Shown here: positions 1-64,000 of the stretch, one piece after another
Layout of the letters: each line of letters starts with the position of its first letter
How positions within the stretch are numbered: position 1 is the stretch's first letter
The notes under the pieces: model-generated
The model's input: the letters and a program-made list of their open reading frames with translations, nothing else
The model's database searches: none
Told to the model about the DNA's origin: nothing
Assembly: GCA_037925075.1 (NCBI GenBank)
Contig: JAXSNR010000001.1
Location: 96,001 to 160,000 of the forward strand
From: Aquificaceae bacterium
Lineage (GTDB): Bacteria; Aquificota; Aquificia; Aquificales; Aquificaceae
Length of the DNA stretch: 64,000 nt
Direction of reading: 5' to 3'
Translations under genes and position numbers: made by a program

Positions 1-1
1 C

Positions 2-622
2 AGAATAACAAGGAATACATCCGTAGGTCCTGTTTTTAGCCTTCTCAAGAACGAGGTAGACGGGCAGAGGTATAACCTTAAAAAGTATGGAGTTTTTCTT
101 CTTAGGGAGTTCAAAGATGACCTTTTCTCACCAAGCAGAATACACTACGATAGCGTGAGCCTTAGCTTTGTGGAAGGCGATGCACGCTACGCAAAGTTTG
201 AGCTATCCACCTTCTATCTTATACCAATGCCAAAAGACCTTAAGCTTAGCTTCAAAGTGGCGGGAGGAGGAGTCTGGGGTGATGCACCCATATTTGACAG
301 GTTTTTCCTTGGAGGTCTCAAGGATTTAAGGGGATATTCCTTTGAAGAAGTGGGTCAACCCAAGGGTGGTAAGTATTACAGCTTTGGCAGGCTTGAATTC
401 ATACTTCCTTTCAAAGAGCCCTTTATAGGAGTTGTTTTTGCGGATGCTGGAAGTGTTGCGGACGGACCTAAAAACTTGCTTAAAGATATCAAAACGGATG
501 GGGGCTTTGCCTTAGGGATAAACACACCCATAGGACCCATTAGGCTTGATGTGGCTTTTCCCTTTGAGAGAAAGTGGCTCAGTAGGTTTAAAGTTTATCT
601 TTCTGTAGGCTATTACTACTGA
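2..622 (+). CDS. Omp85/BamA-TamA family outer membrane protein, C-terminal part (5' truncated by window)
   Basis: Frame is open from position 2; contains FFLGG..LRGY, GPIRLD and a terminal aromatic beta-signal (VYLSVGYYY). Confidence 0.85.
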   Translation, partial: RITRNTSVGPVFSLLKNEVDGQRYNLKKYGVFLLREFKDDLFSPSRIHYDSVSLSFVEGDARYAKFELSTFYLIPMPKDLKLSFKVAGGGVWGDAPIFDRFFLGGLKDLRGYSFEEVGQPKGGKYYSFGRLEFILPFKEPFIGVVFADAGSVADGPKNLLKDIKTDGGFALGINTPIGPIRLDVAFPFERKWLSRFKVYLSVGYYY

Positions 623-762
623 GGCTTTCTCCTTTCAATTTTTTGCTTGTACTCTTCTATCTTCTCCTTTCTGTGTTGAGGGTTTGAAAAGTAAAGGACG
701 CTTATCAAAAAGGATGCAAGGGAAAGGATAAGAAGTACAAAGAAGACAATAGCTTTTTTCAT
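616..762 (-). CDS. putative 48-aa single-pass membrane protein
   Basis: Hand-translated MKKAIVFFVLLILSLASFLISVLYFSNPQHRKEKIEEYKQKIERRKPQ; fills the gap between coxA and omp85; below the ORF-track cutoff. Confidence 0.45.
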   Translation of the reverse strand: MKKAIVFFVLLILSLASFLISVLYFSNPQHRKEKIEEYKQKIERRKPQ

Positions 763-768
763 GTTCTT

Positions 769-788
769 AAAAGGGGGTAGGAACCCCC
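769..788 (-). terminator. probable intrinsic terminator after coxA
   Basis: Minus strand GGGGG-TTCCTA-CCCCC-TTTT just after the coxA stop. Confidence 0.5.
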
Positions 789-794
789 AAGGTC

Positions 795-2414
795 TTATTG
801 CTTTTTGTGGTGTTTTTCAAGCCAATCGTAGTTGTAGGGGTCCCAGTCTTCTGGCATGTGCGGAATTTTATCAAAGTTGTGTGGAGGTGGTGGAGAAGGA
901 ACTAACCATTCAAGGGATGGGGATTGCCAAGGGTTGTCCTCCGCCTTTTTGCCGAACTTGGTAGAGAGTATGAGGTTTAGAACCGCCAAAGCTATACCTA
1001 TACCAAGTATCATAGAACCTATGGTTTGCAGTTCATGAAGCCTTATCCAGCTTTCTATGGGTGGGTAGTCCGCATACCTTCTGGGCATTCCCTCCAGACC
1101 CACTATAAACTGTAGGAAATAAAAGAGATTAGAACCTATCATGATAAGCACGAGGGCTATCTTAGCCCATAGCTCACTGTACATCCTACCCGTATACTTA
1201 GGATACCAGTAGTGAAAGCCACCAAAGACTGCGAGGGTAAGAGCCATACCAAGCACGTAGTGAAAGTGAGCCACAATAAAGTGAGAATCATGCACCGCTA
1301 TGTCAAAGGCTGGAAGACCAAGGGGTATTCCTGTAAGACCACCTATCAGGAACATAAATATGGCGGAAAGTATGTATAGCATTGGTGCAGTAAATCTTAT
1401 GGAGCCCTTATATAGAGTGAAGATCCAGTTGAATATTTTTATACCCGTTGGCACACCTATGAGAACAGTAGTGTAAGAGAAGATTATCCTTATCCAATCT
1501 GGCACACCACTGGTGAACATGTGGTGTATCCAAACCATAAAGCCAAGTATGGCTATGCCCCATATGGCAAGTATCATAGAGGTCCTTCCAAATATCTCCC
1601 TTCTTGAGAAGGTGGCTATTATCTCGGATATAACACCAAAGGCGGGTAGTATCATCACATAAACCACAGGGTGAGAATAGAACCAGAAGAGGTTTTGATA
1701 AAGCAGTGGGTCCCCACCCCTTGTGGGGTCAAAGAAGGCGGTGTGGAAATACTTATCCATAAGGAGCATGGTTACAGCACCTGCAAGGGCTGGCACACCC
1801 AGTATCTGGATTACGTTCATGGCAAGGAAGGCATGCAAGAAGAGGTTCATCTTCTTTAGAGTTATTCCCGGTGCCCTCATGGTGAGGTTTGTCACCACAA
1901 GGTTTATGGCAGCAGCCAAAGAGGAAGCACCTAGAAGATGAATGATAAGAACATAAAAGGCAACAGGTCCTGCGTTCTCGTTTAAAGAGAAGGGAGGGTA
2001 TCCTGTCCACATCATCCTTATGTGATTGCCCGGGAGAAGAGTGAGAAGAGCAAGCACGCTGGCGGCGAAGAAAAACCAGTAGCTAAGAGCGTTGAACCTT
2101 GGGAAAGCCACATCCCTTGCTCCTATCATAAGGGGCAAGAGATAGTTTCCAAAGGAGCTCCATATGGCAACAGCCCACCAGAACTGCATTAGAACTCCAT
2201 GCACTGTGAGAGCCTGGTTGTATGCGTCTTCTCCCATGTATTGAAGACCCGGTTGGTACAGCTCCATCCTTATGGCAAGAGCAGAAAGTCCGGCGATCAG
2301 GAAAAACACAAGACTAGTAACGCCGTACAATATGCCTATCTTCTTGTGGTCTGTGGTAAATATCCACTCCTTTAGTCCTGCACTGAAATACGGCCTGTAG
2401 CTTATCGCTGCCAT
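795..2414 (-). CDS. coxA: cytochrome c oxidase subunit I, A2-type
   Basis: DHKKIG start, WFYSHPVVY (YS motif of the A2 family), WIHHMF, VAHFHY, GMPRRY. Confidence 0.97.
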   Translation of the reverse strand: MAAISYRPYFSAGLKEWIFTTDHKKIGILYGVTSLVFFLIAGLSALAIRMELYQPGLQYMGEDAYNQALTVHGVLMQFWWAVAIWSSFGNYLLPLMIGARDVAFPRFNALSYWFFFAASVLALLTLLPGNHIRMMWTGYPPFSLNENAGPVAFYVLIIHLLGASSLAAAINLVVTNLTMRAPGITLKKMNLFLHAFLAMNVIQILGVPALAGAVTMLLMDKYFHTAFFDPTRGGDPLLYQNLFWFYSHPVVYVMILPAFGVISEIIATFSRREIFGRTSMILAIWGIAILGFMVWIHHMFTSGVPDWIRIIFSYTTVLIGVPTGIKIFNWIFTLYKGSIRFTAPMLYILSAIFMFLIGGLTGIPLGLPAFDIAVHDSHFIVAHFHYVLGMALTLAVFGGFHYWYPKYTGRMYSELWAKIALVLIMIGSNLFYFLQFIVGLEGMPRRYADYPPIESWIRLHELQTIGSMILGIGIALAVLNLILSTKFGKKAEDNPWQSPSLEWLVPSPPPPHNFDKIPHMPEDWDPYNYDWLEKHHKKQ

Positions 2415-2429
2415 GGTAGTGCACCTCCT

Positions 2430-3146
2430 TTAAAGGTTTTGTTTATTGGATTCATTGCTTGTTTGCATACCTTCCTTCATCCATCTTTCAAACTCTTCTT
2501 TTGGGACCACCTTTAGGACAGCCGCCATTTTGGAATGCTGAGTACCACAGTACTCCCTACAAAAGGTCCAGTAGTCGCCGGGCTGGTTTATCTGGAACCA
2601 AAGGTGAGTTATCCTTCCGGGGACGCAATCTTCCATAACCTTTGCAGGATGCACATAGAAGGAATGAAGCACATCTCTGGAAGTACAAAGCACTTTTACT
2701 GGTGTTCCCGCAGGAATATAAGCCTTGAACATGTCATTGACCTTGTCCGGGCTAAGGTATGCGTTAGTTTCTGGGTTTACAACACTGTTGAAAAAGGAGT
2801 AGACCTTTTTTCCGTTTGGATATTCAAATTCCCAACCCCACATGAAGGCGGTAACCTTTATCTCCATGGCACTCTCAGGCGCGGTTCTTTGCACCTTGTA
2901 AAAGGCAAAGCTATGCGTCGCCAAGTATATAACCACAATTGTGGGTATTATAGTCCAAAGGACTTCAAGGGCTTTGCTTTCATGCACATGTTGAGCCTTT
3001 TCGTTGGCCCCTTTCCTGTATCTGTACTTTATGAGGAAATAGGCTCCCGGGATGAATACCACAAGGTAGATGGCCACCGCCACAAAGAGCCAAATCTCGT
3101 ACATGGTCTGCCAGTAATTGGCAGGATAGGCAAGCACTTCCTTCAT
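2430..3146 (-). CDS. coxB: cytochrome c oxidase subunit II (CuA)
   Basis: Two TM helices, LEVLWT, DVLHSF and CREYCGTQHSKM CuA ligands. Confidence 0.96.
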   Translation of the reverse strand: MKEVLAYPANYWQTMYEIWLFVAVAIYLVVFIPGAYFLIKYRYRKGANEKAQHVHESKALEVLWTIIPTIVVIYLATHSFAFYKVQRTAPESAMEIKVTAFMWGWEFEYPNGKKVYSFFNSVVNPETNAYLSPDKVNDMFKAYIPAGTPVKVLCTSRDVLHSFYVHPAKVMEDCVPGRITHLWFQINQPGDYWTFCREYCGTQHSKMAAVLKVVPKEEFERWMKEGMQTSNESNKQNL

Positions 3147-3940
3147 GGGTGCACCTCCTTTCTATTCTTGTTGTATAAGTATGCAAGGGCAAAAGTGCCT
3201 AAAATACCAAATATGCCAACGCCCGCAAATATCAATGTTGGGTCTATAAGGTACCTACTTCTTGCATGGTCGTACCTATAACAGGCAAGAAGGGCAAGGT
3301 CCACAAGGTTGTTTATTGAGGGCTTTTCTCTTTTAGCATCCAAAAAGGCAAGGCTTACATCCCTGTCCCTGAGAAAGGCACCGTACAGATACCTCATCAT
3401 CTTACCATCTGGAGAAAGGAATATGGTTGCGTTGGGATGTATAAATATCTTGTCTCTGTCTATGAAGTAGAACCTGTATCCCACAGATTGGGTTATCTTT
3501 CTTATGTCTTCTTTTGAGAGAATGCCCACAAGCCAATTATCTGGCATATGAGTAGTGCCAAAGTTTTTTAGCATGAAGTTTTTCATAGTTTCAAGGTTAT
3601 CCCTTTCGTCAAAGGAAAGGACCACATATCTGTAATCTTTGGAGAGGTTTTCTGAAATCCTATATAGGTGCTGTGCGCTTATGGGACAGACTGTGTCGCA
3701 AGTGTAGTAGGCAAAGAGAAGGGCTGTGGGCTTCCCCTTTATAAATTCCACAAGGCTTGTCTCTCCCTTTAGGGTTTTTACTTTCACATCTGGCACCTGT
3801 TTGCCTATAAAGAGGTCTTCTTGAACCTTTACCACGCTAACATCCTGCTCTCCATAGTAGCTTGTGTATCTACCGTATTCATAGGGTTCTCTTGCAAAGA
3901 TTACGGATAACATGGCCAATAAAAGGAAAAAAAGCTTCAT
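3143..3940 (-). CDS. SCO1/SenC copper chaperone
   Basis: CDTVC (CxxxC) motif, conserved His (FIHP), C-terminal TM; lies inside the cox operon. Confidence 0.9.
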   Translation of the reverse strand: MKLFFLLLAMLSVIFAREPYEYGRYTSYYGEQDVSVVKVQEDLFIGKQVPDVKVKTLKGETSLVEFIKGKPTALLFAYYTCDTVCPISAQHLYRISENLSKDYRYVVLSFDERDNLETMKNFMLKNFGTTHMPDNWLVGILSKEDIRKITQSVGYRFYFIDRDKIFIHPNATIFLSPDGKMMRYLYGAFLRDRDVSLAFLDAKREKPSINNLVDLALLACYRYDHARSRYLIDPTLIFAGVGIFGILGTFALAYLYNKNRKEVHP

Positions 3941-4719
3941 GCCAAGCTACCTATTAGGTATGCACTGCTTGCCACAAGGAGCCACATTATATCCACAAAG
4001 TGCCAGTATAGGGTTATGGCTTTGATGTAAGTGTGTCCCTTATGGTTTCCAGCCTTGCCAGACAGTAAAAGGAACATAGCTACCAACATGGTAAGAAGAC
4101 CAACTACTATGTGAGAGGTGTGAATGCCTGTTAGCATGTAAAAGCCTGTCCCGTACATGTTTGAGCTAAGCGTAAAGCCCTCGTGCCAAAGGTGAAGCCA
4201 TTCCATCACGTGTATAACCATAAAGGCTGAGCCAAGGATCATGGTGAATAAGACAAAGATGGCAGATAGACCATTCTTACCCTTCTCAAAGAGCTTCTCC
4301 GCCATGGCCATGGTGGCACTAGAAGCCCAGAGGATGAAGGTAAGTATCAGAGGTATGGTGAGGTTCATACCCTTTGGAACCCATTGGGACCAAACCTCTG
4401 CATGGGTAGCCCTTGCCATGTAGAAACCCGCAAACATGGTCCCAAATATGACCACTTCGGACACTATAAAGAACATCATCGCGGGCATACCAAGCCCCTC
4501 TTCATGACCTTTGGAGAAGAACTCCTGTACCCACCCTGCAATACCGAGCACAAAGAGCACAAGACTGATACCACCAAAAACAAGAGCCAGCATAGGCTTT
4601 TGCCAAACCATAAGGGCTATAAAGGTGAGAGGAACCAGCAAGACCGCAATACCTACGGGTAGGGGCCAGTAGCTATACTCGTGCTCTCCAAGATGGTGGT
4701 GCACCTCGTGCTGTGTCAT
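3937..4719 (-). CDS. coxC: cytochrome c oxidase subunit III
   Basis: SYWP, FIVSE, TGIHTSH, YWHFVDIMW motifs. Confidence 0.95.
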   Translation of the reverse strand: MTQHEVHHHLGEHEYSYWPLPVGIAVLLVPLTFIALMVWQKPMLALVFGGISLVLFVLGIAGWVQEFFSKGHEEGLGMPAMMFFIVSEVVIFGTMFAGFYMARATHAEVWSQWVPKGMNLTIPLILTFILWASSATMAMAEKLFEKGKNGLSAIFVLFTMILGSAFMVIHVMEWLHLWHEGFTLSSNMYGTGFYMLTGIHTSHIVVGLLTMLVAMFLLLSGKAGNHKGHTYIKAITLYWHFVDIMWLLVASSAYLIGSLA

Positions 4720-4819
4720 TTTTTACCTCCTTTTAGGCTTATAAGCATGAAAAATATTATCAATTCCACTTGCAAACAATCAACCACAATTACTTATAGC
4801 AACATAATAAAAGCTTATA

Positions 4820-5719
4820 CTACTTGAAGGACATCTCCTTTATCTTCTCTCTCTCCTCTTTCCAGCTGAGCCTTCTTTGTACACTGACCACAAGGCTACT
4901 TACTTCCTGCCAAGGAAGGTCCATGTAGGTGGGAACCCCATATACAAGGGCGTTCTTTGCCTGATAGGAGAGGACTTTGACCACCCTTGAGGATTCACCT
5001 GTGGGTAGGACCGCATCCACTATGATATAGATTTTTGGGTCTCCTTGGTCTGCGGTGGGAAGGTTGTGGGGGATGCCCACGTTGGTTATTTTTAGCCTAA
5101 GCTTTTCACCTCTTTCTAACTGAATTTCTATATCCTCAGACTTTGCCATACCCGTTGGAAAGCTATGGTCATGTCTGGGCTTTTTGCTGTGGAAGTATTC
5201 GAAGGGAAACTTTTGCACAAGCCTTTTATCACCAAGAGAGGACATGTGGCAATCTTGACAGGATTTTTGAACCTTTGTCAGATGCCATTCTTTGTAAGTC
5301 TCCTGATGGCATCCCGCACAGAAAAAGGACTTAGCGTAGTTTAGGTCCTGCCTTGATGGATGAGGAGGCGACCATACCTTATGTGGTCCATGCATGGCCT
5401 TTGTTTGCTCCTTAAAGTGGCAAGCAATACAGGAGACACCATCATCCCTGAACTCAACCCTAAGGGTTGGTTTTACCTCTGGGTCAACCTGATGGGGTGC
5501 GTGGCAGGAAAGACATTTTGTTTTTGTATAACTCTCACTTTCAATCTTAAACCTCTCGCTTTTCCATGCCATGGCGTGCCTACTCTTTTCCCACTCTTTA
5601 AATATCTCCGCGTGGCAATCAGAACACCTCTTTGCCTGTGGCCTTTGGAGTAGGTCTTTTTCTACAAACACATCTCCACAGGAACTAATGAAAACAAGAA
5701 ACAAAAAAAGGACTTTCAT
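4820..5719 (-). CDS. pentaheme c-type cytochrome, probable lipoprotein
   Basis: Five CxxCH (CSDCH, CLSCH, CIACH, CAGCH, CQDCH); signal ending ISS-C; C-terminal HNLPT domain. Confidence 0.85.
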   Translation of the reverse strand: MKVLFLFLVFISSCGDVFVEKDLLQRPQAKRCSDCHAEIFKEWEKSRHAMAWKSERFKIESESYTKTKCLSCHAPHQVDPEVKPTLRVEFRDDGVSCIACHFKEQTKAMHGPHKVWSPPHPSRQDLNYAKSFFCAGCHQETYKEWHLTKVQKSCQDCHMSSLGDKRLVQKFPFEYFHSKKPRHDHSFPTGMAKSEDIEIQLERGEKLRLKITNVGIPHNLPTADQGDPKIYIIVDAVLPTGESSRVVKVLSYQAKNALVYGVPTYMDLPWQEVSSLVVSVQRRLSWKEEREKIKEMSFK

Positions 5720-5736
5720 TTTCCCCTCCTTGGATA

Positions 5737-5742
5737 TATAAT
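5737..5742 (+). promoter_or_regulatory. -10 box for tRNA-Phe
   Basis: TATAAT 12 nt upstream of the mature 5' end. Confidence 0.5.
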
Positions 5743-5754
5743 ATTAACCTTGCA

Positions 5755-5827
5755 GGCCCGGTAGCTCAGTTGGTAGAGCACCCGGCTGAAAACCGGGGTG
5801 TCGGCGGTTCGACCCCGCCCTGGGCCA
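5755..5827 (+). tRNA. tRNA-Phe(GAA), CCA not encoded
   Basis: Acceptor GGCCCGG/CTGGGCC-A, D arm TAGCTCAGTTGGTAGAGC, anticodon CCCGG-CTGAAAA-CCGGG, T arm GGCGGTTCGACCCCGCC; followed by CTT. Confidence 0.97.
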
Positions 5828-6731
5828 CTTTCAAAAGCTCAACCCTTACCCTGTAGTCAATTAGTATCTCAATAGGCTTGCTTTTAAGCTCTGGATCAAG
5901 GAAGGGAATGGCATAGGGAGAGGTCTCTAACTTAAGCTTTTCCTCAGGAGAAAGAAGGTCCTCACAGCTTAGGCATGCTCCTGTGCCACCCCTTTTTCTT
6001 CCAACGCTCCTTGTGGAGAAGATCCCAAAGCCCAATTGCCTGAGTGCTTTTCTAATAGGTAAGGATGAGGTATAGGATACCCAAACACCCTTTTGGTCCA
6101 TAAGCCTTTTCACTTGAGAAAGAAACTGAAGGCTCCAAAGCTCTGGATTTCTGTAGGGAGAAAAGCCGTCATGAAAGACCGCATGAGCGTAAAACTCGGA
6201 AACTTCCAATATCTTCTCTCTCGCATCTCCAAGGTACAGCTTGAAGGAAATACCATTCTTTTCAAACTCAGGAAGGTTATCCCATAAGAGCCTGTGCAAG
6301 GCTTTAAACTCGTCAGGGAGTGGAGGCACCACCTGTGGCAGTTCCTTTTCAAAGGAGATGACCCTAAACTGTACCTTAGGGTTTATTTCCCTTAGCTTTT
6401 TTATGGCAACAGCCACATTGTAGCCAAGTCCAAAGCCTATATCCAAAAGGGTTATCTCCCTTTGGTGGCTTGCCTTATTAAGAAGCCCGGAGGGTTCAAG
6501 GAACTTTTCAAGGCACTCTCTCACTGAGCCCGCAAACACGCTATGGTATGGCTCGCCGTAGGTGGGATGGATGAGGGTGTAGTCGCCCGCCTGAGTTTGA
6601 AGGACACCCTTAGCCCTAATGGAAGGGCTTAACCAAGCTTTAAGCTCTGTAAGTACAGCCCTTATGCCTTTTTCTGATAGCTCAATTCCCCTTAATCTCA
6701 TGTATTCCTCTAACAGGTCTCTCAGGTCCAC
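5766..6731 (-). CDS. mnmD: MnmD/MnmC2-type (DUF752) tRNA mnm5s2U34 methyltransferase
   Basis: YGEPYHS, DIGFGLGYN (SAM motif), FHDGFSPYRNPELW. Confidence 0.88.
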   Translation of the reverse strand: MDLRDLLEEYMRLRGIELSEKGIRAVLTELKAWLSPSIRAKGVLQTQAGDYTLIHPTYGEPYHSVFAGSVRECLEKFLEPSGLLNKASHQREITLLDIGFGLGYNVAVAIKKLREINPKVQFRVISFEKELPQVVPPLPDEFKALHRLLWDNLPEFEKNGISFKLYLGDAREKILEVSEFYAHAVFHDGFSPYRNPELWSLQFLSQVKRLMDQKGVWVSYTSSLPIRKALRQLGFGIFSTRSVGRKRGGTGACLSCEDLLSPEEKLKLETSPYAIPFLDPELKSKPIEILIDYRVRVELLKVAQGGVEPPTPRFSAGCSTN

Positions 6732-6810
6732 AGTGTAATAAATCTAAATGACATTCTTGTGGTGTCAGGCGGAAGTTAGAAGATAGGGGTTCTATGATAA
6801 TATAACAGGG

Positions 6811-7917
6811 ATGCGAAAGCTACTTATTGCCCTTGTTTTTGTGCTGGTCGCGGTTCTGGTGCTTTTGTTTGCCATAAGAGGCAATAAGGTAAAGTATGCG
6901 GTGGCAAAGGAAGAGGAGGTATCAACCCTTGTTTATGGTTCTGGCTATGCGAGGGCAAGTCAGTATTCTGTGGTTAAGGCGGAAGTTTCTGGATATGTAA
7001 GCCAGATATTTGTAAAGGAGGGGGACTATGTAAAAAAGGGGCAGGTGCTTGCCCTGATGGACGCAAAGACCATAGAAGCCAGCATAAGGGAGGTTTCAGA
7101 AAGGATAAACCTTGTGCGTGAAAGGCTAAAAAAAAACTCACCCTATCTGAAAAGCCTTGAAAAGGCAATGGAGCAAGCCTATACAAACATGGAAAACAGC
7201 AAGAGACTCTTTGAAAGAAGGGAAAGGCTCTTTTCTCAAGGGCTTATACCAAAAGAAGCCTACGAGCAAAGCAGAACCCAATACGAGTTAAGCCTAAAGG
7301 AGTACGAAAGGGTAAAGAGCGGTTATGAGGATGCGGTAAAGACTCTCAAGTACGAAGAAAGAATTCTATCTGCGGAAAGGGAAAGGCTTTTGAGAGAAAG
7401 GGAGAAGTATGTTATAAAAAGCCCTATAGAGGGTTATGTACTTAAAAAGTTTGTGGAGGTGGGGGACTTTATAAACCATCTCAGTCAAGAAAACAAACTT
7501 TTTTCCATAGGCTCAAAGGATTGGGAGGTTTGGCTTGAGGTGGATGAGGAGTACGCGGGCATGCTAAAAGAGGGACAAAGGGTTATCCTTAGGCTTGACG
7601 CCTATCCCAATGAGAGGTTTGAAGGCAGAGTTATTCAGGTTATAAGAGAGGTAGACAGAAGTAGAAAGCTTATAACGGTAAAGGTCAGTGCGGAACTTCC
7701 AGAGGACCTGCCCAACGGCTCCACCGTAGATGGTCAGATAGAGGTGGAAAGGAGAAAGGCTCTTCTTATACCAGCCATTGCCTATAAGGATGGTTATGTG
7801 CTTTTGTACGATGGGGTAAGGAAGGTCAAAGTACCCGTAAAGGTAGGTAAAAAATATGGAGAATACCTTGAGGTAATGGAGGGGCTAAAGCCGGGAGATA
7901 GGGTAATACTACCATGA
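6811..7917 (+). CDS. membrane fusion protein (MacA/HlyD-like adaptor)
   Basis: N-terminal TM, lipoyl halves VKEGDYVKKGQ / IKSPIEG flanking a coiled coil, GLKPGDRV. Confidence 0.9.
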   Translation: MRKLLIALVFVLVAVLVLLFAIRGNKVKYAVAKEEEVSTLVYGSGYARASQYSVVKAEVSGYVSQIFVKEGDYVKKGQVLALMDAKTIEASIREVSERINLVRERLKKNSPYLKSLEKAMEQAYTNMENSKRLFERRERLFSQGLIPKEAYEQSRTQYELSLKEYERVKSGYEDAVKTLKYEERILSAERERLLREREKYVIKSPIEGYVLKKFVEVGDFINHLSQENKLFSIGSKDWEVWLEVDEEYAGMLKEGQRVILRLDAYPNERFEGRVIQVIREVDRSRKLITVKVSAELPEDLPNGSTVDGQIEVERRKALLIPAIAYKDGYVLLYDGVRKVKVPVKVGKKYGEYLEVMEGLKPGDRVILP

Positions 7918-9134
7918 GGCACATACTCTTTGTGTCTTTAAAGTTTCTTTACGAAAGAAAAAGGCAGACAATCATATCCGTGTTGGGAGTTTCCATAGGT
8001 GTTTCCGCCTTTATAGTTATGAGTTCCCTTATGCTTGGCTTTCAAAACTACTTTATACAGCAGGTTATAGACCTTGAGCCCCATATTAGGATAAAGCCAA
8101 GGGAGGAAAAACAAAGCACAGAACCCTTTTCTCTTTTGCTTGGTGAAAAGCCCGTAGAAAAGGACAGGATACTGGGATGGCAGGATATGGTGCAAAACCT
8201 TGAAAAACATCCGCATGTGCTTGGTGTGGCACCAAGGCTTGTAAGCAGAGGAATTTTAAAGTACGGAGTGAAGGAAAAACCGATAACCCTTTTGGGCATT
8301 GACCCACAGAGAGAGCCAAAAGCGTCCATAATAGAGAAGTTTTTGGTGCATAAGAACCTAAAAAAGCTTGAAACCAACAAAACGGGCCTTATCGTAGGTG
8401 TCCTTGTGGCAAAAAGCCTTGGCATAAAAGATTTGGGCAAAAAGCTTTTGCTTGTGGCACCCAACGGACAGACCCTTCTGGTCACGGTGGAGGACTTTTT
8501 TGAGTCGGGCATTACCAACATAGATGATGCGAGAGTTTATATAAACATAAAGACACTTCAGAGCCTTTTGAACAAGCAGGGAGAGGTCAATGAGATAATT
8601 CTAAAAATAAGGGATGTGAATATGGCGGAAAGGCTATCAAGGGAGTTTCAAGAGCTTGTGCCTTACGAGGTGGAAAGCTGGCAGAAGGCTTACAGAAACT
8701 TTTTGAGCATATTCAAAATACAAAACATAATAACCTACATGATAGTCTTTGCCATACTTACAGTTTCCGCCTTTGGAATTTTTAACATCATAATGATGAC
8801 GGTTTTGGAGAAGAAAAGGGATATTGCAATACTTATGGCCATGGGTTTTTTGCGTAAGGACATACTTCTTATATTTATGGTGGAAGGCTTTGTGGTGGGT
8901 GTATTGGGTGCGGCCTTTGGCTCTATAATAGGATTTGGAATTCAGGAGTATCTTGAGTCTGTTAAGCTTGATGTGGAGGGGCTCATAAGGACAAAGGGCT
9001 TTGTGCTTGACAGAAGCCCTATCTTTTACTTTTACGCTTTGGTTTTTTCTCTCTTTTTCTCCCTTTTGGCAAGCCTTTATCCTTCTTACAGGGCAAGCAG
9101 GCTAAACCCTGTGGATATCTTTAGAAGCCAATGA
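7914..9134 (+). CDS. ABC transporter permease, LolC/E-MacB (FtsX) family
   Basis: TM-periplasmic-3TM topology, EKKRDIAILMAMG, PSYRASRLNPV. Confidence 0.9.
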   Translation: MRHILFVSLKFLYERKRQTIISVLGVSIGVSAFIVMSSLMLGFQNYFIQQVIDLEPHIRIKPREEKQSTEPFSLLLGEKPVEKDRILGWQDMVQNLEKHPHVLGVAPRLVSRGILKYGVKEKPITLLGIDPQREPKASIIEKFLVHKNLKKLETNKTGLIVGVLVAKSLGIKDLGKKLLLVAPNGQTLLVTVEDFFESGITNIDDARVYINIKTLQSLLNKQGEVNEIILKIRDVNMAERLSREFQELVPYEVESWQKAYRNFLSIFKIQNIITYMIVFAILTVSAFGIFNIIMMTVLEKKRDIAILMAMGFLRKDILLIFMVEGFVVGVLGAAFGSIIGFGIQEYLESVKLDVEGLIRTKGFVLDRSPIFYFYALVFSLFFSLLASLYPSYRASRLNPVDIFRSQ

Positions 9135-9787
9135 AACTGATAGAGCTAAAAGGTGTTAAAAAGTCCATAGGTCAGGAGCATATACTTAAAGGTGTAGATT
9201 TTGGAGTGTATGAAGGGGAGTTTGTTGCCATAATAGGTGCCAGTGGATCGGGAAAAAGCTCCATGCTTTACATTATGGGGCTTCTCGACAGACCCACAGA
9301 GGGTGAGGTCTTTTTTGAGGGTCAAAGGGTGGAATTTTCCGACGAGAAAAGGCTTTCGGAGATAAGAAACAAAAAGATAGGCTTTGTATTCCAGTTTCAT
9401 TATCTCATATCAGAGTTTAACCTTTTGGAGAACGTTATGCTACCCGCCATAAAGATGGGCATGGAAAGGGATAAGGCGGAGGAGAGGGCTTATGAACTTC
9501 TCAAGAAGTTGGGACTTGGAGGGAAAGAAAAGAGGAAGATTTATCAGATCTCCGGCGGGGAGATGCAAAGGGTCGCCATAGCAAGAGCTTTGATGAACAA
9601 ACCCTCTGTAATACTTGCGGATGAGCCCACGGGAAACTTGGACAGCAAAAACACTCAAAGGGTTATGGAAATCTTCCAAGAGATAAACTCGGAGGGAACT
9701 ACCATAGTGATGGTCACCCACGAACTTGAACTTGCCAAGCTTTCGCACAGGGTGGTGGAAGTTAAAGATGGTGAGATTTTAAGATAA
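9131..9787 (+). CDS. ABC transporter ATP-binding protein (LolD-like)
   Basis: GASGSGKS, ISGGEMQR, ILADEPTGNLD. Confidence 0.93.
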   Translation: MKLIELKGVKKSIGQEHILKGVDFGVYEGEFVAIIGASGSGKSSMLYIMGLLDRPTEGEVFFEGQRVEFSDEKRLSEIRNKKIGFVFQFHYLISEFNLLENVMLPAIKMGMERDKAEERAYELLKKLGLGGKEKRKIYQISGGEMQRVAIARALMNKPSVILADEPTGNLDSKNTQRVMEIFQEINSEGTTIVMVTHELELAKLSHRVVEVKDGEILR

Positions 9788-9807
9788 GAGAATAAAAAAA
9801 TTAACTA

Positions 9808-9836
9808 TTGACAAATGATATATATTAGCTTATAAT
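9808..9836 (+). promoter_or_regulatory. perfect sigma70 consensus promoter of the molybdoenzyme operon
   Basis: TTGACA-17 bp-TATAAT; SD GGAGGAGG before the ATG at 9871. Confidence 0.8.
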
Positions 9837-9870
9837 TAAAAACATGACTTTAATCAGGAGGAGGTAAGCC

Positions 9871-12800
9871 ATGGGAGACCTCAATCGTAGGGATCTTTTA
9901 AAGCTTGGAGCTATGAGCTTGGCGTCCCTTTCAAGTCCTGCCTTTTCCGCCATAAGGGTTTTTGAACCCGTGGTGAAGGTGGAAAACCCTCTTGCCTACT
10001 ATCCAAACAGGGATTGGGAGAGGTTTTACAGGGATATATACCGCTCGGAGTCTTCCTTTGTATTTCTGTGTGCCCCCAACGACACACATAACTGCTTACT
10101 TACCGCTCATGTAAAAAACGGCGTTATAACAAGGATAGAACCCACTTACAAGTTTGGAGAGGCGACGGACATATACGGACTTAAGGTATCCCACAGATGG
10201 GACCCAAGGTGTTGCAATAAAGGCATAGCCCTTATGAGGAGGTTTTATGGAGACAGAAGGGTGAAAGGTCCTATGGTTAGGAGGGGCTTTTACGATTGGT
10301 ATAAGGCGGGTTTTCCAAGGGATCCTATAACTGGGAAACCTCCAGAAAAGTACTTCCAGAGAGGGAAGGACAAATTCATAAAGGTTACATGGGATGAAGT
10401 GGCAGACATAATAGCAAAAACTCTGATAAACATAGCGACTACCTATAGCGGTGAAGAGGGCAGAAAAAGACTTGAAGCACAAGGTCATTATCCCAAGCCC
10501 ATGCTCGATGCTATGGAGGGAGCCGGTACAAGGGTTCTCAAGTTTAGGGGTTCTATGCCCTTCCTTGCGGTGGTAAGGTATACCTCTGCATACAGGATGG
10601 CAAACATGGTGGCACTTCTTGACAGTCATATAAGGGGAGTTGGACCGGATAAGGCACTTGGTGGAAGGGGTTGGGACAACTATTCCTTTCATACGGACCT
10701 TGCACCTGGCCATCCCATGGTTTCTGGTCAGCAAAACGTGGAGTTTGACCTTTGTATGTTTGAGCACTCAAAACTGCTTATACTCTGGGGCATGAACCCC
10801 TTCACCACAAAGATGCCCGATTGCCACTGGCTTACGGAAGCAAGGATAAAGGGGTCAAAGGTGATAGTAATATCCAACGATTACTCACCCACAGCAAGGT
10901 CTGCGGATGAGCTTATTGTGGTAAGGACAGGAACAGACACAGCCTTAGCCCTGTCTATAGCCTATGTGATAATGAAGGAAAAGCTCTATCAAGAAAGGTA
11001 TGTAAAGAGCTTTACAGATATGCCCTTGCTTGTAAGAATGGACAATGGAAAGGTTCTAAGGGCAGGGGACATAATACCCAACTACAAACCCAAGCAACTT
11101 AAAAAGGCTGTAGTCTTTAAACCCGGTGAGCCACTTCCACCCTTCTTCAAACAGGACAAGCAGTATATACCAGAGCCGATAAGAAATAACGACATGGAAG
11201 ATTTTGTAGTATGGGACACAAAGACAAATTCTCCAAAGGTTATAACAAGGGATGATGTAGGTGAAGACTTTTTCAAGCTCGGCATAGACCCAGCCCTTAC
11301 GGGAAGTTATAAAGTGAAAACGGTTGATGGCAAGGAGGTTGAAGTAAAGCCCCTTTTCCAAGTTTACCTTGAGTTCTTTGAACAGAACTACACACCCAAA
11401 CAAGCTGAGATAATAACTGGCGTCCCAGCGAAAAAAATAGAGTCCCTTGCAAAGGAGATAGCAAGACATCCAAGAAATATGAAACTGGCGCAAGGCATGG
11501 GCGTGAACCAGTACCAGCATGCGGACCTCAAGGACAGAGCCATGTACATGATATGTGCCCTCACAGATAACATAGGGCACCCAACAGGAAACATAGGCTC
11601 TTACGCTGGTAATTTTAGGCTTGCCCTCTTTAATGGAGCACCTCAATACTTTGCAGAAGACCCCTTCAACATAGAGCTTGATCCTAACAAGCCTGCAAAG
11701 GTGAAGTTCTACTGGAAGCCAGAGTCCGCCCACTACTACTCTTACGATGACCGTCCTCAGTATATGGGAGACCACACCATAACTGGCAAATCACACATGC
11801 CCACACCTACAAAGTTTATTTGGTTTGTAGACGCCAACTCCACCCTTGGAAATGCCAAGTGGAAGTACAACATCATTATGAACACACTTCCAAAGATAGA
11901 GTGCATAGTTACCAACGAATGGTGGTGGTCGCTTACCTGTGAATATTCAGACATTGTGCTGGGTGTGGACGCTTGGAACGAGAACAAGTACTGGGACATA
12001 GCAGGCTCCGTAACCAACCCCTTTGTGTACGTGTGGCCCAAAACTGGACACAGAAGGTTCTTTGATACAAAAAACGATGCAGAGACCTTTGCCCTTGTTT
12101 CTAACAGGCTAACAGAGCTAACGGGAGACGAAAGGTTCAGAAACTATTGGAGGTTTGTGATAGAAGGTAAGCAGGATGTGGTTTATGTCCAAAGAGTTAT
12201 AAATGCCTCTGCAAATCTTAGAGGTTATAAGATTGAAGAGATAGCCAAAAAGGCCCATGAGGGCATACCATCCCTCATAATGACAAGAAGCTATCCCAAG
12301 TATGTGGGCGAAGACCAGACAAAGGATAGTATGCCATGGTATACAAAAAGTGGAAGGCTTGAGTTTTACAGGGAAGAGCGGGAGTTTATGGATGCGGGTG
12401 AAAACCTACCTGTTTACAGAGAACCTATAGACTCAACCCACCATGAGCCAAACGTGATAGTGGCAAAGCCCCACCCACTCTTAAGGCCAAAGAAGCCAGA
12501 AGATTATGGAATCAGCAGTAAGGATGCCCTTCTCAACACAGAATGGAGGCAAGCAAGGAATGTGCTTATAGAGCCTGAAAAGCTACCGGGTACAAAGCAT
12601 CCCCTTATGGTAACCATTGGGGCATCCCACATAATTCACACACCAAAATACAGGCACGCAGCCCATACCACAACAGGGGATACGGATGTGACCACATTAC
12701 TCTTCGGTCCCTTTGGAAACATATACAGGCACGACAAAAGAATGCCCTTCATATCCGAGGCATACATAGACATAAACCCCAAAGACCTTCAAAAGATGGG

Positions 12801-13335
12801 CATACAGGACGGCGATTACGTCTATGTGGATGCGGACCCTCAGGATAGACCCTTTAAAGGCTGGCAGAAGAGAAAGGAGGATTATGAGGTAGGTAGGCTA
12901 CTCCTGAGGGCAAGGGCATCTAACAACACACCACCCGGCTGTGCCAAGATATGGTTTAACATGTATGGCTCCTCTCACGGAACTGTAAGAGGAACAAAGG
13001 AAAACCCGAATGGATTAGCCAAGAACCCCCACACCCACTATCAATCCCTGTATAGAAAGGGAAGCCACCAGAGTGTGGTAAGAACATGGTTAAAGCCCAC
13101 TTATCAAACGGATACACTGATAAGGAAAGAGCTTATGGGGCAGGTTATAGGTAAGGGCTTTGCACCAGATGTGCACTGCACCATAGGAGCACCAAGAGAA
13201 GCCTTTGGCAAGATAACAAAAGCGGAGGATGGCGGAATAGGTGGTAAGGGTCTTTGGAGGCCTGTAAAGCTTGGCTTTAGACCCACAACCGCCAACGAAA
13301 GTCTTAGGAAATATCTGAAAGGAAAGTTTGTTTAA
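9871..13335 (+). CDS. narG: DMSO-reductase family type II molybdoenzyme alpha subunit (periplasmic NarG / NxrA-like)
   Basis: Tat signal NRRDLLK; FS0 motif CAPNDTHNC...PRCC; YSFHTDLAPG; ~1150 aa; Nitrospira/anammox-NxrA-like features. Confidence 0.85.
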   Translation: MGDLNRRDLLKLGAMSLASLSSPAFSAIRVFEPVVKVENPLAYYPNRDWERFYRDIYRSESSFVFLCAPNDTHNCLLTAHVKNGVITRIEPTYKFGEATDIYGLKVSHRWDPRCCNKGIALMRRFYGDRRVKGPMVRRGFYDWYKAGFPRDPITGKPPEKYFQRGKDKFIKVTWDEVADIIAKTLINIATTYSGEEGRKRLEAQGHYPKPMLDAMEGAGTRVLKFRGSMPFLAVVRYTSAYRMANMVALLDSHIRGVGPDKALGGRGWDNYSFHTDLAPGHPMVSGQQNVEFDLCMFEHSKLLILWGMNPFTTKMPDCHWLTEARIKGSKVIVISNDYSPTARSADELIVVRTGTDTALALSIAYVIMKEKLYQERYVKSFTDMPLLVRMDNGKVLRAGDIIPNYKPKQLKKAVVFKPGEPLPPFFKQDKQYIPEPIRNNDMEDFVVWDTKTNSPKVITRDDVGEDFFKLGIDPALTGSYKVKTVDGKEVEVKPLFQVYLEFFEQNYTPKQAEIITGVPAKKIESLAKEIARHPRNMKLAQGMGVNQYQHADLKDRAMYMICALTDNIGHPTGNIGSYAGNFRLALFNGAPQYFAEDPFNIELDPNKPAKVKFYWKPESAHYYSYDDRPQYMGDHTITGKSHMPTPTKFIWFVDANSTLGNAKWKYNIIMNTLPKIECIVTNEWWWSLTCEYSDIVLGVDAWNENKYWDIAGSVTNPFVYVWPKTGHRRFFDTKNDAETFALVSNRLTELTGDERFRNYWRFVIEGKQDVVYVQRVINASANLRGYKIEEIAKKAHEGIPSLIMTRSYPKYVGEDQTKDSMPWYTKSGRLEFYREEREFMDAGENLPVYREPIDSTHHEPNVIVAKPHPLLRPKKPEDYGISSKDALLNTEWRQARNVLIEPEKLPGTKHPLMVTIGASHIIHTPKYRHAAHTTTGDTDVTTLLFGPFGNIYRHDKRMPFISEAYIDINPKDLQKMGIQDGDYVYVDADPQDRPFKGWQKRKEDYEVGRLLLRARASNNTPPGCAKIWFNMYGSSHGTVRGTKENPNGLAKNPHTHYQSLYRKGSHQSVVRTWLKPTYQTDTLIRKELMGQVIGKGFAPDVHCTIGAPREAFGKITKAEDGGIGGKGLWRPVKLGFRPTTANESLRKYLKGKFV

Positions 13336-13347
13336 AGGAGGTGAGCC

Positions 13348-14457
13348 ATGGCTAAGGCTTACAATTGGCAGTTGGGTAGGGAAGTAAACTATCCATACGA
13401 ACCCAAAAGACCAAAACGCCAGTTTGCTGTAGTTATGGACCTTAACAAGTGCATAGCCTGTCAGACATGCACAGTAGCCTGCAAAACCACATGGACGCCA
13501 GGACGGGGTCAAGAGTACATACTTTGGAACAACGTAGAAACTAAACCTTGGGGTTTTTATCCTCTTGGTTGGGATATAAGGCTACTGGAACTCTTGGATG
13601 GAAATAAGAAAACCGTCTTTGATGCTCCAGAGGGAGAAAGGGTATTGGGTTGGATGCCAGAGGATATGGACTGGATGTATCCAAATGTGGGAGAAGATGA
13701 GGTAAATGAGCCTGTTGATGTGGGTACTGTACTTGAAAACCTTCCCCATCCCATATGGATGTTCTATCTACCAAGAATATGCAATCACTGTACCTACCCT
13801 GCATGCCTTGCCGCCTGCCCAAGACAGGCAATATACAAAAGGGAAGAGGATGGCATAGTGCTTATAGACCCAGAAAGGTGTGAAGGCTATCAGGAGTGTG
13901 TAAGGGCTTGTCCTTACAAGAAGACCATGTTCAACTTTGTTGCAAGGATATCCCAAAAGTGCATAGGTTGTTTTCCAAGGGTGGAAGAGGGGCTTCAGCC
14001 CCAATGTGTTATTACCTGCATAGGGAAGATAAGGCTTATGGGCTTTATAAACCCACCGGAGAAGGCAAGGCAAGATAACCCAATAGACTTCCTTGTACAT
14101 ATAAAAAAGGTTGCACTTCCTCTTTATCCTCAAACAGGGCTTGAGCCAAATGTTTACTACATACCACCAATAAACGTGCCCCTTAGCTTTCTAAAGCAGA
14201 TGTTTGGTCCAGGTGTAGAGCATGCGGTAAAGACCTACACGGCTATGAGGGAAGGCAAAGAGCCAGAGCTACAGGCACTCTTGCACCTTTTTGGTTCAAC
14301 ACCAAGAATTCCACATACATTTGCAGTAGGTAGGAACGAGGTCATAGCGTATGATGAAGCAGGGAAAGAAATAGTTAGAGTGCCTCTTGTTGAGCCTATT
14401 CAATTCAGGCCTCACAAGGATGAAAGGTTAGATGTGGTAAGACAGGACATACCTTAA
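13348..14457 (+). CDS. narH: Fe-S beta subunit (NarH/NxrB-like)
   Basis: DLNKCIACQTCTVACK, CNHCTYPACLAACP, CEGYQECVRACPY, KCIGCFPR. Confidence 0.88.
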   Translation: MAKAYNWQLGREVNYPYEPKRPKRQFAVVMDLNKCIACQTCTVACKTTWTPGRGQEYILWNNVETKPWGFYPLGWDIRLLELLDGNKKTVFDAPEGERVLGWMPEDMDWMYPNVGEDEVNEPVDVGTVLENLPHPIWMFYLPRICNHCTYPACLAACPRQAIYKREEDGIVLIDPERCEGYQECVRACPYKKTMFNFVARISQKCIGCFPRVEEGLQPQCVITCIGKIRLMGFINPPEKARQDNPIDFLVHIKKVALPLYPQTGLEPNVYYIPPINVPLSFLKQMFGPGVEHAVKTYTAMREGKEPELQALLHLFGSTPRIPHTFAVGRNEVIAYDEAGKEIVRVPLVEPIQFRPHKDERLDVVRQDIP

Positions 14458-14468
14458 GGAGGTGAGCC

Positions 14469-15305
14469 ATGAGGTATGCGGGAGTTTTAATCTTGGGACT
14501 TATGCTTTCAGGTGTTGTTTTTTCCCAAGAGTTAGTATGCAAGAGGGTAAAAAGCTTACCACTGGACCCCTTTGATAAGGCGTGGGCAGATGTCAAGCCT
14601 GTGGATGTTCCCCTCAGCGGTCAGACGGTGACAACCCCGATGCAACTCAAGCCCTCAGTGACAAGCATTGCCGTAAAATGCCTTAATGATGGAAAGAACA
14701 TAGCTTTCCATTTTATTTGGCCCGATAAAACCGAAGATAGGTTTCACTTAGTAAGCAAATTCTCGGATGCGGTAGCAGTTCAGATTCCCTATAAGCCATC
14801 CGCAGATGTTCCAGTAACTATGGGAGAAAAAGGTCAGAGAGTTCTCATACTACATTGGAGTGCCTTCCGACAAGAAAACATAGATAAGGGCTACTCAGAT
14901 ACCGCCAAGATATACCCAAATTACGCCTACGACTGGTACCCACATACAGACTCACCTTATAAGTACCCTGAAAACTGGGCTAATCAGTATGCTTTAAATT
15001 ACATAGGGGGTGAGAAGGTTTTCAGAAAGAACACCTTTAACACACCAGTGAGGGAAGTGGTTGCAGAGGGCTATGGCTCTTCCACATGGAAGGATATACA
15101 GGGAGCAGAAGGAAAGGGCGTATACAAAGATGGAAAATGGCATGTGGTTATAAAGAGGGCTTTTGTGGAAGAAAGCACTTCAAACCCTGAATGGGGACCT
15201 GGAAAGGAAACCTTTGCAAGCTTTGCGGTATGGGATGGAAGCAACGGAGAAGTGGGTGCGAGGAAGTCCTTGAGCTATTCATGGATAAAGCTAAAGGTGG
15301 AGTAA
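14469..15305 (+). CDS. heme-b gamma subunit (EbdC/DOMON-like, NxrC-like)
   Basis: Sec signal, FSDAVAVQ..VTMG, FAVWDGSNGEVGARKS. Confidence 0.85.
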   Translation: MRYAGVLILGLMLSGVVFSQELVCKRVKSLPLDPFDKAWADVKPVDVPLSGQTVTTPMQLKPSVTSIAVKCLNDGKNIAFHFIWPDKTEDRFHLVSKFSDAVAVQIPYKPSADVPVTMGEKGQRVLILHWSAFRQENIDKGYSDTAKIYPNYAYDWYPHTDSPYKYPENWANQYALNYIGGEKVFRKNTFNTPVREVVAEGYGSSTWKDIQGAEGKGVYKDGKWHVVIKRAFVEESTSNPEWGPGKETFASFAVWDGSNGEVGARKSLSYSWIKLKVE

Positions 15306-15306
15306 G

Positions 15307-15996
15307 ATGGAGCTTTATAAAGCTTTCCTTTATAGATTCTTATCGCTGGCTTTTGACTATCCGAGTGAGGAAAACCTCAAGACTCTAAAGGAGGGTCTTG
15401 AGGACCTCTCCCTATCTCTTAAAAACCTTGGTGTTGATTTTGACATAGAAGTGCTAAAAACATGCTTGCAAGATTACGAAAGTGAAGAAAGGCTTTTAGA
15501 CCTTCAGTGTGAGTGGAGCTACCTCTTTGCCACATCTCAGAAGGCACCAAACTGGGAAACCGCTTACGAGCTTGAAAAGGCAGGAAGGAAGGCATACGAG
15601 CTTGCAGATATAGAAGGTTTTTACAGAGCCTTTGGTCTTGAGGTAAGACAAGGATATGAACCGGATGGGTTAATTCCGCAGATAGAATTTTTGAGCCTTC
15701 TGCTCTTAAAAAAGGTCCACGCTGAACAAGTGGAGAAGATGGAAATAGCCAGTAAAGCCTACGAGGATTTCTTCCGAGAGCATCTTGGAAGGTGGTACAG
15801 GCTTTTCTGCCAACTTGTTGAAGAAGAGACTCAGGAGGAATACTACAGGCTTATGTCTAAGCTAATGCGTTCTTTCCTTGACAGAGAAAGACAGGAAATA
15901 AAGGGCATACTGGACATCACAGAGTATAAAAAGGAAATGCTTGAAGGCTCCACATGGGAGTGCGGTATCAATCAAAAAGCTCCACCGCTCTCCTGA
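15307..15996 (+). CDS. TorD/DmsD-family molybdoenzyme maturation chaperone
   Basis: YRFLSLAFDYP, LADIEGFYRAFG, EPD..., FFREHLGRW. Confidence 0.85.
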   Translation: MELYKAFLYRFLSLAFDYPSEENLKTLKEGLEDLSLSLKNLGVDFDIEVLKTCLQDYESEERLLDLQCEWSYLFATSQKAPNWETAYELEKAGRKAYELADIEGFYRAFGLEVRQGYEPDGLIPQIEFLSLLLLKKVHAEQVEKMEIASKAYEDFFREHLGRWYRLFCQLVEEETQEEYYRLMSKLMRSFLDRERQEIKGILDITEYKKEMLEGSTWECGINQKAPPLS

Positions 15997-17344
15997 GGAC
16001 TTGTTCCGTCTCTTCCCTGCTGGGCATTTCCGTATAAATTCTTATGAGTGGCTCCGTGCCGGAGGCTCTAAAAAGTAGCCAGCCATCTCCTTCAAAAATA
16101 AGCTTAAGACCGTCAAGGGTGATAACCTTTGAAACCTTAAAGTCTCCAAGCTTCTCTGGAGGGTTTTCTATAAGCTTTTTGAGTTTTTGCTTTTTGTCCT
16201 CCTCCGCATGCAGATCGACCCTATTGTAGTACGCCTCTCCGTATTCCCTAAAGATTTCCGAGATTAACTCAGAAAGGGATTTGTCCTTTAGGAGAAGAAG
16301 CTCAAGGAGGTTAAGACCCGCAAAAAGCCCATCCCTCTCGGGAAGAAAATCCACAATGCCATAACCTCCGCTTTCCTCACCTCCAAATATTACCTTTTCC
16401 CTTAGTATAACCTCGTTTATGTTCTTAAAGCCTACCGCCACCTCTTTTAGCTCCACTCCTTCCCTTTTGCATATTCTGTCCGCAAGGTAAGTGGTGGATA
16501 CGGTCTTTACCACAATACCATCCCTTACATTCTTGTTTTTAAGAATATGATACAAAAGCAACACATACATAAGCTGTGTGTTCACAAAGTCTCCCTTTTC
16601 ATCCACCAAGACTATACGGTCTCCATCTCCGTCGTTGGCTATGCCGAGGTCCGCTCCCACTGCTCTGACCTTCATAAAAAGAGGCTCAAGGTGCTTCTCC
16701 ACAGGCTCCGGTGCATGTCCTCCAAACAGGGGATCCCTGTAGCTTCTTATCTGATGGACTGTAAGCCTTGTACCAGAAAGCACATGGGAATAGGTCCCCA
16801 AGGCGGAGCCGTACATGGCGTCATGCACAAGCAAAAACTCCCTTTGACCAAATAGCTCCATGTTTATGCTTTTTTTGACCTCCCTCATGTACTCAGCCCA
16901 GATATTCACATACTCGGGATTAAACTTTTCGGGCTTTATATCCTTTGCATTTTTTAACTCCTCTTCCACCTGTGCCACAAAGTCCGGTGTGGCGGAGCCA
17001 CCAAAGGAGTCCTTTATCTTATACCCGTTGTATTCCGGTGGATTGTGGGAGGCGGTTATCATAACTCCGTTGTCAAAGCCCATGTATTTAACCGCAAAGG
17101 AGACCATGGGAGTGGCGCAAGACTTTATACTTAGATAACATTCAAAGCCCATGGTTTTGAAAACCCTATAAACCTCAAGGGCAAAATATTCAGACATAAA
17201 CCGGTTATCGTAGCCAACCACCACCTTTTTTTTACCTTGTCTTTCAAGCACCCTCGCATGTGCATAAGCGACCTTTCTAACGTTCTCAAAGGTAAAAGTA
17301 TCACCTATGATGGCTCTCCATCCGTCGGTTCCAAACTTTATCAT
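15968..17344 (-). CDS. phosphoglucomutase/phosphomannomutase family protein
   Basis: FGTDGWR, ITASHNP, DGDGDR, GEESGG, RASGTEP. Confidence 0.95.
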   Translation of the reverse strand: MIKFGTDGWRAIIGDTFTFENVRKVAYAHARVLERQGKKKVVVGYDNRFMSEYFALEVYRVFKTMGFECYLSIKSCATPMVSFAVKYMGFDNGVMITASHNPPEYNGYKIKDSFGGSATPDFVAQVEEELKNAKDIKPEKFNPEYVNIWAEYMREVKKSINMELFGQREFLLVHDAMYGSALGTYSHVLSGTRLTVHQIRSYRDPLFGGHAPEPVEKHLEPLFMKVRAVGADLGIANDGDGDRIVLVDEKGDFVNTQLMYVLLLYHILKNKNVRDGIVVKTVSTTYLADRICKREGVELKEVAVGFKNINEVILREKVIFGGEESGGYGIVDFLPERDGLFAGLNLLELLLLKDKSLSELISEIFREYGEAYYNRVDLHAEEDKKQKLKKLIENPPEKLGDFKVSKVITLDGLKLIFEGDGWLLFRASGTEPLIRIYTEMPSREETEQVLRRAVELFD

Positions 17345-18198
17345 CTTTGCCCTCCTTGTGGTACGTTTATTATTGGCGTCATCTTGGTATCATAGGGTAA
17401 AAGTATTATGGTGTTGTTTTGGCTTCTGGCGTATTCCTGAATGTTTTCTACAAACTTCCACATAAGGTATTCTCTCGTAAGAGACCCAGCTATTATCCTG
17501 TTTGCCTCAGCTATTCCTTGAGCTTCTACCTTTTTTCTCTCCGCCTCAAGCTTTTCCTTTTCCAAAAGAAACTGCATCCTTTGAGCCTCTTCGTAGGCCC
17601 TACGCTTTTCTTCAATGGCTTTTACCACACTATCCGGTAGCCTTATATCTCTTATAAGCACATCCTCAAGGACAAGGTACCTCTTTGTAAGTTGTCCCTG
17701 CACCTCCCTTTTTATCCTTTCCTGCAATTTTTGCCTCTCTTGATATACTACGGAGCTTTCCATTTCCGCTATGGCATCTCTAACCGCCGTTCTAACTATT
17801 TGCTTTATTATCTTCTCCTCGTAGTCAGGTCCATACTCTCTTATTAATTCTGGTGCCTTGTTGGCATCCACCCTATAAAGAACCGCCACATCCATACTTA
17901 CGGGCAAGCCATCTTTTGAAAGACTGCTTATGGGGTTTTGCCTCTCTCTGGTAAACTCCACAGCCTTAGTTCTTATCTCAACCTTTTCCACAGTTTGTAG
18001 AAAGGGAATTCTAAAGTGTAGCCCCTCTCTCAAAGGTGCTGGGTCAATCTTACCTAAAGTTCTTTTTACTCCTACAAAACCTGATTGAACTATCACTAGG
18101 GGATTGCCCGCAAGGGCAAGAAGCAAAAGGACTATTAAAAAAACCACAAAGTAGCTTATAGACCTAAAGCCTTCAAAAGTGGGGTTTTTAATCTTCAC
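17341..18198 (-). CDS. SPFH/prohibitin (band 7) family membrane protein
   Basis: N-terminal TM, GLHFRIPF, SKDGL, DVLIRDIRLP, coiled coil; GTG start with GAGGAGG SD. Confidence 0.9.
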   Translation of the reverse strand: MKIKNPTFEGFRSISYFVVFLIVLLLLALAGNPLVIVQSGFVGVKRTLGKIDPAPLREGLHFRIPFLQTVEKVEIRTKAVEFTRERQNPISSLSKDGLPVSMDVAVLYRVDANKAPELIREYGPDYEEKIIKQIVRTAVRDAIAEMESSVVYQERQKLQERIKREVQGQLTKRYLVLEDVLIRDIRLPDSVVKAIEEKRRAYEEAQRMQFLLEKEKLEAERKKVEAQGIAEANRIIAGSLTREYLMWKFVENIQEYARSQNNTIILLPYDTKMTPIINVPQGGQR

Positions 18199-18235
18199 AT
18201 TACCCTCCTCAAAGGGAAATTATAATAGACTTGAT

Positions 18236-19333
18236 ATGATTGCCCAGGACATTCTAAAAGAGGCTCTTAAGAAAAACAAGCTAAAAAGCGAAGCCTACGG
18301 AAAGCTTGAGTACCTGAGGTTTACCGACGACTTTAAAGAGGTTCCTCGTGGCACCGTTCTTTTCAAAGACAACATCATATGGGGCTATCCACACATAGGC
18401 AGGATCTTTCAGCTTTCTACAGGCATTCCTGAGCAGTTTGAAGCTCCCTTTTGGGTTGAGGAAAAGGTAGACGGATACAATGTGAGAGTGTTTATGCATG
18501 AGGGAGAAATTTACGCCCTCACAAGGGGTGGTTATGTATGTGCCTTTACCACAGACAGGGTTCTTGATTTTATAGACCCAAAATTCTTTGAGGACAACCC
18601 TGATCTTGTGCTGTGTATGGAGGTGGCAGGACCGGAAAATCCCTATGTGGAGGAAAGCCCACCCTATGTGAAGGAAGATGTCAAGTTTTTTCTTTTTGAC
18701 ATAATGCAAAAAAACAGTCAAGGCTTTTTACCCTACAGAGAAAAGTTAAAGCTTATAGAGAAGTATAACCTTCCAAGTGTAGAAGGGTACGGACTGTACA
18801 CTCCAGACAAGATAGAAGACTTAAAGGCTCTCCTCAAAAGACTAAACGACGAAAGAAAAGAGGGTGTAGTGCTAAAAGAGGACTCTAAAAGGGACAAAAG
18901 GGTCAAGTACATCACAAGCTATGCAAACCTTAACGACATTAGGATAACCTCTCTAAACATGCTTGGGCTTCCCGCAGACTACTACACCAACAGATTATTA
19001 AGGCTTGCACTCTTTATAGAAGAGGAGGGGTTAGAAAAGAGCGAAGAGCTATACAGGGAATTGGGAGAGGCTTTTCTTAGTGGGCTTTTTTCCGCATGCA
19101 AGATGGCAAAAGAAGAGGGCAAGGTTCGTAGGGTCTTCCGGTGCAGGTTCAGAAGAAGGGACAATGTCCTCATCTTCTTGGAGCAGATGAAACACGCCTC
19201 TGTTCATATACAGGTAAATCAGCTATCTCTAAGGGAAGAGGGTGGGCTTTGGCTTTTGGAGTTTGAAAAGGTTTTCCTTAATATGACGGGGCTTCTTGGA
19301 CATCTTCTAAGGGGTGGGTCCCTTATAGATTAG
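18236..19333 (+). CDS. ATP-dependent RNA ligase, Pab1020/Rnl3 family (archaeal type)
   Basis: GYPHIGRI, motif [39 protein letters not shown] at 18236 chosen (TATAAT 9 nt upstream). Confidence 0.92.
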
Positions 19334-19911
19334 GCTCTAAGTGTATAGCTTTCAAGTATGACTCTAAAACTCCTTGGGTCTATGAGCTTTATTCCCACCT
19401 TGTCCGCCCAGTTTCTGAGACCCTCGTCCGCGGACACAAGAATGCCGTCAAGCTCGTAGGCTAAAAGCAGAACATCAAGGTCTTCTTTACTGTCTATTAT
19501 GCCTGTCCTGAGAGCCTCACGGTATTTTTCTCTGAGCTTGTTTATAAGTTTTCCCACATCCTCTTGGGTAAGCCTTCCAGCCTCTTTTGTATGCTCTTCC
19601 GCAATCCGTAGACCCTTGTTTATCCTATAACGCACTTCTTCTATAAACTCATACAGAAATTCCGCAGGCACCATAAGGTTAAACCTTCTCGGAGAGCGGA
19701 CCCTTACCGCGAGCTCAAACCTTGGCTTGAGATTTCCAAGCTCCACCATTTTGTTAAACTCTTCATAAACGGAGGTGGGCATGTAAAACTGTGCCCTGCT
19801 ATGAGAAGCCAAAGTTATGAAGTTTTCTATGGCTCCAAGCTGATCCTTTTCAAACTGACTGTAAATGTCAGGGTTTGTAAATACGCTTGTATCAAGCACA
19901 AAAACTTCCAT
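19330..19911 (-). CDS. protein-only (RNA-free) RNase P, HARP/Aq880 homolog (PIN_5)
   Basis: [48 protein letters not shown]: recognisably the Aquifex Aq880 sequence, catalytic Asp residues present. Confidence 0.95.
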
Positions 19912-19912
19912 T

Positions 19913-20044
19913 TTACCTCAATAGGTTAATTATAAGGTATGGGCTATCCCTGTTTATCAAAAGCACAAACCTAATTTCCACGATGTCCACTTTGGGCACA
20001 TCCACTTCCAGAGTTTTATAAGCCTCGTAAGGGAGCACAGCCAT
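19913..20044 (-). pseudogene. 43-codon remnant or small ORF
   Basis: [43 protein letters not shown] with TATAAT 7 nt upstream; ends resemble Aquificae DUF1640-like coiled-coil proteins lacking the middle (from memory). Confidence 0.35.
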
Positions 20045-20048
20045 AGTT

Positions 20049-20876
20049 CTAATTATAATTTCCTTTGGTAAGGTAATCCAACACAGAGCCTTTTACCACC
20101 TCGTAAGGCACTTCATAGCCCGTCCATATTCTGAAGCTTTCCATACCCTGATAGAGTAGCATATCAAGACCATCTTGATAGGAGCATCCCTTTTCCTTTG
20201 CAAACTTCAAAAGTGGAGTTTCTCTGTAGATGATGTCCATGACCTTATGCTCCGGCTTAAGCATGCGGTAGTCAAATATAGGTGGGTCTTCATCCCTTAG
20301 ACCAAGGGAAGTGGTATTAACAATTAGCTCCACATCTTCCAGCACATCCTCTGGCCTTTTCACATGCAGGCAGTTAAACTCCTCACAAAGCCTTTTGGCC
20401 TTTTCCTCAGTCCTGTTCCACAGAAAAACCTCCGCGCCTTCAACTTTTAAAGCATACAGTACAGCCCTTGCGGAGCCTCCCGCACCAAGCACCAAGATCT
20501 TAAGACCCTTAAGGTCAGGAGTTAGCCCTCTTACCGCCTTTAAAAAACCAACCCAGTCCGTGTTGTAGGCATAAACTCCCTCGTCGCTAAACTTCAAGGT
20601 GTTGGCAGAGCCTATGGCTTGGGCGTGTCTGTCTTTGAAGTCCGCAAGTTCAAGGGCTTTTTCCTTGTGGGGAAGTGTTATGTTAGCACCTTTTACTCCA
20701 AGAGCTTTTAGACCTCTAAAGGCAGACTCAAACTCTTCAGGTTTTACCTCAAAGGGAACATAAACCGCGTTTAGAGAAAAATGTTCAAAGGATTTGTTTT
20801 GAAAAACCGGAGAAAGGGAATGTTTTACAGGATAACCTAATATGCAGTAAACTTGGGTCTTTCCGTCAATGGTCAT
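20049..20876 (-). CDS. aroE: shikimate dehydrogenase
   Basis: HSLSP, GANITLPHK, NTD, GAGGSA, MLLYQG. Confidence 0.96.
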   Translation of the reverse strand: MTIDGKTQVYCILGYPVKHSLSPVFQNKSFEHFSLNAVYVPFEVKPEEFESAFRGLKALGVKGANITLPHKEKALELADFKDRHAQAIGSANTLKFSDEGVYAYNTDWVGFLKAVRGLTPDLKGLKILVLGAGGSARAVLYALKVEGAEVFLWNRTEEKAKRLCEEFNCLHVKRPEDVLEDVELIVNTTSLGLRDEDPPIFDYRMLKPEHKVMDIIYRETPLLKFAKEKGCSYQDGLDMLLYQGMESFRIWTGYEVPYEVVKGSVLDYLTKGNYN

Positions 20877-21124
20877 CCAATCTGATACTTGGGCTGAAGT
20901 ATCTCTACCTTTTTGACCCAGCTAAGATTGCCTTTGATTGCCATATCCACCACATTCTTGACGCTTACGTCCGCTATTATACAATCGGTGCAACCACCCT
21001 CAAACTGAAGGTAAACCTCGCCTTCTCTTATATCCACCACCTTTAGGTTTCCGTGGTGTTCTTTAAGGGCTGGTCTGATCCTTTCCAGTACTTCTTCTAC
21101 TTCTTTTAGTTCCTTGTCAGTCAT
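20873..21124 (-). CDS. NifU-C/Nfu domain Fe-S carrier
   Basis: IRPAL..H.G and GGCTDC (CxxC). Confidence 0.85.
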   Translation of the reverse strand: MTDKELKEVEEVLERIRPALKEHHGNLKVVDIREGEVYLQFEGGCTDCIIADVSVKNVVDMAIKGNLSWVKKVEILQPKYQIG

Positions 21125-21363
21125 GGCTTATCCTCCAGTTGTCTGTATAAATCTTGTATCTCCTGCCAGAGATTTCCCTGAGCTTCGTCATCCAAGTCCA
21201 TCAGCCTGCAAAAGCCCTTAAGAGTTAGCTTATCCGCAACCACATCCTCTATGTCCTCCTCCAAAAGGATACGATAGCCATACCTCATGAGCGTTTCTTT
21301 TACGTGCGGGAAGTTTCTGAGAAGCTCCATAAGGTTTGTGTCCAAGGTGATCCTTTCCTTCAT
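21121..21363 (-). CDS. small protein, DUF1858-like
   Basis: ITLDTNLMELLRNFP..L.RYG...TL pattern. Confidence 0.6.
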   Translation of the reverse strand: MKERITLDTNLMELLRNFPHVKETLMRYGYRILLEEDIEDVVADKLTLKGFCRLMDLDDEAQGNLWQEIQDLYRQLEDKP

Positions 21364-21611
21364 GTTTCTTTCACCTTTCTAACAAAAAGGTGATACTCAC
21401 CCTCTTCCTCGTAAAGTCCCAAAAACTCCTGACCCGTAGCTTTGCACCATGCGGGTATATCCTCCACCACCCCCGGGTCGTCCGCCACAAGCTCAAGCAC
21501 TTGACCCACTTGCATGGTCTTTATAACCTTTGCAGTTTCAGCCACGGGCACAGGGCAAAAAGTCCCCACCACATCATGAACCACGTCTGGTTTTATGTTT
21601 TCAATTTCCAT
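21360..21611 (-). CDS. tusA: TusA/SirA-family sulfur carrier
   Basis: D..G.FCPVP, DDPG...DIPAW. Confidence 0.9.
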   Translation of the reverse strand: MEIENIKPDVVHDVVGTFCPVPVAETAKVIKTMQVGQVLELVADDPGVVEDIPAWCKATGQEFLGLYEEEGEYHLFVRKVKET

Positions 21612-22647
21612 ATTTTACTCCCTGTCTATTGTATATTTTAAGAGATTCTACCAGTTCCTCATCTGGTGGCTCTCCCCAAAGGGTGTGCTCCACAGAGCCA
21701 AGGCTGACGACCACCTCACAGGGCTGATTTTTTGAATACCTTGCGACAAGGTCAGCGACAAGCTTTTTCTCCTCTTCCCTTAGGCCACCCTTTATAAGGG
21801 CAAAGGTGCCCTTTAGGTCCTTTCTGTACGCATAGTCATACCTTTTCCTAAAGCCTTGAAGAAACCTGACCTCCCCTTCGTTCCTCGCCACTATGAGCTT
21901 GGCTCCAGAGGGAAGCCTAAAATGTCTTCCAACGGAAAAAAGTATCAGGTCTTCTCTTGTTAGTACCCCTTCTATCGCAAAGGCTTCCCTAAACCTGTAG
22001 GCATAGTTTTCATCCGTAAGATAGCAACATCCTCCTGCGGGCTGTTCGTAGTCAATGCCATACTTCTCCGCTAGGGCTATCTGTCTTCTTCTCCCTCTAC
22101 CTCTTATATCAAGGAGTTTTTCCCTGTACACCCATCCAAGTTTTTCGGGTATGGTCTCTGGAAGCACTTTTGCGGAAAGGGGTCTTAGAATGTAACCTTC
22201 AAGCCCAGATTCCTTTTCTATGAGCATAAGCCTTTCGTATGTTTGGCTCATGGGTCTTTGGCCAAGCACTTCACCGGTGATCACAAAATGGAAGCCTTCC
22301 TTCTCCATTATCTCCTTTGCCTTTTTGAGCATAAATATCCTACAATCCACACAAGGATTTACGTTTTTGCCATATCCATGCTTTGGATTTAGAATTATGT
22401 CAAAGTACTCCTGCGATATATCCACTATCTCTATAGGAACTTGAAGCTGGGCTGCTGCCCTAAGAGCGGGATTGACATATTGCGACCCGTCTTCTCTCCT
22501 CAGTCCAAGGCGCCTTTTGTGTTCGGTGATACAAAAGCCCGTGTAAAAGTGCAAAGCTTTTATCTCAACGCCTTGGTCCTGAAGGAGGCGGACCGCTAAG
22601 GAGCTATCCAGCCCTCCAGAAAAAAGAGCAACAGCCCTTACCTTCAT
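21601..22647 (-). CDS. PP-loop ATP pyrophosphatase, ThiI/MnmA-like tRNA thiolase (no THUMP domain; C-terminal NFACT-R/DUF814-like)
   Basis: SGGLDS, NPCVDCR, TGEVLGQRPMSQ, PAGGCC, GRHFRL. Confidence 0.8.
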   Translation of the reverse strand: MKVRAVALFSGGLDSSLAVRLLQDQGVEIKALHFYTGFCITEHKRRLGLRREDGSQYVNPALRAAAQLQVPIEIVDISQEYFDIILNPKHGYGKNVNPCVDCRIFMLKKAKEIMEKEGFHFVITGEVLGQRPMSQTYERLMLIEKESGLEGYILRPLSAKVLPETIPEKLGWVYREKLLDIRGRGRRRQIALAEKYGIDYEQPAGGCCYLTDENYAYRFREAFAIEGVLTREDLILFSVGRHFRLPSGAKLIVARNEGEVRFLQGFRKRYDYAYRKDLKGTFALIKGGLREEEKKLVADLVARYSKNQPCEVVVSLGSVEHTLWGEPPDEELVESLKIYNRQGVKYGN

Positions 22648-23105
22648 GTGGAAAGAAACTCAAACTCCCTGCTTTCTTCTTCTTCCTCTTCGTAGCAGTC
22701 GGGTATACGCATAGCCTCTTCTACCCTTCCCTGCTTGAGAAGGTAATCCTTTATGGCCACATGCAAGGTTTCCAGTCCAAGGTTTGTGCAATGAATCTTC
22801 TGTGGAGGAAGTCCGCCAAGCTCATCAAATATATCCTTGTAGGTAAGGTTCAAAGCGTAGCTTATAGGCTTGCCCTTTATCATCTCTGTAAGCTGTGAAG
22901 AAACCGCAATGGCGGAGCCACAGCCAAAGGTTTTAAACCTTACATCCTCTATTATATCCTTTTCGGGGTTTATCTTTAGAGTAAATAGCATGGCGTCGCC
23001 ACAGGCTGGATTGCCACACTGCCCAATGGCGTTGGCATCCTCAAGCACACCCACATTTCGTGGGTTCAAAAAGTGGTCAAGCACCTTCTCACTGTATTCA
23101 AACAT
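22644..23105 (-). CDS. iscU: Fe-S scaffold IscU
   Basis: DHFLNPRNVG, GNPACGD, FGCGSAIA, KIHC. Confidence 0.95.
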   Translation of the reverse strand: MFEYSEKVLDHFLNPRNVGVLEDANAIGQCGNPACGDAMLFTLKINPEKDIIEDVRFKTFGCGSAIAVSSQLTEMIKGKPISYALNLTYKDIFDELGGLPPQKIHCTNLGLETLHVAIKDYLLKQGRVEEAMRIPDCYEEEEEESREFEFLST

Positions 23106-23133
23106 CTTAACACCTCCTTAACTTTGATGAAGT

Positions 23134-23176
23134 AGAATATGACACCTCTCTGGAAATCTGCTATGACCTTTATCAA
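23134..23176 (-). promoter_or_regulatory. putative class II CRP/FNR-family promoter of the iscU operon
   Basis: TTGAT-AAAG-GTCAT (23163-23176) centred about 42 bp upstream of the start implied by -10 TATTCT (23134-23139). Confidence 0.5.
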
Positions 23177-23185
23177 AGATGTGGA

Positions 23186-23869
23186 TTACATATAGTTTTC
23201 CACAATTGTGCCAAAAGTTCTACTAAGCCTGTGGTCATCTTCAAGCTCAAGAAACTCCTTGACTTTAACCTTGCTTGCAAAAAGCCTTGAGTGTTCCACT
23301 GGAACCATTTCGTCCTGCCTGCCATGGAATACGTAAATCTCGTAGGGAACTTCCGAAGGGAAATCCACTCCACCATCTTCGATTATCTCATAGCCCTTTT
23401 GAAGTATATCTATGGCGAAGTCTTTGTGTATGGTCAGCTCAAGCCCTGTTTCGCACTCTGTAAAGCTCAGCTCCTCTTTACCCTCAAGCCAGTTCTTGCA
23501 TTTTTCCTCTCCCACCTCCTTCAAGGTAAGGTCTAAGGTTGAGTAAGAGGGAGCAAAAAGAAAAACCTTACCCACCTTTTCTGGCTTATAGAATTTAAGG
23601 TAGTTAAGCCATACATATCCACCGTGAGAACTCCCAGAAAGCCAAAGGGTAGAAAACTTCTGAGAAAAGCCTTTTACAAGGGCATCAAGCACTTCAAGGG
23701 TCTTAGTGGTAGTTGTTGTCTGATAGTCCATATCCATGGCAAAGAGAGAAAACCTACCTTTGAAACTTCTTTCCCTTAGAAGGCTTAGCTTACTGCCTCT
23801 TACATTGCTGGCAAAACCATGAAGGTGTATTAAAATAACCTCAGGATTTGTAGGCTCGTAGATGAACAT
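23186..23869 (-). CDS. alpha/beta hydrolase, YqiA/UPF0227-like
   Basis: HLHGFAS, GSSHGG nucleophile elbow, HGRQDE, DDH. Confidence 0.85.
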   Translation of the reverse strand: MFIYEPTNPEVILIHLHGFASNVRGSKLSLLRERSFKGRFSLFAMDMDYQTTTTTKTLEVLDALVKGFSQKFSTLWLSGSSHGGYVWLNYLKFYKPEKVGKVFLFAPSYSTLDLTLKEVGEEKCKNWLEGKEELSFTECETGLELTIHKDFAIDILQKGYEIIEDGGVDFPSEVPYEIYVFHGRQDEMVPVEHSRLFASKVKVKEFLELEDDHRLSRTFGTIVENYM

Positions 23870-24437
23870 AAGGGAAATTATAGAGGATTTGGAAACGAGA
23901 AGGAAGGTCTTTCACCTTTTCGCCCTTCTTCTGTGGCTAATTCCTTTGAATTTCTTTCCGAGAGGACTTAGCCTGCTTGTCTTCTTAATGGTTATAGCTA
24001 TCAACCTTTTGACTGTTCTAAGGCTTTGGGAAAACAAGTTTAACCTTTACTACAGGCTTATATACATCCTTGAAAGGGAGAAGAACCTTTCAAAGCCCGG
24101 CATTCAGGCTCTTTGGGCAAACTTGGGCATATTTTTGGCGTTTTTGATTTTTGGGAAAGAACCTGCCATGGTGGCTGTGGCAACCCTTGCAGTAGGAGAC
24201 GCCTTTGCCAGCGTGGTGGGTATAAGGTGGGGTAGGACAAGAATAGGAGGGAGAAGTCTTGAGGGTACCCTTGCCTTCTTTTTCTCCAGTTTTATTGTAC
24301 TCTTGCCCTTCATTGGACTGTGGAAAGCTCTTTCCGTGTCCCTTTTTTCCGCGGTGGTTGAAGCTTTACCTGTTAGGATAGATGACAACCTTACCGTGCC
24401 CTTGACCGCAGGGTTTGTTTGTTGGATAATGCTTTAG
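23862..24437 (+). CDS. CTP-dependent polyprenol/diacylglycerol kinase (dolichol/phytol kinase-like)
   Basis: RRKVFH, GDAFASVVG, RSLEGT, DDNLTVP. Confidence 0.85.
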   Translation: MNIREIIEDLETRRKVFHLFALLLWLIPLNFFPRGLSLLVFLMVIAINLLTVLRLWENKFNLYYRLIYILEREKNLSKPGIQALWANLGIFLAFLIFGKEPAMVAVATLAVGDAFASVVGIRWGRTRIGGRSLEGTLAFFFSSFIVLLPFIGLWKALSVSLFSAVVEALPVRIDDNLTVPLTAGFVCWIML

Positions 24438-24439
24438 AC

Positions 24440-25333
24440 ATGCTTATAAAAGAAGGGGTCAATCTTGCACCTTTTACCACCATAGGCGTGGGCGGTTTGG
24501 CGAAGTACCTTAGCCAACCAAAAAGCGAAAAAGAGCTAAGGCATTCCCTTTTCTTTGCCTTTGATAGAGGTTTAGAAATCTTTATTCTTGGTAGGGGTGC
24601 AAACACCATTTTTGGGGACTTTGACGGTCTTGTGGTGAGTATGAGAGCCTTCAAATGTCTAAAGGTAAAGAGAGAAGAAAATTTCTTCATTGTAGAGGCT
24701 GAGGCTGGAGTGCCCCTGTCGGAGCTTGTAAAGTTGTCTCTGAGGGAAAACCTAGAAGGTATTTACAGGCTTATGGGATTTCCAGCGACCGTTGGTGGTG
24801 CGGTGGCCATGAACGCGGGAGCCTTTAACTACGAGATAAGCCAGCACCTTGTGGAGGTTGTCTTTATGGATTGGGAAGGTGAAATCCATAAGATAAAGAG
24901 GGAAGAGCTTAACTTTTCCTATAGGTATTCCCCTTTCCCTGAACTTGGCATTGTGCTTTCAGCCAGTTTTAAGGTACCAGTAAGCAAAAGCAGTGTAAAG
25001 GGAGAGTACGAATTTATAAGAGAAAAAAGGAAGAAAACTCAACCCATAAACATGCCCACAAGTGGATCCACCTTTAAAAACCCACCAGAGGATCACGCGG
25101 GAAGGCTTTTAGAAACCGTAGGTATGAAGGGCTACAGAATGGGTCAAATAGCCTTTTCCCATCTTCATGCCAACTTCCTTATAAACTTGGGAGGTGGAAG
25201 CTTTGAAGATGTGGTTAGAATAATACAAGAGGCAAAGAGAAGGGTTTTTGAAGAGTTTGGTATAACCCTTGAAGAGGAGGTAAGGCTCGTTGAAGGTAGT
25301 AGTGCTTATGGGAGGATGGTCCGCAGAACGTGA
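24440..25333 (+). CDS. murB: UDP-N-acetylenolpyruvoylglucosamine reductase
   Basis: TVGGAVAMNAGA, GSTFKNP, HANF, LEEEV; ATG at 24440 preferred. Confidence 0.93.
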   Translation: MLIKEGVNLAPFTTIGVGGLAKYLSQPKSEKELRHSLFFAFDRGLEIFILGRGANTIFGDFDGLVVSMRAFKCLKVKREENFFIVEAEAGVPLSELVKLSLRENLEGIYRLMGFPATVGGAVAMNAGAFNYEISQHLVEVVFMDWEGEIHKIKREELNFSYRYSPFPELGIVLSASFKVPVSKSSVKGEYEFIREKRKKTQPINMPTSGSTFKNPPEDHAGRLLETVGMKGYRMGQIAFSHLHANFLINLGGGSFEDVVRIIQEAKRRVFEEFGITLEEEVRLVEGSSAYGRMVRRT

Positions 25334-26159
25334 GATATCCATAAAAAGCGGTCAGGCAGTGCTAAAAGCTTTAAAGGAGCTTGGACATGAAGCCCTTCCC
25401 CTTGACCTTACAGAAGACCTGTGTGAGAAGTTGAGGGAGATAAAACCTGACAAGGTCTTTATAGCCCTTCATGGTCCGTATGGAGAGGACGGAAGGGTAC
25501 AAGGACTTCTTGACATCTTGGGCATCCCTTACATAGGCTCAGGAGTACTTGGAAGTAGTATAGCCATGGATAAGGATACGACCAAAAAGGTCCTTTCCTT
25601 TCATGGCATAAAGGTGCCCCATTGGGTGTGTGTAAGGTCAGAAGAGGAGGAGTTAAAGTGGGATATCTATCCTGCGGTGGTAAAGCCTGCGGATCAGGGC
25701 TCAAGTGTGGGGCTTTTTGTGGTAAAAAACCAAGAGGAAGCAAAGGAAGCTATAGCCAAATGCCTTGATATTTCAAGAAAGGTTATGGTGGAAGAGTATA
25801 TAGAAGGTAGGGATGTAACCGTGGGAATCTTAAAGGAAAAGGCACTGCCACCCATCGAAATAAGACCAAAAAAGGGAGTGTACGATTACGAAAGCAAGTA
25901 TACAAAAGGTATGACGGAATACCTTTTTGTAGAAGACAAAGACCTTGTTGAAAGGCTACAAAAGACAGCACTTCTTGCCCACAAATCTCTTGAACTTAAA
26001 GACCTTTCAAGGGTAGACTTCAGAGTAGACAAAGAAGGAAATATATACCTTCTGGAAGTGAATACCATACCCGGCTTGACGGAGTTAAGCCTTTTTCCTA
26101 TGGCTTGCAGAAAGGCAGGGCTTGATTTTAAAGAATTGATAGATATGTTATTATTTTAA
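25290..26159 (+). CDS. ddl: D-alanine--D-alanine ligase
   Basis: GG.SAERE.S, LHGPYGEDG, GSSVG, YDYESKY, EVNTIPG. Confidence 0.96.
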   Translation: MKVVVLMGGWSAEREISIKSGQAVLKALKELGHEALPLDLTEDLCEKLREIKPDKVFIALHGPYGEDGRVQGLLDILGIPYIGSGVLGSSIAMDKDTTKKVLSFHGIKVPHWVCVRSEEEELKWDIYPAVVKPADQGSSVGLFVVKNQEEAKEAIAKCLDISRKVMVEEYIEGRDVTVGILKEKALPPIEIRPKKGVYDYESKYTKGMTEYLFVEDKDLVERLQKTALLAHKSLELKDLSRVDFRVDKEGNIYLLEVNTIPGLTELSLFPMACRKAGLDFKELIDMLLF

Positions 26160-26161
26160 TC

Positions 26162-26884
26162 ATGAAAAAAACTGGGAGACAGGGGAAATTGATTGGTTAT
26201 ATTCTTTCCATATTATGGCTTTCTTCGATGGGTCTTTCTGGCTTCCTTTTCCCCTACTTTACCGACAACATAGACTTCTTCAAAATAAAGGCTCTACACA
26301 TAGAAGGTCTTGAAACCATACCATCCGAGGTTATAGTGGATGAAATTAGAAAATTTAAAAACAACTGGCTATTCATTGACAACACAACTTTCTTAAGAAG
26401 CTTAAACAATAAAACTGGCAATTCCATTAATAGCGTAAAAACAGATAGAGTTTTTAGCACTAAAGGGGTAGAGTTAAGAATATTTGTTGAAGAAAGGAAA
26501 CCAATTGTCACCATGATTAAAGATGATCTTGTGTATTTCTTAGACGAAAATGGAACAGTATTTCAATCACAATATATGCAAGTCGTCAAGCCTGTAGTAT
26601 ATACCCATGATATTGAGCTTGTGAAAAGAAACTTCAATAATTTAAAAATGTTAATTGATTTAACGGGAGGAAACCTGGGGGAAATCTACATAACGAATCT
26701 GAATACTGTAGCTTACACTATAGAGGGATTAAAGATAAACATGCCTCCCATATTTCTCCTAAACAGACAGACTTTACAAAATGTGATAGATGTTTTTAAA
26801 ATTTATAATATTGATATGAAGACCAAAGAGTTAGACTTAAACATGGAGGGTATAGTAATAATAAGAGGAGAAAAGATAAGATGA
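26162..26884 (+). CDS. ftsQ: cell division protein FtsQ/DivIB (divergent)
   Basis: TM + POTRA-like region, VEERKP, position between ddl and ftsA. Confidence 0.75.
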   Translation: MKKTGRQGKLIGYILSILWLSSMGLSGFLFPYFTDNIDFFKIKALHIEGLETIPSEVIVDEIRKFKNNWLFIDNTTFLRSLNNKTGNSINSVKTDRVFSTKGVELRIFVEERKPIVTMIKDDLVYFLDENGTVFQSQYMQVVKPVVYTHDIELVKRNFNNLKMLIDLTGGNLGEIYITNLNTVAYTIEGLKINMPPIFLLNRQTLQNVIDVFKIYNIDMKTKELDLNMEGIVIIRGEKIR

Positions 26885-28134
26885 AGTTAATAACAGCTCT
26901 TGACATAGGAACCAGTAAGGTGGTAGCCCTTGTGGGGGAGATAGACAGCTACGGTGACGTTCATATAATTGGAATTGGGGAGAGCCCTTCGAAAGGTATA
27001 GACAGGGGTTATGTTACAAGATTAGACCTTGCGGTGAATTCAGTTCTCAGTGCTATCAAAGAAGCTCAGGAAATGTCCGGTGTAAAACTCTCAACGGTTG
27101 TACTTGGTATTTCTGGTCCAACCCTCAAAAGTCAAAACGAAAGGGACACGGTGAGCATATCCTCTCAGCCTGTGGAGATAGACTATACACACATAGAAAG
27201 GTTGATAGATAGGGCTGTTATGCGATCAAGGGAGGAGGGCTATGAGATACTCAGCGCAGTACCCAGAAGGTTTGTGTTAGACGAACAAGAGGGCGTTATA
27301 GACCCCGTGGGTCTTCTTGGCTCAAAGATATCCGCAGAGGTGCATGTGGTAAAGATAGGAACAAGCCTTCTAAGAAATACAGAAAAGGTTGTTATGAACG
27401 CCGGTGTGGATATAACTGGTAAGTTTCTTTCTCCTCTTGCCTCTGCGGAAGCAGTACTTACCAACGAGGAAAAGGAAGAAGGTGTACTTATGATAGATAT
27501 AGGTGCAGGGCTTACAGATTTTGTGGTCTTTTCCGAGGGAGCAATACTCTTTACAGGATGTATTCCAGTTGGTGGTATTAACATAACAAAGGACATAGCA
27601 CACTACATGAAAGTAAACATAGAACAGGCGGAGAAGATAAAGGTAGAAAGCGGGTACGCACTGGCGGATGCGGTAAACGAGACAGAAAGGATAAAGATAA
27701 AACCAAGAGGTGAAGAAAAAGAGGTAACAATTGGAAGAAAACAGCTTGCTGAGGTAATACAGATAAGGCTTGAAGAAATAATGGAAAGAATAGCGGACCA
27801 CCTGAATTCTCAGGGGGTGAACTTGGACTCTCTCCATGGGGGGGTGGTCATAACAGGTGGATCCGCAAAGTTGACTGGCATGCGGGAGTTTCTCGAAAGG
27901 TATTTTGACCTTCCTGTAAGGATAGGCTACCCTATTGGTGTGATAGGTCTAAAGGAAAAGGTACAAGACCCAGCCTACTCTACAGTGGTAGGGCTTGTCA
28001 AACTGGCTCACAGAGGGCTTCCACTTGAAAAGAGGGGAGTATCCCAAAAGGGAAAAGAGAAGGCTATGGATAATGCCTTTAACCTTTCAAGCCTTATAAC
28101 CAAGCTCAAAGCCTTTTTTAAGGATATAATGTAA
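26881..28134 (+). CDS. ftsA: cell division protein FtsA
   Basis: ALDIGTSKV, IDIGAGLTD, VITGGSA, C-terminal amphipathic helix. Confidence 0.96.
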   Translation: MKLITALDIGTSKVVALVGEIDSYGDVHIIGIGESPSKGIDRGYVTRLDLAVNSVLSAIKEAQEMSGVKLSTVVLGISGPTLKSQNERDTVSISSQPVEIDYTHIERLIDRAVMRSREEGYEILSAVPRRFVLDEQEGVIDPVGLLGSKISAEVHVVKIGTSLLRNTEKVVMNAGVDITGKFLSPLASAEAVLTNEEKEEGVLMIDIGAGLTDFVVFSEGAILFTGCIPVGGINITKDIAHYMKVNIEQAEKIKVESGYALADAVNETERIKIKPRGEEKEVTIGRKQLAEVIQIRLEEIMERIADHLNSQGVNLDSLHGGVVITGGSAKLTGMREFLERYFDLPVRIGYPIGVIGLKEKVQDPAYSTVVGLVKLAHRGLPLEKRGVSQKGKEKAMDNAFNLSSLITKLKAFFKDIM

Positions 28135-28150
28135 ACCAAGGAGGAGAGGT

Positions 28151-29236
28151 ATGGAAGCTTTTAACCCTACCAGAATAAAGGTGTTCGGAGTCGGGGGCGG
28201 TGGCTCCAACGCGGTAAACAGGATGTATCTTGAAGGTATGGAAGGGGTAGACCTCTTTGTGATAAATACAGACGTTCAACATATCGCATCTCTCTCTGTC
28301 CCTAACAAAATACAGATAGGTGAAAAGGTTACAAAGGGCTTGGGTGCTGGTGCAAAGCCAGAGATAGGAGAGCAAGCAGCCCTTGAGGATGCGGACAAGA
28401 TAAGGGAGGTTCTCAGAAACACAGACATGCTCTTTATAGCCAGTGGTCTTGGTGGAGGGACTGGAACTGGTGCAGCACCTGTAATAGCGGAAATAGCCAA
28501 AGATATGGGTATACTTACAGTGGCTGTGGTTACTAAACCCTTTAACTTCGAAGGACCAAAAAGGATGCAGGTGGCAAACGAAGGACTTGAAAAGCTCAAA
28601 GATGTGGTGGATACCTACATAGTGGTTAACAATCAGAAGCTGGTAGAGATGGCTGATCGAAACTTCAGCATAAAGGACGCCTTTAAAATGGTGGATGATG
28701 TTTTGGCAAAGGCGGTCATGGGGATAACCAGTATAGTGGTCACTCCAGCCCTTATAAATGTGGACTTTGCGGACGTTAAAACGGTCATGGAAAAGGGTGG
28801 TCTTGCCCTTATAGGCATAGGCGAAGGCAGGGGAGATGGAAGAAGGGACTATGCCATAGAACAAGCCATAAGCAGTCCTCTTCTTGAAGGCAACAGCATA
28901 CAGGGTGCAAGGAGGCTTCTTGTAACCCTTTGGGTAAGCGAGGATGTGCCCTTTAGAGAGGTTGAGGAAACCATAAGCAGGATAAGAGAAACCGCCCATG
29001 AAGACGCATTAATAATCTTTGGTGCAATGCTTGAAAACAGTAAGGAAAACTTCATGCGGGTGGCTGTGGTTGCCACTGATTTTGAAAACGCCCAAAGCTT
29101 GGGACAGCTCAAAGTGGTCAAAAAACCCGAATTTAAAGAGCCCATGAAAAAGGCAGTCCCAGAAACCACCATAGAACCTATTCAACCAGAAATTGAAGAA
29201 ATACCCGCCTATCTTAGGAGGAAGAGGAAGATATAA
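28151..29236 (+). CDS. ftsZ: cell division protein FtsZ
   Basis: GVGGGGSNAV, GGGTGTG, INVDFAD, C-terminal EIPAYLR. Confidence 0.98.
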   Translation: MEAFNPTRIKVFGVGGGGSNAVNRMYLEGMEGVDLFVINTDVQHIASLSVPNKIQIGEKVTKGLGAGAKPEIGEQAALEDADKIREVLRNTDMLFIASGLGGGTGTGAAPVIAEIAKDMGILTVAVVTKPFNFEGPKRMQVANEGLEKLKDVVDTYIVVNNQKLVEMADRNFSIKDAFKMVDDVLAKAVMGITSIVVTPALINVDFADVKTVMEKGGLALIGIGEGRGDGRRDYAIEQAISSPLLEGNSIQGARRLLVTLWVSEDVPFREVEETISRIRETAHEDALIIFGAMLENSKENFMRVAVVATDFENAQSLGQLKVVKKPEFKEPMKKAVPETTIEPIQPEIEEIPAYLRRKRKI

Positions 29237-29239
29237 CCT

Positions 29240-29512
29240 ATGCAGAGAATAGACACAAGGGGTGATAAGTCCTTAGCCTTCCTTTTGGGACTTGTTTATG
29301 GATATAGGAATGCGGAATTTGAGCTAAAAATTTTTGACCTTGAACACTTTTGCATAGAGAATCATCTAAAAGACAAAGTTTATTACATAAACAGAAAGAG
29401 TGGAGAGCTCTATGAACACTACACAGAAGAAACCACGCACATATGCGCCATAAGGGAAGATAAAATTAACGGTAAAGTGGTGCTTTTTGTATACAAAAAG
29501 AAAGTGAAATAA
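29240..29512 (+). CDS. hypothetical protein
   Basis: 90-aa ORF starting 3 nt after the ftsZ stop, same strand. Confidence 0.6.
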   Translation: MQRIDTRGDKSLAFLLGLVYGYRNAEFELKIFDLEHFCIENHLKDKVYYINRKSGELYEHYTEETTHICAIREDKINGKVVLFVYKKKVK

Positions 29513-29514
29513 AA

Positions 29515-29546
29515 GCCTTGAATTAAAAGGGTTCAAAGCCTATAAT
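29515..29546 (+). promoter_or_regulatory. promoter of the cus-like operon with an overlapping inverted repeat
   Basis: TTGAAT-17 bp-TATAAT, ATG 6 nt later; GCCTTGAA-N9-TTCAAAGC dyad over the -35. Confidence 0.5.
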
Positions 29547-29552
29547 ACCAGC

Positions 29553-30737
29553 ATGCTTTTTATGATGCTCCTTTTCCTTATCATTTCCTCTTCTTCCAAC
29601 GCAGGGGAGGTTGAAGAGCTTGTAAGATACGCCCTTGAGAATTCACCGGTATTAAAAACCTACCAAAACATGAAAAGGTCAGTCCAACACAAGGAAAGGT
29701 ATCTAAAAAGCCTACCCAACCCATCAGTCTCCGCAGGACTTGTTAACCTTCCACTAAACAGACCCTATCCAAGCAAGTACGAACCTATGAGCAGTTTCTC
29801 CATCGGAGTGAGCCAGATGTACACCCTTCCCATAAAGAGAGAAAGAGAGGCTTTTGTGGCAAGGGCAGAAGTTGAACTTTTAAGCAGGCAGGAGGAAGTA
29901 GCAAAAAGGGAGCTTGTGAGAGATATAAAGCTCAAGTATCTTGAGTGGCTGTACGCAGGAAAGAAGGAAGACCTTTTAAAGAATATACTTTCTGAGATAA
30001 GACTTCTTGAGAAGCTTACCGGAGAAAACTATAAGCTTGGAAAGGCAAGCCTTTCTGACCTTTTTTCTCTGAGTGCAGAAGCCATAAGGGTTGAAAGGGA
30101 AATAAAAAGCCTTTTAGAGGAAGGAAAACTAAAAAAGCTTGAGCTTGAGAGCCTTGTAGGGAAAAGGGTAGAACTTAGGGGAGAAGAACCAAACCTTGAA
30201 GAGTTTAACCTCAAAGAGCTTAACGAAGAAAAAAGCCCTTACCTTATGGCAGTTTTGGGTGATATAGAAAGGCTAAAAGCTGAAGTAGAAAGGAGAAGGG
30301 TAGAATACCTCCCAGACTTTGAGCTGATGGCGGAATATATGATAAGACCTGGTCTGGATAACATGTTCAGCCTCAGGGCAAGCATGAGCCTACCCCTTAG
30401 AAGGTCTATGAGGGAAGATCTTATGGTCCTTGAAAAATTGGAAGAGCTAAGGGCAAAGGAGCAAGAACTTGAAAGGCTAAAGCTTCAGCTTAGAAGGGAG
30501 ATAAACTCCCTGAAGGTGGAAGAAGAGAGGATAAGGGCGGTGCAAAGGCTCACAGAAGAGCTTATGAGGGAAAAGGAAAGGGAGCTGAAAGCCCTTGAGG
30601 TTTCTTATTCTTTTGGAAAGGCGGGCCTTAGGGACATACTCAGACTACACAGAGAACTATGGGAGCTTAGGATGGGCCTTCTTGAGCTTGAGCTCTCTCT
30701 AAAGAGCCTTTACATAAGGGCGGAGGTTTACCGATGA
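29553..30737 (+). CDS. TolC/CusC-family outer membrane efflux protein
   Basis: Signal peptide, ALENSP, LPNP, YLPDF, long helical repeats; heads an RND operon. Confidence 0.85.
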   Translation: MLFMMLLFLIISSSSNAGEVEELVRYALENSPVLKTYQNMKRSVQHKERYLKSLPNPSVSAGLVNLPLNRPYPSKYEPMSSFSIGVSQMYTLPIKREREAFVARAEVELLSRQEEVAKRELVRDIKLKYLEWLYAGKKEDLLKNILSEIRLLEKLTGENYKLGKASLSDLFSLSAEAIRVEREIKSLLEEGKLKKLELESLVGKRVELRGEEPNLEEFNLKELNEEKSPYLMAVLGDIERLKAEVERRRVEYLPDFELMAEYMIRPGLDNMFSLRASMSLPLRRSMREDLMVLEKLEELRAKEQELERLKLQLRREINSLKVEEERIRAVQRLTEELMREKERELKALEVSYSFGKAGLRDILRLHRELWELRMGLLELELSLKSLYIRAEVYR

Positions 30738-32092
30738 GAAAGGTTATTCTCTTTGCCTTTTTAGTGGTTTTTCTCGGCGTAGCCCTTTTGACCTTTTACA
30801 TTACAAAAAACTCCAAAGAAACTAAACATGAGAACCACAAGGCTTTACTTACCCTACAAGGGGAAGGTATAAGGCTTAACTTGTATTCGGAAGATGGAAG
30901 TCTCAAGGTGGGCAAAAACCGCATATTTCTTGAACTTAGCCCAGAGGGAAGGCTTGAAGGCTTGTACTTTTACATGCCACCTATGCCGGGGATGGGTGAG
31001 ATGCGAGAGGATGCCCTTCTTGAAGAGAAGGGAAAAGGGAGGTATGAGGGGACTGTAAGCATAAGTATGGCGGGTTCATGGCAGTTAATAGCAAAGGTTG
31101 ATGGGAAGGTTCTCAAAAGGGACCTATCCATACCCTTGCATACACAACAGAAGACTGAGAAAAGGGAGGAAGGCATAAGCATAACACCCGATAAACTTCA
31201 GCTTATTGGCATACAGTCAGAGGAGGTAAAGAGCATAGAGCTTATGGAAAGCTTTAGCACCGTCGGGTATGCGTCCTATGACCTATCAAGGACATACGAG
31301 GTGACCATCCGGTCTGACGCATGGGTTCTGGACACCTTTGGGAGGTTTGAAGGAGAGCTTATAGGTGCGGGTACGCCCCTTATGAGAATTCTGAGCCCTG
31401 AGGTGGAGATAGCTCAGGCTGAGCTAAGGCTTTCAAAGGAGATGGGAAGAAAGGAGCTTGAAAAGCTTGTGCAAGAAAGACTTTCTTACATTAAGGCTGG
31501 TGAGGTCATAAGCTCTCCATATTCTGGTGTGATCGTGGAAAGGAAGGTCTCGCCCGGAGGGTTTATAAAGGCTGGAGACACCGCCTATCGTATAGCGGAC
31601 ATATCAAAGGTATGGGTGATTGCGGAAGTACCCCAAGAGTACGCGGTAAGCGTAAAGAAGGGCATGAAGGTTATGCTAAGCCCTGTGGGAAGCCATGAAA
31701 GTATGTACGGAAAGGTTGAGTACATCTTCCCTGAGGCGGACAGAGAGGCAAGAACCATAAGGGTAAGGATAGACCTTCCAAGGAAAGACCTAAAGATAAA
31801 CCAACTCTTTGAGGTTTACTTTGAAATGTCCCTTGGAAAGGTCTTGGCGGTGCCAGAGAGTGCGGTGGTGGATACGGGCAGGAGGCAGGTGGTCTTTGTG
31901 GAAAGGGAGCCCGGGCTCTACGAGCCAAGAAGAGTAAAACTGGGAAGAAGGGCTGAGGGCTATTATGAGGTGCTTGAAGGACTTAGAGAAGGGGAGAAGG
32001 TGGTGGTCAAGGGCACCTTTCTCTTAGATTCTGAGGCACAGCTTAGAGGTTTATATGGACAGGAGGTAAAGGCTCATGAGCACCATCACTAA
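30734..32092 (+). CDS. cusB: CusB-type adaptor with N-terminal YtkA/FixH-like Met-rich domain
   Basis: MPPMPGMGEM, SMAGSW, VPESAVVDTGRRQ, FLLDSEA, C-terminal HEHHH. Confidence 0.85.
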   Translation: MRKVILFAFLVVFLGVALLTFYITKNSKETKHENHKALLTLQGEGIRLNLYSEDGSLKVGKNRIFLELSPEGRLEGLYFYMPPMPGMGEMREDALLEEKGKGRYEGTVSISMAGSWQLIAKVDGKVLKRDLSIPLHTQQKTEKREEGISITPDKLQLIGIQSEEVKSIELMESFSTVGYASYDLSRTYEVTIRSDAWVLDTFGRFEGELIGAGTPLMRILSPEVEIAQAELRLSKEMGRKELEKLVQERLSYIKAGEVISSPYSGVIVERKVSPGGFIKAGDTAYRIADISKVWVIAEVPQEYAVSVKKGMKVMLSPVGSHESMYGKVEYIFPEADREARTIRVRIDLPRKDLKINQLFEVYFEMSLGKVLAVPESAVVDTGRRQVVFVEREPGLYEPRRVKLGRRAEGYYEVLEGLREGEKVVVKGTFLLDSEAQLRGLYGQEVKAHEHHH

Positions 32093-32093
32093 A

Positions 32094-32189
32094 CTACTTT
32101 TTACCCATAAACTTCCCATAAAGAAAAAGAAGGTACACAAGAAAAAGGGTGAAGAGAAAAAGCAAAAGGAAATACAGGAAAACATCCAT
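32094..32189 (-). CDS. putative 31-aa hydrophobic peptide
   Basis: MDVFLYFLLLFLFTLFLVYLLFLYGKFMGKK fills the cusB-DUF411 gap; TATAAT 7 nt upstream. Confidence 0.4.
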   Translation of the reverse strand: MDVFLYFLLLFLFTLFLVYLLFLYGKFMGKK

Positions 32190-32215
32190 AGGAAAAATTA
32201 TAAGGAGGTGCTTCC

Positions 32216-32590
32216 ATGAGAAAGTTTGTGCTTTTGGTTCTTCTTTCTGGCTTTTGTGCTTTTGCTTCTGAGATAACCGCTTATTACAGCCCAAGCTGTG
32301 CCTGTTGTAGCAGGTACTTTTCAAAGTTAGAAAAGGAGGGGTTCAAGGTCAAAAGGGTAGAGGTAAGCCCAGATAAACTTATGGAGATAAAGAGCCAGCT
32401 CTCTGTCCCTCCACAGCTCAGGTCCTGCCATACCATGGTTTATGAAAACAGGTTTATAGAGGGGCATGTGCTCCCAGAAGGTGTAAGGAAGGTATTAAAG
32501 GATAAAAGCCTAAGGGGTGTAGCCTCCACTCACGGCAAAGCCAGTGCCATGGGAGGCTATGAGAAACATTACGAAATTGTAAGGAGGTAG
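32216..32590 (+). CDS. DUF411/CopG-like periplasmic metal-binding protein
   Basis: Signal peptide, SPSCACC, RSCHT, IEGHV. Confidence 0.85.
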   Translation: MRKFVLLVLLSGFCAFASEITAYYSPSCACCSRYFSKLEKEGFKVKRVEVSPDKLMEIKSQLSVPPQLRSCHTMVYENRFIEGHVLPEGVRKVLKDKSLRGVASTHGKASAMGGYEKHYEIVRR

Positions 32591-32594
32591 AGCC

Positions 32595-33047
32595 ATGAGA
32601 AGATTCTTCTTGTCAGCCCTTCTTTTAGCCATGCCACTGCTTGCCCTTCCACAACCCAAAGAACCACCAAGGGGTGAGCGATGTGTAGTATGCGGTATGG
32701 ATGTAAGCATAGACCCAAGGCTTACAGCACAGGTGAAGCTAAAGGACGGCTTATACAAGTATGCGGAATCTCCAAAGCACATTCTCAGGTACTACCTTGA
32801 AAACAGAGAAAAGATTGCGGAGCTTTGGGTAAAAGACTACAAAAGCGGTAAGTGGATAGAGGGCACAAAAGCCTTTTACGTTCCCATAAAGGAAGGACCT
32901 ATGGGCTATGACCTTGTGCCCTTCAGAAGCAGGCTTGACGCTCAAGAGTTTGCCAAAAGTCCAAAGTCCGCAAAGAACAGGGTTTACCAGTTTAAAGAAA
33001 TAGACAAGGTCTTTATAGAACACCTTGAAATGGGACATGTTCATTAA
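32595..33047 (+). CDS. NosL-family copper chaperone
   Basis: Signal peptide, RCVVCGM, WVKDY, AFYV, GPMG. Confidence 0.8.
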   Translation: MRRFFLSALLLAMPLLALPQPKEPPRGERCVVCGMDVSIDPRLTAQVKLKDGLYKYAESPKHILRYYLENREKIAELWVKDYKSGKWIEGTKAFYVPIKEGPMGYDLVPFRSRLDAQEFAKSPKSAKNRVYQFKEIDKVFIEHLEMGHVH

Positions 33048-33063
33048 AGGGCTTGGAGTTTAA

Positions 33064-36000
33064 ATGAAAGGCTTTGTGGAGCTTCTGTTAAAATACAGGC
33101 TTATCACACTTATATTTATTGCTTTCCTGTTTCTTTATGGATTTCATAGCCTAAGGAAAACCCCCATAGACGCCCTTCCAGACCTTACGGATACGCAGGT
33201 AATCCTTTATTCTGAGTGGATGGGTCAGTCTCCTCAGGTGATTGAAAACCAGCTAACCTACCCCCTTAGCTCCACCATGTTGGGATTGCCAAAGGTTAAA
33301 GCTGTAAGGGGCTACTCGGTGCCTAACTACTCTCTGGTTTATGTGATCTTTGAAGATGGCACAGACCTTTACTGGGCTCGCTCAAGGGTGCTTGAAAAGC
33401 TCTCTTCCATAAGAAGCCAACTACCCTCTCAGGCAAGAGTAGAGCTCGGACCCGATGCGACAGGTCTTGGGTGGGTATATCAGTATGTACTCTACTCTGA
33501 AAAGAGAAGCCTTGAGGAGCTTTGGAGCCTTCAGAACTTTTACATAAGGTATGCACTTCTCTCCGTGCCAAACGTGGCGGAAGTGGCAAGTGTTGGTGGC
33601 TTTGAAAAAGAGTACAGGATAATTCTCAGACCTGAGCATCTTATACACTACGGGCTTTCTCTTGAGGATGTGGCAAAGGCCATTTCGGGTTCAAACCTTG
33701 AAAGGGGTGGCAAGTACTTGGAGCTAAACGGGAGGGAGTTTCTCATAAGGGCAAGGGGTTATGTGGAAGAAAAAGAAGACATAGAAAGGGCGGTCATAAA
33801 GGAGGTGAGGGGTATTCCCGTGAGGGTAGGGGATGTGGCAAAGGTGGTAGAAACTCCAGCTTTCAGAATGGGAACCGCAGATTACAAGGGCATGGGCAAC
33901 ACTGTAGGTGGCATAGTGGTAATGCGGTACGGTGCGGACGCATACAAAACCATACAGGAGGTCAAAAGGAAGCTGGAAGATGTAAAAAGAGGACTTCCAG
34001 AAGATGTAAAGATAATCCCAGTCTATGACAGGTCTGGGTTGATAGAGGATGCCATAAAACACCTTTGGAGGGTACTCCTTGAAGAATCGGTGGTGGTTGT
34101 GCTTGTTATAGGGCTTTTCCTTCTTAACCTTTTGCTAAGCTTTGCCATTGTTGTTTTCCTTGTGCTTTCTCTCCTTGGCACCTTTATCCTCATGAACCAT
34201 ATGGGCGTTAGCTCCAACATCATGTCTCTTGGTGGCATAGCTATAGCCATAGGGACTATGGTGGATGCGGGCATAGTGCTCGTGGAAGCCTTCTCAAGAA
34301 AGAGGGAGGAGGGTAAGGATTTAAAGACCGCCATAGTGGAATCCATCTCTGAGGTGGGAAAGCCCATATTCTTTGCCTTGCTTGTGGTGGCGGTTTCCTT
34401 TGTCCCCATGTTGGCATTGAAAGCCCAGGCTGGCAGGCTCTTCACACCTTTGGTTATAACCAAAACCTTAGCCATGTTGGTGGCTTCTCTTCTTACACTT
34501 GTCCTTTTCCCTACGTTTCTTTATTACCTTGGCAAAGGAAGGATCCTTCCCGAGGAGAAAAACCCCATCGTAAGGCTTTTAATAAGGCTCTACAGCCCCC
34601 TATTCCATCTTTCCATAAGGCTTAGGTATGCACTCTTGGTGCTTGCCCTCCTATCTATGCCCACTTCCTATCTCCTTTACAAAAACATAGGCAGGGAATT
34701 TATGCCGGACCTCAAAGAGGGTGCCCTTCTCTACATGCCCATAACCGCTCCCGGCATTTCCATACAGGAAGCCCAAAGGCTACTCATCCTCCAAGACAGG
34801 ATAATAGGTAGCTTTCCTGAGGTTGAAAGTGTTTTCGGAAAGGCGGGAAGGGCAAACACTCCCACAGACCCAGCCCCCCTCTCCATGATAGAAACCACCA
34901 TAGTGTTAAAGCCCCAAAGCCAATGGAGGGAGGGAATGACCTACGAAAGGCTTATATCAGAGCTTGATAAGGCTCTGCAGTTTCCGGGTGTGGTAAACAG
35001 CTGGACTATGCCCATAAAGGGCAGGATTGATATGATTACCACCGGTATAAGGACACCGCTGGGTATAAAGGTCTATGGCAAGGACCTTGAGGAGATTTCA
35101 AGGGTGCTTGAAGAAATGGAAGATGCCCTTAAGGGTCTGGAGGGTGTTATGAGCCTTTATGCGGAGAGGATAGGGGGTGCCACCTACTTGGAGATAATTC
35201 CCATAAGGGAAAGGTTAAGCCTTTACGGTATAAGGCTTGAGGAGCTAACTTCTACCATAGAAACCCTATTAGCCAACAGCCCAATCTCCCTTTATGTGTC
35301 AGGTAGAGAAAGATACAGCATCACCCTTGGAGTTCCCAGAGACTACAGAGAAGACCTTGAAAACCTCATGCTACCCTTGAGGGATAAGCTTGTTCCACTT
35401 AGGGCAGTGGCGGAAGTTAGAAGAGTAGAAGGTCCCATGGAGATAAAGTCAGAAAAGGGTATGCTTGTGGCTTACTTGTATATAACACCAAAGCCCGGCA
35501 TGGACCTTCTGAGGATAATACAGGAGGGGGAAAAGAGGATAAGGGAAAGGGTAAGCCTGCCTGCGGGATACTATTACGAATGGAGTGGGCAGTTTGAATA
35601 CTACAAGGAGGCTATGGAAGACCTTAAGATAATCGTACCTTTGGTGCTTTTGAGCATAGTGCTTTTGGTCTATCTCAGCCTTGGCAAGCTCTTTGAAACC
35701 CTTCTGGTTCTTTTTATCCTTCCCTCTTCCTTGCTTGGGGGCTTCCTTCTCATGTATCTCTTTGACTACAAGCTTTCCATAGCCTCAATAGCTGGTTTTC
35801 TTGCCCTTCTTGGCATTGCGGCGGAGATGGGTATAGTGATGGTGGTGTATATAATGAAAGCTCTTGAAGAAAGAAGAGAAAAGAGCTTTGAAGATGCCAT
35901 ATATGAGGGGGCGGTAAAAAGGATAAGGCCAAAGAGCATGACCATGCTTACAATAGTGGTTGGACTTGTGCCTGCGGTTTATTTACAGGGGGTAGGTGCT

Positions 36001-36102
36001 GAGGTGATCTCGCGTATAGCCCTTCCCATGCTTGGTGGTGTGGTTTCTTCCTTTTTAACAGCCCTTTTCTTAGTGCCTGCACTTTATACTTTTAAAAGAT
36101 GA
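33064..36102 (+). CDS. cusA: CusA/CzcA-family heavy-metal RND permease
   Basis: DALPDLTD, GPDATGLGW, NIMSLGGIAIAIGTMVD, TDPAPLSM, RIRPKSMT. Confidence 0.95.
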   Translation: MKGFVELLLKYRLITLIFIAFLFLYGFHSLRKTPIDALPDLTDTQVILYSEWMGQSPQVIENQLTYPLSSTMLGLPKVKAVRGYSVPNYSLVYVIFEDGTDLYWARSRVLEKLSSIRSQLPSQARVELGPDATGLGWVYQYVLYSEKRSLEELWSLQNFYIRYALLSVPNVAEVASVGGFEKEYRIILRPEHLIHYGLSLEDVAKAISGSNLERGGKYLELNGREFLIRARGYVEEKEDIERAVIKEVRGIPVRVGDVAKVVETPAFRMGTADYKGMGNTVGGIVVMRYGADAYKTIQEVKRKLEDVKRGLPEDVKIIPVYDRSGLIEDAIKHLWRVLLEESVVVVLVIGLFLLNLLLSFAIVVFLVLSLLGTFILMNHMGVSSNIMSLGGIAIAIGTMVDAGIVLVEAFSRKREEGKDLKTAIVESISEVGKPIFFALLVVAVSFVPMLALKAQAGRLFTPLVITKTLAMLVASLLTLVLFPTFLYYLGKGRILPEEKNPIVRLLIRLYSPLFHLSIRLRYALLVLALLSMPTSYLLYKNIGREFMPDLKEGALLYMPITAPGISIQEAQRLLILQDRIIGSFPEVESVFGKAGRANTPTDPAPLSMIETTIVLKPQSQWREGMTYERLISELDKALQFPGVVNSWTMPIKGRIDMITTGIRTPLGIKVYGKDLEEISRVLEEMEDALKGLEGVMSLYAERIGGATYLEIIPIRERLSLYGIRLEELTSTIETLLANSPISLYVSGRERYSITLGVPRDYREDLENLMLPLRDKLVPLRAVAEVRRVEGPMEIKSEKGMLVAYLYITPKPGMDLLRIIQEGEKRIRERVSLPAGYYYEWSGQFEYYKEAMEDLKIIVPLVLLSIVLLVYLSLGKLFETLLVLFILPSSLLGGFLLMYLFDYKLSIASIAGFLALLGIAAEMGIVMVVYIMKALEERREKSFEDAIYEGAVKRIRPKSMTMLTIVVGLVPAVYLQGVGAEVISRIALPMLGGVVSSFLTALFLVPALYTFKR

Positions 36103-36311
36103 AGGGCAAGGACTTTCTTGCGTTGACCGTGGGCTTTAATCTGCTGGGTGGTATAATAGCAGGTCTTATTGTGGGTTATGCCTTTGACAAGTGGCTAATG
36201 GATGGCGTCTTTGGCTTGAAAACCTTCCCCTTTGGAATGCTCTTTTTCTTCTTCGTGGGCATCATCTCTGGCTTTTGGAATGCCTACAAGGACCTGAAAA
36301 GAATTGACTGA
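36099..36311 (+). CDS. AtpZ/AtpI (ATPase gene 1) family membrane protein
   Basis: Two TM helices with G...GY..DKW....P.G....GIISGF pattern. Confidence 0.75.
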   Translation: MKGKDFLALTVGFNLLGGIIAGLIVGYAFDKWLMDGVFGLKTFPFGMLFFFFVGIISGFWNAYKDLKRID

Positions 36312-36684
36312 GGCTTTCCCTTATCTCTTTTGGAATGGAAACTATTTTCTTTTCCTTTAGGATACAGTGTCTTGTGTTGGCTTTGGCCTTAAGCTCTGTG
36401 TTTGTTTCTAACAGGTATTCAAAGGAAAAGGTAAAGCGGTCTAAATGGGATATATTTACATGGACTCTAAACTCTTCGTCATACACCAAGGGCTTTAGAA
36501 ACTCACAGCTTGCGGAAAGAAGAACCACTTCAAGACCCTTCTGCCTCAGGCTTGAGTAAGGAAATCCAAGAGAACGCAAAAGCTCACCACGAGCCTCTTC
36601 AAGATATTTAAAGTAGTTAGAATGGTGCACTATGCTCTGAGCGTCCGTCTCATAGAACTGAACCCGCCTGACGTAAGAAAACAC
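36262..36684 (-). CDS. acyl-CoA thioesterase, YbgC/4HBT family
   Basis: RVQFYETDAQSIVHHSNY..YLEEAR. Confidence 0.9.
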   Translation of the reverse strand: MFSYVRRVQFYETDAQSIVHHSNYFKYLEEARGELLRSLGFPYSSLRQKGLEVVLLSASCEFLKPLVYDEEFRVHVNISHLDRFTFSFEYLLETNTELKAKANTRHCILKEKKIVSIPKEIRESLSQFFSGPCRHSKSQR

Positions 36685-36693
36685 AGAACTATT

Positions 36694-37512
36694 TTATCCA
36701 AACCTTCCCGTTATGTAGTCTTCTGTAAGCTTTTTATCTGGTTTTGTAAAGATTTTTTCGGTGGGACCAAACTCCACAAGCTCGCCAAGGTACATAAAGG
36801 CGGTGTAATCTGAGATCCTCGCAGCCTGTTGCATATTATGGGTAACTATCACTATGGTAACCCTTTGCTTTAGATCAACTATTAGGTCCTCAATCTTTGC
36901 GGTGGATATGGGGTCAAGGGCAGAGGTAGGCTCGTCAAAAAGAAGCACCTCAGGCTCCACCGCTATAGCCCTTGCTATGCAAAGCCTTTGCTGTTGTCCC
37001 CCGGAAAGGGAGTAGGCGTTGGCATTAAGCCTGTCCTTTACCTCATCCCACAGGGCAGAACCCACAAGGGCTTTTTCTACCGCCTCGTCAATGAGCCTTT
37101 TGTTTTTTATACCCCTTATCTTAAGCCCGTAGGCTACATTTTCGTATATGCTCTTTGGGAAAGGGTTGGGCTTTTGGAAGACCATACCTATACGCATCCT
37201 GACTTTAAGTGGGTCCGTTTTGGAATCTACGAGGTTTATACCCTCCGGGTACATGATTATTTCGCCTTCATAACGAGCTCCCGGATAGAGGTCATGCATA
37301 CGGTTAAAAGCTCTCAGAAGCGTAGTCTTTCCACAGCCAGAAGGTCCAATTATGGCGGTCACTCTCTTTTCGTATATGGGAAAGTTTATGTTCTTGAGGG
37401 CATGAAAGCTACCGTAGTAGAAGTTAAAACCCTTTACTTCAAGCTTAACCTTGGAAGAGCCTAAGTCTTGCATTACCTTTCTCTCCTCTAACATTTTAGC
37501 AGGATTTACCAT
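36694..37512 (-). CDS. pstB: phosphate ABC transporter ATPase
   Basis: [42 protein letters not shown]. Confidence 0.97.
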
Positions 37513-38438
37513 TGATATTTCCTCCTTACCTTAAACCTCAAATAGAAGGCGACAGAGTTCATAAGCAGGGCTATCACAAGCAGGACAAAGCCAGCGGCGG
37601 CGGCGTTATAGTGGAATTCTTCCTGGGGCCTTGAAACCCAGTTAAACATCTGTATGGGAAGAACCGTAAAGGGGGATTTTAGCATGCCTACAAAGTCTTC
37701 CCAAGGTGCTGGTGGAAGAAAGGCTATAAAGGTCAAAGCACCCACGGTGATAAGGGGAGCGGTTTCTCCTATGGCTCTTGAGGCGGCTATTATAAGACCT
37801 GTAAGTATGCCACCAAGGGAGTAGGGTAGTATGTGATGGAAAAGGGTTTCCCACCTTGTGGCTCCGAGGGCATAGGCAGCTTCTCGGATGGAGCGGGGGA
37901 TTCTTCTTATGGCTTCTCTTGTAGAAACAACCACCACGGGTAGCATCAAAAGTCCAAGTGTAAGCCCCGCGGTAAGTACGCTTTCGCCAAACTCAAACCT
38001 GTAGACAAAGATTCCAAGAGCCAGCAAGCCATACACTATGGATGGAACCGCGGCAAGGTTTGATATGTTTGCTTCTATTATCCTTGCTATCCTTCCCTTG
38101 CCTCCGTATTCTTCAAGGTATATGCCCGCAGGGATTCCAAGCACCACAGCCCAAAATATGGCTCCAAGCATAACATAAACAGTTCCAACCCACGAAGACA
38201 GTATTCCAGCCTCTTCAGGAAATCTTGAAGGATAGGAGGTATAAAACTTTGGGTCCTTTATCCTATGCCAGCCATCTATAAGGAGGTCCAAGGCTATGGC
38301 AAACAGGAAAAGGAGGATAAACAGGGTCGCCACTATACCCAAGACTTCAAAGAGCTTATCTTTTCTTCTTACACTCTTCGTGTAGCCTTCTGCGTCAAAC
38401 TCTCTTAGTCTTACTTCTAACTCTTCTCTAACTTCCAT
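37506..38438 (-). CDS. pstA: phosphate ABC transporter permease
   Basis: [30 protein letters not shown]. Confidence 0.95.
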
Positions 38439-38439
38439 G

Positions 38440-39363
38440 TTAGTAGCCTACCGCTTTGGATTTTAGATAAACCGCTATGGAATTCAGCACGAGGGTGATA
38501 ACAAAGAGCATAAAGCCTGCGGCAAATATGGACAGATACTCAAAGGAGCCAAAGGGCAAGTCCCCAAGGGCTACCTGAACTATGTATCCCGTCACGGTCT
38601 GTATAGGTTCCAATGGGTTGGCGGTTATCTGAGGGTACATACCCGCAGCCACAGCCACCACCATAGTTTCTCCTATCGCCCTTGAAAAACCAAGAAGGTA
38701 TGCGGAAAGCACACCAGACTTTGCAGCAGGAAGAACTACAAAAAGAGCGGTTCTAAGCTTTGAAGCTCCCAAAGAATAGGATGCCTCCCTTAGGTACTGG
38801 GGAACTCCCTTAAAGGCGTCCTCTATCATGGAGGCGGTAAAGGGTAGTATCATTATACCTATGACTATGCCCGGAGAAAGGGCATTCATACCTTCCATGT
38901 ATATACCAAAGGGTGAAAAGAATTTTTGAAGGATGGGAGTAATAAAAAGAAGAGCAAAGTAGCCATAAACCACCGTAGGCACAGCCTCAAGAAAATCAAG
39001 CCAAGGTTTTACCGTTTCTCTGACCTTCCAACTGGCATACTCGCTAAGGTAAATAGCTATGATTATCCCAAGGGGTATAGAAACCAACATGGATATGAAG
39101 GCTATCATAAGGGTGCCATTTAATAGGGGCCATATGCCTATCTGCTTGTCATAAAAGGTAGGGGTCCATTGGGTTTCCGTGAAGAACCTTATGAGAGATG
39201 TGGGAAAGCCACCCCCATCGGGGTGGGTGAAGAATCTTATGGTATCTATAAGCAAAACCCATACTATGGCAAAGGTGACAAAGATGGACACAGCCCCCAT
39301 TAGCATTAGGAATACATAAAGGGCTGTGTCTATAAACTTTTTAACACCAAGAGAGAGGGTCAT
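38440..39363 (-). CDS. pstC: phosphate ABC transporter permease
   Basis: VPTVVYGYF, REASYSLGA, RAIGETMVV. Confidence 0.95.
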   Translation of the reverse strand: MTLSLGVKKFIDTALYVFLMLMGAVSIFVTFAIVWVLLIDTIRFFTHPDGGGFPTSLIRFFTETQWTPTFYDKQIGIWPLLNGTLMIAFISMLVSIPLGIIIAIYLSEYASWKVRETVKPWLDFLEAVPTVVYGYFALLFITPILQKFFSPFGIYMEGMNALSPGIVIGIMILPFTASMIEDAFKGVPQYLREASYSLGASKLRTALFVVLPAAKSGVLSAYLLGFSRAIGETMVVAVAAGMYPQITANPLEPIQTVTGYIVQVALGDLPFGSFEYLSIFAAGFMLFVITLVLNSIAVYLKSKAVGY

Positions 39364-40364
39364 TGCTTGGCTTCCCTCTTAAGGAGTTCTTCTATGGTGA
39401 GACCAACTTCTGGCTCACCACCAAAAACTGTACCGAGCACTCTTTTCTTGAACCTCTCTTCTGTAAGCTTGTAGGCCTTGTCTGGCAGAGCTATGTAGCC
39501 CACCTGTTTGGCTATCTTGCCTGCGTTTTTGAGATAAAACTCTACAAACTCCTTAAGCTCAGGCCTTTCTTCCAACCTTTTGGCGTTTACGTATATGAAA
39601 AGTGGTCTAGAAAGAGGCTGATATGTGCCGTTCTGTACAGTTTGGTAAGAAGGTGCCACGCACTGGCCGGTCTTAGGGTTCTTTATCTGCACAGCCTTTA
39701 TCTTGCCTTTGTTCTCTTCCACGTATGCAAGTCCAAAGTAGCAAAGGGCTCCCTTTTCCCTTTGGGCAAACTGTACAAGCACGTTATCGTCTTCAGAGGC
39801 AAGGTAGTCTCCCCTGGAAGCTTTTGACTTTCCTGTTACTGCCTCTGTAAAGTAGTCAAAGGTTCCAGAGTCAGAACCGGGACCGCAAAGCTTTATCTCT
39901 ACCTTGGGCCAGTTAGGATCAAGGTCAGACCACATAAACTTCTTGCCTTGAGATTCTGGCTTCCAGATCTCTCTAAGCTGTTCTACGGTCATGCAGGTGG
40001 CCCAGTTGTTTCTGGGATTTACCACAACGGAAAGTCCGTCATAAGCGACAGGAAGCTCAATGTACTGGATACCGTTTTTCCTGCACTCCTCCATCTCCTT
40101 TGCCAGTATGGGCCTTGAAGCGTCGGATATGTCGGTTTCGCCCCTGCAGAACTTCTTAAAGCCACCACCAGTTCCGGAGATACCCACCGTGACCTTTACC
40201 GCACTCTTTTTTGCCTTTTGGAACTCCTCCGCCACACCCTCTGTGATTGGGTAAACGGTGGAAGAGCCGTCAATCTTGATTACCTGCTGTGCCTTTGCAG
40301 GCACGGACATGAGAGTCAAAGCTCCCACAGAAAGGACCGCGGTCTTGAGCATCCTTTTTCTCAT
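39360..40364 (-). CDS. pstS: phosphate-binding protein PstS (SphX-like)
   Basis: [37 protein letters not shown]. Confidence 0.95.
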
Positions 40365-40393
40365 TATAGCACCTCCTTAAGGATTTTGTTATA

Positions 40394-40426
40394 AGTTTAC
40401 AGGTCAATTGTTAAGATTTCGTTAAG
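40394..40426 (-). promoter_or_regulatory. Pho-box-type promoter of pstSCAB
   Basis: CTTAAC-gaaat-CTTAAC, 10 bp, TAAACT. Confidence 0.8.
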
Positions 40427-40706
40427 ATACTCCGCGATAGGACTTTGCCCTTAGTGCAATTTCCTAACCGTTCAAGAGTTTTTGAATGATTGGCATAAAG
40501 GTTTATGGGAGTTATGACTACCAAATTTCTAAAGGCATACATGCTAAAGTCAATAATGCCACAGCCCCCATTATTATCGCTTCCGCCAAGGCATGTGGAA
40601 CAACATGCACCTTACCTATAATACTCTCTTTCACTAACGCCAAGCCTCTTGACCTTATAACTTTAAAATACTAAATTAATCCAATAAAGCACCGGGGGAG
40701 TTAAAA

Positions 40707-41648
40707 ATGAAGTTGAAAAACTTCTTTCTATTTCTAATTTTAGCCACCATGCTTTTGAATTTAGCACCCTCTTATGCACAGCAAGATGTACCTGGAAGCA
40801 AAGACCATCCAATCATTTCAAGATATCCTGGTTCTTATATATATCAATACGACCAGAAAGAGTTTGATGAATTTGAGATTCTTTTGAGTTCCACAAAAAT
40901 GTATCAAGGTGAGGATTATGTAAAGCGGGCAAAAAGAGAAAGGATTGAGGGAAAGGTCACAAGGATTGGATATCAAGCACCTAAAAATAGAAGTGTACTT
41001 GAGGTTTTTAAGAACTATGAAGAGGCAATCAAAAGGGCAAATTTTGATATACTTTATTCCGCAAGTGGAAAGGACCTCTCTATTAATGATTTTCTCAATC
41101 GTTATTTTACATTCCGTCCCGGCTGGAGTGAAGGTAAAAGTTTTTACTTATCTGCAAAAGATAGAACAGGAAATGTAATAATTTCAGTATGTGTGTTGCC
41201 CGGGTGGGATGGCCCAGTTGTACTTTTAGGAATTGTTGAAAAAAAGAGAATGGAAACGGGACTTATCACAGCTAAGGATATATACGAAAGAATAAAAAGT
41301 GAGGGGAAAGTGGCAATATATGGAATATACTTTGATTTTAACAAGGCGGATATAAAACCTGAATCAAAACCAACCATTGAGGAGATAGCAAAGTTTTTAA
41401 AAGAGCATCTTGAGATAAAGCTATACGTTGCAGGACATACGGATAATATAGGGAAGCTTGAATACAATATGGAACTTTCTAAGAGAAGGGCTGAGGCGGT
41501 GGTTAAGGAACTGACAGAAAAGTACGGTATAGCGAAGGATAGATTAAAACCCTTTGGGGTTGGACCTCTTGCACCAGTTTCAACAAACAAAACAGAGGAA
41601 GGAAGAGCAAAAAATAGAAGAGTTGAACTTGTGGAGGCAGGAGAATGA
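40707..41648 (+). CDS. OmpA-family peptidoglycan-binding protein with DUF4892-like N-domain
   Basis: Signal peptide, DVPGSKDHP.ISRYPGS, GIYFDF, GHTD, LSKRRAEAV, NRRVE. Confidence 0.9.
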   Translation: MKLKNFFLFLILATMLLNLAPSYAQQDVPGSKDHPIISRYPGSYIYQYDQKEFDEFEILLSSTKMYQGEDYVKRAKRERIEGKVTRIGYQAPKNRSVLEVFKNYEEAIKRANFDILYSASGKDLSINDFLNRYFTFRPGWSEGKSFYLSAKDRTGNVIISVCVLPGWDGPVVLLGIVEKKRMETGLITAKDIYERIKSEGKVAIYGIYFDFNKADIKPESKPTIEEIAKFLKEHLEIKLYVAGHTDNIGKLEYNMELSKRRAEAVVKELTEKYGIAKDRLKPFGVGPLAPVSTNKTEEGRAKNRRVELVEAGE

Positions 41649-43150
41649 AAAGGTGGATGTTGATTATCTTATTTATACTTTTAATTCCTCTTTCAACCTA
41701 TGCCTTTGAGCTTATTCCTATAGCCCAGTTTAGAGGGGTTAGAGCTATTATTTTGAAAGAGGGTGTTGGTTATTACTATGAAAAAACAAGACCACCTACA
41801 GAAGATGAAGTGAAGAAGAGGCTTGAATGGTTTGAGCAAGAATGGGAAAAATTGAAGGAAAAAGAGCCAGAGTTTGAAAAGGCACTTTCAGAAGGGGAAA
41901 AAAAGTTTAAAGAAGAGCTATCAAAGAGAAAACCACCTACATTTCTTAGGGACTTTTTCATGTCCGTTTTTCCACTGTTTAGACTTATAGCAAAAGAAGG
42001 TATGAAAATGGCAGAACCACTTGCCAAGAATTATTTTACAAAAGCACCAGTTGTGGTTGAGGCAGGGTTTGTGATTAAAAGGTTTGATGGCTCTTCTTAC
42101 AATTTAAAAATAGATTTTCATGAAGAGGAATGGAAGAGAATGCCCTCCGAAGGAATTTATCCTATTTCCTCCTCAGATGGAAGGTATTTGGCTTTAATGA
42201 CTGAGAGCGATTTTGGAAGGATAAGGGTTTTTAGAATAGAAAAAGAAAAGCTTGAACCCATTTTTGAGGTAGTTGGCTCAACACCCTTTGCCTTTTCTCC
42301 AAATGGAGAATACTTTTCCTATGCATCACCAAACAGATCACACATGCTTGTAGTAGACAAAGAAGGTAATCCTATAAGAAATATCCCTATAAGCTATAAA
42401 ATAGCAGGAAAAAAGGAAGATATAGGACCTATCAGAATAGCTCTTAGTGAAAGCTATCTTGGAATTGTGAGCTGGATTGGGATAAAACGTGTTGACCTAA
42501 AAAGTGGTGAAGAAAAAGAAGTTCGCCTTAGGGGTGGAAAATCCATTGTGTTTAATAGAACTGGAGACAGAATATATGCAAACAGTGTTGGCGGTGAAGT
42601 GTTTATCTATGACCTAAAAAGCTTAAACCTTATAAAAAAGTTGGACCCTTTCTATCTTAGAAAACGTGGGGTTTATATACAATACATAGCTTCCATTTCA
42701 CCTGAGGAGAGATTTATAGCGGTATTGTATGATCCCTCAAGCTATGATGATAAAGCGCCTCTTGAAACAAGCACCCTTTTAATTTATGACTTAGAAAGTG
42801 ATAGAGTGATAAAAAGGGTTGAGAATTTAGAAAGTATAACTGGTGGTTTTGGAGGTGTCTTTTTACCAGTTTCTTTTACAGAGGATTGGAGTTATGTATT
42901 GCTATCAAGAAAAGGAAACGTGGTTGAGCTTTATAAAATTAAAGGGGATTATGTAAAATCCGGAAAAAAGTTTTGTCAAAGTGATTCCGATTGTGTCTGT
43001 GGAATTGATAAAGAAACAGGAGAGTGTGCCTTTGGGAATAAGGAATTTATTGATACTTCTAAACAATGTCCAGATTTTTGCACTGGTATTCATGGAGGAT
43101 TCCGGATAAGATGTGTTTATAACCTTTGCAGACCAGTGCTTATTAAATAA
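41645..43150 (+). CDS. secreted beta-propeller-like protein with C-terminal 8-Cys domain
   Basis: Signal peptide; SSDGRYLA / FSPNGEY / ISPEERFIA repeats; terminal Cys-rich module. Confidence 0.7.
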   Translation: MKRWMLIILFILLIPLSTYAFELIPIAQFRGVRAIILKEGVGYYYEKTRPPTEDEVKKRLEWFEQEWEKLKEKEPEFEKALSEGEKKFKEELSKRKPPTFLRDFFMSVFPLFRLIAKEGMKMAEPLAKNYFTKAPVVVEAGFVIKRFDGSSYNLKIDFHEEEWKRMPSEGIYPISSSDGRYLALMTESDFGRIRVFRIEKEKLEPIFEVVGSTPFAFSPNGEYFSYASPNRSHMLVVDKEGNPIRNIPISYKIAGKKEDIGPIRIALSESYLGIVSWIGIKRVDLKSGEEKEVRLRGGKSIVFNRTGDRIYANSVGGEVFIYDLKSLNLIKKLDPFYLRKRGVYIQYIASISPEERFIAVLYDPSSYDDKAPLETSTLLIYDLESDRVIKRVENLESITGGFGGVFLPVSFTEDWSYVLLSRKGNVVELYKIKGDYVKSGKKFCQSDSDCVCGIDKETGECAFGNKEFIDTSKQCPDFCTGIHGGFRIRCVYNLCRPVLIK

Positions 43151-43167
43151 ATAAAGGGGAGTTGAAG

Positions 43168-43473
43168 ATGGAAGAGAAGAAGGTAAATCCTATAGCGGTT
43201 CTGTGTTATGTGGGGATCCTTGTTTTGATCCCTCTTTTAGTGGAAAAGGAAGACGAATTTGTAAGGTTTCATGTAAGACAGGGATTAGTCCTGTTCATTT
43301 GTGAGGTGGCTACCATGCTAATTGGTTGGTTTCCTATAATCGGTTGGTTAATAAGCTTTATAGGTTTCTTCATTTGGATAATCCTTAGCCTTATTGGGAT
43401 TATAAATGTACTAACTGGCAAGACCAAACCATTGCCTTTAATTGGAGGGTACGCCCAAAAGTTTAAAATTTAA
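43168..43473 (+). CDS. DUF4870-like small membrane protein
   Basis: [19 protein letters not shown]; start could be TTG at 43162. Confidence 0.8.
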
Positions 43474-43477
43474 ATTC

Positions 43478-45010
43478 ATGCGTGAGGTAATCTTTGAAAA
43501 GGGCATAAGGCACACCGCCCACGGGCTAAACTTCTATATGACCTACTTTGACGATGTGGCAAAGGTTCTACCAAGAGAAGCCTACTGCTTTATTGTGGGT
43601 GGGTGGGTAAGGGATAGGATTTTGGGTGAGCCTGTGGGCTATCACATAGATGTGGACCTTTTGGTGACCTGCGACCCAAGAGAGGTGGCAAAAAGGCTTG
43701 CGGAAAGGATAGGGGGCTCTTACTTTGAGTTTGAAAAGAAGGGGCTTTTTATAAAAAGACCCACAATAGCAACAGTGGTCCTAAGGCTTGGTCCTTACAA
43801 ATACCGCTTTGACTTTGCCCAGATAAAGGGAAGAGACTTAGAAAAGGCTTTGGTGGAAGACCTACTTTCAAGGGATTTTACCGCCAACGCCATGGCGGTA
43901 AGCATAGATGACGTGCTTAGCATAGGTGCAAAGCAAACCTTGATATACGACCCAGCACACGGAGTGGAGGACTTGGAGCAGGGGCTTTTGAGACCCGTAT
44001 CTTTGAAAAACCTTGAGGAAGACCCTGTGAGAATACTCAGGGGCTTTCGCCTTGCGGTGGAAAAAAGGCTTGAGCTTACAGAAGACTTTTATGAGTTTGT
44101 AAGGGAAAAGGGGAGCCTTATAAGGAAGGCTCCACCTGAAAGGATTACCCTTGAGCTTTTTAAGGTCTTGAGACAGCCAGAAGGCTATAAGGTTCTAAAA
44201 AAGTTATACCAGTATGGGCTTTTACAGGTGCTTTTCCCAGACACCGCCCGATGGAAGGAGATAAAAGACCAGGGAGAGCATCACATCTACCCTTTAGAGG
44301 AGCATGTTTTTAAGGTCTTGGAAGCTCTTGAGAAGGTAATCCAAGAAAGGGACAGATACCTACCTGCGGAACTTCTGGAAAACTTTGGTAAGACGGAAGT
44401 GCACGGTGAATTCTCCGATGTGGAGCTTTTGAAACTTTCCGCACTCTTTCACGATATAGCCAAACCTCACACCTTTGAGATAAGGGAAAACAAGATAACC
44501 TTTTACAACCACGATAAGCTCGGTGCTGAACTGGTAAGAGGTTATGGGAAGGCTTACAAGTGGGGTGAGACCGCCACGGAGTTTATAGCAAAGCTTGTAA
44601 GGGAACACCTAAGACCCTTTTATCTTAGAGAGTCCCTCTTCAAAGGACAGCTTACAGACAGGGGTAGGGCAAACTTTTGGAGGGAATGCGGAGATATAGC
44701 ACCTTATCTTTTCTTGCATGCCATGGCGGATGCCATAGGTAGCGGTGATGAGGAGGTGGAGATAAAAAGACTTCTTGAGACCATCCATGATCTGATAAGC
44801 TTCAAAAGGGAAAAACTTTCAAAGGTGCCTATGAAGGCTTTACTTGATGGGAAGGAGATAATGCAAGCTCTTGGCTTAAATCAGGGTCCTATTGTGGGAA
44901 GGATAAAAAAAGCATTAGAAGAAGCCCAGCTTGAAGGCAAGGTAAAAACCAAGGAAGAAGCCCTTGAGTTTATCAAATCTTACTACGAAAGCCTGAAAGA
45001 ACAAGCATAG
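43478..45010 (+). CDS. class II tRNA nucleotidyltransferase, CC-adding enzyme type, with HD domain
   Basis: VGGWVRD, DVD, RDFTANA, DPVRILR, HDIAKP; closely resembles the ~510-aa Aquifex CC-adding enzyme (from memory). Confidence 0.88.
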
Positions 45011-45653
45011 CCCTGTGTATAAGAAGGGGATCATATAGACCTAACTCTTCAAAAAGCCACCCGTCGCCACCTGTGATAAGGAGCTTTAGGTCTTTTTTGT
45101 ATATATCACTCCAAGTTTTTAAACAGCCCATCAAAAAGTGTAAAGCTTGATTTATAAAGCCACCAAGGATGGCACCTTTTGTATCTTTACCTATCTGTAC
45201 AGAAAGCTTTTGAAGTTTGAGCTTTGGTATAAGTTCAGCTTTTTGCGACAGGCATTCAAGCCCAGCACCCACACCAAGGGTTATAAAACCACCTTGAAAC
45301 ACACCATTCACCACAAGGTCTATAACCGTCGCTGTGCCAAAGCTTGCCACCACCACATCCTTGTAGTAGAGCTTAACCGCACCGTAAAGGTTCAAAAGCC
45401 TGTCTATGCCCACTTTTTCCTTTCCTTCAAAGGCGGTCTCAATAGGCACATCTTCAGCCCTTATAAACCTTGCATGGGGGTATTTTTCTTTTATAAGGTG
45501 GTTGGCGGAAGGTTTAACAGAGGACACAAGCACAAGGTCTGCCTTCAAAAGGGGGATCTCATAGTGTTTGAACTTGCCAATGTACTCCAAAGAGCCATCA
45601 AAAAGGCATACATCTACCGATGTGTTGCCCACATCAAGGGTGATAACTTTCAC
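44973..45653 (-). CDS. coaX: type III pantothenate kinase
   Basis: [30 protein letters not shown] start at 45653 preferred. Confidence 0.9.
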
Positions 45654-46533
45654 ACCTTGCACCCTCTTTGGAAGCATCAAGCACCATGTACTTTGAGCTT
45701 ATGCCACATGTTTTGAAGGCTTCCACCATGGCTAAACCCACATCCTCCGCACCATGAGGGCAAAGGCTTGCCACAGAAGGTCCCGCACCACTTAGGAACA
45801 CCGCAACCGCACCCTTTTGGTAGGCACCTTCCACCACCTTCCAAAAGCCCGGCACAAGCTCAGCCCTGTAAGGTTGGTGAAGCCTGTCCTTTACCGCCTC
45901 CTTCAAAAGGTCAAACCTCCTTGAAAGCAAAGCACCCACAAAAAGGGCAGACCTCTGAAGGTTATAAACCGCATCCTTGAGGGAAACCTCTTTTTTTAGC
46001 ACCTCCCTTGCCTTTTGGGTGGAAAGCTCAAAGTCTGGCACGCATACCACCACCCTAAGCTCCTCAGGAAAGTCAAGCCTAAGAAACTTCACATTTTCTT
46101 TAGAGCCTGCACAGATAACAAAGCCACCAAGAAGGGCGGGAAGAAGGTTATCGGGATGAGGTTCAAACTCAAAGGCAATCCTTAGCTTATCCTCAAGGCT
46201 CAAGCTCATGCCATAAAGAGCCTCAAAGGCAAGCAAACCACCCACTATGGCGGTCGCAGAAGAGCCAAGACCTCTACCTGTGGGCACTCTGTTTATCTGT
46301 CTCAGACTTATGGGCTTTTCTGGAACCTTCAAAAGCTCACAGGCTCTTTTATAGACTTTTATGAGAAGGTTCTCTTCGTTTTGTGGAAGGTGGGCACCCT
46401 CACCTTCTATCTCTACTCTATAAGTGCTGGAAAACTCCACAAAAAAGTCGTTATAAAGACTTAGGGCAAGCCCAAAGGCATCAAAGCCAGAACCAAAGTT
46501 GCTGGTGCTTGCAGGAACAGATATGCGAAACAT
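45634..46533 (-). CDS. thrB: homoserine kinase
   Basis: PASTSNFGSGFD, PTGRGLGSSA, HPDN, LSGAGPS. Confidence 0.96.
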   Translation of the reverse strand: MFRISVPASTSNFGSGFDAFGLALSLYNDFFVEFSSTYRVEIEGEGAHLPQNEENLLIKVYKRACELLKVPEKPISLRQINRVPTGRGLGSSATAIVGGLLAFEALYGMSLSLEDKLRIAFEFEPHPDNLLPALLGGFVICAGSKENVKFLRLDFPEELRVVVCVPDFELSTQKAREVLKKEVSLKDAVYNLQRSALFVGALLSRRFDLLKEAVKDRLHQPYRAELVPGFWKVVEGAYQKGAVAVFLSGAGPSVASLCPHGAEDVGLAMVEAFKTCGISSKYMVLDASKEGARCESYHP

Positions 46534-46548
46534 GGGAAAAAATTATAG

Positions 46549-46581
46549 CTTAATCAAATCTTAACAATTCACCTATACAAT
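46549..46581 (+). promoter_or_regulatory. Pho-box-type promoter of the P-type ATPase operon
   Basis: CTTAAT-caaat-CTTAAC, 10 bp, TACAAT; flanks nearly identical to the pstS promoter. Confidence 0.7.
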
Positions 46582-46590
46582 TCATAAGGG

Positions 46591-46965
46591 ATGATAGAGC
46601 ATGTGTCCTTAAGAAAAGGTGAGGCAAGGCTCTACTTTTCAAGCATTGCGGAAAAGGAGTTTTTTCTTCATGGTATGAAAGGGATGGAGGGGGTTGTGGG
46701 GGTGGAACACAAGGAGAACATAAGAACAGTCCTTGTAAGGTTTAGGGAGGGAAGCTTTGCTCACTACCTTATTGAAAACTTAAAGGCTAAGAGGGAAAGT
46801 CAGAAGCTGGAGAAGGAGGACTTACACTTCTACCTTCAGCCTTTTCTCAAACATCCGGCGGTTAAGTTGGGCTTTAGTATGGCTCTCCTTGGGTGGAATG
46901 TGGGGCTTATATCCTTTGCAATTTGCAGTATGTTTCTTATGCCATATTTAAAGAACAAACTTTAG
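46591..46965 (+). CDS. hypothetical protein, HMA-like N-domain plus C-terminal hydrophobic segment
   Basis: G.ARL...GVVGV....RTVLV pattern similar to the N-domain of the downstream ATPase. Confidence 0.6.
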   Translation: MIEHVSLRKGEARLYFSSIAEKEFFLHGMKGMEGVVGVEHKENIRTVLVRFREGSFAHYLIENLKAKRESQKLEKEDLHFYLQPFLKHPAVKLGFSMALLGWNVGLISFAICSMFLMPYLKNKL

Positions 46966-46975
46966 GAGGTAAGGT

Positions 46976-47290
46976 ATGCTTAACATCAGCGTTCCCAGTA
47001 CAATAGGTGGATGTTTGTCCACCAATATGCTTTTGTATGGCTTTGGTGCCTTTGCAGGGTTTGTGGTGCTTAGCAGGCTTATGAGGGATGCAAGGCCCCT
47101 TCTTGTTTCTGCTACAAAGGAGGTAATTGCCTTTCAGCAGTGGCTTGCGGGAAACCTTGAAGAAGGTAAGGAGTTCTGGGAGGATGTGGTCTCTGAAGCC
47201 AAGCACCAATACAGGCTTGAGGTGGAAAAGAAGTTGGATATCCTACAAAAACAGCAAGAAATCCTACAGAAAATAAAAGAAAGACTTTGA
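46976..47290 (+). CDS. small membrane-anchored coiled-coil protein (DUF5132/DUF1490-like ATPase partner)
   Basis: GGAGG SD; Gly-rich hydrophobic anchor, ARPLLV.A.K, E.WEDVVSEAK. Confidence 0.65.
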   Translation: MLNISVPSTIGGCLSTNMLLYGFGAFAGFVVLSRLMRDARPLLVSATKEVIAFQQWLAGNLEEGKEFWEDVVSEAKHQYRLEVEKKLDILQKQQEILQKIKERL

Positions 47291-47301
47291 GGAGGTAAAA
47301 G

Positions 47302-47505
47302 ATGAGCAACATAACTTCTTTTTTAGGAAAGGCTCTTTGCTCTGGACCCTTTAGCTTTGCCCTTGGCTTTGGCCTTGGAATGGTTGCCTTTTACATGCTC
47401 GACAGAGTCAAAGAAAAAAGAAGGCTCGAAGAAACCCAGAAGGAAATAGAAGCCCTGGTCAAAGCCCTTGAGCTAAAGCTCCAGCAGGAGAGCAAGACAG
47501 AATGA
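47302..47505 (+). CDS. small membrane-anchored protein
   Basis: GGAGG SD; FALGFGLG anchor plus charged helix; stop overlaps the ATPase start. Confidence 0.65.
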   Translation: MSNITSFLGKALCSGPFSFALGFGLGMVAFYMLDRVKEKRRLEETQKEIEALVKALELKLQQESKTE

Positions 47506-49586
47506 CCTACAAGGTGGAAAAACTCTTCCCCGGAAGGCTAAGGCTTGTCTCTTACCTTTTCCAGCATCTACACCATCCCGATGAAACCTTAAAGTCCTAC
47601 TTTTCAAGGTTTGGAGGTGTAAGAAGAATAAGCTACTCAAAGGCTTCCGGAAGGCTCACCCTTGAATACGACCCAAAGAGCTTTGACCTTATAGAATTTC
47701 TCAACCACCTTGAAAGCATACCAAGGGATGTTTTCCTTGAAGACCTATCAAGGGAAAAACCAGCCACAAAAAGGGAAGAAGGTAAGGCCTCTCGTTGGCT
47801 TATGCTTAGCACCCTTGGCTTCCTGCCATACATAATGAGAAGCACCCTATCCACGCCTTTCCTTGCGGGGATAACATTGCTTCTTGCCAAGCCCATATTT
47901 GACAAGGCTCTCAGTTCTATTGGAAGGAAAAAACTTGACGTTCATTTTCTTGACTCATCAGCCATAGTTCTGGCAAGCCTTACGGGAAACCCACTATCCG
48001 CACACACTATGGTCTTCCTGCTTGCCCTTGGTGATTATCTTTCAGAGAGGGTTGAAAGGAAAGCCTACGAGAAGATAGAAAAGCTTTTCTCTTACAAAGA
48101 GGACACCGCATGGCTACTTGTTGGCAACGGTCAGGCGGTAAAGGTAAAAGCCATAGACCTAAAAAGGGGTGACCTGATAGCGGTCTATGCGGGAGAGAAG
48201 ATACCGGCGGACGGCTTGGTAGAAGAGGGAGACGCCCTTGTAAATCAAGCATCTTTGACTGGAGAGTCAAACCCTGTTCACAAAAAGGTGGGTGATAAGG
48301 TCTTTGCGGGTACCTTTGTGGAGGATGGAAAGCTTTATGTGAAGGTGGAAGAAGTGGGCGAAGAAACGGTGGTTGCAAAGATAGCAAAAATTGTGGAAGA
48401 GAGTATAAAGGAGCCCATAAGCGTGCAGAAGATGGCAGAAGAAAACGCCAACAGGCTTGTAATGCCCACCATCAACCTTGGCTTGATATCTTATCTACTT
48501 AGCAATCAGGTAAGCAGGCTCACCTCCACCCTTATCATAGACTACCATACGGGAATTCACCTTACAACGCCTCTGACGGTGCTCTCCAGTGTGGCACAGG
48601 CTTCTACCTACGGCATACTCATAAAAAGCGGTGGAAAGCTGGAGGCTCTTTCAAGAGTTGATACCTTTGTAATGGACAAGACGGGCACTTTGACTTTGGG
48701 GTATCCTGCGGTTGAAGATGTAGTAGGTCTGGAAGTGCCAGACGAAGAAGCCCTTTTATACGCCGCTTCCCTTGAGCAAAGAATAACCCATCCCGTAGCA
48801 AGGGCAATAGTAAAGATGGCAGAGGATAAAGATATAGAGCTTTTGCCAAGAGAGAACTCCCAGTATCATATAGGGCTTGGTATAGAAGGGGAGTTAAGCG
48901 GTACAAAATTCATGCTTGGAAGCACTCGCTTTATGCAAAAAAAGAGGATAAGGATAAGTCAAGAGGTAAGAGACCTTGTGGAGAAGTTCCATTCGGAAGC
49001 AAAATCTGTCCTTTACCTTGTTAGAGAAAAGAGAATAGTGGGGCTTCTTACCTTTAGAGACCCACTGAGGCAAGAGGCAAAGGATGTGGTAGCAGAGCTA
49101 AAAAGGAGAGGAAAAAAGGTAGTGCTTTGCACAGGCGACAACGAAGGCGTAGCCAAGTACATGGCAAAGGAGTTGGGCATAGAAGAGTTTTACGCAAGGG
49201 TTTTCCCTGAGGAAAAGGCAAAGGTGATAGAAAATCTTAAAAGGCAGGGTAGGGTGGTTGCCTTTGTGGGGGATGGTGTAAACGATTCACCAGCTCTCTC
49301 TCGTGCGGATGTGGGCATATCTCTAAGAAGTGGAACAGACATAGCCATAGAGGTGGCGGATGTGGTCATAGGAGATAGCCTTTGGCATCTTATCGATGTG
49401 GTAGATATAGCAGAGCATACTATAAAAAGGCTAAGAAGCATATACAGGCTTAATGCTTTAGCCAACACGGTGGGGCTTGTGGGCTCCGCATTGGGTCTTT
49501 TTGGACCCTCTGTATCAACCTTGATAAACAACGGCACCACAGTGCTTTTGGGTTTATATTCAATAAAAAAAACAAAAAGGAGGTGA
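47502..49586 (+). CDS. P1B-type ATPase with non-canonical transmembrane site (DYHTG)
   Basis: TGES, DKTGT, THP, TGD, GDGVND; PGRLRL HMA_2-like N-domain; no CPC. Confidence 0.9.
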   Translation: MTYKVEKLFPGRLRLVSYLFQHLHHPDETLKSYFSRFGGVRRISYSKASGRLTLEYDPKSFDLIEFLNHLESIPRDVFLEDLSREKPATKREEGKASRWLMLSTLGFLPYIMRSTLSTPFLAGITLLLAKPIFDKALSSIGRKKLDVHFLDSSAIVLASLTGNPLSAHTMVFLLALGDYLSERVERKAYEKIEKLFSYKEDTAWLLVGNGQAVKVKAIDLKRGDLIAVYAGEKIPADGLVEEGDALVNQASLTGESNPVHKKVGDKVFAGTFVEDGKLYVKVEEVGEETVVAKIAKIVEESIKEPISVQKMAEENANRLVMPTINLGLISYLLSNQVSRLTSTLIIDYHTGIHLTTPLTVLSSVAQASTYGILIKSGGKLEALSRVDTFVMDKTGTLTLGYPAVEDVVGLEVPDEEALLYAASLEQRITHPVARAIVKMAEDKDIELLPRENSQYHIGLGIEGELSGTKFMLGSTRFMQKKRIRISQEVRDLVEKFHSEAKSVLYLVREKRIVGLLTFRDPLRQEAKDVVAELKRRGKKVVLCTGDNEGVAKYMAKELGIEEFYARVFPEEKAKVIENLKRQGRVVAFVGDGVNDSPALSRADVGISLRSGTDIAIEVADVVIGDSLWHLIDVVDIAEHTIKRLRSIYRLNALANTVGLVGSALGLFGPSVSTLINNGTTVLLGLYSIKKTKRR

Positions 49587-49592
49587 AAAGCA

Positions 49593-49862
49593 ATGGAAGA
49601 AAAAAAGGACCTTGCTCAGGAGCTTGAAAAAATCAAGGCGGAGCTTGAGGAGCTTAAGAAAAAGATGGGAGTAGCGGAAGAGGAAAAGAGTCTAAAGGAC
49701 CTTCCTACGGAAGCCCTCTCAAAGGTTATGGAGCTCAGTAAAGAAATAGTAAAGACCACCGCGGAGATAGGCGAGAAGGCTCTAAGGGTTGTAAGGTATT
49801 CCGTTGAGGGTGCGGTAGAAGGCGCAAAGAAGGCACTAAAAGAAGAGGAGAAGAAAGAGTAA
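49593..49862 (+). CDS. hypothetical amphipathic helical (phasin-like) protein
   Basis: GGAGG SD; E/K/A-rich helices. Confidence 0.65.
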   Translation: MEEKKDLAQELEKIKAELEELKKKMGVAEEEKSLKDLPTEALSKVMELSKEIVKTTAEIGEKALRVVRYSVEGAVEGAKKALKEEEKKE

Positions 49863-49864
49863 GG

Positions 49865-50122
49865 ATGAACTTCATAAGGACAAGAAGCGGAAGGTATCTT
49901 AATACTCTCCATATTATATCCCTTTCGGTGGAGGAAGCTAAGATAGAGATAGAGGGGAAAAAGAGGCTGGTTTATAAGGTGGTCGCCTACATGAGCCAGC
50001 CTCTTCTTCCTGCGGTTTTGGGTATTTACTCCACAGAAGAAAGAGCCTTTGAAGTTTTGGAAGATATTATACAAAGGCTTTCAAGGGACGAAAGGGTCAT
50101 ACATGTTGAAAGCGAGTACTGA
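49865..50122 (+). CDS. hypothetical protein
   Basis: 85-aa ORF tightly coupled in the operon. Confidence 0.6.
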   Translation: MNFIRTRSGRYLNTLHIISLSVEEAKIEIEGKKRLVYKVVAYMSQPLLPAVLGIYSTEERAFEVLEDIIQRLSRDERVIHVESEY

Positions 50123-50441
50123 AGACTACGAAAGAGAACTAAAGCTACTTGCCCATCATATACAGGAAGCACATAAGGAGCTTTTTAAAAGCATACAAGA
50201 GAACATTCTTCTTGAGGTAGAGCTTCCCGAGGGAGGGGGAGTTAATTTCCTAATAAGCTCCAGTGGCATAAATCTCACCTCCGATGTATCACAAGCCAAA
50301 CACGTGGTAAATGTAAGCTACAGAGATTTAATGAGGCTTGTGGAAAATCCCTCAAAGATAGTTTCTTATGTATTAAAGGGTAGGGTCAGAATAAGGGGAG
50401 ATTACAAAACCATACTCTCCACGCTTCAGAAACTCCTCTAA
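50103..50441 (+). CDS. SCP2 (sterol carrier protein 2)-like lipid-binding protein
   Basis: C-terminal V.VSYRDLMRL...P...VLKGRVRIRGD..L..LQKLL resembles the SCP2 signature; ATG 50103 preferred. Confidence 0.65.
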   Translation: MLKASTEDYERELKLLAHHIQEAHKELFKSIQENILLEVELPEGGGVNFLISSSGINLTSDVSQAKHVVNVSYRDLMRLVENPSKIVSYVLKGRVRIRGDYKTILSTLQKLL

Positions 50442-50644
50442 AAGAGCCTGTTTAGAGCTTTTGTTATAAGGTTTTCCAACAAACCACCCACTACGAAGGA
50501 TTCTATAAGTATAGTCCTGTCCTTTTCGGTGAGAAAAGTGTCCCTTTCGCGTTTTCTGAACTTTTCACCCTTTTTAAGAAGTCTTCTATAACAGTCCTTC
50601 TCCCTCTCTATCTCCTGAATTAGAAGCTCTATCCTTTCCTTCAT
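50438..50644 (-). CDS. 68-aa hypothetical protein with its own Pho-type promoter
   Basis: ORF starts 8 nt after the -10 of the 50653-50685 promoter. Confidence 0.6.
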   Translation of the reverse strand: MKERIELLIQEIEREKDCYRRLLKKGEKFRKRERDTFLTEKDRTILIESFVVGGLLENLITKALNRLF

Positions 50645-50652
50645 GCTTGGGT

Positions 50653-50685
50653 AGTTTAACTGAAAACTGTTAAGATTTCGTTAAG
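50653..50685 (-). promoter_or_regulatory. Pho-box-type promoter
   Basis: CTTAAC-gaaat-CTTAAC (identical to the pstS box), 10 bp, TAAACT. Confidence 0.75.
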
Positions 50686-50723
50686 GATTTCCCCTTACCC
50701 CTTTGTTTCCGAAAAGCACAAGA

Positions 50724-51833
50724 CTATACCTTAGCAAGGAAGCCACGATAGACCTCAAAGAGCCTGTCAAAGGTGGATTCCCAAGAAAACCTGTTGCGTA
50801 TAAAGGAGCTGACTGTTTCCCTGTATGATAAGCTTACCGCATTGCATGCATGGACTATGGCATCGTAGAAGACTTCCAGCGTGGGCTCTTTAACCAAAAA
50901 CTCCTTGAAGGGTTGTGTTTCAAGCTCCATATCAAAGGCAACCAGTAGACAACCGCACGCTTGAGCCTCAAGAAAGGCAAGTCCGTAGGTTTCGTAAAGG
51001 GAAGTGCTAACAAAGACATCACAACTCGCGTATATTTTTGCAAGGTCTTCTTTCTTAGCAATGTATCCAAGGTATGTAAGATTTGGAAGTTTTTGAGAGA
51101 GCCTTTCTACCTTTTTTCTGGCTGGACCATCGCCCACCACGACAAGATGAAATAATGTGGGGTCAAGATGTTGGAAAACTTCAAAGAGAAGGTCCACATT
51201 CTTATCGGGGGAAAGCCTACCCGCATAGAGGAGCTTAAATCTTCCCTCTTTTACTCCTATTATTTTATTGAAGTATGGGTCTCTCATAGAGGGGTTAAAA
51301 ACGTTTGTATCAACCCCTAAGTTTACAGTAAGCACATTTTCTATTCCAGACCTTTTTAGAAAGTCTTCCTGCGTCTTGGAGGGTGTTATTATGAGGTCCG
51401 CCTGGGATAGCTTTTTTCCTATGGTGTAGTCAATTAGAGCCTTCTTTAGTCTCTCTGGAGCAGGTATAAGTGAAAGGTCCGCCCTTATGTCGGAATGATA
51501 AAAAACGCTTAACATATACCTATCTGACTTGAGATGGTTTATGGGTTGGTATGTGCCACCTAGTTCTACCACATCTGGGTCTTCTACTTTCAGTATTTCC
51601 TTTATTTCCGAAAAGGAGGAAAAGAACCTGTAGCCACCGGTAAGGGGCAAGGGAAAAGAGGGAAGCTCATAAACCTTTGTGGAGTTTATGTAGTAGGTCC
51701 TCCTTTTTCTGCCCGGCACTATAAGAACATGCTCTATACCTCTCTGTTGCACATACTTGGTCTTTTCCAGTAAATACCTTCTTATGCCACCGCTTTTGCT
51801 ATGAAAGTAAGGGGTTATATCAGCTAACTTCAT
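50724..51833 (-). CDS. GT4 glycosyltransferase
   Basis: DITPYFHSKSGGIRRYL, LGVD, YAGRLSPDKN, ETYGLAFLEAQACG; ATG 51833 preferred. Confidence 0.9.
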   Translation of the reverse strand: MKLADITPYFHSKSGGIRRYLLEKTKYVQQRGIEHVLIVPGRKRRTYYINSTKVYELPSFPLPLTGGYRFFSSFSEIKEILKVEDPDVVELGGTYQPINHLKSDRYMLSVFYHSDIRADLSLIPAPERLKKALIDYTIGKKLSQADLIITPSKTQEDFLKRSGIENVLTVNLGVDTNVFNPSMRDPYFNKIIGVKEGRFKLLYAGRLSPDKNVDLLFEVFQHLDPTLFHLVVVGDGPARKKVERLSQKLPNLTYLGYIAKKEDLAKIYASCDVFVSTSLYETYGLAFLEAQACGCLLVAFDMELETQPFKEFLVKEPTLEVFYDAIVHACNAVSLSYRETVSSFIRNRFSWESTFDRLFEVYRGFLAKV

Positions 51834-54066
51834 GGACAAGCCTTCCAAGACCAGCTATGGCTAACATGTAGTCCATGTATGTTTTTCTCATATCAAGGCT
51901 TTTGGCGTAATACAGTGCTTCCTGAGACATGCTCCTTCTGAGGCTTTCATTGGAAAGAAGAAGGGACAACCTTTCTACAAAGTCTTCTTGTCTTGTGGCT
52001 ATAAAGCCATTAACACCCTCCTTTAAATGCTCATGGGAGGCACCCTTTGAACTTACCACCACAGGAAGACCGCATGCCATAGCCTCCAAAACCACCTGCC
52101 CATAGGTTTCAGTCTCTGAGGGGAAGAGAAACACATCTGAGCTTGCGTAGGCAGTAGCCAAATATTCTCCCACCATATATCCCACAAAATGCACATTTTT
52201 TGGTTTTTTAACTTCAAGCTCTCTTCTGTATGGTCCGTCTCCCACCACCACAAAAACATCCTCCGGAAAACACCTTGCGGTATAAAGGAAGGTATCCAAA
52301 CCCTTTTCCTTAGATACCCTGCCAACGTAGAGGATCACTCTTTGATGTCTTCTTATACCAAGCTTTTCAGTCCATAAATCTTCGCGTCTTTTTTGCGGTG
52401 AAAAGAGTTCCGTATCAACACCACGCTTGAAGGTGCTTACCTTGCCATACTCAAGCCCATTACTTATAAAAAGCTTTCTGTAATGTTCTGATGGGACAAA
52501 AAGCCTATCGGAGAGATTGCCCAGAAGGACAAAGGCTTTCCAAAGTAGTTCTTCCATCTGCGAGTCTCCCGTGTAGGTTCTTGCGTAGGCTGGTATGTCC
52601 GTATGAAAGGCAAAGGTGATCCTAAGATTTAGAACTTTGCCCGCTAAAAATCCCATAAGTCCAAGGGGTCCGGGTGTGGCTATATGAACTTGGGTAAAAC
52701 CCTCCTTTTCAATAAGGTCCAACAGCTCCAAAAAGTTAGGAACTCCCATCCTTAACTCTTCATAAAAGGGCGTGGCCAATTCAAAAAGAGGTTCTAAGTT
52801 TATAAGGTTTTCCTCTTCCTTTAACTGTGAGCTTGCAACAATCACTGTAAAGGGTAGGTCTTCCTCAAGGGCTATCTGTCTTATGAGCTTAGCACTTCTT
52901 GCAACTCCGTTTATGTGGTGGTAGGTATCCGTAAGGTAGGCAACCTTTGGAGGCTTTCCGTTGCTTATACCAAACTCCTTTCCAAGGACCCTTATCTTCT
53001 GCTCTTCTCTTTTCTGGGCGTACTTTAAAAAGGCGGGGAAGCCATGAGCCACGAGGGACAGGCACAGCTCCCCAATGGTCTGCGGTGAGGGGCTTTTCAA
53101 AAGCCTTCCTATGGCAAAGGAAGGCAGTTTTTTTGCTATTTCCCTCAAAAGGTCTGACCTTTCCGCTTTTATACCAAGAAGATTTCTCAAAAGCATACCC
53201 ACCAAAGGGTTGTCCGATTGCATGAAAATATAATCAGTTATCGGTCTTACCTCAGAAGGTATCAGGTTTTTGCTTTTTAGAAAGTCATAGCCCACTCTGC
53301 AAACCATATTGAGAAGCCTTTTATCTCCAAGGTCTTCTGTTCCCAAATGCGTTCTGCCTTCCCAAAGCCCTCGCAAAAACTCCTCTTTGCTAAGGGCCCC
53401 CTCAACTCCTGTCCAAGTCCTCCCCACATCCATGCCCCCGTGGTCATCAGAGCCTGCGGTAAAGGTGATCCTCTCCCTTATCCTCTGGGGTTCCATCTTG
53501 TGCCTTTCCGCAAGGGCGTTTATTCTGTCCCACCCATCGTAATGGCGGGCTATGGTCTCTTCTATGTATCTAACACCATCCCCCCTTGTGCCGTTTATCA
53601 CCTCCCAGTTGTCAAAGAGAAGCGCCAGTTTTTCCACGAGATTCCTGTCTATATTTGTCCCCTGCACCGAATAAAGAGGGTGTGCAAGGGAATGGGCTAT
53701 CCTGTGGGACTTTAGATATCTCACAAAATCGTATAAATTTTCCCTGAGCTTGAGAAGGTCCTGATGTTGGGCTTCTGTGATGCCATAGACCAACACATGC
53801 ACCTTAGCCTTTTCCTCTGGGAATTCCACCGTGTATTCACAGCTGATAAAGACCTCCGGCAGGTGTGCTATCTCAAGAACACCGCTTATAGTGTTGTGGT
53901 CTGTTATGGTAATATAGCTCATCCCTCTTTCTTTGAGCCTTATGTATATCTCCATGGGCTCTGTAAAGCTCTCTGGGCATCCTACTAACTTGCTAAACCA
54001 ACCCCCCGGCAGGTTGGAAGCCTTTGAATGAAGGTGTAGGTCCGCCTTTGCAAAAAAGTTCCCCAT
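51820..54066 (-). CDS. PHP-family phosphoesterase fused to GT4 glycosyltransferase
   Basis: DLHLHS, ITDHN, E, H, AHP, GSDDH (PHP); TDTY...NGVA, ATPGPLG, RGVD, VGRVSKEK, ETYGQVVLEAMACG (GT4). Confidence 0.9.
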   Translation of the reverse strand: MGNFFAKADLHLHSKASNLPGGWFSKLVGCPESFTEPMEIYIRLKERGMSYITITDHNTISGVLEIAHLPEVFISCEYTVEFPEEKAKVHVLVYGITEAQHQDLLKLRENLYDFVRYLKSHRIAHSLAHPLYSVQGTNIDRNLVEKLALLFDNWEVINGTRGDGVRYIEETIARHYDGWDRINALAERHKMEPQRIRERITFTAGSDDHGGMDVGRTWTGVEGALSKEEFLRGLWEGRTHLGTEDLGDKRLLNMVCRVGYDFLKSKNLIPSEVRPITDYIFMQSDNPLVGMLLRNLLGIKAERSDLLREIAKKLPSFAIGRLLKSPSPQTIGELCLSLVAHGFPAFLKYAQKREEQKIRVLGKEFGISNGKPPKVAYLTDTYHHINGVARSAKLIRQIALEEDLPFTVIVASSQLKEEENLINLEPLFELATPFYEELRMGVPNFLELLDLIEKEGFTQVHIATPGPLGLMGFLAGKVLNLRITFAFHTDIPAYARTYTGDSQMEELLWKAFVLLGNLSDRLFVPSEHYRKLFISNGLEYGKVSTFKRGVDTELFSPQKRREDLWTEKLGIRRHQRVILYVGRVSKEKGLDTFLYTARCFPEDVFVVVGDGPYRRELEVKKPKNVHFVGYMVGEYLATAYASSDVFLFPSETETYGQVVLEAMACGLPVVVSSKGASHEHLKEGVNGFIATRQEDFVERLSLLLSNESLRRSMSQEALYYAKSLDMRKTYMDYMLAIAGLGRLVHEVS

Positions 54067-54739
54067 AGCTGGCTAACCTCCTTTCCTTTTTTATCTTGCC
54101 AAGTATTTCTTTCCAAAGCTCTATCTTTCTTTCGTCTCTAAAGTCCGCCATATGAAGGGCAAGTCTGAGGACCTGATGACCTTTGTAGAGTTTTTCCATG
54201 TTGGGAACCACCATAAGGCTTAGCCAAGATAGCAGATTCCTGTTGCTGAAGGTAAGCGTGGGAGAGTCTATGACCCTGTTGTGGTGTAGGTCCTTTATGT
54301 GCCACCTGTAAGCTACAGCCCTAAAACCAAAGGAGTAAAGCACATCCTCAAGGTAAGGATTCCCTATCCATGCGGGTGGCACAAAAAACTCTGTATTTAG
54401 ACCAAAATATTCCATAAGCTCCAAGCCAGATTGAACCCTTTTATAGGTCTCCGTAAGGTCAAGCCCCCCAAACTCACCCTCCCCATCTGTCCAAAGCAAG
54501 TCCTGAAGCCTCTTCTTACCCTTATGGGTGTACCCATGAAGCACCAGCTCCACCTTGAGGCTTTTTAGAAGGTTCAAAAAGCTCAGGTCCCCTCCAAGTG
54601 GTGCGTACTCCCAAAAGTAGGGCACTACAAGAAGGGAAAATCTATCCAATCCCACCTCCTCCAAGAGCTCAAGGGCTTTATAAAACTCAACCCTGTAATA
54701 AGGGCTCACATCGTGAAGTTCCACTATGGCAAGCTTCAT
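53993..54739 (-). CDS. polysaccharide deacetylase-like protein (DUF2334/CE4)
   Basis: LHDVSP, LLVVP, LHGYTH, FVPPAW, RLALH. Confidence 0.85.
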   Translation of the reverse strand: MKLAIVELHDVSPYYRVEFYKALELLEEVGLDRFSLLVVPYFWEYAPLGGDLSFLNLLKSLKVELVLHGYTHKGKKRLQDLLWTDGEGEFGGLDLTETYKRVQSGLELMEYFGLNTEFFVPPAWIGNPYLEDVLYSFGFRAVAYRWHIKDLHHNRVIDSPTLTFSNRNLLSWLSLMVVPNMEKLYKGHQVLRLALHMADFRDERKIELWKEILGKIKKERRLASYGELFCKGGPTPSFKGFQPAGGLV

Positions 54740-54746
54740 AGAAAAA

Positions 54747-54801
54747 AGAGTAGTATGGGAAAGTTAAGATTTCTTTAAGGTTTGGTTAAGATTTGGTTAA
54801 G
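54747..54801 (-). promoter_or_regulatory. four-unit Pho-box-type promoter of the deacetylase/GT operon
   Basis: CTTAAC/CTTAAC/CTTAAA/CTTAAC at exact 11-bp period (54796, 54785, 54774, 54763), 10 bp, TACTCT. Confidence 0.8.
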
Positions 54802-54803
54802 AT

Positions 54804-54818
54804 GGGGGCAAAGCCCCC
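54804..54818 (-). terminator. GC hairpin after thiC
   Basis: GGGGGC-AAA-GCCCCC right after the thiC stop; weak U tract. Confidence 0.4.
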
Positions 54819-54825
54819 GGAGGTT

Positions 54826-56202
<1,377 letters not shown>

Positions 56203-56313
56203 CTAAAAGATGGTTTTGGGTATTTATAAATATCCTCCATTCCCTGTTGAATGCAATATGATGTTTAACCGGTTTATAATTTAAAATTGCCAAGACCCAA
56301 GGAGGGCAGAATC

Positions 56314-57144
56314 ATGAAGGATTATGTTAGCATTATAATAGCCTATCATGAGGGTAAGGCTCCAAAGACCATTAGGATAAAAAAATCTTATCTAAAAGCC
56401 TTTACGGTTTCTGCTGTGAGCTTCCTCTCCCTCTCCATTGTATCCTATATTCTTAGCATAGCTCTACTGTCCGAAAAGGAAAAGCTCAAAGCAAAGACAG
56501 AAAGGCTCCAAGTGGAAAGGCACGAAGTTTTAGCAGAGAAAGAGAGGTTAGAACAAGAGAGGTTAACTATAAGCAAAAAGCTAAAAACTTTAGAAAGCAA
56601 AATGGCAATGGTTGAGGATTATCTCTCAAAAAGAGGGGTGATAACAAAACCCTTGGCAGTGGGTGGAGCCTCTTACAAGTTTGATTATCAAGACCTATCC
56701 CATCTGGATTTCTTAAAAGAACGTAGCGACTATCTGCTGTCCAAAGTAAGGGCTACTCCCTTAGGATACCCCGTATACGGTAGGATAACCTCCCATCTGG
56801 GCTGGAGGAAAAACCCATTTGGTAGGGGTTATGAGTTTCATTCAGGTATAGACATAGAAGCACCTTATGGAAGCAAGGTTATATCCACTGCTGATGGAGT
56901 GGTAGAGTTTGCTAACAATCATGGGAGCTATGGTAAGGCGGTCATAATAAAACATCCCTCCGGTTATTACACTCTCTATGGACACCTTTCTAACATATGG
57001 GTCGAAGTAGGGCAGAAGGTAAAAGCTGGGGATGTTATAGGTCTTGTTGGGTCTACTGGGAGGTCCACAGGGCCACACCTTCACTACGAGGTACTTTTTG
57101 AGGGAAGGCTAAAGAACCCAATGGACTACTTAGTCTGGAGGTGA
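56314..57144 (+). CDS. M23 family peptidoglycan endopeptidase
   Basis: TM, coiled coil, HSGID, YGHL, STGPHLHYE; ATG 56314 with GGAGG. Confidence 0.92.
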   Translation: MKDYVSIIIAYHEGKAPKTIRIKKSYLKAFTVSAVSFLSLSIVSYILSIALLSEKEKLKAKTERLQVERHEVLAEKERLEQERLTISKKLKTLESKMAMVEDYLSKRGVITKPLAVGGASYKFDYQDLSHLDFLKERSDYLLSKVRATPLGYPVYGRITSHLGWRKNPFGRGYEFHSGIDIEAPYGSKVISTADGVVEFANNHGSYGKAVIIKHPSGYYTLYGHLSNIWVEVGQKVKAGDVIGLVGSTGRSTGPHLHYEVLFEGRLKNPMDYLVWR

Positions 57145-57147
57145 AAC

Positions 57148-57543
57148 ATGTTTGGAAAAAGGGAAGAGGCAAGGAGAACAAGCCAAGAGATTAAAACCCT
57201 CATAGGTGCGGGGTGCATTTTTGAGGGCAACTTGACCATCTCAGAAGGGCTAACAAGGATAGATGGGGAAATTATTGGAAACGTAAACGGTAATGGTGGG
57301 CTTATCGTCGGAGAAGGCGGAAGTATCAAGGGTAACGTAAATGTTGAAGAGGTGGTAGTGTACGGCAAGATAGAAGGGGATATAAAAGCAAAGGGGGCGG
57401 AGCTGAAGGCCGGAAGCAGGGTGGATGGAGACATAACGGTACAGGAACTTTCAATAGAGAAGGGGGCCATATACAACGGGGAGTGCAGGATGGATCAGTC
57501 CTCCAAGGTTGAAACATCCCCCACAGGAAGCCCAAGCTCCTGA
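57148..57543 (+). CDS. bactofilin (CcmA family)
   Basis: TLIG.G..FEG, RIDG, G.I.G repeats, IEKGA.YNGEC. Confidence 0.92.
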   Translation: MFGKREEARRTSQEIKTLIGAGCIFEGNLTISEGLTRIDGEIIGNVNGNGGLIVGEGGSIKGNVNVEEVVVYGKIEGDIKAKGAELKAGSRVDGDITVQELSIEKGAIYNGECRMDQSSKVETSPTGSPSS

Positions 57544-59387
57544 GCCTTCAAAACCCTTCTCATTATCTTCCCGCTTCTGGTCTTGGGTAGCTTTTCCACA
57601 AATTCTATCTCATCTGGCACAGCTATGGCTCCAAGTATCTGCCTCACGTGCTGTTTTATCTCTTCTTTCAGGTGGTCTGTGGGCTCAACACCTCTTTTGA
57701 GGATTACAAAAGCCTTTATTGATTCTCCTTTTATCTCGTGAGGCTTTCCTATGACTGCAGCCTCTGCCACAGCTGGGTAGTCCACTATGGCACTCTCCAC
57801 CTCCATAGTGCCTATCCTATGCCCTGCCACATTAAGAACGTCGTCCGCTCTTCCAAGTATCATTACATAGCCTTCTTCATCATAAGTGGCAAGGTCACCT
57901 GCAAGGTAGTATCCTGGTATGGTATTCCAGTACTTTTCATACCTTTCGGGCTCTCCCCAACAGGTTCTGAGCATGGAAGGCCATGGAGTCTTTATAACAA
58001 GATTTCCAACTGTGTTTGGTGGGAGTTCTTTACCTGAGCTGTCCACAACCGCCACCTCTACACCAAAGAAAGGCTTTCCTGCCTTTCCGGGCTTTGTGGG
58101 ATAAGCTGGTATGGTGGTTATCATCTGCATGCCTGTTTCTGTCTGCCACCAAGTATCTACGATGGCACAGTTCCCTCTACCTATATGCTTGTAGTACCAT
58201 TCCCACGCTTCAGGGTTTATAGGTTCGCCAACAGTACCAAGTATTCTTAAAGAAGATAGGTCATACTTAGCTGGCCATTGCTCCCCATACCTCATAAACA
58301 TCCTTATGGCAGTTGGTGCGGTGTAGAAAACATTTACCCTGTACTTTTCCACATAGCTCCACCATCTTCCGGGATCAGGGTAATCTGGTGCACCCTCCGT
58401 TATCACAGAGGTAGCTCCGTTGGCAAGAGGTCCATAGACTATGTAGCTGTGCCCTGTTATCCAACCAATGTCTGCGGTGCACCAGAATATGTCATTTTCG
58501 TGGATGTCAAAAATTGTCTTTGTGGTAAAGTAAGTTCCCACCATATAACCACCAGTAGTATGAAGCACACCCTTGGGCTTTCCAGTGGTGCCAGAGGTGT
58601 AGAGTATAAAGAGTGGGTCTTCCGCATCCATCTGTGCAGGCTCGCATTCTGGTGAGCTGTTTTTCACGAGCTCATCAAAGCTTACAAAAAGCCCACCAGA
58701 GCCATTTAGCACATCTCCATCCCTGTCCCACACCACAACCTTTTCCACAAACCCAAGCCCGTCTATTGCCCTTTGGGCGGTGGCAAAAAGGTCTATCTTT
58801 TTGCCCCTTCTCTTTGTATAGCTGGCTGTTATCACCACCTTTGCCTTTGCATCCTCTATCCTAAGCCTTAAGGCTCCTTCACTAAAACCCGCAAAAACCA
58901 CGCTATGGATGGCACCTATTCTTGCACAAGCAAGCATGCACGCAACTGCTTCTATAGTATTAGGCATGTATATGGAAACCCTATCACCCTTCTTAACACC
59001 TAAGGACTTAAGCCCGTTGGCTATACGATTCACAAGTTCCAAAAGCTCCCCGTAGGTTATCTTCTTTTCCTTTCCATCCTCGTCCACAAAGATGTAAGCC
59101 ACCTTATTTCTTTTACCATTTTGCGCATGCCTGTCGAGGCAGTTGTAGGTTATGTTGGTCTTACCGTTTACGAACCACTTGGCATATGGATAGTTCCACT
59201 CAAGCACCTTGTCCCATTTTGTAAACCAATTAAGCTCCTCCGCCACCTTTGCCCAGAAGGCTTCCCTGTCCTTTATGGACTCTTGGTATAGGCTCTCGTA
59301 GTCCTTGATCCAAGCCCTTTCCACTATGTGGGCTGGGGGAATATATTTTTCCTCCACCTTTAAATGAACCTCTTCCCTTACTTCCAT
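57495..59387 (-). CDS. acs: acetyl-CoA synthetase
   Basis: YTSGTTGKPKG, DTWWQTETG, GRADDV, LPKTRSGKIMRR. Confidence 0.97.
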   Translation of the reverse strand: MEVREEVHLKVEEKYIPPAHIVERAWIKDYESLYQESIKDREAFWAKVAEELNWFTKWDKVLEWNYPYAKWFVNGKTNITYNCLDRHAQNGKRNKVAYIFVDEDGKEKKITYGELLELVNRIANGLKSLGVKKGDRVSIYMPNTIEAVACMLACARIGAIHSVVFAGFSEGALRLRIEDAKAKVVITASYTKRRGKKIDLFATAQRAIDGLGFVEKVVVWDRDGDVLNGSGGLFVSFDELVKNSSPECEPAQMDAEDPLFILYTSGTTGKPKGVLHTTGGYMVGTYFTTKTIFDIHENDIFWCTADIGWITGHSYIVYGPLANGATSVITEGAPDYPDPGRWWSYVEKYRVNVFYTAPTAIRMFMRYGEQWPAKYDLSSLRILGTVGEPINPEAWEWYYKHIGRGNCAIVDTWWQTETGMQMITTIPAYPTKPGKAGKPFFGVEVAVVDSSGKELPPNTVGNLVIKTPWPSMLRTCWGEPERYEKYWNTIPGYYLAGDLATYDEEGYVMILGRADDVLNVAGHRIGTMEVESAIVDYPAVAEAAVIGKPHEIKGESIKAFVILKRGVEPTDHLKEEIKQHVRQILGAIAVPDEIEFVEKLPKTRSGKIMRRVLKAQELGLPVGDVSTLED

Positions 59388-59466
59388 GTTTTACCTCCTT
59401 ATATGGGTTTATTGAAAAAAAATATAACACATCATATTGCCTTTGTGTAGATATTATATCAGTTTG

Positions 59467-59569
59467 ATCAAAATATTACGACTTTTATCATATATTTTTG
59501 AAACTTACGGTTGTGGTTTAATTTTTAATCGGTTCCATCAAAATATTACGACTTTTATCATATATTTTT
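59467..59569. repeat. two identical 33-bp direct repeats (59467-59499, 59537-59569)
   Basis: ATCAAAATATTACGACTTTTATCATATATTTTT twice, starts 70 bp apart, in the divergent acs/symporter intergenic region. Confidence 0.9.
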
Positions 59570-59610
59570 TGAAGAAAGGGAAATAAATATATGCTAAAGA
59601 CAATATACTC

Positions 59611-59638
59611 TTGACTAAAAACAAAAAACCTGTAAAAT
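59611..59638 (+). promoter_or_regulatory. probable sigma70 promoter of the symporter operon
   Basis: TTGACT-16 bp-TAAAAT. Confidence 0.45.
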
Positions 59639-59669
59639 AAATCACAAACTTTTGAAAGGAGGTAAAACC

Positions 59670-59927
59670 ATGCTATCAAAAGAACAGCTGGAAAGTTATT
59701 GGCGGGAGAACCGAAACCTTATGATACTGGTTCTCCTCATATGGGCTTTGGTTTCCTATGGTGCAGCCCTTATATCGGGCTTGCTCAACAAAATAGTTAT
59801 TTTTGGCTTTCCCTTAGGTTATTACATGGGATCTCAGGGTTCTTTGGTGGTCTTTGTCCTTTTAATAATCTTTTACGCAGTTAGTATGGATAACACAGAT
59901 GAAAAATATGGAGTAAAGGAGGACTAA
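59670..59927 (+). CDS. DUF4212 small subunit of solute:sodium symporter
   Basis: YWREN, GFPLGYYMGSQGS, DEKYGV; ATG 59670 after GGAGG. Confidence 0.9.
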   Translation: MLSKEQLESYWRENRNLMILVLLIWALVSYGAALISGLLNKIVIFGFPLGYYMGSQGSLVVFVLLIIFYAVSMDNTDEKYGVKED

Positions 59928-59928
59928 A

Positions 59929-61929
59929 ATGGCAGGGGATACCTTTGTTCAAAGGTTAAGGAAGATTTATGCTATTTACACAGGTGCCTTTTTGGCCTTT
60001 GTAATCATTCTGGGTATAGGAGAAAAACTTGGTTTACCAAGCGCATACATAGGCTATGCCTTCATGTTTGGTACTATAGCGGTATACGCCACCATTGGGA
60101 TAATTTCCAGAACCGGTCAGTTGGCGGAATACTACGTAGCTGGCAGGCGTGTGCCAGCCATCTTTAACGGTATGGCAACCGCGGCGGATTGGATGTCTGC
60201 GGCGTCCTTCATAGGAATGGCAGGAGCACTCTATCTTCAAGGATATGATGGATTGGCTTACATTATGGGATGGACTGGTGGTTATGTCCTTCTGGCAGTT
60301 CTTATAGCACCATATCTGCGGAAATTCGGCAAATATACCATACCAGACTTTCTGGAAGAAAGGTATGGTGGTAAACTACCAAGAATAATAGGTATAATAG
60401 CAGCCATAATTACATCCTTTACATACCTAACTGCTCAGGTTACCGGTGTAGGTATAATAACAAGTAGATTTTTGGGCTTACCCTTTGAAATCGGAGTATT
60501 CCTTGGTCTTGCTGGTATACTGGTCTGTTCCTTTCTTGGTGGTATGAGGGCGGTTACTTGGACACAAGTTGCCCAATATATAGTTTTGATAGTCGCATAC
60601 ATGATTCCAGTAGTAGCCATATCCTACAAACACACAGGAGTACCAATTCCACAAATAATGTACGGTCAGGCTCTACAAACTATAGAGCAAAAACAGGCAC
60701 AACTAAAGGAGGACCCAAAAGAAATAGAAGTAAGGGAGATCTGGAAGAAGAAGGCTAAGGAGATTGATGAGAAGATAAAGGCACTGCCCGCAAGTTGGGA
60801 ACAAGGCAAGAAGGAGCTTGAACAAAAACTTGCAAGCCTATCACCGGAAGACCCCAAAAGGGCAGAAGTAGAAAAGGCTCTTAAGGAGTATCCCAAAACA
60901 CCAGCAGAGGCAAAGGAAAAGTGGACTAACGCTAAAAAGCAGGCCGAAGCCATGTCCAAACCTCCAAAATCTTATGTGCAGACACCTCAAAAGCCCATAG
61001 ATATGGTCAACTTCCTTGCCCTTACCTTCTGTCTTATGGTAGGCACTGCGGGCTTGCCACACATACTTATGAGGTTCTACACCACACCTACAGTGAGAGA
61101 AGCGCGAACCTCAGCAGGTTGGGCACTCTTCTTTATATTCCTCCTTTACTTTACAGCACCCGCCTACGCAGCCTTTGCAAGAAGTGAAGTGCTACAAAAT
61201 CTTGTAGGAAAGGCCTTTGCGGATATGCCTGCTTGGGTTCAAAAGTGGGCTGGTGTGGGGCTTGTCAAAATCCAAGACATTAACGGAGACGGTATAATAC
61301 AGTTTGCGGAAATTATCATACAGGCGGATATGGTTGTTTTGGCAACACCAGAGATAGCTGGACTTCCTTATGTGGTGGCTGGACTTGTTGCCGCTGGTGG
61401 TCTTGCGGCTGCCCTCTCCACCGCAGATGGCCTTCTGATAACCATATCCAATGCCATATCACATGACCTTTACTACAAGATAATCAATCCAAACCTTTCT
61501 CCTTCAACAAGGGTGAAGATAGGTAAAGCTCTTCTCCTTGTTGTAGCCCTCATAGGTGCTTATGTGGCCAGCTTCAGACTTGCCATAATAGTTGAGCTCG
61601 TGGCATGGGCTTTCTCTTTGGCTGCCGCGTCCTTCTTCCCAACTCTGGTGCTGGGCATATGGGACAAAAGGATGAATAAGGCTGGTGCTGTTGCCGGTAT
61701 GGTTGTAGGACTTGGACTAACCCTCTTCTACATGATAGGAAGTAGGTTTTTCGGACTTGACTGGTTTGGTATAAAAACCATAGCCTCGGGTATATTTGGC
61801 ATACCTGCAAACTTCTTAGTGGCACTCATAGTCTCCAGACTTACACCACCACCTCCAAAGGAGATTCAGGAATTTGTGGACAACATTCGCTATCCAAAAG
61901 GTGCGGTAAAGGCTGGAGCAGAAGAGTAA
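59929..61929 (+). CDS. actP: ActP-like cation/acetate symporter (SSS family, VC_2705 type)
   Basis: YYVAGR, NGMATAADWMSAASF, GTAGLPHILMRF, AALSTADGLL. Confidence 0.9.
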   Translation: MAGDTFVQRLRKIYAIYTGAFLAFVIILGIGEKLGLPSAYIGYAFMFGTIAVYATIGIISRTGQLAEYYVAGRRVPAIFNGMATAADWMSAASFIGMAGALYLQGYDGLAYIMGWTGGYVLLAVLIAPYLRKFGKYTIPDFLEERYGGKLPRIIGIIAAIITSFTYLTAQVTGVGIITSRFLGLPFEIGVFLGLAGILVCSFLGGMRAVTWTQVAQYIVLIVAYMIPVVAISYKHTGVPIPQIMYGQALQTIEQKQAQLKEDPKEIEVREIWKKKAKEIDEKIKALPASWEQGKKELEQKLASLSPEDPKRAEVEKALKEYPKTPAEAKEKWTNAKKQAEAMSKPPKSYVQTPQKPIDMVNFLALTFCLMVGTAGLPHILMRFYTTPTVREARTSAGWALFFIFLLYFTAPAYAAFARSEVLQNLVGKAFADMPAWVQKWAGVGLVKIQDINGDGIIQFAEIIIQADMVVLATPEIAGLPYVVAGLVAAGGLAAALSTADGLLITISNAISHDLYYKIINPNLSPSTRVKIGKALLLVVALIGAYVASFRLAIIVELVAWAFSLAAASFFPTLVLGIWDKRMNKAGAVAGMVVGLGLTLFYMIGSRFFGLDWFGIKTIASGIFGIPANFLVALIVSRLTPPPPKEIQEFVDNIRYPKGAVKAGAEE

Positions 61930-62156
61930 TGGAGCAAATTCTTAACTACACCCTTGCCTTTTACATGTGGCTCGTCATAGGGCGGGCCGCCCTTTCCTTC
62001 TTTACCACAGACAGAAAAAACTTCTTCTACAACATGCTTTACTTGCCCACAGAACCCGCCTATAGACTCTACAGAAGACTTTTACCTTGCTGTCATACAC
62101 TTGCCATAGTTTTAAGTCTGTTGCTTTTGAGGTTTGCGGTTGTAAAATTGTTTTGA
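61929..62156 (+). CDS. small membrane protein (YggT-like)
   Basis: Y.WL.IGRA.LSF...N.FY..L...TEP.Y. Confidence 0.65.
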   Translation: MEQILNYTLAFYMWLVIGRAALSFFTTDRKNFFYNMLYLPTEPAYRLYRRLLPCCHTLAIVLSLLLLRFAVVKLF

Positions 62157-64000
62157 TGCTAGACGCAGAAAGATTTCTTTCGGAAATAGAACCCTTTAGT
62201 TTCCTTGACAAAAAAGAGATAAGAAGCGTAGCCCATAATCTTCTCGTAGAGTATTACAAAAAGGGTGAGGTTATCTTTAAAGAGGGCTCTAAGCCTCTTG
62301 AATTTCTCTACATACTTAGGAGTGGTAGCCTCTTGCTTGAGAGATACGGAGAGCCTGTGGAATACCTTCATGAGGGAGAATCCTTTGGGTATGTGTCCCT
62401 TATGACTTCAGGCCCACCCACTTCCACCGCAAAAGCCATAGAGGACAGCGTTGTTTTTTTGATGAACAAAAAGCTATTCAACAATCTAATAAGCACTCAC
62501 GAGGGATTTAGAGAGTATTTTACAAGGAAGTTGGCAAAAAGGTTGCTTACAAGCTCAAAAAAGGTTGCATCTTCCACGGTAGAAAGGCATATGGAATTAA
62601 GGCTTGAGGACATAAACCTCAGGCCACCACTGACCTTGGAGGGCTTTCTTTCCGTTGAAGAGGCTGTAAAGGTCATGGTTTCAAAGGACAGCACTTATGC
62701 ATTAGTAAGGCTTCCAGAAGGTTTGGGTATTGTCACCGAAAGAGATATTCTAAAGCGGGTTTTAGCAAAAGGTTTGAAGCCAGAAGATGTGAAATTGGCG
62801 GATATAGCCACATTTCCAGTGGTGTCTATAGAAAGTGGTAGCACCCTGTACGATGCGATGGTGCTTATGGCAAGGCATGGTATAAGAAAGATTTTAGTAG
62901 CCAAGGATAATAAACCCCTTGGCATTCTTGAAGACAAGGACATAATAGCCTACGAGAGCAAAAACGCCGTTTTCCTAATAAAGGAGATAGACAAGGCAAA
63001 GACCGTAGAAGACCTTAGATATCTTTACAATCTTGTAAAGGAGCAGGTGGTGGAGCTTGTGCTTCATGGCACAGACCCAGAAAAGCTTGGAGAATACATA
63101 TCGGAGATAAACGACCGCTTTATGAAAAGGGCGGTTTATATAGCCTTAAACAGGCTGGGAGAAGAGCCTTTAGTACCCTTTAGCATAATGGTGCTCGGAA
63201 GCGAAGGAAGAAGGGAACAAAGCCTAAAAACAGACCAAGATAATGCCCTCATATACCAAGACTACCCTATGCTTGACTTTGAGCCAAGGGCTTACTTTGA
63301 AAGATTTTCAAAGACATACGTAGATGTACTTCTTGAGATAGGCTTTCCTCCTTGCCTCGGTAATGTGATGGTTTCAAACCCTTTCTGGAGAAGATCAGCA
63401 AAAGAATGGGAGCAGGCGGTTTCTGACTGGATAGAAAAGCCAAAACCTGAAAACATCCTTAACATTGCCATCTTCTTTGATTTCAGAAACGTCTTCGGAG
63501 ACCAGACTTTGGTGCAAAGGCTTTGGGAACATGTAAGAAGGAGCATAGAGAAAAACCCGGGCTTTATCCCCTTTCTTGCGGTAGATGCGGTAAGGTTCAA
63601 GCCTCCCCTTGGGTTTTTCAAAAACTTCGTGGTAGAAGACAGTGGAGAACACAAGGGTGAGATAGACATAAAGAAGGGTGGCATATTCCCCATAACTCAA
63701 GGTGTTCGGGCTCTTGCCTTGGAGTCGGGAATAACTCAACAGAACACCTTTGAACGCATAGAAGAGTTGGGCAAGTTGGGTATACTCTCTCAAGATTACG
63801 CAAAGGACCTTAAAGAAGCCTACAGATTTCTTCTTGCCCTTAGGTTTAAATTCCAAGCACAGAAACTAAAAGAAGGAAAAGATCCAGACAACTACATAAA
63901 CCCCGAAAAACTCTCAAGGGCGGAGAAAGGGACTCTAAAGGACGCTTTTAGGGTGATAAAGGAATTTCAGGAGTTTCTTTATGACAGGTACAATCTGAGG
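62156..64000 (+). CDS. cNMP-CBS-DUF294 nucleotidyltransferase-like signal protein (3' truncated)
   Basis: Hand-translated from ATG 62156: MLDAERFLSEIEPF..YYKKGEVIFKEG (cNMP), GIVTERDI (CBS), MVLGSEGRREQSLKTDQDNAL, DIKKGGIFP; absent from the ORF track because it has no stop in the window. Confidence 0.9.
   Translation, partial: MLDAERFLSEIEPFSFLDKKEIRSVAHNLLVEYYKKGEVIFKEGSKPLEFLYILRSGSLLLERYGEPVEYLHEGESFGYVSLMTSGPPTSTAKAIEDSVVFLMNKKLFNNLISTHEGFREYFTRKLAKRLLTSSKKVASSTVERHMELRLEDINLRPPLTLEGFLSVEEAVKVMVSKDSTYALVRLPEGLGIVTERDILKRVLAKGLKPEDVKLADIATFPVVSIESGSTLYDAMVLMARHGIRKILVAKDNKPLGILEDKDIIAYESKNAVFLIKEIDKAKTVEDLRYLYNLVKEQVVELVLHGTDPEKLGEYISEINDRFMKRAVYIALNRLGEEPLVPFSIMVLGSEGRREQSLKTDQDNALIYQDYPMLDFEPRAYFERFSKTYVDVLLEIGFPPCLGNVMVSNPFWRRSAKEWEQAVSDWIEKPKPENILNIAIFFDFRNVFGDQTLVQRLWEHVRRSIEKNPGFIPFLAVDAVRFKPPLGFFKNFVVEDSGEHKGEIDIKKGGIFPITQGVRALALESGITQQNTFERIEELGKLGILSQDYAKDLKEAYRFLLALRFKFQAQKLKEGKDPDNYINPEKLSRAEKGTLKDAFRVIKEFQEFLYDRYNLR

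Follow-up and report, generated by a model that had tools for sequence, protein, structure and literature searches.

The two genes at 18236-19911 are an ordinary Aquificaceae copy, and a typical member, of the known HARP-Rnl3 pair, in which a protein-only RNase P (HARP) stands beside an RNA ligase (Rnl3). Our data from Aquificota suggest that the ligase depends on HARP but HARP does not need the ligase, and we consider some present-day functional coupling of the two proteins probable. The pairing, including its convergent layout in Aquificaceae, is already known: Seshadri and Gopalan (2025, PMC12153264) describe the link between HARP and the ligase and propose cut-and-ligate ideas. The linkage and the cut-and-ligate idea, which a sequence-only reading of this DNA had put forward, were both already in print, and the locus itself adds nothing to the families and the convergent Aquificaceae pairing published there. 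What is at stake is the role of HARP in the many organisms that also have an RNA-based RNase P, and what the bacterial Rnl3 ligates; our literature searches found no paper on a substrate for a bacterial Rnl3. Coordinates below refer to the window, i.e. the whole stretch of 64,000 nucleotides that was analysed.

The gene pair and its surroundings

The Rnl3 (Pab1020-type) ATP-dependent RNA ligase is encoded on the plus strand at 18236-19333 (365 aa, intact), from the ATG at 18236 to the TAG at 19331-19333. HARP is encoded on the minus strand at 19330-19911 (193 aa, intact), from the ATG at 19911 to the TAA at 19332-19330. The genes are convergent and their stop codons overlap in the four bases TTAG (19330-19333), just as the sequence-only reading had described. 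A GTG at 18179, which the ORF finder used for a longer call, is unlikely to be the ligase start, since the starts of close relatives line up with the Met at 18236, as does residue 4 of the 3qwu chain.

The identities given to the two proteins in that reading are borne out by the TIGR01209, PF08745, TIGR03875 and PDB matches. The ligase scores 413.5 bits against TIGR01209 (cut-off 136.9), carries PF09414 at residues 71-226 and the PF18330 C-terminal region at 241-361, and has 3qwu as its best PDB match (E 7e-152), with PpaRnl at 1e-82 and Pab1020 at 2e-80. Both the motif I lysine, Lys77 (EEKVDGYN), and the motif V lysine, Lys224, are there and are invariant in 30 of 30 aligned sequences. K77 falls on the lysine that the PpaRnl mutant chain has changed to alanine; K224 aligns to the PpaRnl lysine numbered K238, with the numbering taken from the tag offset. 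HARP matches PF08745 (237.2 bits, cut-off 27) and TIGR03875 (234.7 bits, cut-off 95.3) over its full length. The latter is titled 'RNA ligase partner protein' in NCBIfam, in agreement with the family name given in the earlier reading. Its best PDB match is 8ssf, 'RNA-free ribonuclease P' (E 7e-99), gapless over the full length. Asp7, Asp140, Glu143 and Asp162 of HARP correspond to D7, D138, E141 and D160 of Aq880, a 2-residue insertion shifting the numbering, and D144 and D146 are present as well; the Aq880 catalytic mutants are named in the available text of PMC12217051.

The pair lies among housekeeping genes: to its left are those of an SPFH protein and a phosphomannomutase, to its right aroE and an IscU/TusA/NifU/ThiI-like group. 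The 2 kb bin that holds it has a GC of 0.43, inside the range of the window. A sigma-70-like site (TAAACA-16-TATAAT, 10/12) lies upstream of HARP at 19929-19956 on the minus strand and is a candidate by consensus match alone; the region has 4 such sites against 2.9 +/- 1.8 in shuffles. The promoter and terminator scans of the region are both at shuffle level, and no terminator-like site was found by the scan at the ligase/HARP junction. An Rfam search of the window for a candidate substrate RNA beside the pair returned the tRNA-Phe at 5755-5827 alone. The intron-containing and permuted-tmRNA calls of ARAGORN appeared under relaxed settings only and were discarded as noise. No conserved third gene was found in the part of the neighbour clusters scanned (45 proteins), where neighbours recur within lineages only. 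Relatives of either gene were found in 0 of 106 and 0 of 21 viral stretches.

Several other features of the window were observed. The minus-strand genes at 20873-23105, upstream of aroE and HARP, encode IscU, ThiI-like/NFACT-R, TusA, DUF1858 and NifU-like proteins and are likely a sulfur-relay or tRNA-thiolation set; of these, the ThiI-like gene went undetected in G056, G043 and G044, which are ligase-negative. A four-gene molybdopterin oxidoreductase operon with catalytic, Fe-S, EB_dh-type and chaperone subunits occupies 9871-15996 (+). The PolyA_pol and HD-domain nucleotidyltransferase encoded at 43442-45007 (+) is probably one of the split CC/A-adding enzymes of Aquificaceae, judging from the available text of PMC12217051.

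RNase P and RNA repair in the host genome

Named homologues place the host in Aquificaceae. HARP is very likely the sole RNase P of the host, because neither rnpB nor rnpA was found in its genome (G000, 1.6 Mb, 99.95% complete). The absence of both had been expected from the sequence, and indeed RF00010 and PF00825 have no match in this genome, while RF00010 matched 11 and PF00825 10 of 14 control genomes. RF00010 is also without a match in all 90 genomes of the host's family and is positive in G090, a genome of a sister family; these rnpB results are those of the RF00010 model alone, not of separate models for type B or archaeal RNase P RNA. No rRNA motifs were found in the host genome, so its rRNA operons appear to be unassembled, which is a caveat for any RNA absence there. 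ARAGORN at its default threshold gave no tmRNA in this genome. The host also encodes RtcB and a LigT/ThpR protein elsewhere in the genome, and RtcA was not found in it. The presence of RtcB means that other RNA repair exists in this cell.

Distribution and gene order

The ligase is essentially never found without HARP in Aquificota. Among 178 genomes, 94 encode HARP, 77 the ligase and 76 both, and the families f2, f4 and f5 have neither gene (0/80). The single genome with a ligase and no HARP is G080 (1/77), which is 54% complete. HARP without the ligase occurs in 18 of the 94 genomes, namely in g5 (8), g6 (2), g23 (7) and G056, and these include two single-contig, 100% complete genomes. TIGR01209 was not found in the five HARP-without-ligase genomes checked, and rnpB was also not found in four of this kind that were checked. 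The family-level search over 118 genomes at least 90% complete gave the same one-way pattern, and the asymmetry reported in PMC12153264 is as in Aquificota here. We infer from these counts that the dependence is one-way, from the ligase to HARP. HARP persists in 18 genomes without the ligase, so tRNA 5' maturation does not require the ligase. The g6 genomes retain iscU...aroE-HARP in that order, with genes other than the ligase after HARP, a sign that the ligase has been lost; the HARP of g5 resembles a named Hydrogenobaculum protein.

The convergent pairing is more than chance. The genes are adjacent in 52 of the 76 Aquificota genomes with both, and convergent in 52 of these 52, in a count that used 79 of 99 HARP rows and 81 of 87 ligase rows, with partnerless genomes and small fragments left out. 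By genus, the adjacent cases are 21/22 in g1, 19/19 in g3, 4/7 in g4, 1/10 in g9 and 7/7 in g10-g12, with 0/8 in g2, 0/2 in g7 and 0/1 in g8. The genes lie apart in 24 of 76 genomes, with both on one contig in only 3 of the 24, so that some of these cases may be assembly breaks. The 3' ends overlap in 82 of 100 convergent loci, by exactly 4 bases in 39 of them (loci not de-duplicated). Outside Aquificaceae, 22 of 25 proteobacterial loci (from the best 80 of 186 relatives) carry the convergent pair, and one of the three misses sits at a contig end. The adjacency is thus conserved in relatives, as the sequence-only reading had supposed. A YbeY endoribonuclease gene was seen near a ligase with no adjacent HARP at L153:3996-4451 (-) and also at L048, L147, L158 and L183.

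PMC12153264 finds HARP-Rnl3 adjacency in 127 of 164 bacteria and 163 of 501 archaea. The earlier statement that the two genes co-occur mostly in archaea therefore holds by counts, but bacteria have the higher share of adjacent pairs, and our pair has its nearest relatives among them. The available part of Table S1 of that paper has convergent genes in Hydrogenivirga caldilitoris, Hydrogenobacter sp. T-8, H. thermophilus, Thermocrinis albus and T. minervae, among the matches listed, separated genes in Aquifex aeolicus VF5 and a divergent layout in 148 rows. The paper gives 10 colinear cases, one of them bacterial, and a fusion is unmentioned.

Congruent gene trees and transfer of the pair

The trees of HARP and the ligase are congruent, as had been predicted. 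The tree set has 63 pairs, i.e. 57 adjacent ones (from 102, de-duplicated at 85% ligase identity), one fusion and 5 separated ones. The FastTree trees have 33 of 60 splits in common, against a mean of 0.2 and a maximum of 3 in 500 shuffles. All 19 strong HARP splits recur in the ligase tree, as do 22 of 24 strong ligase splits in the HARP tree, with no strongly supported conflict and a patristic r of 0.95 over the 63 pairs. IQ-TREE, run on sets thinned to 38 and 46 rows (25 rows left out to save run time), recovered the same deep groups in both genes. These are Aquificaceae with Gammaproteobacteria (100/99 for the ligase, 97/96 for HARP), a same-strand clade with the fusion (98/93 and 100/98), a pair whose cluster has WOR-3 names, and a Thermococcus group. 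These are midpoint-rooted gene trees with thin archaeal sampling, and the pairs were chosen for adjacency; because 58 of the 63 rows had been selected as adjacent or fused, linkage and vertical descent would by themselves produce some of the congruence. The five separated pairs fall inside the Aquificaceae groups of both trees.

The nearest relatives of the pair are gammaproteobacterial, not archaeal. Since Gammaproteobacteria are not the sister phylum of Aquificota, and the pair has a patchy distribution within Aquificota, the simplest reading is that the pair moved between phyla as a unit, from a donor that we leave unnamed. The trees thus support the co-transfer part of the co-transferred module that had been proposed for this locus, but the module is not an obligate one, HARP being found alone as described above. 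The long HARP branches of g5 and g6 lie outside the Aquificaceae-Gammaproteobacteria group, and may mean a separate origin for them.

Same-strand genes, a candidate fusion and HARP divergence

The two genes are also found in a same-strand arrangement. In 12 of the best 80 metagenome loci (from 296 relatives), HARP is directly followed by the ligase on the same strand, the genes abutting or overlapping in separate frames (L112-L118, L127, L136, L138, L159 and L165). Six of the 12 are distinct at the 85% cut, and two of the clusters carry Thermodesulfobacteriota or Dadabacteria names. Other RNA repair genes were noticed at some of these loci: RtcA lies downstream on the opposite strand in three related loci, L112:2241-3317 (-), L113:5163-6239 (-) and L116:1381-1875 (-), and a LigT/ThpR gene at L118:4662-5273 (+) overlaps the ligase stop.

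One protein, P0163 (580 aa), has PF08745 (38-213), PF09414 (293-445) and PF18330 (461-576) in one chain. It is a singleton on one 4.1 kb contig (4115 bases), and both trees place it as the sister of the same-strand clade, with long branches. The stretch from residue 214 to the ligase core at 248 contains no Met, whereas the six relatives checked start their ligase with ATG, which mildly favours a true fusion; P0163 may also be an assembly or calling error. Its structure prediction without an alignment has a mean pLDDT of 33.7 and was set aside. Searches for a second fusion gave two matches among 1694 candidates, P0163 itself and a HARP-HARP repeat, and none in 430 stretches, in the 7 plasmid records covering 80% or in the best 80 loci (from 296 relatives). 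A further weak search, which missed P0163 itself, returned none, and the Atlas returned ligase clusters only, with scores below 0.9.

Other unusual HARP proteins were observed. P0288 (388 aa) has two HARP domains in tandem, with two cluster members of similar length (P0288, P0289 and P0290), and is either a real duplication or an assembly artefact. In P0294 (389 aa, 3 members) HARP is fused to a CBS domain. P0207, P0211, P0218 and P0232 are divergent PF08745 proteins with long low-complexity tails and ~32-35% identity to the HARP of the locus.

HARP may diverge faster in genomes that lack the ligase, but the indication is a crude one, a lead rather than a result. We divided the HARP distance to the host genome by the distance averaged over up to three control proteins in 22 chosen genomes. 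This ratio is 0.34-0.78 in the 14 ligase-positive genomes and 0.64-1.20 in the 8 ligase-negative ones, which represent four lineages. The two groups separate fully with the phosphomannomutase control, and overlap with the FtsA control (one genome) and the ThiI-like control (three g23 genomes). No conserved HARP column is changed in more than two of the four ligase-negative lineages, and the changes are mostly lineage-specific.

A working model and its alternatives

In the model that we prefer, HARP would be the RNase P of the cell and would mature tRNA 5' ends by itself, a role shown for close homologues and suggested here by the catalytic residues and the absence of rnpB and rnpA matches. Rnl3 would be an accessory enzyme acting downstream of HARP. 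The cuts made by HARP would leave a 5'-phosphate and a 3'-OH, and Rnl3 would adenylate the 5'-phosphate and seal ends that are held by a stem. The putative products would be circles of small structured RNAs, or repaired HARP-made breaks. Both genes would have been passed between phyla as a unit and kept together since. The coupling as such draws on the congruent trees, the one-way dependence, three layouts (convergent, divergent and same-strand), one fusion and the HARP rate hint. The specific direction, with HARP cutting and Rnl3 sealing or circularising the ends, is a more tentative proposal that we put at slightly short of an even chance.

RNA-based RNase P makes the same ends as HARP, so that the chemistry alone leaves the choice of HARP as partner unexplained. 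The available text of PMC12217051 reports that HARP cleaves pre-tRNA to give 5'-P and 3'-OH ends (mass spectrometry) and also cuts 3' trailers, and that close homologues form oligomers up to a dodecamer and cut pre-tRNA at +1. Archaeal Rnl3 is a homodimer with ATP-dependent RNA circularisation or adenylation activity (PMC11040149, available text), and it adenylates 5'-P ends and circularises stem-closed RNA (available text of PMC11040149 and PMC9014305). The match in end chemistry that the sequence-only reading had drawn therefore stands, as far as these texts go. Against HARP cutting and Rnl3 sealing, four bacterial HARPs failed to cut pre-tRNA in vitro (PMC12153264), and the Rnl3 knockout of T. 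kodakarensis points to C/D-box RNAs and has no growth defect (PMC9014305, available text).

The fusion and the same-strand clade suggest a single cut-and-seal machine. We speculate that the original job of HARP and Rnl3 as one such machine was making or reopening an undescribed class of covalently closed or adenylated bacterial RNAs, and that tRNA 5' maturation became a second job after the loss of rnpB. We regard this wider proposal as possible, though somewhat unlikely.

An alternative hypothesis could be that the two genes have no present-day coupling and simply arrived together, with overlapping 3' ends that are hard to separate and with both genes favoured in hot or salty habitats. The frequent overlap of convergent pairs, the 24 genomes with the genes apart (8 of 8 in g2 among them) and the lack of the ligase in several lineages would all fit, and the authors of PMC12153264 leave room for hitch-hiking. 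Yet the genes are found side by side in three orientations and once fused, genomes in which they lie apart still retain both, the five separated pairs checked sit within the Aquificaceae groups of the trees, and the ligase is essentially never alone. We therefore consider a lack of coupling rather unlikely.

The polarity could also be the reverse, with Rnl3 acting first on tRNAs or tRNA-like RNAs, which it would adenylate or circularise under stress, and HARP undoing this by its +1 cut. The ligase would then be harmful without HARP, and the one-way dependence would be explained directly. A 5'-adenylation version is proposed in PMC12153264, and the available texts report that Rnl3 enzymes adenylate strongly and ligate weakly (PMC11040149) and that whole circular tRNAs with a CCA junction exist (PMC12558985). 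Those circles, however, are reported in haloarchaea only in the available text; of the three species named, two are ligase-negative and the third is unlisted in the available part of Table S1 of PMC12153264. Moreover, the T. kodakarensis table in the available text of PMC9014305 has no ligase-dependent whole-tRNA circle. This order of events seems quite unlikely to us.

A third proposal, also made in PMC12153264, is that HARP trims C/D-box sRNA precursors and Rnl3 circularises them. It draws on the T. kodakarensis Rnl3 knockout, which removes most C/D-box circles (PMC9014305, available text), and it may hold for archaea. It cannot explain the Aquificaceae locus, for which we rate it as very improbable: the linkage is tightest in bacteria, the search for fibrillarin in the host gave nothing above the cut-off (a single match over 46 positions has 20.9 bits, with 27 required), and no Nop domain was found in its genome. 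All four archaeal controls matched in both of these searches, the scope of which did not extend to L7Ae and the RNAs. Finally, the notion raised in PMC12153264 that HARP, a PIN nuclease, is a toxin with the ligase as its antitoxin, which the PIN fold and the adjacency would favour, is hardly credible, since the ligase-free genomes (18 of 94, two of them complete) refute it for Aquificota unless another ligase substitutes, and an archaeal ligase knockout grows normally (PMC9014305, available text).

Among these readings we keep that of HARP cutting and Rnl3 sealing. The Aquificaceae offer a clean test bed for the roles of HARP and Rnl3, because they appear to be without C/D-box machinery and have natural ligase-plus and ligase-minus relatives. 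The gene-tree congruence, the same-strand clade, the fusion and the rate hint are side results that need confirmation. None of the four was found in the literature searched, with subscription journals and bioRxiv supplements outside the search, and the association is of an age to have given a TIGRFAM its name; the congruence, the clade and the candidate fusion would strengthen the published argument, which is based on co-occurrence.

Comparison with known systems

The locus has the same two families and the same convergent layout as the pair of PMC12153264, and nothing differs at the locus. Taken as two genes no more than 5 kb apart, usually on opposite strands, a linked HARP-Rnl3 pair is what this locus has. 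The approaches differ in that the published work used a marker-gene (SRP GTPase) tree, whereas our trees are those of the two genes themselves. Compared by sequence, the HARP of the locus has catalytic acidic residues like those of HARP/Aq880 (PF08745, TIGR03875; PDB 8ssf, 8kda and 7f3e), with no notable difference. The ligase likewise has the same domains and the same motif I and V lysines as Pab1020, MthRnl, PpaRnl and the Aquifex protein 3qwu (TIGR01209). The contrast lies in the substrates: the known archaeal Rnl3 substrates are C/D-box RNAs, while the host of this locus is without fibrillarin above the cut-off or Nop.

Follow-up and report, generated by a model that had tools for sequence, protein, structure and literature searches.

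Genomic organization and promoter layout of the locus

The window, i.e. the whole 64-kb stretch of DNA that was analysed, contains four promoters built on CTTAAC repeats with a period of 11 bp, at exactly the positions and on the strands reported in an earlier note. The pstS promoter (40426-40394, minus strand) consists of the Pho-type box CTTAACGAAATCTTAAC with two 11-bp units, a 10-nt gap and the -10 box TAAACT, and is followed by a leader with a Shine-Dalgarno sequence. In the promoter of a P1B-type ATPase operon (46549-46581, plus strand), CTTAATCAAATCTTAAC and TACAAT are separated by the same gap; the ATG lies 9 nt downstream without a Shine-Dalgarno sequence, and the transcript is predicted to be leaderless or nearly so. 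The promoter of a gene for a 68-aa protein (50685-50653, minus strand) has the same 17-mer as that of pstS, again 10 nt before TAAACT, and an ATG 8 nt downstream without a Shine-Dalgarno sequence. A four-unit box (CTTAAC/CTTAAC/CTTAAA/CTTAAC, period 11) precedes an operon beginning with a DUF2334 gene (54801-54747, minus strand); 10 nt separate it from TACTCT, and the ATG follows 7 nt downstream, likewise without a Shine-Dalgarno sequence and with a predicted leaderless mRNA. The earlier observations that the last repeat lies 10 bp before a TAnnnT box in all four sites, and that the pstS and 68-aa gene boxes are identical, were reproduced.

Two units in the four window promoters depart from CTTAAC by one base, and the linker between units is a conserved AAAT. 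A sigma-70 -35 consensus was not called within the scanned region at three of the window promoters. A fifth match of the repeat (23106..23138, plus strand) had been overlooked in the earlier count of four. On the opposite strand it overlaps the ribosome-binding site of iscU, with which it probably coincides by chance, and was not accepted as a regulon member (17.8 bits versus a simulated background maximum of 18.7). Between the thiC stop codon and the DUF2334 boxes, a G+C hairpin (54804..54818, minus strand, -12.7 kcal/mol, without a U tract) possibly shields the DUF2334 operon from thiC read-through; similar hairpins occur in many members of the genus.

The roughly 8 kb from 46591 to 54739 had been described as otherwise unexplained membrane genes. 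This segment comprises a lipid-remodelling-type operon and a ferrosome-like module with a satellite gene, and membrane proteins are encoded by only part of it.

Distribution of the repeat in the genome and in relatives

The repeat is strongly overrepresented. CTTAA-N6-CTTAAC has 6 matches in the window versus 0.13 expected, and 0 of 100 shuffles reached at least 6. Genome-wide, YTTAAnnnAATCTTAAC has 10 matches versus 0 in each of five simulated fifth-order Markov genomes. Repeat pairs are most frequent at period 11 (12 pairs, versus 1-6 at the other periods within 7-18). A TAnnnT box is found at gap 10 in 8 of the 10 genome matches, and none of the other gaps between 5 and 23 has it in more than 2 of the 10; the direct repeats of 11 nt occupy the -35 position in the target promoters.

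A matrix built from the four window sites alone picked up phoX, phoU, an arsC-like gene and a DUF302 gene in the genome scan, giving eight boxed promoters together with those of pstS, the ATPase operon, the 68-aa gene and the DUF2334 operon. Leaderless mRNAs are predicted for four of the eight. The scan had been expected to recover phoU, phoA and ppk; phoU and the alkaline phosphatase gene phoX were indeed recovered, while a ppk hit was impossible because neither PPK1 nor PPK2 was found in this genome. Two weaker hits were not counted, since they fall inside the simulated background with its maximum of 18.7 bits (C1:210935, a glycine-zipper lipoprotein gene, 18.4 bits; C2:134043, 16.8 bits). 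C1:625148 was set aside as well; the 17-mer is present there without a -10 box at gap 10.

The box was found upstream of 81 of the 82 orthologues examined, as had been predicted for orthologous promoters. It precedes DUF2334 orthologues in 29/29 loci (-10 box in 28, 7 nt from the start in 23), ATPase-operon orthologues in 27/28 (-10 box in 22) and 68-aa gene orthologues in 25/25 (-10 box in 23). These loci represent the best-scoring relatives, mostly from one genus, and are therefore not independent. By the same loose criterion, only 13 of 1497 long ORFs carry a box, so that the motif is not common at unrelated loci. Where the 68-aa gene has been relocated in relatives, its box has moved along. 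The pattern is present in 24/24 genomes of the genus and 46/90 of the family, with a single match in total for the reversed control. Orthologous boxes also precede pstS in six loci and in genome G010. Among 42 sites in 40 regions of relatives, 24 precede pstS, phoU, phoX, arsC, DUF302 or a phosphate:H+ symporter-like gene, and other or unassigned genes lie behind the remaining 18; TAnnnT is found at gap 10 in 30 of the 42. Across genera, pstS, phoU and phoX are repeatedly found behind the box.

A candidate regulator and a probable phosphate-starvation regulon

The box is common to the core Pho targets pstSCAB, phoU and phoX. In the window, pstS (39360-40364, above the TIGR02136 cut-off), pstC (38440-39363), pstA (37506-38438) and pstB (36694-37512) are all encoded on the minus strand. 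A PhoB-like regulator gene (C2:654700-655371; best model TIGR02154 PhoB, 234 bits versus a cut-off of 296) and a PhoR-like kinase gene (C2:about 117000-117970; ortholog match E 2e-42, next 3e-10) are present and unlinked. In G010, the regulator orthologue carries a box and adjoins both a PhoR-like kinase gene and pstSCAB; a box near the regulator orthologue was seen in only 3 of the 13 loci read.

The CTTAAC repeat at the eight promoters thus very probably marks a phosphate-starvation regulon, with the repeat as the putative site of, likely, the PhoB-like regulator. This sequence-based picture agrees with the single PhoB-like regulator and single regulon proposed earlier. By analogy with PhoB, the phosphorylated regulator would bind the repeats head-to-tail in place of a -35 element and recruit sigma-70 polymerase. 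At low phosphate it would induce uptake by pstSCAB, scavenging by phoX, feedback by phoU, a glycolipid operon and the pump cluster described below; the arsC-like product, whose gene sits upstream of bcp and copA, would deal with arsenate entering via Pst.

Chance occurrence of AT-rich repeats is hardly credible as an explanation. It does hold for the match at 23106, which is explained by the overlapping ribosome-binding site, but the window and genome statistics, the pattern counts in relatives and the footprint over 81 of 82 orthologues speak against it, and conservation of the boxes against diverged flanks already refutes it. Control by another OmpR-family regulator responding to metal or envelope stress, with pst, phoU and phoX merely among its targets, is very unlikely. 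The genome has four OmpR-family genes, and a P1B ATPase operon and the arsC-like gene next to bcp and copA are among the boxed targets. However, each of the other three regulators has an adjacent kinase and best matches a non-Pho model, and pstS, phoU and phoX lie behind the box in several genera. Among the papers listed by a literature search, none describes a Pho regulon in this lineage.

A probable operon for lipid synthesis

The operon behind the four-unit box is encoded on the minus strand and comprises three genes. The product of the first (53993..54739) is a GpgD-like DUF2334 deacetylase (NF053788, 100 bits, cut-off 280). The second (51820..54066) encodes a 748-aa fusion of a PHP phosphoesterase domain and a GT4 glycosyltransferase (model pLDDT 91.5, pTM 0.86), and the third (50724..51848) a further GT4 enzyme with the GpgS-like NF053787 as best match (187 bits, cut-off 480). 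The PHP metal ligands H11, H13, D56, H57, E77, H90, H129, D207 and H209 are 100% invariant in the homologues that have a residue at the respective position (104-119 per column). The Pfam PHP match of the fusion is weak (E 0.0025), searching the PDB with the sequence of the PHP domain returned noise only, and among the matches listed for the fusion the GT4 half alone matched solved structures; a PHP fold is predicted from the sequence motifs and the secondary structure of the model. No paper on a PHP-GT4 fusion was found in a literature search. In other genomes, the operon adjoins olsB/olsA-like genes (L119, L121), has the same pair downstream (L120) or lies behind a boxed phosphate symporter gene (G040). 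A tblastn search for olsB gave no match in this genome.

On balance, the operon probably serves the synthesis of a phosphorus-free glycolipid. The PHP domain would release a lipid backbone free of phosphate, to which sugars would be attached by the two GT4 enzymes, and the DUF2334 protein would strip an N-acetyl group; in this way, phospholipid phosphorus would be spared. Three points count against this reading: the GpgS and GpgD matches are far under cut-off, GlcN-PG retains its phosphate, and the operon has no flippase gene. A change of membrane charge by a GlcN-PG-like phospholipid, as with Pseudomonas gpgSD and with no sparing of phosphorus, appears improbable. GpgS and GpgD are the best NCBIfam matches, and two flippase-like LPG_synthase_TM genes (PF03706) occur elsewhere in the genome, with none inside the operon itself. 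Yet neither match reaches its cut-off, the operon has an additional GT4 enzyme as a fusion with an intact PHP phosphoesterase, ornithine-lipid genes are found among the neighbours, and the available part of the gpg paper does not mention phosphate starvation.

A ferrosome-like pump cluster

The ATPase operon is encoded on the plus strand. It begins with genes for three proteins with GxxxG in their hydrophobic segments: a 124-aa protein of FezC-like architecture (46591..46965) with a C-terminal GxxxG segment, a 104-aa single-TM protein with a coiled tail and FezA/PacL-like architecture (46976..47290), and a 67-aa single-TM protein (47302..47505) that is kept in distant clusters. HMA_2 (PF19991) was detected faintly and under cut-off on the L113 homologue of the 124-aa protein (E=0.038). 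The 104-aa protein has an Atlas match to DUF5132/DUF6110 at 0.88-0.89, which is a lead only. Next are the 694-aa P1B-type ATPase (47502..49586; N-terminal RLR, DYHTG in TM4, NNGTT in TM6, model pLDDT 84), an 89-aa helical protein (49593..49862) conserved in the cluster, an 85-aa soluble protein (49865..50122) with about 50% identity in other families, the latter two without a Pfam family, and a protein of the SCP2 lipid-binding fold (50049..50441; PF02036). The true start of the SCP2 protein is probably later than 50049; its homologues have about 108 aa. No phosphate transporter is recognisable in the cluster.

The separately boxed 68-aa gene (50438..50644, minus strand) encodes a basic, amphipathic protein. 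It had been regarded as an orphan and proved to be a conserved satellite of the ATPase cluster: it is present in 30 of 90 family genomes, in 28 of them together with the 124-aa gene, and has homologues in L113 and L119-L121. No Pfam family, Atlas match or informative fusion was found for it (one 122-aa match). In G149, the gene order is box, 68-aa gene, phoU.

The cluster lies directly behind pstSCAB-phoU in L114-L116 and L118 and behind phoU in L117, and the same box is present in distant bacteria with the former arrangement. In L114 and L115 the cluster contains an inserted CDF efflux gene, in both at the same position, and a PhoD-like gene adjoins the cluster in G032. G048 has lost the cluster, and in G034 it survives in fragments. 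Near the pump promoter, the best match to the Fur consensus is 10/19; since the genome has two Fur-family genes, Fur may nevertheless contribute input.

In the ATPase, DYHTG and NNGTT replace the D[YF]SCA and HNxxT of FezB, and a TM cysteine is absent. Its lineage is the sister of FezB and nearer to it than to the CPC/HN group (tree support 100/99), with the CPC/HN pumps of the CtpC type as the next branch out. A clade of FezB and DYHT pumps without the DxGTG pumps was rejected (p-AU 0.0155), a test made on an alignment that still contained the motif columns, with the clade named after the first tree had been seen. As the ATPase also lacks the TM signature of FezB, it was not assigned to FezB. 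No FezB structure was among the PDB matches listed.

Possible functions of the pump cluster

The ferrosome mineral is ferrous phosphate (10.64898/2026.06.16.732667). In the favoured, still tentative reading, the ATPase and its GxxxG partners may build a ferrosome-like membrane compartment into which a divalent cation is pumped, to precipitate there with phosphate. According to PMC13250506, polyphosphate buffers Pi on refeeding in Caulobacter, and the phosphate surge after starvation is toxic to cells lacking ppk1. Such precipitation would absorb the surge of Pi entering via the induced Pst system, as polyphosphate does in bacteria with PPK. Lack of the FezB signature, the loss or fragmentation of the cluster in G048 and G034 and the want of a recognisable phosphate transporter in it count against this reading. 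The fuller proposal, that a PhoB-induced, cysteine-free P1B pump and its GxxxG partners mineralise phosphate with a divalent cation inside a membrane-bounded, phosphate-regulated organelle as a non-polymer store and overflow valve in the absence of PPK, is speculative and rather doubtful. Both PPK1 and PPK2 are missing from 32 of the 33 Aquificota genomes that carry the pump; PPK1 is also lacking in 87 of 105 genomes without it, i.e. its absence is lineage-wide, and G149 has the pump, PPK1 and PPK2. Strict complementarity of pump and PPK is unsupported (Fisher p 0.044, computed on related genomes that are not independent).

Metal export is the usual function of P1B ATPases. The cluster could accordingly be an effluxosome-like system that exports or sequesters Fe, Mn or Zn left unchelated at low phosphate, without phosphate storage, a reading just as doubtful. 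It has a precedent in CtpC of M. tuberculosis, a pump grouping with P1B-6 whose partners at the plasma membrane are single-TM PacL scaffolds (PMC13460109), and in the position of the CPC/HN pumps as next branch out; the CDF gene within the cluster in L114 and L115 fits as well. Against it stand the tree, in which the ATPase falls nearer to FezB than to the CPC/HN pumps, the missing TM cysteine, and the multi-gene layout of GxxxG and HMA-like proteins, which resembles fez clusters. PhoX and PhoD phosphatases require Fe/Ca, and a role of the pump within the same regulon in supplying metal cofactors to such exported enzymes would agree with the box shared with phoX and the PhoD-like neighbour in G032. 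This role is unlikely: in nine distant loci the cluster usually has pstSCAB-phoU next to it rather than a phosphatase gene (a phosphatase-like ORF near L120 left out), and six accessory proteins including SCP2 are more than a simple delivery pump needs.

For a hot-spring lineage that branches deeply, the results define a Pho regulon precisely enough to be tested, and they link three sets of uncharacterised proteins to phosphate starvation. If the ferrosome-like compartment is made, machinery of the ferrosome type has passed from the control of iron to that of phosphate, which would answer how bacteria without PPK survive a post-starvation phosphate surge. The PHP-GT4 fusion would replace PlcP and Agt by one protein, and the short boxed leaderless promoters would serve as phosphate-responsive parts in thermophile genetics.

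Comparison with known systems

Like gpgSDF (GlcN-PG, P. aeruginosa) and hexSDF (C. difficile), the lipid operon combines a GT4 enzyme with a DUF2334-type deacetylase. It differs from both by the lack of an operon flippase, the extra PHP-GT4 protein, scores under cut-off and the Pho box. With PlcP-Agt lipid renovation (PA3219/PA3218/PA0842 of P. aeruginosa; Dde_3613 of D. alaskensis) it appears to have in common a phosphoesterase and GT4 enzymes behind a Pho box; here, a PHP domain joined to GT4 stands in place of a separate PlcP, and a deacetylase is added.

The pump cluster resembles fez clusters (FezB P1B-6, FezA GxxxG, FezC HMA+TM) in its sister ATPase with an N-terminal RxR, its small GxxxG membrane proteins, an HMA-like partner (HMA_2 faint) and its conserved multi-gene organization. 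In contrast to these, DYHTG/NNGTT stand in place of D[YF]SCA/HNxxT without a TM cysteine, a Pho box and pst/phoU neighbours replace iron-homeostasis genes, a Fur-like box was not found near the pump promoter, and SCP2, 85-aa and 68-aa genes are added. A P1B ATPase near P1B-6 and single-TM partners with coiled tails are shared with the M. tuberculosis effluxosomes (CtpC/PacL1). There, zinc is exported by CtpC, which carries CPC and HN motifs, whereas the cluster here lacks both motifs and has six accessory genes and the 68-aa satellite.

The promoters are most similar to those of the Pho regulons (PhoB/PhoP/SphR), whose box has been defined as 11-nt repeats (PMC4415409). The closest is the SphR box of Synechocystis, CTTAACCT, with 8 bp plus a 3-bp linker in three or more units (PMC1906773), which the repeat unit matches. 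Shared features are 11-bp direct repeats with a CTTAAC core, pstSCAB, phoU and alkaline phosphatase as targets, and an OmpR-family regulator with a PhoR-like kinase. Unlike the SphR box, six of the eight promoters have two units; that of DUF2334 has four (phoU is outside the unit count). Unlike the compared Pho regulons, the regulon described here has an AAAT linker, unlinked regulator and kinase genes, no ppk and four targets predicted to be leaderless, and its targets include the ferrosome-like cluster and the arsC-like and DUF302 genes.

Box architecture and genome-wide occurrence

The four sites reported in the earlier note are present as described. CTTAAC repeats with an 11-bp period lie 10 bp before a TAnnnT -10 element upstream of pstS (40394-40426, -), the ATPase operon (46549-46581, +), a 68-aa gene (50653-50685, -) and the DUF2334 gene (54747-54801, -). 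The pattern CTTAA-N6-CTTAAC occurs six times in the 64-kb window (0.13 expected; 0/100 shuffles attain six), which corresponds to C1:96001-160000 of the source genome. A stricter 17-mer occurs ten times in the 1.6-Mb source genome and in none of five simulated Markov genomes. TAnnnT follows at a gap of exactly 10 in 8/10 of these matches and at any other gap from 5 to 23 in at most two, a spacing that presumably puts the box on the -35 position. A Shine-Dalgarno leader is found at four of eight boxed promoters of the genome; since the remaining four have an ATG 7-9 nt past the -10 and no Shine-Dalgarno sequence, their mRNAs are predicted to be leaderless. A box-like match at 23106-23138 (+), with TAGAAT at gap 10, overlaps the iscU ribosome-binding site (- strand) and is directed antisense into an esterase-like gene. 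Divergent from pstS, 40707-43150 encodes an OmpA/DUF4892 protein and a 501-aa protein without Pfam family, with no box on their strand.

A matrix of the four window sites only, -10 columns included, gave 11 genomic matches above threshold. Five are the starting units and six are new, located before phoU (TIGR02135 above cut-off), phoX (PF05787, E 4e-146), an arsC-like gene (TIGR02691 below cut-off; Cys7/83/90), a DUF302 gene, a glycine-zipper lipoprotein gene and one further ORF without assignment. The expectation that such a scan would reach other phosphate genes was thus borne out for phoU and the phosphatase gene phoX but not for ppk, as neither PPK1 nor PPK2 has a match in this genome (99.95% complete; positive controls detected). 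With a second matrix of 108 sites taken from other genomes, some of them orthologous and hence not independent, eight promoters score 28-42 bits (pstS, 68-aa gene, ATPase operon, phoX, phoU, arsC-like, DUF2334, DUF302); the next site scores 18.4 and the simulated background reaches 18.7.

The boxed, predicted leaderless arsC-like gene (L006, C1:582799-586726) has three catalytic-type cysteines and is followed by two ORFs of no assigned function, bcp peroxiredoxin and copA. Its box, retained in five relatives, suggests that arsenate defence is wired to phosphate starvation. The DUF302 gene (L008, C1:393916-394351) has a strong box retained in four relatives. At the phoU locus (L007, C1:684935-687327), phoU is overlapped by a downstream 574-aa HAMP histidine kinase, not the PhoR orthologue, that may be co-induced with it.

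Conservation in relatives

The exact pattern is found in 24/24 genus and 46/90 family genomes (reversed control: one match). Upstream DNA was taken for best-scoring orthologues only, leaving out contig-edge and broken copies, and covers DUF2334 in 29/50 other genomes, the 124-aa gene that opens the pump cluster in 28/33 and the 68-aa gene in 25/29. The box precedes 29/29, 27/28 and 25/25 of these orthologues, compared to 13/1497 long ORFs of the source genome under the same rule, and it is thus conserved upstream of orthologues, as the earlier note had anticipated. Box plus -10 is found at 28, 22 and 23, respectively. The repeats are kept although the flanking DNA has diverged, and the 68-aa gene retains its box at a different locus in G030, G074 and G078.

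In 40 further regions around family pattern matches, picked away from these three genes, 42 sites precede pstS (6), phoU (5), arsC (5), DUF302 (4), phoX (3), a phosphate:H+ symporter-like gene (1) and other or unassigned ORFs (18). Boxed genes in relatives include a conserved 75-80-aa signal-peptide protein with a GTNHPALDTLLE motif (L134, L147, L153, L154, L155), and others of no assigned type (L133, L141, L149; L169:9414), among them a short Cys/His-rich ORF immediately before the pump cluster of G055.

Candidate regulator

The source genome has four OmpR-family genes. For the one at C2:654700-655371, which lacks an adjacent kinase, the best model is PhoB (234 bits vs cut-off 296); the other three each have an adjacent kinase and best models other than PhoB. 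The orthologue of the PhoB-like gene is found in 74/90 family genomes, with boxes nearby in 3/13 loci read. In G010, the boxed orthologue is followed by a PhoR-like kinase, which has a clear orthologue in the source genome (C2:117002-117970), and then by boxed pstSCAB. In the source genome (L002, C2:652793-656510), as in several genera, the PhoB-like gene has a gene for a carboxylase subunit on one side and one for a YaeI-like metallophosphoesterase on the other, with no box directly upstream. The repeat unit resembles the SphR box CTTAACCT (PMC1906773) and fits the 11-nt repeat definition of Pho boxes (PMC4415409). We infer that the PhoB-like regulator binds the box.

Pump cluster

The pump module (46591-50644) recurs in all nine distant loci found, boxed by the same rule at seven. 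It is directly preceded by pstSCAB-phoU in L114-L116 and L118 and by phoU in L117; as L114/L115/L117 are near kin and L116/L118 likewise, this linkage represents about two independent cases. In G149 the order is box, 68-aa gene, phoU. The 68-aa gene, previously regarded as an orphan, flanks distant pump clusters and is lost together with the pump in G048; it occurs alongside the cluster's first gene in 28 genomes, while 2 and 6 have one of the two only and 54 neither. In L114 (6920-7075), L115 and L117 an extra peptide of about 50 aa, very rich in glycine, is encoded before the cluster, which in L114/L115 also carries an inserted CDF cation-efflux gene. In Hydrogenothermaceae (L116, L118-L121, L165-L167, L170) the cluster opens with an extra helical ORF (150-168 aa, no family) that separates the box from the HMA-like gene. 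Natural loss strains are G034 (L168), where the pump gene is fragmented, and G048 (L169), where the cluster is deleted past codon 50 of its first gene and the box is kept; both are useful for comparison.

The ATPase carries DYHTG in TM4 and NNGTT in TM6, a type shared by about 100/119 close homologues among the matches listed; Aquificota, Thermodesulfobacteria and Deltaproteobacteria are among the sources named. The defining motifs of the ferrosome ATPase FezB, in contrast, are D[YF]SCA and HNxxT, accompanied by RxR and by GxxxG partners (10.1101/2020.01.10.902569); hydrophobic GxxxG segments are likewise found in three partner proteins of the pump cluster. In ATPase trees (FastTree, 151 sequences; IQ-TREE, 30), the DYHT group (100/100) joins cysteine-free DxGTG pumps (100/98), both are sister to FezB (99/98), and CPC pumps branch outside. 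Proteins P0243-P0388 represent this large cysteine-free DxGTG/NN sister clade. A constraint uniting DYHT and FezB as one clade was rejected (p-AU 0.0155). Given the differing motifs and the sister placement, the ATPase is, judged by sequence, not FezB, which is its nearest characterised relative unless the DxGTG group is FezH. In the alignment columns the TM cysteine is lost and Asp, His, Asn and Thr remain, a pattern that may point to a harder cation.

In a set of 138 Aquificota genomes with a completeness of 85% or more, the pump is encoded by 33, PPK1 by 19 and PPK2 by 4 (over cut-off), and only G149 combines pump and PPK. PPK1 has no match in five distant pump carriers, whose sequences are of uncertain completeness. 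Because ferrosomes contain a ferrous phosphate (10.64898/2026.06.16.732667) and in Caulobacter the Pi brought in through Pst upon refeeding has to be absorbed by polyP (PMC13250506), we tentatively prefer to read the cluster as a ferrosome-like metal-phosphate sink. Counting against a link to a phosphate sink, PPK1 is also missing in 87/105 pump-less Aquificota genomes, and G048 and G034 can dispense with the cluster. Ranked below the metal-phosphate sink are an effluxosome-like exporter (cf. PMC13460109), which seems somewhat unlikely, and delivery of metal to phosphatases, which is improbable.

Putative lipid module

The module at 50724-54739 encodes a DUF2334 deacetylase (53993-54739), a 748-aa PHP-GT4 fusion (51820-54066) and a small GT4 (50724-51848). 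The best models for DUF2334 and the small GT4 are GpgD and GpgS, both far below cut-off. In P. aeruginosa, GpgD and GpgS synthesise GlcN-PG and work with a flippase (PMC12713373), whereas the operon here contains none. Nine putative metal ligands of the PHP domain are invariant among about 104-119 homologues. The 748-aa protein is modelled confidently as a single unit (pLDDT 91.5, pTM 0.86); among the matches listed in a structure search, only the GT4 half is covered. olsB/olsA-like genes precede the operon in Hydrogenothermaceae, and a boxed phosphate symporter gene precedes it in G040. Pho-boxed phosphoesterase and GT4 operons are known to provide glycolipids in place of phospholipids (PMC8528852 and PMC5193443). 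The module probably makes phosphorus-free (amino)glycolipids.

Relation to known Pho regulons

In literature searches covering few subscription papers, none of the papers listed describes a Pho box in Aquificae, Pho control of a fez-like cluster or a PHP-GT4 fusion. As Pho regulons are already known, the regulon described here is one more member; new in it are the pump module and the fused lipid enzyme.
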